Shown here: positions 1 to 20,840 of the stretch, piece by piece
How the letters are laid out: each line of letters opens with the position of its first letter
Position numbering within the stretch: the first letter of the stretch is position 1
Source: Chlamydiia bacterium
GTDB taxonomy: Bacteria; Chlamydiota; Chlamydiia; Chlamydiales; 2-12-FULL-49-11
Direction of reading: 5' to 3'
Assembly (NCBI GenBank): GCA_044359535.1
Contig: JBIKLZ010000020.1
Location: 1-20,840 of the forward strand
DNA: 20,840 nt
Program-made: the position numbers and the translations under genes
Notes under the pieces: model-generated
Seen by the model: only the letters and a program-made list of their open reading frames with translations
Told to the model about the DNA's origin: nothing
The model's database searches: none

Positions 1-1
1 A

Positions 2-919
2 TATGTGGGAGGAGTTGAGCATGCAGTTCTTCATTTATTATACGCAAGGTTTTGGCATAAGGTTCTTTACGATTTAGGGCATGTTTCAACAAAGGAACCT
101 TTTCAATGTTTAAGAAATCAAGGACTTGTCACTTCAAGGTCTTATAAAAAAGAAGGGGGAGGGTATGTTTTACCTAAAGATGTGGAATATCTTGATGGAA
201 AATATAAAGAAAAATCTACCGGAATAGATTTGTATTCTTGTATTGAAAAGATGTCGAAATCAAAATTAAACGGGGTCTCTCCTGATGAAATTATAGAAGA
301 GTTTGGGGCCGATTCATTAAGACTCTATGAGCTTTTTATGACCCCATTTGATAAGGAAAAAATCTGGCAAAGCGATGCTGTTTCAGGTCAAAGACGGTTT
401 TTAAATCGTATCTATGAAATGGTTATTTCTGAAAAAAGGGTAGAGGAAAGTTCTGAAGAAGGGGAAAAACTGATTCATAGACTTGTTAAAGCTGTTGAAG
501 AGGATCTTGAAAATTTGAGTTTTAACACAGCGATTGCAAAAATGATGGAATTTGTAAACACGTACTCACAGTTTTCAACCTACTCCAAAGAAATCTTAAA
601 GAAATTATCCTTACTTATATACCCATTTGCCCCTCATTTTGGAGCTGAAATCTATTCTTTATTAGGATTTGAAGAAGATATTGTGTTTGTCCCATTTCCC
701 CTTTATGACAAAAAGTATTTAGAAGATGATGAGGTGACCATTGTTTTTCAAGTGATGGGGAAATTAAGAAGTTCAGCTACTTTTGCAAAAAATTGTCCTA
801 AGGAAAAGGTCTTAGAATGGGCAAAAGGGGATGTGAAAGTAAAAAAATATTTAACTTCTGATATTGTTAAGGAGATTTTTGTTCCAAACAAATTGGTCAA
901 CTTTGTACTCAAGAGTTAG
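2..919 (+). CDS. leuS: Leucyl-tRNA synthetase, C-terminal part (5' end outside window)
   Basis: YVGGVEHAVLHLLYARFWHK, KMSKS signature, GADSLRLYELF, FNTAIAKMMEF, C-terminal FVPNKLVNFV; frame is open to the left edge. Confidence 0.98.
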   Translation, partial: YVGGVEHAVLHLLYARFWHKVLYDLGHVSTKEPFQCLRNQGLVTSRSYKKEGGGYVLPKDVEYLDGKYKEKSTGIDLYSCIEKMSKSKLNGVSPDEIIEEFGADSLRLYELFMTPFDKEKIWQSDAVSGQRRFLNRIYEMVISEKRVEESSEEGEKLIHRLVKAVEEDLENLSFNTAIAKMMEFVNTYSQFSTYSKEILKKLSLLIYPFAPHFGAEIYSLLGFEEDIVFVPFPLYDKKYLEDDEVTIVFQVMGKLRSSATFAKNCPKEKVLEWAKGDVKVKKYLTSDIVKEIFVPNKLVNFVLKS

Positions 920-926
920 GTGATTC

Positions 927-2147
927 TTGAGTTTTGTATATCGGATCTTCAGTTATTTTTGGTTTATAGGGATCTTGATAAAATATACCTATGATCGTTT
1001 TTTTCATCATAAGTTTTGTGGGATTTTATTATATAAAATAGGTCTTAAGAGGCAAAAAATTCTACCTAAAGGGGATAAAAAGTGTGTGTGGATTCATGCA
1101 ACCTCTCTTGGAGAGGCAATGTCAACAAAGCAACTTGTTGAAAAAATAGGTAAAGCTAAGGATCGACATATTATTTTTTCTACATTTACCTCTGTGGGGT
1201 ATGAGTATGCAAAAACGTTAAGGGGAGTAGATCAAGTGGTTATTCTCCCTTCAGATTTAAAAGGGGTGATGAGGGATTTGATAAAAAAAATTCAACCTGA
1301 CCTGTTTGTTTTGATTGAAAGTGATTACTGGTTTCATTGTTTAACAGAATTAAAAAAATATGGAACCAAAATGGTGTTGGTAGGGGGGAGGATTTCAGAT
1401 CGCTCTTATAAGCGATTTAAAAGGGTTCCGATCTTTTCTCGCTCTCTTTTTTCTAATTTTGATCGCTTTTTACTCCAAGATAGTTTTATGAAAGAGAAGT
1501 TTTTAGGGTTAGGCGTTTTTGAGGAAAAGATTGACGTGATTGGAAATTTAAAATTAGACGCATACTCAGAAAATGTTTTGGAAAATTACCTTCCAAAAGG
1601 ACGATCTTACATTACTTTGGGGTCAACACATAAAGATGAGGAAGAGAGTTTATTAAAAGCTTTAAGTTCATTAAAAAGGGATGTTACTTTTGTAGTGGCT
1701 CCAAGGCGACCTGATCGATTTTTAGAAGTGGAACAGCTATTAAAAAGGCTCAGCCTTTCTTGGAGGTATGTCGATGAGAAGGGTAAGGGGGATGAAAGGG
1801 TTATTTTTGTTAATAAACTTGGGGTGTTAGATCGCTGTTATAAGGAAAGTGACCTTGCAATTGTTTGTGGAAGCTTTTATAAGTCCACTGGAGGGCATAA
1901 TGTTTATGAACCGGTCCGTCTTGGAACCCCTGTTTTATATGGGCCATACACCTTTAATCAAGGGTCTTTAACAACCATTGTGGAGAGATTTGGAGTTGGG
2001 GAAGAGGCAACACTGGAAAATATTCTAGAAAAGGTCCAAAAAAAGTTAAAAGAGGGGAGATTGACAAAAGAAAAAGTGGAAGAAATCAAGAGAAAATCTG
2101 AGGGGGCGACAGAAAAAGCAATAAATATAATAAATAGCTTGTTATAA
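927..2147 (+). CDS. waaA: Kdo transferase (3-deoxy-D-manno-octulosonic acid transferase)
   Basis: N-terminal membrane anchor, WIHATSLGE, IESDYW, GRISDRSY, GSTH and GGHNVYEP motifs; TTG start 7 nt after leuS stop. Confidence 0.95.
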   Translation: MSFVYRIFSYFWFIGILIKYTYDRFFHHKFCGILLYKIGLKRQKILPKGDKKCVWIHATSLGEAMSTKQLVEKIGKAKDRHIIFSTFTSVGYEYAKTLRGVDQVVILPSDLKGVMRDLIKKIQPDLFVLIESDYWFHCLTELKKYGTKMVLVGGRISDRSYKRFKRVPIFSRSLFSNFDRFLLQDSFMKEKFLGLGVFEEKIDVIGNLKLDAYSENVLENYLPKGRSYITLGSTHKDEEESLLKALSSLKRDVTFVVAPRRPDRFLEVEQLLKRLSLSWRYVDEKGKGDERVIFVNKLGVLDRCYKESDLAIVCGSFYKSTGGHNVYEPVRLGTPVLYGPYTFNQGSLTTIVERFGVGEEATLENILEKVQKKLKEGRLTKEKVEEIKRKSEGATEKAINIINSLL

Positions 2148-2182
2148 AACTTCCTTTGTGGTAATGTTATGCACATATTTAT

Positions 2183-2255
2183 CGCGGGATAGAGCAGTTG
2201 GAAGCTCGTCGGGCTCATAACCCGAAGGTCGCCGGTTCGAGTCCGTCTCCCGCTA
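2183..2255 (+). tRNA. tRNA-fMet (initiator, anticodon CAT), CCA not encoded
   Basis: 73-nt cloverleaf; unpaired C1:U72; anticodon stem TCGGG/CCCGA with three consecutive G-C pairs; loop CTCATAA; GGTTCGAGTCC T arm. Confidence 0.97.
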
Positions 2256-2261
2256 ATATAG

Positions 2262-2292
2262 AGGAGCTAGTATAGATCTAGCTCCTTTTTTT
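2262..2292 (+). terminator. Intrinsic terminator after tRNA-fMet
   Basis: Perfect 9-bp stem AGGAGCTAG (2262-2270) / CTAGCTCCT (2278-2286), 7-nt loop, followed by a T run. Confidence 0.8.
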
Positions 2293-2320
2293 AATAGTGA
2301 AAGCATTATTCGCTATGAAT

Positions 2321-2393
2321 GGCGGCTTAGCTCAGTCGGTAGAGCAACGGAATCATAATCCGCAGGTCACTGGTTCAAGTCCGGTAGCCGCTA
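2321..2393 (+). tRNA. tRNA with CAT anticodon, most likely elongator tRNA-Met (tRNA-Ile2 not fully excluded); integration target
   Basis: 73-nt cloverleaf: acceptor GGCGGCT/AGCCGCT, D stem GCTC/GAGC, anticodon loop ATCATAA (2352-2358), T arm ACTGG-TTCAAGT-CCGGT, discriminator A. Confidence 0.93.
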
Positions 2394-2394
2394 T
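2352..2394 (+). repeat. attL core (3' half of tRNA)
   Basis: ATCATAATCCGCAGGTCACTGGTTCAAGTCCGGTAGCCGCTAT, identical to 10904-10946. Confidence 0.96.
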
Positions 2395-2476
2395 AATTCT
2401 AACAGGTTAAAACAAAGCATATTCCGCAAAATTCAACTTGGAAGAAACTTGCTAATATATTATTTTATTCTGCTAT

Positions 2477-2493
2477 GGTGCAAATCCGGTGCA
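2477..2493 (+). promoter_or_regulatory. Putative integrase arm-type binding sites, left end
   Basis: GGTGCA at 2477-2482 and 2488-2493 (11-bp period); same pair recurs near attR. Confidence 0.65.
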
Positions 2494-2562
2494 GTAAAAA
2501 TAGTTTTATGGAGTAAGTACCATTCAACCAATAAATCTTAATATACAAGGGTTGAACAAGGT

Positions 2563-3624
2563 ATGGCATCAATTTATAAAAGAAAGGATTCGAAAGGTAT
2601 AAAATGGAGAGTGGTGATACGTCTTAAAGGACATCCTACTGTATGTGAGACCTTTGATAGAAAACAAGAAGCAGAAGATTGGGCAAATCAAACTGAACAT
2701 AAAATTAAGTTAGGCAAATATAATTTTGAGCAGAATAAACACCTTAATTTATTCTCTCAGTTAGTTGAGAGATTTATGTTAGATGGCTTATTAGAACATC
2801 ATAAATCAAAAAGAGATACCCTCCGTCATTTAGAGTATTGGAAAAATCGTTTAGGTAAATATTCTCTAAATTTTATTAATTCCGAACGCCTTGGTAAAGA
2901 ACGAATGTTCTTAAATGAGACTCCTATTTCAAAAGGTACAAAAAGAAGTCCTGCAACTACAAATAGATATATGGCAACACTTTCTTTAGTTTTAAACTAC
3001 GGAGTAAAGTCCCTTAAATGGATAAGTGAAAATCCTTGCCTGCATCTAAAAAAGTTAAAGGAAAATTCAGGTAGAGATAGGGTTCTTTCTTATGAGGAGA
3101 TTAAAAAACTATTATCTACGTGTAGGGATAGTAGATCTCCTTATCTATATTGCATTGTTCTTTTGGGATTTACTACAGGAGCTCGTCTTGGAGAAATCTT
3201 AAATCTTGAATGGCGTGATATTGACTTTGATAATCAAATAGCATCATTAAGAGAAACTAAAAATGGAAGACCCCGTAGTATTGCTCTATCAAATGAAGCT
3301 ACGTTAGCTCTTAAATCTATTTATGAAGAAAAGATACCAGGAAAAATTCTTGTCTTTGCAAGTAAAACAGCTTTTGGAAAAGTTGATATTAAAAGATCAT
3401 GGCAAACAGCTCTGAATAGAGCTGAAATTCAAAATTTTCATTTTCATGATATTAGGCATTGCTTTGCAACTCTTGCAGCAAGTCATGGGGCCTCTAACTT
3501 GGAATTAGCAACAGCAATGGGGCATAGAACTTTAGCTATGTTACAAAGATATACCCACCTTGATGTGGAAGTTACTAAGAAATTTAGTAAGCGGATTTCA
3601 CAAGATATTATAAGTAATGATTAA
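2563..3624 (+). CDS. int: Tyrosine recombinase/integrase with N-terminal arm-binding domain
   Basis: Full catalytic set: TGARLGE (R), TKNG (K), HDIRH (HxxR), MGH, QRYTH (Y); N-terminal ASIYKRK...WRVVIR...TFDRKQEAEDWA; adjacent to attL. Confidence 0.97.
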   Translation: MASIYKRKDSKGIKWRVVIRLKGHPTVCETFDRKQEAEDWANQTEHKIKLGKYNFEQNKHLNLFSQLVERFMLDGLLEHHKSKRDTLRHLEYWKNRLGKYSLNFINSERLGKERMFLNETPISKGTKRSPATTNRYMATLSLVLNYGVKSLKWISENPCLHLKKLKENSGRDRVLSYEEIKKLLSTCRDSRSPYLYCIVLLGFTTGARLGEILNLEWRDIDFDNQIASLRETKNGRPRSIALSNEATLALKSIYEEKIPGKILVFASKTAFGKVDIKRSWQTALNRAEIQNFHFHDIRHCFATLAASHGASNLELATAMGHRTLAMLQRYTHLDVEVTKKFSKRISQDIISND

Positions 3625-3633
3625 AGGACTGAG

Positions 3634-4776
3634 ATGAATAAAGATCTAGATGAATGTAAGAAAAATATTAAATTAATTTTAGGTGAAAATGATAAGAACA
3701 AAGAAGCTCGCATGAGTATCGCTGCTGAACAACCTGTTAATGTTTGGCAAAAAAATGATGCTAATATATTGCTATATGCTGGTCTTTCGAACTATCATTA
3801 TCATGATTTTTCCTCTAAGCCTTTTATAGTTAGCGAATATTATTCTCAAAAAGCTCTTCCTGTGTATTTACAATGGCAAGATGAGGTTAAAAAAGAGGAT
3901 AAAAAGTTATTTCATATAAAATGTAAGCACATTCCAAAGCCTAATCAAAATATATCAGTGTATGGGTATATTAAAAAGCTAGAAGCAAGTATAAGAAAAA
4001 AATGTGAGAAGCGTGTTGTATGGATGAAATCTTTATATAGTTTTCTTTACTTTTTAAGAGAAGACGCCGATCTAGTGGATAAGGGTCTTTTAGAAGATAT
4101 ATTTCCAAGTATAGAAAGCTGTAAGGGAAGGGTTATTAAAAAGGTGTATAAATATAAACGAAAGGGAAAGGAAGAGATTGAAACTCTAGAGATTTATCGT
4201 ATTGTTGAAAATACAGCATACCCAATTGATATTTTTACTAGTGCAGAAATTGTATTAAATTTAATGAATGCAGTCCTTAATGGTCGGAAAAATTTGCAAC
4301 GTTCAGCAGCGCAAGCTTTAGGCTTTGCTTGGGTGTGTCTACATATCGGTCGGTTTGGTATACCTATTCAAGAAAAAGAATTATATTCGATTGAAATTAC
4401 TGAACTCATTGATAATGAAATAGATATAGCTTTAAATCCTTTTTCACCAACACATTTTATTAAAATCAATACTATTCATGGTGTTCATAATATTCCTATT
4501 TCACGACTTCTCTATGATTACCTTTTAGCGTTACCACGTGATCTAGAGAGTAATAAGGTCTTTAATATGGATTGGTCTACTGTACTACGGACTTTTCGAA
4601 ACAAGGGGATAAAGTTATCTTCAAAAGCCCAAGGTTTAGGTCAAATTACATTCCTTACTTTTATGCAAAAGCCTCATGAATTGATTGGTTATAGGTACTC
4701 ACCAAGTAAAATAAAAAAGAGAAAAGAAGAAAAAATAAAAAAATGTAAGAAAAAGATGAAAGAAAAAAAATCTTAA
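3634..4776 (+). CDS. Hypothetical protein, probable degenerate tyrosine-recombinase fold, Lys-rich C-terminus
   Basis: 380-aa ORF 9 nt after int with AAAGGA RBS; segments SLYSFLYFL, IQEKELYSIEITEL, NIPISRLLYDYL, KVF, LRTF, GLGQITFLTF follow the recombinase pattern order without catalytic residues. CDS is secure, fold call is inference. Confidence 0.7.
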   Translation: MNKDLDECKKNIKLILGENDKNKEARMSIAAEQPVNVWQKNDANILLYAGLSNYHYHDFSSKPFIVSEYYSQKALPVYLQWQDEVKKEDKKLFHIKCKHIPKPNQNISVYGYIKKLEASIRKKCEKRVVWMKSLYSFLYFLREDADLVDKGLLEDIFPSIESCKGRVIKKVYKYKRKGKEEIETLEIYRIVENTAYPIDIFTSAEIVLNLMNAVLNGRKNLQRSAAQALGFAWVCLHIGRFGIPIQEKELYSIEITELIDNEIDIALNPFSPTHFIKINTIHGVHNIPISRLLYDYLLALPRDLESNKVFNMDWSTVLRTFRNKGIKLSSKAQGLGQITFLTFMQKPHELIGYRYSPSKIKKRKEEKIKKCKKKMKEKKS

Positions 4777-5057
4777 ACCTTTTTATATCATTTAATTAGT
4801 TATTTTTATGTTATTTTTTTTAAAAGATTGTTTAAGCTAGAATCTAATTTATATTTTTTTGTTTTTTCTTAAAAACAAAATCCATTTCAAAATTCAGTGA
4901 ATAAAATAAAGAGATTTACAAGGTGCATTTTCTGCTATATTCTTCCTATCTCTTTTATAATGAACAAGTTAAAACTGTCACCCACCAGAGAATATTTATA
5001 AACCATAACTTCTGTCATATTCTAGCAATAAAAAATAACAAACACTAGGAGGTTATA

Positions 5058-5264
5058 TTGGCTAGCTATGAATATTGTTCACCCCAACAAATTGCCGTAT
5101 GTGGCAAATACCCATTTACAATTGGACAAATAAGGCATTTACTTTTATTTCGCCATCGCAATGGGTTACAAAATTCAGTCAGAAAAGTAGGGAAAAGGCT
5201 GATGTTTCGTATGGATCTTTTTGAAAAATGGATAGAAGAACAAAAAGAGGTTAAAAATGCCTAA
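5058..5264 (+). CDS. Excisionase/AlpA-like small DNA-binding protein
   Basis: 68 aa; AGGAGG at 5047-5052 before TTG; FTIGQIRHLL..NGL..VRKVGKRLMFRMDLFEKWIEEQ fits the winged-HTH Xis pattern; first gene of the replication operon. Confidence 0.8.
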   Translation: MASYEYCSPQQIAVCGKYPFTIGQIRHLLLFRHRNGLQNSVRKVGKRLMFRMDLFEKWIEEQKEVKNA

Positions 5265-5475
5265 TAGGTTTTTGGAAGAGCAGCTAGAGTTTAATGAAAC
5301 GCACATACAATCCGCTGCAAGTCAGGCAAATAATCTAAGCCTTAGCAAAGAGGAAAGAGTATATGCCTTAAGAGAATTCATGAGAAGTATTGCAATAGAG
5401 TATGAATTAATAAGTTTAATAAAGAAATATGAGGGGAACGATCAAATAGCCCCTCACACAACCGATAAGGTATAA
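5257..5475 (+). CDS. Hypothetical protein (72 aa)
   Basis: AGAGG RBS; overlaps the upstream gene by 8 nt and ends 1 nt before the helicase start. Confidence 0.65.
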   Translation: MPNRFLEEQLEFNETHIQSAASQANNLSLSKEERVYALREFMRSIAIEYELISLIKKYEGNDQIAPHTTDKV

Positions 5476-5476
5476 A

Positions 5477-7309
5477 ATGATTATAACAAAAATTGATAAA
5501 GAAGAACAGGGTAAAAATTCAGATGAAAACTTTGAAAAACTATGCAAAAAAAATGATAAAAGAGAACTTAAAAATATCAAAATTAATTGTTTAGAACGTG
5601 CTTTTGCTAATGAAGTTTTTACAAGCGGAGATTTTACAGTAAAATGGGATGGACTTTTTTATACACCAAAACCTACTGATAAAGAAAAAGACCCAAAACC
5701 TATATGGATTAGTGATCCGATTTTTCCTGTAGCTCGCTTACGTGACTCTGTCAACAGATCTCATGGTTTGCTTTTAAAGATCCATGATGGAGACGTGTAT
5801 CATCTGTTGCCTATACAAAAAAGCATGATTAGAAGTTTTACTGACCTAAGCATTATGCTGGCTGATTCAGGTCTAACCTGGGATTATAATTATGAAAGCT
5901 TGATAAAGAAATTTCTCAATTTTGCTGAGCCTAAAGAAAAAATGCGATGCGTTTATAAGTCAGGATGGCATGATGACCAATATGTTTTTCCTAATGGAGA
6001 TGTTAAGGGAAATATAAAGGATGGAGAAGGCTGTTACCCTATGATTCAATTTTATCCTGAAGGATTTGAAACAAAAGGCTCTTTAAAAGAGTGGCAAGAT
6101 AATCTTTTGCCTTTGTGTAAAGGAAACTCTAGGATGATTTTTTCTTTAGCAATTGCATTTGCTGGTGCATGTGCTGAGCTTGTCAAAGAAGACTCAGGGG
6201 GTTTTAATTTTAAAGGAAGGTCAAGTTGTGGAAAAACAACGTGTTTGCTAATAGCAGTGAGTGTATGTGGGTCACCTAAGTTTAAAAAGAGCTGGAAAAG
6301 TACATCAAATGCGATAGAGGGTATCTGTTTTTTACATAATGACAATCTTCTTGCCTTAGACGAATTCGGGCAAGTCGACTCTAAAGAAGCTGGTAACACA
6401 GCATATATGATAGCTCAAGGGATGGGAAAAAATAGACAAAATAGTGATAGTACTCAACGGAGAATTAAAACTTGGAGAACAATGTTGATATCTACTGGAG
6501 AGGTAGGACTTGCCGAACACATGCAAGAGAAGGGCATGAAAACAAAAGCAGGACAACTGGTAAGGTTTTGTGATATCCCCGCAGAAGTCGAGAAAGGCTA
6601 TGGCTGCTTTGAATCTATACACGGTTGTGATAATGGATCTGATTTTGCTACTAAAATAAAAGTTGCATGTGAAAGTTACTATGGAACACCCATAGGAGAG
6701 TTTGTAAACGTTTTATCACAAGAAAAAGATATTTCTACACAATTTTTAAAACATGCTATGGAAGATTTCGCTGCAGACATTTCAAGAGATTTTGATGGTC
6801 AAGTTAAGCGTGTAGCAAGACGCTTTGGATTACTCTATGGTGCCATCTGGTTAGCTATTAGAAAGGATTTACTTGGGTCATATTTAACTGAAGAAGACGC
6901 AAAATGGGCTATTACTACCTGCTTTGAGAGCTGGCTTAACGACAGAGGAACAACAGGAAACTTTGAGAGTAAATCAATTATCGAAAATGTTATAAGACTA
7001 ATAAGAGAAAATTCGGACAGTAAATTTCCTGATGTAAATTGGAAAGAAAATTCTGAATGTGGGCCTAGATATGCTCAAATTTGGGGAAGGAAAGAAGGCG
7101 ATATTTATTATATTTCTTGTGAAACTTTTAAGAAACACTTTTGCGAAGGTGAGAATCCAAAGACAGTCATTAAAACGTTAGAAGAAGAGGGGATCATAAT
7201 TAGATCTGAAAACGGAAAGCTCTCCTCTGCTAAAAGATTGCTAACCGGAGAAAATAAGCAAGTTGCAAAAGGCTACACATTAAAAATTTCAACAATGTTT
7301 ACAAATTAA
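5477..7309 (+). CDS. DUF927-domain replicative helicase/ATPase (Cch2-like), no fused primase domain
   Basis: GWH, GSLKEWQ, Walker A GRSSCGKTT, Walker B LALDE, AYMIAQGMGKNR, WRTMLISTGE, GQLVRFCDIP, YYGT, RVARRFG motifs typical of DUF927 proteins. Confidence 0.88.
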   Translation: MIITKIDKEEQGKNSDENFEKLCKKNDKRELKNIKINCLERAFANEVFTSGDFTVKWDGLFYTPKPTDKEKDPKPIWISDPIFPVARLRDSVNRSHGLLLKIHDGDVYHLLPIQKSMIRSFTDLSIMLADSGLTWDYNYESLIKKFLNFAEPKEKMRCVYKSGWHDDQYVFPNGDVKGNIKDGEGCYPMIQFYPEGFETKGSLKEWQDNLLPLCKGNSRMIFSLAIAFAGACAELVKEDSGGFNFKGRSSCGKTTCLLIAVSVCGSPKFKKSWKSTSNAIEGICFLHNDNLLALDEFGQVDSKEAGNTAYMIAQGMGKNRQNSDSTQRRIKTWRTMLISTGEVGLAEHMQEKGMKTKAGQLVRFCDIPAEVEKGYGCFESIHGCDNGSDFATKIKVACESYYGTPIGEFVNVLSQEKDISTQFLKHAMEDFAADISRDFDGQVKRVARRFGLLYGAIWLAIRKDLLGSYLTEEDAKWAITTCFESWLNDRGTTGNFESKSIIENVIRLIRENSDSKFPDVNWKENSECGPRYAQIWGRKEGDIYYISCETFKKHFCEGENPKTVIKTLEEEGIIIRSENGKLSSAKRLLTGENKQVAKGYTLKISTMFTN

Positions 7310-7347
7310 TATGAGGTAACAAAATGAGCAAAAGCAGAGAAAAAACC

Positions 7348-7688
7348 TTTTGTAACCGTTTTTTTAATTTACAGTTACAATTTAAAATGTTGATTGTAAA
7401 CAACTTGTGAACTTTGTAACCGTATAACTGTGTAACCGTGTAATCAAGAAATGCAGGCAGGAAAAAGCTAAAAATAAAAGTTAAGGAAAAAAATAGGTAA
7501 GAAGTAGGTAGGGTCTAAGATTCTATTTTAACGAAATTTAACTTATGTGGGGTATATAAGTACGGTTACATGGTTACATTGTATATATATAATATAAAAT
7601 ATATTTTCTATGTATTGATAAATAAGGGTTTTAGGAAAGATTAGGTGAATGATTTTTTCGTAACCATTTTTTTAATTTACGGTTACAA
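7348..7688. repeat. Putative replication origin: TGTAACCG-type iterons in both orientations around AT-rich DNA
   Basis: Forward octamers at 7351, 7415, 7423, 7431, 7439, 7659; reverse octamers at 7372, 7563, 7571, 7680; 33-bp repeat (30/33 identical) at 7348-7380 and 7656-7688; AT-rich tract about 7579-7625. Confidence 0.82.
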
Positions 7689-7706
7689 AAAAACAAAAGG
7701 GCTAAA

Positions 7707-8768
7707 ATGGATATAATTAACGTGCTAAATTTACTCGGTTTTGTGCCGAGAAAAAAATCTGCGATAGAGTTTTGCTGTGCATGTCTGTATTGTGAGAAAG
7801 GAACTGATCGTTTTACTATTTGGCCTAGCAAAGGTGAGTGTGGAAGATTTTGGTGCCGAGTATGTGATAAAAAAGGAGATGCAATCAACTTACTTAGAGA
7901 CTTTAGAGGGCTTTCATTTAAAGAAGCGTGCTCAGAGTTAAGAATGGCACCAAAAGTCGATTACAGTCCTTTAAAAGAGGTTTTGCCTATTATTGGGGAG
8001 GAACCATCTGACCAATGGATAAATCAAGCGAAAGTATTTGTAGATTTTAGCCACAATCAATTGCTTGGTAGTAAAAAGTTTTTATCTGCTCTGCTTAACA
8101 GAGGAATCTCTCTCGAGACTGTTAAAAAGTTTAAGTTAGGCTACAACTCAACGAATTTGTTTCAACAAAACTCAGACTGGGGCTTACCAACAGAAATTAC
8201 CGGAAAAGGGAAGAAAAGAACAGTTTGGCTGCCTTCGGGTATAGTAATTCCCACAACTGAAAATGAAAAAGTGGTTAAAATAAAAATCAGAAACGCTAGC
8301 TTTAAAAACGACGTTCACAAGCTCGAACCGTTGAGCTATTTTAATGTAAAGTATGTTGTAGTAAAGGGTAGTAAGAAAATTCCTTCAATCTACGGTAATC
8401 AAGATTTAAACATATTAGTAATTTTAGAGTCTGAATTAGATGCTATTTTATTATTACAAGAGACAAATGAATTGATTTTCTGCTTAGCACTTGGAGGATC
8501 TAGACAGCCCCTTGATGCTTACTCTAAAAACCTAGTTCAAGCAACGGAGAGAGTGTTATTTTGTCCTGATTTTGATGCCGCAGGTAAAGAATCTTGGGAT
8601 AGATGGAGTAAAATATTTCCCACAATGCAAAGGATTTTAATTTCACACGGGAAAGATCCTACAGAAGCTTTTCAAATGGGAGTTAACTTGTCGGATTGGC
8701 TATTAAAATTTTTAAATAATAAAAAGGAGAATAAAGATGAAAAAAGAAATAAGCAAAGAGGCATTTAA
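7707..8768 (+). CDS. Primase-like protein: P4-alpha-type Zn ribbon plus Toprim domain
   Basis: CLYC..GTDRF..G.FWCRVC..GDAI..GLSFKEA zinc ribbon; RGIS...F.LGY; Toprim ILESELDA and PDFDAAG (E, DxD); KDPTE. Confidence 0.85.
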   Translation: MDIINVLNLLGFVPRKKSAIEFCCACLYCEKGTDRFTIWPSKGECGRFWCRVCDKKGDAINLLRDFRGLSFKEACSELRMAPKVDYSPLKEVLPIIGEEPSDQWINQAKVFVDFSHNQLLGSKKFLSALLNRGISLETVKKFKLGYNSTNLFQQNSDWGLPTEITGKGKKRTVWLPSGIVIPTTENEKVVKIKIRNASFKNDVHKLEPLSYFNVKYVVVKGSKKIPSIYGNQDLNILVILESELDAILLLQETNELIFCLALGGSRQPLDAYSKNLVQATERVLFCPDFDAAGKESWDRWSKIFPTMQRILISHGKDPTEAFQMGVNLSDWLLKFLNNKKENKDEKRNKQRGI

Positions 8769-9177
8769 AACTAAATTCACCCCTACTGAAGCTTTCTTTG
8801 CAACGGTCGACGAGAAAGTGCTTTTAGAAACTTTACGTTCTGGGGTATCTGCAGTTCCTGGTGATTCTAAAGAGAAGATGTCTATTCTAGGGAAATCTCT
8901 AATGGAGTTTAAACCGCAAGACTCAGTCGAGGTTATGCTATTTGTTCAAGCTAATGCTCTATTTGCTCAAGGAATGAAGTATTTGGAAAGAGCAGAAAAT
9001 CAAGAGTTTGTTTGCCATGCAGAGCATTATATGAGATTTGCCTTGAAGTTACTGCGGTTGCATAATGAAACAATTGAAGCTATAACCAAACGTAGAGGTG
9101 GTTTTGAGCAAAAAATTACAGTACAGCATGTTCAGGTCAACGAAGGTGGTAAAGCCGCTTTTTTATCAAACAGCTAG
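8737..9177 (+). CDS. Conserved hypothetical protein of the type found upstream of HGGxSTG-domain genes
   Basis: AAGGAG RBS; PQDSVEVML..Q, ALKLLR, EA..KRRGG.EQKITVQHVQVNEGGKA pattern; overlaps primase 3' end by 32 nt. Confidence 0.75.
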   Translation: MKKEISKEAFKTKFTPTEAFFATVDEKVLLETLRSGVSAVPGDSKEKMSILGKSLMEFKPQDSVEVMLFVQANALFAQGMKYLERAENQEFVCHAEHYMRFALKLLRLHNETIEAITKRRGGFEQKITVQHVQVNEGGKAAFLSNS

Positions 9178-9212
9178 TCCAAGGGGGTCTATAAAAAAAG
9201 GAGAGAAAGGCC

Positions 9213-9407
9213 ATGCGTTGTCATGCAAAAAGTAAAAGATCACAGGAGCAGTGTAAAAGCTGGGCAGTAAAAGGAAAAAAAGTCTGTCGTATGCATGGGG
9301 CTTTTTCAGGGGTAAAGCCTAAGCACGGACTTTATACTGCTAAGGCAATTGAAGAAAAGAAAATGGTAAAAGCAATTATTGATTCAGCTAAAAACACTCT
9401 TAGGTAG
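9213..9407 (+). CDS. HGGxSTG-like Cys/His zinc-finger protein (short variant)
   Basis: RCHAKSKRS..QC..AV.GKKVCRMHGA.S then KHGLYT; AAGGAG upstream. Confidence 0.78.
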   Translation: MRCHAKSKRSQEQCKSWAVKGKKVCRMHGAFSGVKPKHGLYTAKAIEEKKMVKAIIDSAKNTLR

Positions 9408-9409
9408 AT

Positions 9410-9619
9410 TTAAATAGAATTTTTTATATTTTGAATTTCTTCTTTTAAAATCCGTAATTTTTCGTTAAATTTTCTCTCCTGCGCTTGAATAAAAGAGAAG
9501 AGCAGTACAAATAAACAAGCAAATGAGTTCCCCTCTACATAGTAAAGAATAATATAGCAAACCTAAAAAAGTAAGGTTGTTTTATCACGCAATATAAAGT
9601 TTTTTATACTTATTTTCAT
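9410..9619 (-). pseudogene. Small two-TM plus coiled-coil membrane protein gene with one in-frame TAG (not in ORF track)
   Basis: Reads MKISIKNFILRDKTTLLF*VCYIILYYVEGNSFACLFVLLFSFIQAQERKFNEKLRILKEEIQNIKNSI; ATG overlaps upstream stop (TAATG); TAG at 9565-9563; final TAA 2 nt from the convergent gene's stop. Confidence 0.55.
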
Positions 9620-10311
9620 TATTCAAAAATTCTTTTTAATTTTTTCCACAAGGATACACGATGACTAGAAGGTTTTTTTATATTTTTTTCGTTAAAATTT
9701 GACAATAATATCTGCCATTCTCTCTCAAATATTTCATAATCCACTTTTGAAATCTTTTTTTCCCAATCATCTATTTGAGAAATCAATGATATTACTAACT
9801 CGTCATCCATTTTTTTTACTTGGGTGGCAAAATTTGAGCTCTTACATAATAATAGTTCAAATTTCTGTGTATCAAAATGGTTATTTAGAGCCCAATCAGC
9901 GTTCATTAACTGAAATTTGTTTAATAAATCAATTCGATGGTCACAAAAACTAATATAAAAATCGCTAACTTTGCAGATTCTAGACATAAATTGACCAGGA
10001 AATTTAGTTTTAGGAAACGTTTTAGTCTGATTTGAAATTTCAACGAACTTATTTCTTATTCTAATTATTTCTGCATGATCAGACTTTTCTATATCTAGAA
10101 GAATAAAAATGTTTCTAGCATTAATAAGTTCATAATTGAGTTTTATTGCCTCTAAAAGCAAAAAACGCTCCCTTGTAACTTTTTTTTTAGCAGACTCATT
10201 ATAAATGATTGCTGTGGACAAAATCGTGCCCAAAAACAAAAAAAGTAGGGCAATAATTAGTTTTGGTTTTTTTCTAAGTCCCTTTAGTAAATCTTTTGCA
10301 TTTTTTATCAT
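9619..10311 (-). CDS. Hypothetical protein with N-terminal transmembrane helix (island cargo)
   Basis: 230 aa; AAAGGA RBS; basic N-terminus followed by LIIALLFLFLGTILSTAIIY. Confidence 0.8.
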   Translation of the reverse strand: MIKNAKDLLKGLRKKPKLIIALLFLFLGTILSTAIIYNESAKKKVTRERFLLLEAIKLNYELINARNIFILLDIEKSDHAEIIRIRNKFVEISNQTKTFPKTKFPGQFMSRICKVSDFYISFCDHRIDLLNKFQLMNADWALNNHFDTQKFELLLCKSSNFATQVKKMDDELVISLISQIDDWEKKISKVDYEIFEREWQILLSNFNEKNIKKPSSHRVSLWKKLKRIFE

Positions 10312-10394
10312 TATTCAAAAATTCCTTTAAAAATTCAGAGAAAGCATACCATAACAACCGCTAAACCTTCAAGCTATTAAATTGTCATAATAGT

Positions 10395-10423
10395 TTGACT
10401 TTTTCTTTATATTAAACTAAAAT
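10395..10423 (+). promoter_or_regulatory. Sigma70-type promoter for the RHH-like gene
   Basis: TTGACT (10395-10400), 17-nt spacer, TAAAAT (10418-10423). Confidence 0.6.
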
Positions 10424-10452
10424 TGTTTTCTTATTATAATATTAGGTATCTA

Positions 10453-10641
10453 ATGGAAAAGACCCAGACTCAAAAAAAGTTTAAAACAACTGTTTACATG
10501 ACCCAAGAAGAAGAAACACTATTAAATGAGTTGTTTATTAAAAGGATTAGAGATCGAAATAAAACAGACAAATCAGCATTGTTATGCGAGGGTATAAAGC
10601 TTCTTTTTGAGAAAGAAATAGGGGTTTTGCAAGACACCTAA
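10453..10641 (+). CDS. Small ribbon-helix-helix-like DNA-binding protein (62 aa; start revised to ATG 10453)
   Basis: KTTVYM alternating strand, helix EEETLLNELF, helix KSALLCEGIKLL; the track's TTG start at 10423 overlaps the predicted -10 box. Confidence 0.65.
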   Translation: MEKTQTQKKFKTTVYMTQEEETLLNELFIKRIRDRNKTDKSALLCEGIKLLFEKEIGVLQDT

Positions 10642-10757
10642 AAACTTTGCTCCAATATAAAATCGAAAAGAATTTATACCGTTTGCTGATTAGATAGATT
10701 TTTAAACCTTATAAAATGCTTTGCTATTTACAAAAGACAGGAAGAATAGATTTCCTC

Positions 10758-10795
10758 TGCATTAAGCGGTGCAAAAATGGTGCAATGCACTTGCA
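10758..10795 (+). promoter_or_regulatory. Putative integrase arm-type binding sites, right end
   Basis: GGTGCA at 10768-10773 and 10779-10784; TGCA cores at 10758, 10770, 10781, 10792 (12/11/11-bp spacing). Confidence 0.65.
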
Positions 10796-10903
10796 AAACA
10801 ACGAGTTTTATTCAGCAAGATCAAGTTGCGTTTTTTACAAGAATCCTTTACTATACTATCTAATAAGGTTGGGTGGTGCTGGTAAGAGGGGAAAACCTCC
10901 TCC

Positions 10904-10946
10904 ATCATAATCCGCAGGTCACTGGTTCAAGTCCGGTAGCCGCTAT
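10904..10946 (+). repeat. attR core (displaced tRNA 3' fragment)
   Basis: 43/43 identity to 2352-2394; no tRNA 5' half upstream. Confidence 0.96.
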
Positions 10947-10971
10947 CTTTCTAATTGCTCTATTTATTAGA

Positions 10972-10990
10972 TCTCTTTTCAAAAAAGAGA
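10972..10990. terminator. Hairpin just outside attR, possibly the tRNA's original terminator
   Basis: TCTCTTTT / AAAAGAGA 8-bp stem, 3-nt loop; AT-rich and no clear T tail. Confidence 0.3.
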
Positions 10991-10991
10991 G

Positions 10992-11020
10992 TTGCGTAAT
11001 AGCCTTTTTTCTATTATGAT
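10992..11020 (+). promoter_or_regulatory. Sigma70-type promoter
   Basis: TTGCGT (10992-10997), 17 nt, TATGAT (11015-11020), upstream of 11046. Confidence 0.5.
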
Positions 11021-11045
11021 TTTCTAGCTTAAAAAGGATTTAAAT

Positions 11046-11396
11046 ATGAAAGTAGTCACTACGCTGATTTGTTTTTTGTCAATTTTTGGCTTAACAGAAG
11101 TGTATTCAGCATCCATTAAAAATAAAACCCCTGGTACAGAAGTCTTAATGCATTACATTGAGGTAAGACAGCAGTGTAAATTCATTAGAGACCAAGCTCT
11201 TGAATTGGACGCTGCTGGTTTTTATGTAGATATAAACACCTCTTACGAAGACCAAGTTATCCTTTCAATTCAAAATGGGTTGAAAGGATGGACTTCAAAT
11301 GTCGCAAATAAAATGCTTTTTGATCTAAATAGACACTTGGAAAATACCCCTGGGATAATAGGGTTTAATGCGTGGTGTAAAAAGTACGACATATAA
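11046..11396 (+). CDS. Hypothetical exported protein (116 aa)
   Basis: AAAGGA RBS; signal-peptide-like MKVVTTLICFLSIFGLTEVYSA. Confidence 0.75.
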   Translation: MKVVTTLICFLSIFGLTEVYSASIKNKTPGTEVLMHYIEVRQQCKFIRDQALELDAAGFYVDINTSYEDQVILSIQNGLKGWTSNVANKMLFDLNRHLENTPGIIGFNAWCKKYDI

Positions 11397-11585
11397 AAGG
11401 ATTGAAGGACAGGTTAATATTAAATTCCACATGGGCGAGTAAACAGCAGATTGCTTTAGCTCATGGATGCTTAATCCTCAAAATCGGTAAAAAAAATTCG
11501 ACAAGAAAAAGTGTTTTAAAAAGGAAAGGATGCTATTTATATTGACCTTCCGGCAATATAAGTAACTCATCTTACGCAGAGCTAG

Positions 11586-11990
11586 ATCAATCAAGTAAAA
11601 TTTCTTAATACTTTTCCTGAAGCTCCTTCTATCCCCTGTAGTCCTCTTTCTAGCCCTCCTCGATCTTGCAGCGGATCTAGAGATTCTGATGATGGGAGTG
11701 CTCCTCCTCCTGCATCTAAGACTCTTATCTTGTCCCGCAGACAATCTATAGTTGAGGCTTCTCATGAAGAAGAAATAATAGATTCAGCAGCTTATGACAG
11801 ATTAGAACAACACTTTGAAAGTGATGTCGGTAGGGATAATTTAGATGGCGCTGAAACTCCTGCTACTCCTAGAACCTCTGATCATAGTTGCCCCCCTCCT
11901 CCTCCTCGTGGTGTTCGTCCCACTGGTAGACTTCAAAAAGAAGAGCTTAGTATTCCTCTTAACAACGCTATTCCTGATTTGAATAAATAG
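11586..11990 (+). pseudogene. Ser/Pro-rich disordered ORF with disrupted 5' end
   Basis: The 11730-11990 frame is open back to 11586 (…FPEAPSIPCSPLSSPPRSCSGSRDSDDGSAPPPASK…) with the same CCT/TCT codon bias but no in-frame start before 11730. Confidence 0.5.
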
Positions 11991-12002
11991 GACTAATTTC
12001 TA

Positions 12003-12040
12003 TAACCTGAGCCTTGGTTTAAAACCCAAAGCTCAGGTTA
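12003..12040. terminator. Strong hairpin after the Ser/Pro-rich ORF
   Basis: TAACCTGAGC (12003-12012) / GCTCAGGTTA (12031-12040) perfect 10-bp stem plus TTGG/CCAA inner pairing. Confidence 0.6.
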
Positions 12041-12204
12041 AAAATGATTTTAGATTTTAAGTGTATAGAGGAGAGTCTAATAAATGGAAGTCGAATTCTC
12101 TGCCTAACTCATTATTTTATTCTGACTGTGAGAATAAACTTAGTATTGGGTTCAGATCTATATATGAGAACTTTAAGACCTCTTTAAAAACTCAAAAGAA
12201 AAGG

Positions 12205-12234
12205 TTGAAGAAAATCAAAAAAGAGTGTTATAGT
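12205..12234 (+). promoter_or_regulatory. Sigma70-type promoter with extended -10
   Basis: TTGAAG (12205-12210), 18 nt, TGn-TATAGT (12229-12234), upstream of 12322. Confidence 0.5.
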
Positions 12235-12321
12235 TTATGTAATTATATAATAGATAAGGCCTTTTCAGTCTTAAAATTAGATTAATAATGAATTTTAAAT
12301 ATATAAAAAGGAATTATAAAA

Positions 12322-13425
12322 ATGATTGGATATGTTGATAATAAAGAAGTTGCGGTAAGAGAACTTAAAACAGCTTATTCTACTCAAATAAGGAGTGAAG
12401 GGGAGCAACCTTTACTACATCAAGAAGTTACCACAGTACAACAAAGAACTCAACCCTATTTTGCAGTTCGTGCAAATAACCCTCTAAATTCTACTCATTC
12501 TATTAGTTTTCCCTCATCTCTCCCAGAGCCTGCTGCTACTCCTGCTGGTAGTTCTGCCACATCTAGCGCAGGTATTATAGACCCTGCTGCTCCTGCTGCT
12601 CCTGCTGCTCCTGCTGCTCCTGCTGCTCCTGCTACTTCACGATTTGAGAGAGAACTATCTGATTGGTGGCTTCCATGCCTTGGGAGAGCTCGTGAGTTTT
12701 GCAAATTCATAGCTTCCGTAGAAAGTACTATACCACAATGGATCCTTGATCAAAGCCCCACTGAAGTAAAACCTGATTTAAAAAAACTATTCAATGAGGT
12801 GCCCCTTGTGGCTCGTCCAGAGTTTGCAAAACACTTTAGCGAGGTAATTTCTCCATGCACAATCCAAATTGCATATGCTTTTCCAAAGGAAGATACTTTC
12901 ACAGAAATAATGAAATTTTTAAAACATATTAATTCAAATACTATTGTGGAAGTAGGTTGTGGATCAGGTTTTTGGCTGAAATTAATGCAAAATGCTGGAT
13001 TAAGTTGCCAAGGGCACGAACTTAAATCTATGAGAGAGAAGTGGGCGTTTCCCGAATGTTATATTGACGATCAATATATTACATACCACATTGATGAAAA
13101 TGATCAAGAATATTTAAAAGAAGCAGGTGCTGCTGGAAAAACTTTATTTTTATGTTATCCTGAAAGTGAAGATATGCATAAAAATATGGTCGCCTATAAT
13201 AGCGCTAAGGTGTATTTGGACGCTTGTAAAAATGCAGGTAAAACAGCCTCTATAATATATATAGGCGGCTACTACGATCGCGATCATTCCGTTACCGCTG
13301 GTAAGAAATTTGAAGAACTTCTGCATAGCGCATTTAAGCAGTTTGGAAATAAAATTCTCTTATATGCTCCCCGCGAACGAGCACCTGACTCTTACATACA
13401 TTTTTATGTAGCGCGATCTGTTTAA
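12322..13425 (+). CDS. Class I SAM-dependent methyltransferase-like protein with low-complexity N-terminal extension
   Basis: YAFP, IVEVGCGSGFW (motif I), TLFLCYP, IIYIGG; first ~105 aa are Ser/Thr/Pro/Ala/Gln-rich. Confidence 0.78.
   Translation: MIGYVDNKEVAVRELKTAYSTQIRSEGEQPLLHQEVTTVQQRTQPYFAVRANNPLNSTHSISFPSSLPEPAATPAGSSATSSAGIIDPAAPAAPAAPAAPAAPATSRFERELSDWWLPCLGRAREFCKFIASVESTIPQWILDQSPTEVKPDLKKLFNEVPLVARPEFAKHFSEVISPCTIQIAYAFPKEDTFTEIMKFLKHINSNTIVEVGCGSGFWLKLMQNAGLSCQGHELKSMREKWAFPECYIDDQYITYHIDENDQEYLKEAGAAGKTLFLCYPESEDMHKNMVAYNSAKVYLDACKNAGKTASIIYIGGYYDRDHSVTAGKKFEELLHSAFKQFGNKILLYAPRERAPDSYIHFYVARSV
12583..12636 (+). repeat. In-frame 9-bp tandem repeat (CCTGCTGCT)x5 + CCTGCTACT
   Basis: Directly visible; encodes (PAA)5-PAT. 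Confidence 0.95.
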
Positions 13426-13500
13426 AACTGAAGTGCAATAAGTAAATTAAAAAATAGTTTGTTATATTCTTAAATTCAGATATTTAAAAAAATTATACAA

Positions 13501-13529
13501 TTGATTTTTAAGATTTTTTATCTTATAAT
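13501..13529 (+). promoter_or_regulatory. Sigma70-type promoter
   Basis: TTGATT (13501-13506), 17 nt, TATAAT (13524-13529), upstream of 13569. Confidence 0.55.
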
Positions 13530-13568
13530 AAATGTAAAAAAAATTTTAAATATTTATTATGGAGAATT

Positions 13569-14504
13569 ATGCAACCTGTTTCAAATTTAGGGAAACCTAA
13601 TTTAGCTCTAGAAAAAAGTGGAGAAGAATACTATGAAGAAGGTCAACAACTTGATCGAAATCAAGAGTTTGAAAAAGCAACAGATGCCTATGAAAAGGCG
13701 GTAAACTTAGGGCATGTACCCGCAGCTATGATCTTAGCTAAATCCTATCTATTTGATGAAGAAGGTAAAGAGAAAAAAGTTATAGAATATGCTACACATG
13801 GACTTGAAAAGACAGGAGGCGAAGCAGAGTATTTGATAGGAAGGGCTTATTTTCGAACGGGAAAAGAGCGTTTAAAAGAAGCTCAAGGCTTTTTTGAAGC
13901 CTCTTTCAACCAAGATTATGAAAAAAGTGAGTATTTTTTAGCCCTTATTTATTTAGAATCCCCTATGCGCTATGAAGAGGGGTTTTCTATCCTTTTAAAA
14001 CTTGCTGAAGACAACCACCTTACTGCCCAATCTGAAATAGCAAAAATATATCAAAAAAAAGGTTCTGAAAAGGATTTAATTGAAGCAAGAAGATGGTTTG
14101 AAAGAGCATGTCGCAATCCAAAATGTCTTCCTTCAAATAAATATTATTTGGCAAAAATGTACCTAAAGGGAGAGGGGGGGGAGCAAAGAACCGATCAAGG
14201 ATTAGAATTATTAAAAAGTAACAAGGATGCTGATTCATACGCTTTACTTTCTTTTGCCTATTTAAAAGGTGACTATGGAGTAGAAAGAAATACAAAGATC
14301 TTTTGTGAGTACTTGGAAAAAGCCTACAATTTAGGAAATCAGTGGGCTATTCAAACGTATGCCCATTTTTGTGAAAAAGGGTTAGAGGGAGTCATTGATA
14401 AAAACCTAGCAAAAGCGCTAGAAATTTATAAATGGCAAGCTGCATTAGGTAAACAGTGGGCTAAAGAAGGTTTAGAAAAAATCAACTCTCAAAGTGAAGA
14501 TTAA
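13569..14504 (+). CDS. Sel1-like repeat (TPR) protein
   Basis: Repeats such as YEKAVNLGHVPA, ARRWFERA, YYLAKMYLKGEGGEQ, YLEKAYNLGNQWA, AALGKQWA; GGAG RBS. Confidence 0.9.
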   Translation: MQPVSNLGKPNLALEKSGEEYYEEGQQLDRNQEFEKATDAYEKAVNLGHVPAAMILAKSYLFDEEGKEKKVIEYATHGLEKTGGEAEYLIGRAYFRTGKERLKEAQGFFEASFNQDYEKSEYFLALIYLESPMRYEEGFSILLKLAEDNHLTAQSEIAKIYQKKGSEKDLIEARRWFERACRNPKCLPSNKYYLAKMYLKGEGGEQRTDQGLELLKSNKDADSYALLSFAYLKGDYGVERNTKIFCEYLEKAYNLGNQWAIQTYAHFCEKGLEGVIDKNLAKALEIYKWQAALGKQWAKEGLEKINSQSED

Positions 14505-14575
14505 ATTTTATTTGAAATATAATTCAGACAGTGGGATAACAAGTTTAATCTAGAAAAAGAATAAAAGGGTTCATT

Positions 14576-15391
14576 TTGCTGTTATCTTTACTGTTGTCTC
14601 TTATTCAAAGAAAAAAGCATCTTTTTATTGGGAGCTTTTTGGTATTGGTTGCTTCGAATTTTTTTCTCTTTCAATCAGAAATTAAAAAAGAGCTTTTTCT
14701 TAAAAAATACACCTCTTTACTACCTAGCTATTCAAATCAGGATATTTTTGTTCTTTCTAAAGAAAACAGTGACATATTGCACCCAAAACCCTTTTCTTTT
14801 CCTTATGTAAGCAATATACAATCACATGAGGATGTTTTAGGGGTTACAGCCCTTGCTTCAGAAGGTGAAGAATTTTATAAAACCTATCAAGATCCACAGC
14901 TTCTTGTTGTCTCTTTAAAAAAGGGTGCCTCTACAAAAAAATGGATGGATACTTTTGATGCCAATCCTGATTATGTAGCCCTCAGCCCTGGGCAATATAA
15001 AGTGTTATACAAAAGAGCCCTTTTGTCAACAAATGAAAGCCTTTATTTGTATAGTTCGTTACTTTCAACCCTTTCTTTATTTTCATTTATCGCCCTTGTC
15101 TTTTCTACCTCACTTTTTCCTATAATTCTTCAAAAGGAGGTTAAAACCCTTTTGCTTGAGGGCGCGGGGGCTTTAAACCTACTTTTTTCAACAACAGCAG
15201 CCTTTAGTGTGATTGTTTCGATGATTTCAATTGGGGTGGCTTTTTGTAACTGGACTCAAGGGTATCTATTTGAGATTATTGGACCCCTACTTTTGCATAT
15301 CTTGACTGCCGAAATGTTGACAGTGTTTTTGATCAGTGCAGGGATTGTTTTAATTGCAAGGAGTTGTTTTGGCAAATATAGAATTCAATAA
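14576..15391 (+). CDS. FtsX/DevC-like ABC permease, short and divergent
   Basis: One N-terminal TM, soluble domain, three C-terminal TMs with QKEVKTLLLEGA loop; overlaps the ABC ATPase-like gene. Confidence 0.65.
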   Translation: MLLSLLLSLIQRKKHLFIGSFLVLVASNFFLFQSEIKKELFLKKYTSLLPSYSNQDIFVLSKENSDILHPKPFSFPYVSNIQSHEDVLGVTALASEGEEFYKTYQDPQLLVVSLKKGASTKKWMDTFDANPDYVALSPGQYKVLYKRALLSTNESLYLYSSLLSTLSLFSFIALVFSTSLFPIILQKEVKTLLLEGAGALNLLFSTTAAFSVIVSMISIGVAFCNWTQGYLFEIIGPLLLHILTAEMLTVFLISAGIVLIARSCFGKYRIQ

Positions 15392-16037
15392 CGTTTCTTA
15401 TGAAGAGAAAGGAACTGTTTTTTTAAATAACATCTCCCTTAATATCGATCAAGGGGAGTTGTTTATGATTAGAAGTTCTGATCTGAAAGAGGCAACATCT
15501 TTACTTTATCTTATTCACGATTTAATTAGACCCTCAAGTGGAGAGGTTAAGATCTCTTTTGAAGACAATTTAGGGTGGGTGGGGTCAAATTGTATCCCAA
15601 TGATTTCTGAATGTACAGTTAAAGAGGCTTTAAGCCTCCCTCTTTTATGTAAAAAGATTTCAAAAAAGGAAATCGAAGAAAAAATAGAAGAGGTCTCTTT
15701 ATATTTTTCAATCGATCCACTCTTAAAAAAACGGGTTAAGCAATTAACCCCAGCTGAATACGCCCTTGTGGCCGTTTCTAAGGCTATTATTGGTGAACCT
15801 TCATTAGTATTGCTACAGCCGTTTTCCCATCTATTGGATCATAAAATAGCTGTCCTTATCATGACGTACCTTCATGAAATCTCTGTAGATTATAAAGTCA
15901 CTGTAGTTATGGTTGAAAACGATACACGATTACACCCTTTTGCAGGAAAGATCTTACACCTTGAAAAAGGGGCGATTAAAGATCTACTTGGAGAGGGAAT
16001 AGATCTTCAAAAGCTTATGCCTTTTTTAAAAATATAG
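15369..16037 (+). CDS. ABC ATP-binding-like protein (LolD/FtsE/DevA-like) with degenerate catalytic motifs; start revised to TTG 15369
   Basis: IEFNNVSY, LNNISLNIDQGE, PSSGEV, TVKEAL, KAIIGEPSLVLL scaffold; AAGGAG at 15358-15363; Walker A/B, signature and H-switch altered. Confidence 0.85.
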   Translation: MANIEFNNVSYEEKGTVFLNNISLNIDQGELFMIRSSDLKEATSLLYLIHDLIRPSSGEVKISFEDNLGWVGSNCIPMISECTVKEALSLPLLCKKISKKEIEEKIEEVSLYFSIDPLLKKRVKQLTPAEYALVAVSKAIIGEPSLVLLQPFSHLLDHKIAVLIMTYLHEISVDYKVTVVMVENDTRLHPFAGKILHLEKGAIKDLLGEGIDLQKLMPFLKI

Positions 16038-16046
16038 GGGCTTTTA

Positions 16047-17261
16047 ATGGCAAAAAAAATATTTGACCCCATACATGGATTTATCGATATTAAAACATTT
16101 GAGGAAGAAATCATCTCTTCATTTCCTTTCAAAAGATTGCAAGCCATTCATCAAATTGCTGCGGCTGCATTTGTTTATAATGGTGGAAATCATAAACGTT
16201 ATGAACACTCCATTGGGACAATGATGGTTGCTGACAAAATTTATCATCATGTCATGAAAAAATCTAATTTCTTTCCAAATCTTCCAAAAAAGGGGACTAA
16301 AGAGTACAACTATTGGAGGTCTGTCCTAAGAGCTGCAGCTCTTTGTCATGATTTAGGTCACCCTCCATTTTCTCATCTTGCAGAAAAAGAACTCCTTCAT
16401 GGAGAAAGGCATGAACAGTGGACTAAAAAAATTATTTTTTCTGAGTATTTAACCCCCATTTGGAAAAAAGAAAATTTGGACCCAACACATATTGCTAAAA
16501 TTTCCATTGGAAGGGGCTATTTTGATGAACCTTTTAGTGAAATAGAGTCTATCTTAACAGAGATGATCACAGGGGATTACTTTGGGGCAGACCGCATTGA
16601 TTACCTTTTAAGAGATTCTTATTTCACAGGCCTTGCTTACGGTTCATTTGACTATGAGCAGTTGATTCAATCTTTGTCGATCCTCCCTTATAAGGGTCGA
16701 GCCTATTTAGGGGTCGAAGAGGATGGACTGGAGTCTTGTTATGCCTTATTACTTGCTCGTTATTTTATGCATAAAAGATTGTACCAATATTCAAATATTA
16801 AGGCCTATAGTTTTCACTTCTCAAGATTTATCCTTAAGTATTATCAAGGGAAAAATATTACAAATAGTGTCGATGACTATTTGAAAACAAATGATTTTGA
16901 AATTTTAGCCGAAGTGTACAAAGCCTATATCGATAAAACCCACCCTTTTCATAGTGAAGCCTTATGTTTAATGAACAGACAAATGCGCTATAAAGCCACG
17001 CCTGTGGATGATGCAACCATGAACTCCTATAAGAAAAAATTTGAAAAAGAACCCTCATGGATCTTTTTTGAAGAAAATTCTATAGATAAAAAAAAGAAAT
17101 TCTTCTCCTTTCCCGTATTACAAAAAGATGGTATGATTCAAGGGGCTGATACAATCTCTGATGTACATATTCCTGTAAATATGTCAAATTGGGTGTTTGT
17201 TTCCCCGGAGCATACAGATTTTTTAAAACACAAGGAAAGTGATGCTGAAGAAGTACACTGA
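16047..17261 (+). CDS. HD-domain phosphohydrolase, SAMHD1/dNTP triphosphohydrolase-like
   Basis: DPIHGFI, FKRLQAIHQ, RYEHSIG, ALCHDLGHPPFSH, ADRIDYLLRDS, ARYFMHKRLY. Confidence 0.92.
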   Translation: MAKKIFDPIHGFIDIKTFEEEIISSFPFKRLQAIHQIAAAAFVYNGGNHKRYEHSIGTMMVADKIYHHVMKKSNFFPNLPKKGTKEYNYWRSVLRAAALCHDLGHPPFSHLAEKELLHGERHEQWTKKIIFSEYLTPIWKKENLDPTHIAKISIGRGYFDEPFSEIESILTEMITGDYFGADRIDYLLRDSYFTGLAYGSFDYEQLIQSLSILPYKGRAYLGVEEDGLESCYALLLARYFMHKRLYQYSNIKAYSFHFSRFILKYYQGKNITNSVDDYLKTNDFEILAEVYKAYIDKTHPFHSEALCLMNRQMRYKATPVDDATMNSYKKKFEKEPSWIFFEENSIDKKKKFFSFPVLQKDGMIQGADTISDVHIPVNMSNWVFVSPEHTDFLKHKESDAEEVH

Positions 17262-18531
17262 TAAACTCAGTGCTGAATACAAAGCTTATAAAATAGAAGA
17301 AAAATGGTTTGTTTTTTTTATTATGATTTGTGGCTTTGCCATTTCAGCTGAAGCTGCGATCACTCGATCGGTTGCAACCTCTTTTTTTATCGACGCTTAT
17401 GGGTCTAACCAATTTCCTTACGCATGGCTTGCCTCACTTCCTTTAAATTTTGCAATAGTTGCTTTTTATAATAAATTTATCCCAAGACTTGGGTGTGGGA
17501 AAATGATGGGGGCAGTCCTTTCTTTTACTGTTGCTTTTAACCTATTTTGTATGTTTTTTTTAAAATCTATCTATTCACTCCCTTTTTTCCTCTACCTTTG
17601 GAAAGATATTTTTATTATATTTATGTTCCATAACCTTTGGTCTGTTATTCACTCCACAATTCCTATCAAAAGGGCAAAATACATTTATGGGATTTTTTAT
17701 GGGATGGGAGGTCTTGGCTCTGTTCTAGGAAATGTAATCCCAGGCTTTTTAGCCGTCCTTTTGGGCTCAGCAAAGCTTTTGATCATTACAATCCCATTAT
17801 ATCTGATTACCTATCTTTGTTACTCAAGTGCCGTCCTTATTCGTAATAAAATTTCCACCTCCGAAGATATATCGATGAAAGATGAAAAAGGGAGTGTTTT
17901 TTTTGGATTAAAAATGATTGCTGAGTCAAAAATCCTTAAATTTATCCTATTGATTGTTGTGGGAATGCAACTGACATCTACATTATTAGATTTTCAATTT
18001 TGTACCTTTTTACATTCAAAATTCACACACCTAGATCTAAGGACACAATTTATGGGAAGATTATTTGGTGTGGTAAACTTTATTAACATATTTTTACAAT
18101 TTTTTGGGTGTGCCATTTTACTAAAAATTTTAGGGCTAAGAAAAACCCATCTCCTTATCCCATCTATTCTACTTATTCAAGTGGGTTTGTTTCTTGTCCA
18201 CCCCACCTTTGCCTTAATTTGTATGGCTTTTGGAACCATTAAATCGTTTGACTATTCCATTTTTGGAATTGTCAAAGAAATGCTCTACATCCCTTTAAAT
18301 GTATCACAAAAATTTCAAGCAAAAGCCATTATCGATGTTTTTGCTTATAGAAGTTCTAAAGCCTTAGGTTCATTTTTAATTTTAACTTTGACCTATTTTT
18401 CACCAAAAAATATCACATCGCTCATCACAGCTTCTGTCATCTGTATTTTTTTACTATGGATGGGCGCTGTTATTTCTATGAGAGAGTACTTTGCAAACCT
18501 CGATGAAGAAAACCCATTAAAAATTAAATAA
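17239..18531 (+). CDS. Npt1/Npt2 (TLC)-family nucleotide transporter-like membrane protein
   Basis: About 12 hydrophobic segments; AKYIYGIF, KSFDYSIF, KEMLYIPL, KFQAKAIID, YRSSKALGS; start GTG 17239 or ATG 17242. Confidence 0.85.
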   Translation: MMLKKYTDKLSAEYKAYKIEEKWFVFFIMICGFAISAEAAITRSVATSFFIDAYGSNQFPYAWLASLPLNFAIVAFYNKFIPRLGCGKMMGAVLSFTVAFNLFCMFFLKSIYSLPFFLYLWKDIFIIFMFHNLWSVIHSTIPIKRAKYIYGIFYGMGGLGSVLGNVIPGFLAVLLGSAKLLIITIPLYLITYLCYSSAVLIRNKISTSEDISMKDEKGSVFFGLKMIAESKILKFILLIVVGMQLTSTLLDFQFCTFLHSKFTHLDLRTQFMGRLFGVVNFINIFLQFFGCAILLKILGLRKTHLLIPSILLIQVGLFLVHPTFALICMAFGTIKSFDYSIFGIVKEMLYIPLNVSQKFQAKAIIDVFAYRSSKALGSFLILTLTYFSPKNITSLITASVICIFLLWMGAVISMREYFANLDEENPLKIK

Positions 18532-18600
18532 TTTATTTGATAAAAAGAGAGGTTAGAGCTACTGTTTAAAATAGTGTATCTATTTTACCGGAGTAAGAAC

Positions 18601-19701
18601 ATGCTGAAAAAGGGATTATTAGGATTTTCTATTGTATCACAAATTTTATTAGTGATCTTTATGGGGGTCTATATGTTCACACATAGAGCTCAAAAAGAGA
18701 TTATTCATGATTTATTTATCCAACCCTCTTCCTCTTTACAAGGGGGTGAGCCTTCTGCTTTTTCAGTTCCCTTTACTTCTTTTCTAAAGGCAAAGGGGGT
18801 TGTTGTCCCTTCCTCTGGGTATATAAAAGTTTCAAACCCCTTAATAGGAAAAGTAAAGGATGTTTTTGTCTCTTTAGGCGATAGGGTAAATCAAGATACC
18901 CCACTATTTAAACTGTGCGATGATGAAGCCCAACTTGAAGTTAAAGAAAAGGAGGCTTGTTTAGATCAATCGATTGCAAGATTAAATTTTATGAAAAAGG
19001 GTCCTTCAGAATTTGCACTACTGAGTAAGCAAAAAGAGGTTGAAGAGGTAGAAATTAAAAAACATGGACAAGAAAGGGAAGCTGAAATTTTTCAGACCCT
19101 TTTAAGTAAAACGGCAATAAGTACTCTTGAGCATGATGAAAAGCAACTTTTTTTACAGATCACAGAAAAAGAATTAGAAAGGGTCAAAGCCCAATACGAT
19201 GAGTTAAAAGCAGGGATGTCTCCTGAAGAAGAGTTAATCTATATAAATGATGTGGAAGAAAAAAAAGTCTCTTTAAAATTAAGTACCTTAAAACTTGAAG
19301 ATACAGTGGTTAAAGCCCCCACCTCTGGAACCGTTCTTTCTGTCGATGTTCTTGAAGGAGAGTATCTTAATGATAGAGGAATAAAGGGTGTGACTATAGG
19401 AAAGACGACCCCTTCGATGGTTTGTGTGAGTGTTGATGAAAAGGAAGCCTATAAAATTTGCTTAGGGCAAAAGCTTCGTGCAATTGCAGTTCATCCTGCA
19501 AATCCCTCGATCTATTTTGTTTTAGACTACGTTTGTCATCACCCCAAATTGAGTGTATACACAAATGGGGAGCGTAAATTAGAGCTTTTCTTTACCTTTC
19601 ACAAGGGGGACTTTCCTATCTATTTAGAACAATCTTTAGATGTTTTTGTTGAGACGTTTAAAACTGCAGACCTTTCATTTGTTCACTATCAATATCATTA
19701 G
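18601..19701 (+). CDS. HlyD/DevB-family membrane fusion protein; start revised to ATG 18601
   Basis: N-terminal TM, half-lipoyl motifs GKVKDVFVSLGDRV and VKAPTSGTVL flanking a long coiled coil; GGAG at 18590-18593. Confidence 0.85.
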   Translation: MLKKGLLGFSIVSQILLVIFMGVYMFTHRAQKEIIHDLFIQPSSSLQGGEPSAFSVPFTSFLKAKGVVVPSSGYIKVSNPLIGKVKDVFVSLGDRVNQDTPLFKLCDDEAQLEVKEKEACLDQSIARLNFMKKGPSEFALLSKQKEVEEVEIKKHGQEREAEIFQTLLSKTAISTLEHDEKQLFLQITEKELERVKAQYDELKAGMSPEEELIYINDVEEKKVSLKLSTLKLEDTVVKAPTSGTVLSVDVLEGEYLNDRGIKGVTIGKTTPSMVCVSVDEKEAYKICLGQKLRAIAVHPANPSIYFVLDYVCHHPKLSVYTNGERKLELFFTFHKGDFPIYLEQSLDVFVETFKTADLSFVHYQYH

Positions 19702-19750
19702 TTGAAATAAATCTATTGCTATGGATGATTTAAGTGAATAGGGAGGGGAT

Positions 19751-20840
19751 GTGGAAGAGTCAAAAATAAGGGGTAAGTCAATACTTTTTAACCCTTTACT
19801 TAATAAAGGAAGTGCCTTTACTCATGAAGAAAGGGAAAAACTTGGAATAAAGGGGCTTTTACCTGACCATGTGTCCTCAATGTCTGAGCAACTTGAAAGA
19901 CGCTATGCAAGTTTTAAGTTATGCTCAACAGATTTATCTAAATACATCTTTCTTACAGACTTACAAAATCGAAATGAGGTCTTGTTTTATAAATTTTGTT
20001 CAGAGCATGTTAAAGAGACCCTTCCTTATATCTATACACCCGTAGTTGGGGAGGCTTCTTTATACTTTAGTTTACAATACAACCATGTTCATGGATTGTA
20101 TATCACTTATGACATGAAAGATGATATAGAGTCTGTTTTAAGAAATATTCAAGCCCAAAATATTAAAGTCATTGTGGCAACCGATGGGGGGAGAGTTTTA
20201 GGTCTTGGGGATGTCGGAGTTGGGGGGATGACAATTCCAATTGGAAAAACGACTCTATACACTTTATTTGGGGGAGTGTCCCCAGAATCTGTCCTTCCTA
20301 TCTTTTTAGATGTGGGGACCAATAATGAAGAGCTATTAAAAAATCCTCTTTATATAGGTCGGAGAACAAAACGTGTAGATTCAGATCAATATTATGAGTT
20401 CATGGACAAGTTTGTTGCTGCGATAAAAAAAGTTTTCCCAGAAGCATTGTTGCAATGGGAGGATTTACTAGGTATTCATGCTCAAAAGGTTTTAGATCGT
20501 TATAAAGACAAAATCCTTTCATTTAATGACGATATTCAAGGGACAGCAGGGGTTGTTTTAGCAGGGCTTTTAAGTGCTTTAAAACAAAAAAAATCTAAGT
20601 TAGAGAAAGAAAAGATCGCTATTTTTGGAGGAGGGGCAGCAGGCCTTGGAATTGCCCATATTATTTATCGTTACCTTGTATACAATGGGGTAAAAGAAGA
20701 TGTTGCCAAAGAACAAATTTATATTATTGACAGATTTGGACTTACATACACAGGTCAAGAGGGTCTTTTACCTCAACATGAGTTTTTTGCTAAAAAAAAG
20801 TCGCTTAAAGGTGACATTGTCTCTTTAGATGAAACCATTA
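19751..20840 (+). CDS. maeA: NAD(P)-dependent malic enzyme, 3' end outside window (missing from ORF track)
   Basis: GTG start after GGAGG; NPLLNKGSAF, GLLP, IYTPVVG, TDGGRVLGLGD, IPIGK, LDVGTNN, QWED, FNDDIQGTAGV, GGGAAGLG. Confidence 0.95.
   Translation, partial: MEESKIRGKSILFNPLLNKGSAFTHEEREKLGIKGLLPDHVSSMSEQLERRYASFKLCSTDLSKYIFLTDLQNRNEVLFYKFCSEHVKETLPYIYTPVVGEASLYFSLQYNHVHGLYITYDMKDDIESVLRNIQAQNIKVIVATDGGRVLGLGDVGVGGMTIPIGKTTLYTLFGGVSPESVLPIFLDVGTNNEELLKNPLYIGRRTKRVDSDQYYEFMDKFVAAIKKVFPEALLQWEDLLGIHAQKVLDRYKDKILSFNDDIQGTAGVVLAGLLSALKQKKSKLEKEKIAIFGGGAAGLGIAHIIYRYLVYNGVKEDVAKEQIYIIDRFGLTYTGQEGLLPQHEFFAKKKSLKGDIVSLDETI

Follow-up and report, generated by a model that had tools for sequence, protein, structure and literature searches.

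A satellite-like integrative island at a chlamydial tRNA-Met gene and its relatives in environmental Chlamydiota

What kind of element occupies the 3' end of a tRNA-Met gene in an uncultured lake-water chlamydia, and by what route might it leave its host? We addressed this question in the window, the whole 20,840-nt stretch of DNA analysed here, which comes from a 57-contig MAG of 1.21 Mb and 92.6% completeness. Features are listed in Table 1; L numbers denote related loci.

Host and integration site

In the KdtA tree, which included four outgroups, the window nested within a clade of six chlamydia-labelled genomes (support 100/99). An Hc1 match was found for the host, and the order leuS-kdtA-tRNAMet-tRNAMet was common to 17 of the 21 loci of the window's taxonomic family. 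These observations assign the host to the chlamydiae, as the first-pass annotation had supposed.

The target is the second of two adjacent tRNA-Met genes and is complete despite the insertion. Since the site is empty in all seven same-genus species whose loci reach the tRNAs, the island probably arrived recently; consistent with the mobility proposed for it, it is not fixed among relatives. The tRNA-Met pair is followed by a related integrase in five of the ten other-genus loci reaching the tRNAs. From the tRNA to the next shared gene the distance is 759 bp in the closest relative versus 12.2 kb in the window, where a further 3.6 kb of variable DNA lies beyond attR.

Island boundaries and recombination genes

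An exact 43-nt direct repeat bounds the island, with a start-to-start distance of 8552 bp, and widens to 51 nt with two mismatches. Its 23-nt core occurs at only these two places in the window (0.00 expected from shuffles) and has no further copies in the genome. Sequence and comparison show that the island entered the tRNA-Met 3' end by site-specific recombination, rebuilding the tRNA. Its GC content of 0.326 (2395-10903) lies below that of all 110 same-size stretches of the genome, and its tetranucleotide distance is equalled or passed by 2% of them. The coordinates, perfect repeats and gene list of the first-pass annotation proved right, and the island is very probably an integrative mobile element.

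Table 1. Features of the island and its target gene, with window coordinates
Feature	Position	Strand	Evidence or remark
tRNA-Met(CAT), target gene	2320..2394	+	ARAGORN; Rfam tRNA 64.6 bits
attL core, left 43-nt copy, anticodon loop to tRNA 3' end	2352..2394	+	Repeat analysis
Candidate arm-type recombinase site GGTGCA-N5-GGTGCA	2477..2493	+	83 bp inside left att copy
Tyrosine integrase, 353 aa, intact, inward-facing beside attL	2563..3624	+	PF00589 E 2.9e-31; phrog_1 E 7.9e-60
orf380, 380 aa, conserved element-specific	3634..4776	+	Always between int and xis-like gene
Xis/AlpA-like small HTH protein, 68 aa	5058..5264	+	HTH_17 E 0.055 (weak)
72-aa ORF between xis-like gene and helicase	5257..5475	+	Open frame
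Helicase, DUF927 AAA+ initiator, Cch / SaPI-Rep type	5477..7309	+	PF06048 E 1.9e-61; phrog_1139 E 1.5e-64
Origin, predicted	7310..7706	.	7 GTAACCR iterons, both orientations, around AT-rich tract
DnaG-type primase, CHC2 zinc ribbon + Toprim	7707..8768	+	PF01807 (Zn_ribbon_DnaG) E 6.9e-7; PF13155 (Toprim_2) E 2.2e-5
orf146, conserved helical protein, usual neighbour of HGG protein	8737..9177	+	Homologues in 13/90 related loci
HGGxSTG-domain protein, 64 aa, small basic Cys-rich	9213..9407	+	NF041373 28.9 bits; phrog_3678 E 4.9e-6
Cargo, 230-aa ORF, hydrophobic N-terminal stretch	9619..10311	-	Open frame
Cargo or other, 72-aa ORF	10423..10641	+	Open frame
Second GGTGCA-N5-GGTGCA site	10768..10784	+	120 bp before right att copy
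attR core, right 43-nt copy, tRNA 3' fragment	10904..10946	+	Repeat analysis

The two GGTGCA-N5-GGTGCA sites compare with 0.02 expected in the window. Five related loci (L019, L029, L033, L052 and L152) carry the motif at matching positions at both ends, the left site lying at the same distance from att as in the window. The pairing of sites in both arms is conserved, and an arm-type role is a candidate function for them.

Integrase residues R208, K233, H295, R298 and Y330 are invariant among 11 family integrases and H321 is nearly so; we take these to be the catalytic residues. The orf380 product matched nothing in Pfam, PHROG, NCBIfam or PADLOC, none of its 29 homologues is named, and hhalign comparison with integrases was negative; its residues 191-360 resemble the tyrosine-recombinase catalytic fold (TM 0.30-0.34), a weak lead. 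Across the 14-member xis-like family, HTH_17 was matched by six proteins (E<=0.05, best 4.6e-4), DUF6462 by seven and Tn916-Xis by one, all under the cut-offs, and in 12 related loci the gene immediately precedes that of the helicase. The 72-aa ORF between the two in the window had no Pfam, PHROGs or NCBIfam match and no homologue in 90 related loci.

Replication module

The helicase carries a C-terminal Cch-like HTH (HTH_56, PF18662, E 0.004; NF047345, E 2.1e-17), and its Walker A GKT and DE motif are invariant in the family. Compared with PDB, the family profile matched 8tch_A, 'Pathogenicity island protein' (E 5.5e-29), and 5dgk_A, 'Active helicase' (E 6.2e-22); the closest solved relatives are a protein from a staphylococcal pathogenicity island and the helicase of SCCmec. 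The available sections of PMC7581432 describe a kinship between Cch (DUF927) and SaPIbov1 Rep and place the iterons that form SaPI origins immediately after rep. All seven GTAACCR sites of the window fall within 7352-7686, between the helicase and primase genes (2.0 expected; 0 of 100 shuffles reached seven), with an AT-rich tract at about 7575-7615 amid them, and the intergenic stretch is a probable origin of replication. Of 11 elements, only two, the window's island and L024, show a long gap with iterons behind the helicase gene; in L019 and L029 the corresponding gap is short (105 and 90 bp) and holds a 7-mer repeated two- to threefold. The primase further matched phrog_47 (E 1.5e-22) and TIGR01391 (E 1.7e-16). 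Autonomous replication after excision is likely.

Accessory genes and cargo

No family match (Pfam, PHROGs), PDB match or tblastn match to phages was obtained for orf146, which at 146 aa is shorter than its relatives (188-229 aa). Its Atlas model resembles unnamed clusters (TM 0.72-0.74), and in one of these clusters viruses make up half of those members whose taxon is recorded. Membership of a TerS-like family was considered for orf146 and rejected (hhalign probability 0.2%).

The HGGxSTG protein falls just under the NF041373 threshold, scoring 28.9 bits against a cut-off of 29, and is without about 12 residues found in relatives. Its relative in L043 matched phrog_9231 'terminase small subunit' (E 2.5e-5) as well as the first gene of Bacillus phage records, where small terminases lie; 7 of the 22 matching records annotate a putative small terminase, and these labels, in PHROG and phage records alike, are annotations, not tests. 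The HGGxSTG protein is possibly packaging-related. Where the first-pass annotation had described an HGGxSTG-like pair, the island has one such protein with a conserved neighbour, orf146, and not two HGGxSTG proteins.

The 230-aa cargo ORF alone is encoded on the minus strand, in the stretch of the island where GC is lowest (0.27 around it); it had no Pfam, PHROGs, NCBIfam or PADLOC match and no homologue in the related loci. The 72-aa ORF near attR gave no significant match in the same four collections.

Distribution of related elements

Exact att repeats, 29-77 nt long and enclosing 7.9-13.2 kb, flank ten of the 18 tRNA-adjacent related loci tested; a further one shows a 13-nt repeat only and seven show none. 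Nine of the ten elements with exact tRNA-derived repeats reside in Chlamydiota MAGs, and when 200 genomes of the order were sampled, 39 carried a marker of the family. The common order runs int, a 360-500-aa protein, xis-like, helicase, primase, orf146-like, HGG and cargo, the last including ankyrin-repeat proteins (L019, L020, L082), HepT/MNT pairs (L043, L046) and PD-(D/E)XK nucleases (L029). No capsid, portal, large-terminase, tail or relaxase match was found in Pfam among the 117 ORFs of the ten elements, nor in PHROGs among 77 of those ORFs. Four of the ten encode a TerS-like protein, with matches to phrog_2538 'terminase small subunit' (E 8.5e-12 to 6.1e-5) and to HTH_Tnp_1_2; among 200 genomes from the order, 25 have this protein. 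In all six further loci examined, the TerS-like protein belongs to a small island that has replicases of other kinds and lacks structural genes, a related integrase lying near five of them.

The 8.55-kb island belongs to a family of satellite-like islands that is common among environmental chlamydiae and had not been described before. Satellites had been called little described in this lineage, and we found no literature on chlamydial satellites. Beyond the attR of L246 lies a 51-aa integrase fragment, a decayed neighbour.

Helper and excision evidence

As the first-pass annotation had reported, the 11 island ORFs gave no capsid, tail, relaxase or T4SS match in Pfam, PHROGs and NCBIfam; the same searches of the island gave no terminase, MobI or coupling-protein match. 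At E<=0.01, the proteins of the window matched no family of small terminases or of capsid morphogenesis (Pfam, PHROGs), and no divergent stl-type repressor gene was evident in the island. The PICI rule of five components sets aside elements with at most three as ambiguous (PMC10085698), and the island, with at most three, falls in that class. On these two grounds the satellite status claimed for it was not confirmed, and the satellite reading is plausible but unproven.

The search for a co-resident helper found no helper genes in the 92.6%-complete host genome, which has no HK97 capsid, portal or T4SS coupling-protein (T4SS-DNA_transf, VirD4/TraG) match. Of 17 phage proteins, head proteins among them, taken from MAG contigs of the chlamydial order as tblastn queries, only the prohead protease matched, and we ascribe its hits to Clp-type protease genes that belong to the host. 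Few genomes of the order carry tailed-phage head genes (capsid in 5 and portal in 4 of 201), and because none of 115 ORFs on the capsid/portal contigs matches the window's genome, the host of those contigs is assigned by binning only.

The excision that had been predicted left no trace in the contigs of four lake metagenomes, where island depth equals flank depth (9.1 vs 10; 6.1 vs 6.9) and neither an attP nor an empty-attB junction is present, contigs being unable to show rare forms. Across the contigs of the four runs, dated 2020-2024, the island sequence does not vary (0 other letters). The public contigs of all four end inside the att repeats, so that none bridges flank to island past the repeat; ends at a 43-nt repeat would be expected from short-word assembly.

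Proposed life cycle and alternative explanations

We propose that, on a trigger signal, Int and the Xis-like protein would excise a circle of ~8.55 kb; the helicase would load itself on the GTAACCR iterons, primase and host polymerase would copy the circle, and the copies would exit the cell inside a helper-made particle. The conserved orf146-HGGxSTG pair (in sister elements, a TerS-like protein) may steer packaging, and the lifestyle would be that of a PICI-like satellite. Because the island has neither transfer nor structural genes, a tailed phage is the most likely helper. Dependence on a phage helper is nevertheless a tentative proposition, a little short of an even chance. We place at the same level, nearly balanced but on the side of doubt, the whole chain including that helper. 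The island itself we read as an intact and recent arrival that integrates and replicates on its own, of a family specific to environmental Chlamydiota.

It is rather unlikely that the island is a tycheposon-like cargo shuttle, in which the same integrase/Xis/replicon core would have no dedicated helper and would spread by vesicles, by free-DNA uptake in a co-infected host cell or by chance packaging, the orf146/HGG pair serving regulation or replication. The architecture does fit the tycheposon definition, which in the available text of bioRxiv 10.1101/2020.12.28.424599 comprises a tRNA, an inward-facing tyrosine integrase, a small replication module, cargo, and sisters with or without terS. 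The sister elements bear typical cargo, variable DNA has gathered beyond attR as the tycheposon model expects, and the genome yielded no helper. However, many sister islands keep the TerS-like gene, in all six examined loci without other structural genes, so a packaging-free reading is hard to sustain; phage HGG homologues occupy the small-terminase position, and what cargo the window has is small, its benefit not evident.

Improbable, too, is mobilization through an unrecognised oriT by the T4SS of a chlamydial conjugative plasmid or island. Partial texts describe DUF927 adjoining xis in MGIVchHai6-type islands mobilised by IncA/C plasmids (PMC4958241) and F-like T4SS genes on chlamydial plasmids and islands (PMC7846284; PMC548262), and a 2026 preprint, in the part available, argues that many islands hitch with oriT alone. 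An oriT would be beyond recognition by the methods used, but relaxase, MobI and coupling-protein matches are lacking in the island, as is a VirD4/TraG match in the host genome, and the accessory genes of the family (TerS-like, HGG) point to phage rather than conjugation.

A single integration that is now only vertically inherited, its genes open but unused, is slightly more improbable still. The unchanging island at flank-level depth with no excision joint, the shortened HGG protein and orf146, and decayed neighbours elsewhere, such as that at L246, are consistent with stranding, whereas every backbone ORF is open with conserved motif residues, the att copies are identical across 43 nt, both arm sites are kept, and the empty site in all seven same-genus species argues for recent arrival. 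That the island lies outside any chlamydial chromosome, through an error of assembly or binning in a 57-contig MAG whose island and flanks no contig bridges, is extremely improbable, since kdtA, two tRNA-Met genes and a related integrase junction occur independently in five other genomes of the family and the junction also in named chlamydial records, island depth matches the flanks, and contig ends at such a repeat are expected.

Comparison with known systems

The order int, xis/alpA-like, helicase, origin, primase is PICI-like, as had been claimed. With GN-PICIs (e.g. EcCICFT073) the island shares a unidirectional int, alpA-like, primase/helicase order, an origin beside the replication gene, a size of ~8-15 kb and the absence of tail or lysis genes; in the available part of PMC10111431, the GN-PICI 'Primase' family takes in DUF927 proteins. 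The island differs in its separate helicase and DnaG-type primase genes with the origin between them, its conserved 380-aa gene between int and xis, the lack of a recognisable capsid-morphogenesis or terS gene and its other host phylum.

SaPIbov1-type elements resemble it in their DUF927-type self-loading initiator-helicase, the iteron origin directly downstream (PMC7581432, in part) and possession of their own primase, and a 'Pathogenicity island protein' is the best PDB match of the island's helicase family. SaPI primases, however, are AEP-type in the same partial source, whereas that of the island is DnaG/Toprim, and the divergent stl repressor, terS and capsid-size genes of SaPIs are not recognisable in the island. 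The tycheposons of Prochlorococcus and other marine bacteria are likewise small tRNA islands: the tyrosine integrase faces inward, an excisionase is encoded, the primase/helicase module can be swapped, one family includes cargo or terS versions, and extra island DNA accumulates at the tRNA, as far as the available preprint text describes them; that text defines membership by a lineage-specific integrase and hallmark profiles, and the island was compared by architecture only. Its host, in contrast, is an obligate intracellular chlamydia. MGIVchHai6-type islands are, in the available part of PMC4958241, also integrative and encode int, xis and a DUF927 protein without their own transfer machinery, but their site is trmE, they have mobI and AcaCD-dependent promoters, and their transfer is conjugative, none of which was found for the island.

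Satellite P4 shares an integrase at a tRNA, an AlpA-type regulator, a primase-helicase replicon and a size of ~10 kb, whereas the island has no psu, sid, delta or epsilon matches (PHROGs, Pfam). The P4 alpha protein is a fused primase-helicase of another helicase family. SCC elements use serine recombinases (Ccr) and the rlmH site. SCCmec nonetheless resembles the island in its DUF927 MCM-like helicase with a C-terminal Cch-type HTH, and differs in having, according to the available sections of PMC7581432, an SSB partner in place of the DnaG primase.

Integration site and chlamydial host of the island

The island is bounded by an exact 43-nt direct repeat that forms the 3′ end of the second of two adjacent tRNA-Met genes and recurs at a spacing of 8,552 bp. 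Because this repeat is found exactly at 2352–2394 and 10904–10946, the limits placed on the island by the first-pass annotation hold to the nucleotide. The repeat reaches 51 nt if two mismatches are allowed, and a 23-nt att core has no further copy in the window, where no third att site was found, or in the genome. The island occupies the second tRNA gene only; the first (2182–2256) has the 5′ start CGCGGG and a GGG/CCC anticodon stem, which we take to be the look of an initiator tRNA. An Rfam scan of 2000–11400 returned the two tRNAs and no other RNA family. Upstream lie a Kdo transferase gene and the leuS 3′ end, and the downstream flank includes a malic enzyme and a TLC/NTT-like transporter.

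The window is the complete contig C21 (20,840 bp) of a 57-contig, 1.21-Mb genome rated 92.6% complete. The chlamydial host proposed in the first pass is upheld. In a maximum-likelihood tree of KdtA (11 rows, including four outgroups labelled Francisella, Rickettsiaceae, Mesorhizobium and Planctomycetaceae), the window falls within a clade of six chlamydia-named genomes with support of 100/99, and the order leuS–kdtA–tRNAMet–tRNAMet recurs in 17 of 21 related loci of the same taxonomic family, the remaining four stopping short of the tRNAs. ‘Candidatus Acheromyda’ is classified in Rhabdochlamydiaceae. The host genome also has a match to the histone-like protein Hc1, which is not an exclusive marker because the same family matches in Bacteroides, used as a control. 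Island GC content (0.326 over 2395–10903) is lower than that of all 110 equal-size genome windows, and the island's tetranucleotide distance is matched or exceeded by 2% of same-size windows.

The window contains two copies, and no more, of the paired direct repeat GGTGCA-N5-GGTGCA, one inside each end of the island; chance would give 0.02, and none of 100 shuffles has two. The motif is present in 16 of 251 loci. Both ends of elements with related integrases have it, and the distances agree in those elements that were compared with att positions (82 and 120 bp in L019, 85 and 120 bp in L029, 120 bp on the right in L033); L052 and L152 have two copies each, loci covering one end have a single copy (L016, L139, L146/L153, L245, L246 and L251), and two matches, in L036 and L238, fall outside such elements. 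This geometry is that expected of arm-type sites, suggesting that the pairs would be bound by the integrase or excisionase.

Occupancy of the tRNA-Met site varies among relatives. All seven same-genus loci that extend to the tRNA pair lack an integrase after it, so that the island, taken in the first pass to be excisable, is not fixed in its relatives, and five of ten loci from other genera carry a related integrase there, two of them 69–71% identical. The closest relative, whose KdtA is 74% identical, has 759 bp between the tRNA and the next shared gene, and the window 12.2 kb. Beyond attR, 3.6 kb of variable DNA (10947–14575) precedes the next shared gene; it is missing from the closest relative, and another same-genus genome has 5.9 kb of unrelated DNA in this place. 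No remnant of the island backbone genes was detected in 10947–14575 at E≤1. The site looks like a hot spot gathering variable DNA.

Gene content

Features of the window and of tailed-phage-like contigs from the same order
Feature	Position	Strand	Support or remark
tRNA-Met(CAT), first	2182–2256		tRNA prediction and Rfam
tRNA-Met(CAT), second, island target	2320–2394		tRNA prediction and Rfam
Left att core	2352–2394		last 43 nt of second tRNA-Met
GGTGCA-N5-GGTGCA, left	2477–2493	+	83 bp inside left att core
Integrase	2563–3624	+	PF00589 E 2.9e-31; phrog_1 E 7.9e-60
orf380	3634–4776	+	no family in four libraries
orf68, small HTH protein	5058–5264	+	HTH_17 E 0.055, below cut-off
72-aa ORF	listed between orf68 and helicase	+	no relatives
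DUF927 helicase	5477–7309	+	PF06048 E 1.9e-61; weak Cch-type C-terminal HTH (HTH_56 E 0.004)
Non-coding stretch, 397 bp	listed between helicase and primase
DnaG-type primase	7707–8768	+
orf146	8737–9177	+
HGGxSTG protein, 64 aa	9213–9407	+	28.9 bits against a cut-off of 29
230-aa ORF		−	in the island's lowest-GC part (GC 0.27)
72-aa ORF, second	listed last, after 230-aa ORF	+
GGTGCA-N5-GGTGCA, right	10768–10784	+	120 bp before right att core
Right att core	10904–10946
116-aa ORF	within 10947–14575		hydrophobic N-terminus
Small ORFs	within 10947–14575
Weak methyltransferase-like ORF	12322–13425
Sel1/TPR-repeat protein	13569–14504
Tailed-phage head module, L125	G015:C28, entire 14.2-kb contig
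Tailed-phage head module, L126	G047:C59, 16.7 kb
Tailed-phage head module, L127	G034:C18:45000–64999

All island genes lie on the plus strand except the 230-aa ORF. Across 11 family integrases, R208, K233, H295, R298 and Y330 are invariant and H321 almost so, presumably representing the catalytic set of tyrosine recombinases. The adjacent orf380 has 29 homologues, all unnamed. Its C-terminal half was considered as a tyrosine-recombinase catalytic domain and rejected, with Atlas TM values of 0.30–0.34 against an hhalign probability of 0.5% to the family integrases; a PDB sequence search gave no support for this weak resemblance either. The stored Atlas model has a mean pLDDT of 0.49, and one feature hit is to a telomere-resolvase cluster (score 0.93).

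The orf68 protein is probably Xis/AlpA-like. Among 14 family members, matches to HTH_17 (6/14, best E 4.6e-4), DUF6462 (7/14) and Tn916-Xis (1/14) all fall below cut-offs, and the family has the C-terminal tail ...GKRLxxRxDLFExWIE. No divergent stl-like regulator gene was seen in the island. PADLOC reported no defence system there, the primase giving weak DnaG-like matches only, and promoter-like and terminator-like sites did not exceed those of shuffled sequence.

A helicase–iteron–primase module

Walker motifs are invariant in the DUF927 helicase family, and the family profile retrieves from the PDB 8tch_A (‘Pathogenicity island protein’, E 5.5e-29) and 5dgk_A (‘Active helicase’, E 6.2e-22). 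One study (PMC7581432) describes SCCmec Cch as a DUF927 protein akin to the SaPIbov1 Rep helicase, places the SaPI Rep origin in iterons immediately 3′ of its own gene, and notes that elements with a Cch/SaPI Rep-type helicase also carry a primase gene. The window matches this SaPIbov1-type layout, with iterons directly after the DUF927 gene and a primase encoded: the seven GTAACCR sites present in the 20.8-kb window all fall within 7352–7686, in both orientations, flanking an AT-rich tract. With its P-loop, predicted C-terminal DNA-binding domain and downstream iterons, the island helicase has what is expected of a DUF927/Cch/SaPI-Rep initiator and may act as one.

The family does not share this layout throughout: only the window and L024, a related element from a Thiohalobacter-labelled genome, have a long gap with repeats downstream of the helicase gene. 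The gap measures 105 bp in L019 and 90 bp in L029, both sister elements, and there a 7-mer is present two or three times; in the remaining sister elements the next gene directly abuts the helicase gene.

Related islands in and beyond the order

Relatives of the helicase (28–37% identity) occur in eight of the 61 nearest genomes, the window's own counted, and in 229 of 256 candidate stretches of a species-representative collection. Among 80 retained helicase loci, 28 have chlamydial record titles and the others are chiefly from Proteobacteria. When the 11 island proteins were compared with 90 loci by tblastn, matches were found for the helicase in 90, integrase in 44, primase in 27, orf146 in 13, orf68 in 12, orf380 in eight and the HGGxSTG (HGG) protein in six; neither the three small or cargo ORFs nor the ORF next beyond attR matched any of the 90. 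Within the order, the helicase family is present in 21 of 200 scored genomes and a small-terminase-like (TerS-like) protein, carried by some sister elements, in 25, seven of which also have the helicase, so that 39 of 200 genomes hold at least one family marker.

Complete sister elements could be delimited by their att sites. Of 18 loci with a tRNA gene before the integrase, ten have exact att repeats of 29–77 nt that extend from the anticodon loop as far as the 3′ end of the tRNA and enclose 7.9–13.2 kb; one other has a 13-nt repeat only, and seven have none. Insertion is into tRNA-Met, Lys, Tyr, Leu, Asn and Thr genes, and by record nine of the ten elements are chlamydial and one gammaproteobacterial. 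Their common order is integrase, a protein of 360–500 aa, a small HTH protein, helicase, primase, an orf146-like protein, HGG protein and cargo. The window island is, by its protein affinities, a mosaic, in which the integrase–orf380–orf68 part is nearest to one group (integrase identity 56–71%) and the primase–orf146–HGG part to another.

The gammaproteobacterial element, L024, shows that the backbone is not confined to chlamydiae. It spans 7.9 kb (4166–12079) in a tRNA-Thr gene and encodes an integrase 37% identical to that of the window; its DUF927 protein (908 aa) is extended at the N terminus, possibly by a fused primase domain, and its gene is followed by GTAAC-type repeats.

Cargo differs among sister elements. 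Three of the ten carry ankyrin-repeat genes (L019:13185–15478, L020:8903–9952 and L082:14399–15334), two carry HepT/MNT toxin–antitoxin pairs (L043:16300–16924 and L046:15403–16021), and L029 encodes PD-(D/E)XK nucleases together with a DUF1016/YhcG protein.

Relation to phage satellites

Small tRNA-integrating islands with their own replicon and without transfer genes are a known kind of element, represented by PICIs, tycheposons (bioRxiv 10.1101/2020.12.28.424599) and IncA/C-mobilised islands with DUF927 (PMC4958241). The likeness to tycheposons is one of layout: both have cargo, a small replication module and, at a tRNA gene, an integrase that faces inward. What is new here is the phylum, the conserved orf380 and orf146/HGG genes, the split helicase–ori–primase layout and the arm-site geometry.

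The first-pass annotation had read the island as a PICI-like satellite relying on a helper. The PICI core has been defined by five components, namely an integrase, an alpA/merR/stl regulator, a primase-replicase, a capsid-morphogenesis gene and a small terminase, of which the capsid-morphogenesis gene is absent from some accepted PICIs too (PMC10085698). The window has the integrase and a primase-replicase module with an adjacent iteron region, and at most three of the five components, a class that the same authors leave out on the grounds that other kinds of element could be among its members. The island is not filed here as a PICI member.

Family searches recognised no packaging or transfer genes in the island. 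Among its 11 ORFs, no family match was obtained for capsid, portal, terminase, tail, lysis, relaxase or T4SS genes (Pfam, PHROGs, NCBIfam), for a capsid-morphogenesis gene (Pfam, PHROGs), or for the P4-like core genes psu, sid, delta, epsilon and alpha (PHROGs, Pfam). Holin and tail genes, the components forbidden in PICIs, are likewise missing by Pfam and PHROGs. Relaxase/Mob families gave no match in the island with Pfam, PHROGs or NCBIfam, searches that a lone oriT would escape. In the window as a whole, Pfam and PHROGs revealed no prophage genes or remnants (capsid, portal, large terminase, tail, lysis), and no window protein matched a TerS family among PHROGs at E≤0.01. Sister elements gave the same picture for capsid, portal, large-terminase, tail and relaxase genes, with no match among 117 ORFs by Pfam or among 77 by PHROGs, the 40 already named by Pfam having been left out of the latter run.

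Terminase-like proteins occur in the family. Directly after the primase, four of the ten sister elements encode a TerS-like protein of 122–132 aa (phrog_2538, ‘terminase small subunit’, E 8.5e-12 to 6.1e-5), which also matches Pfam HTH_Tnp_1_2; a phrog_2538-type gene is absent from the window. In six of six further loci the TerS-like protein lies in small islands with replicases of phrog_239, phrog_2373 or phrog_1156 instead of DUF927. The islands seem to swap replication modules. Three of the six have att repeats of 32–44 nt around 7.6–11.3 kb, five have a related integrase nearby, and no structural genes were found among 60 ORFs scanned. Loci L236–L241 (genomes G038, G162, G206, G037 and G109) hold these islands, which lie at tRNA-Met and tRNA-Asn genes. 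The TerS-like profile matched designed helical-repeat proteins only in the PDB, which is uninformative.

A second terminase label attaches to the HGG protein. In sister element L043 this protein has a PHROG match to phrog_9231 (‘terminase small subunit’, E 2.5e-5) and, by tblastn, matches in 22 phage records, mostly in the record's first gene; this gene is annotated as a putative small terminase in seven of the 22, one of which has the large terminase and portal genes next, while another record has a pac site annotated just upstream. The ‘small terminase’ labels of PHROGs and phage records are annotations, not tests. As a TerS candidate, orf146 was rejected: hhalign against the TerS-like family was negative, PDB and phage tblastn searches had no match, and hhalign against two phage HGG proteins gave probabilities of 0.1% and 7%. 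By these comparisons, orf146 is unrelated to the TerS-like family and to anything named.

Candidate helpers and implications for gene flow

No HK97-type capsid, portal or T4SS coupling protein was found in the window genome, and tblastn of this genome with 17 phage proteins (head and other) of the contigs described below and four sister TerS-like proteins gave no match except with the prohead protease query, whose matches are interpreted as Clp-type protease genes of the host itself. Order-wide, a capsid match was obtained in five of 201 genomes and a portal match in four, making six genomes altogether. Three of these contigs (L125–L127), one of them belonging to the taxonomic family of the window, have genes for both terminase subunits, a portal, an HK97-type major head protein and adaptors. 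Of the 115 ORFs (≥100 aa) on the three, none matches the window genome at E 1e-10, so that their host assignment rests on binning, and with no tie to a chlamydial chromosome they were set aside as helpers, being either chlamydial phages or mis-binned. The helicase is found in three of six head-gene genomes versus 18 of 194 others (Fisher p 0.016), a co-occurrence that is too small and too confounded by relatedness, bin size and contamination to count as more than a lead. Two published reports describe terminase and tail genes carried by two chlamydial plasmids, as well as a gene for a large terminase within a tRNA-Thr-adjacent island (PMC7846284, PMC5010888). Tailed phages have therefore already left published traces in chlamydiae.

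Chlamydiae are confined to eukaryotic cells, and their routes of gene exchange are thought to be few, comprising plasmids, some conjugative islands and ssDNA microviruses. To our knowledge, environmental Chlamydiota are known so far as hosts of small ssDNA microviruses only. A bolder reading, offered tentatively and in our view doubtful, is that they are also hosts of tailed dsDNA phages and that the island family comprises phylum-specific satellites with swappable replicons, moving effector-like cargo (ankyrin-repeat, toxin–antitoxin) between co-resident intracellular bacteria of one eukaryotic cell. Should the islands prove to be satellites, chlamydiae would have tailed phages as yet unknown, and the islands provide a sequence handle for finding these phages. 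Site-specific small islands with replication genes, having a marker in about one-fifth of the sampled genomes of the order, using several tRNA genes, repeatedly filling or leaving empty the same tRNA-Met site and carrying ankyrin and toxin–antitoxin cargo, point to a neglected vehicle of gene flow. Chlamydia-like bacteria are hard to manipulate genetically, and an integrase with att and arm sites and a helicase with an iteron origin are compact, well-delimited candidates for integration or replication tools.

A literature search returned no paper joining ‘chlamydiae’ with ‘phage satellite’ in full text and none with ‘HGGxSTG’. The main text of the SatelliteFinder paper does not contain ‘chlamydi’, and its supplementary tables may list hits. 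For chlamydial islands, prophages and integrative elements, the literature search yielded the known F-like conjugative island, plasmids and phage remnants only.

Occurrence in lake metagenomes and element copies

The island was found at least in part in 24 sequencing runs, one of which may be the source of the window sequence, all from lake or freshwater metagenomes of 2019–2024; 13 contain at least half of the sampled words. Contigs from four runs cover the island with zero differing letters, and island and flank depths are similar (9.1 versus 10 in one run, 6.1 versus 6.9 in another). Public contigs end inside the att repeats, and those of the four runs hold no circle-closing or island-skipping joint, being silent on rare excision. 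Of seven metagenome loci with orf380 relatives, the four examined for circular forms have no terminal overlap. The metagenome contig L246 was rejected as a permuted circle: its element ends in attR, an attR-like tRNA-Met fragment, and just past this, in the region of about 8340–8761, lies a decayed 51-aa remnant of an integrase. A further metagenome contig, L251, encodes two full integrases 11 kb apart (4387–5445 and 15324–16355), and together these contigs indicate that tandem and decaying copies of such elements occur.
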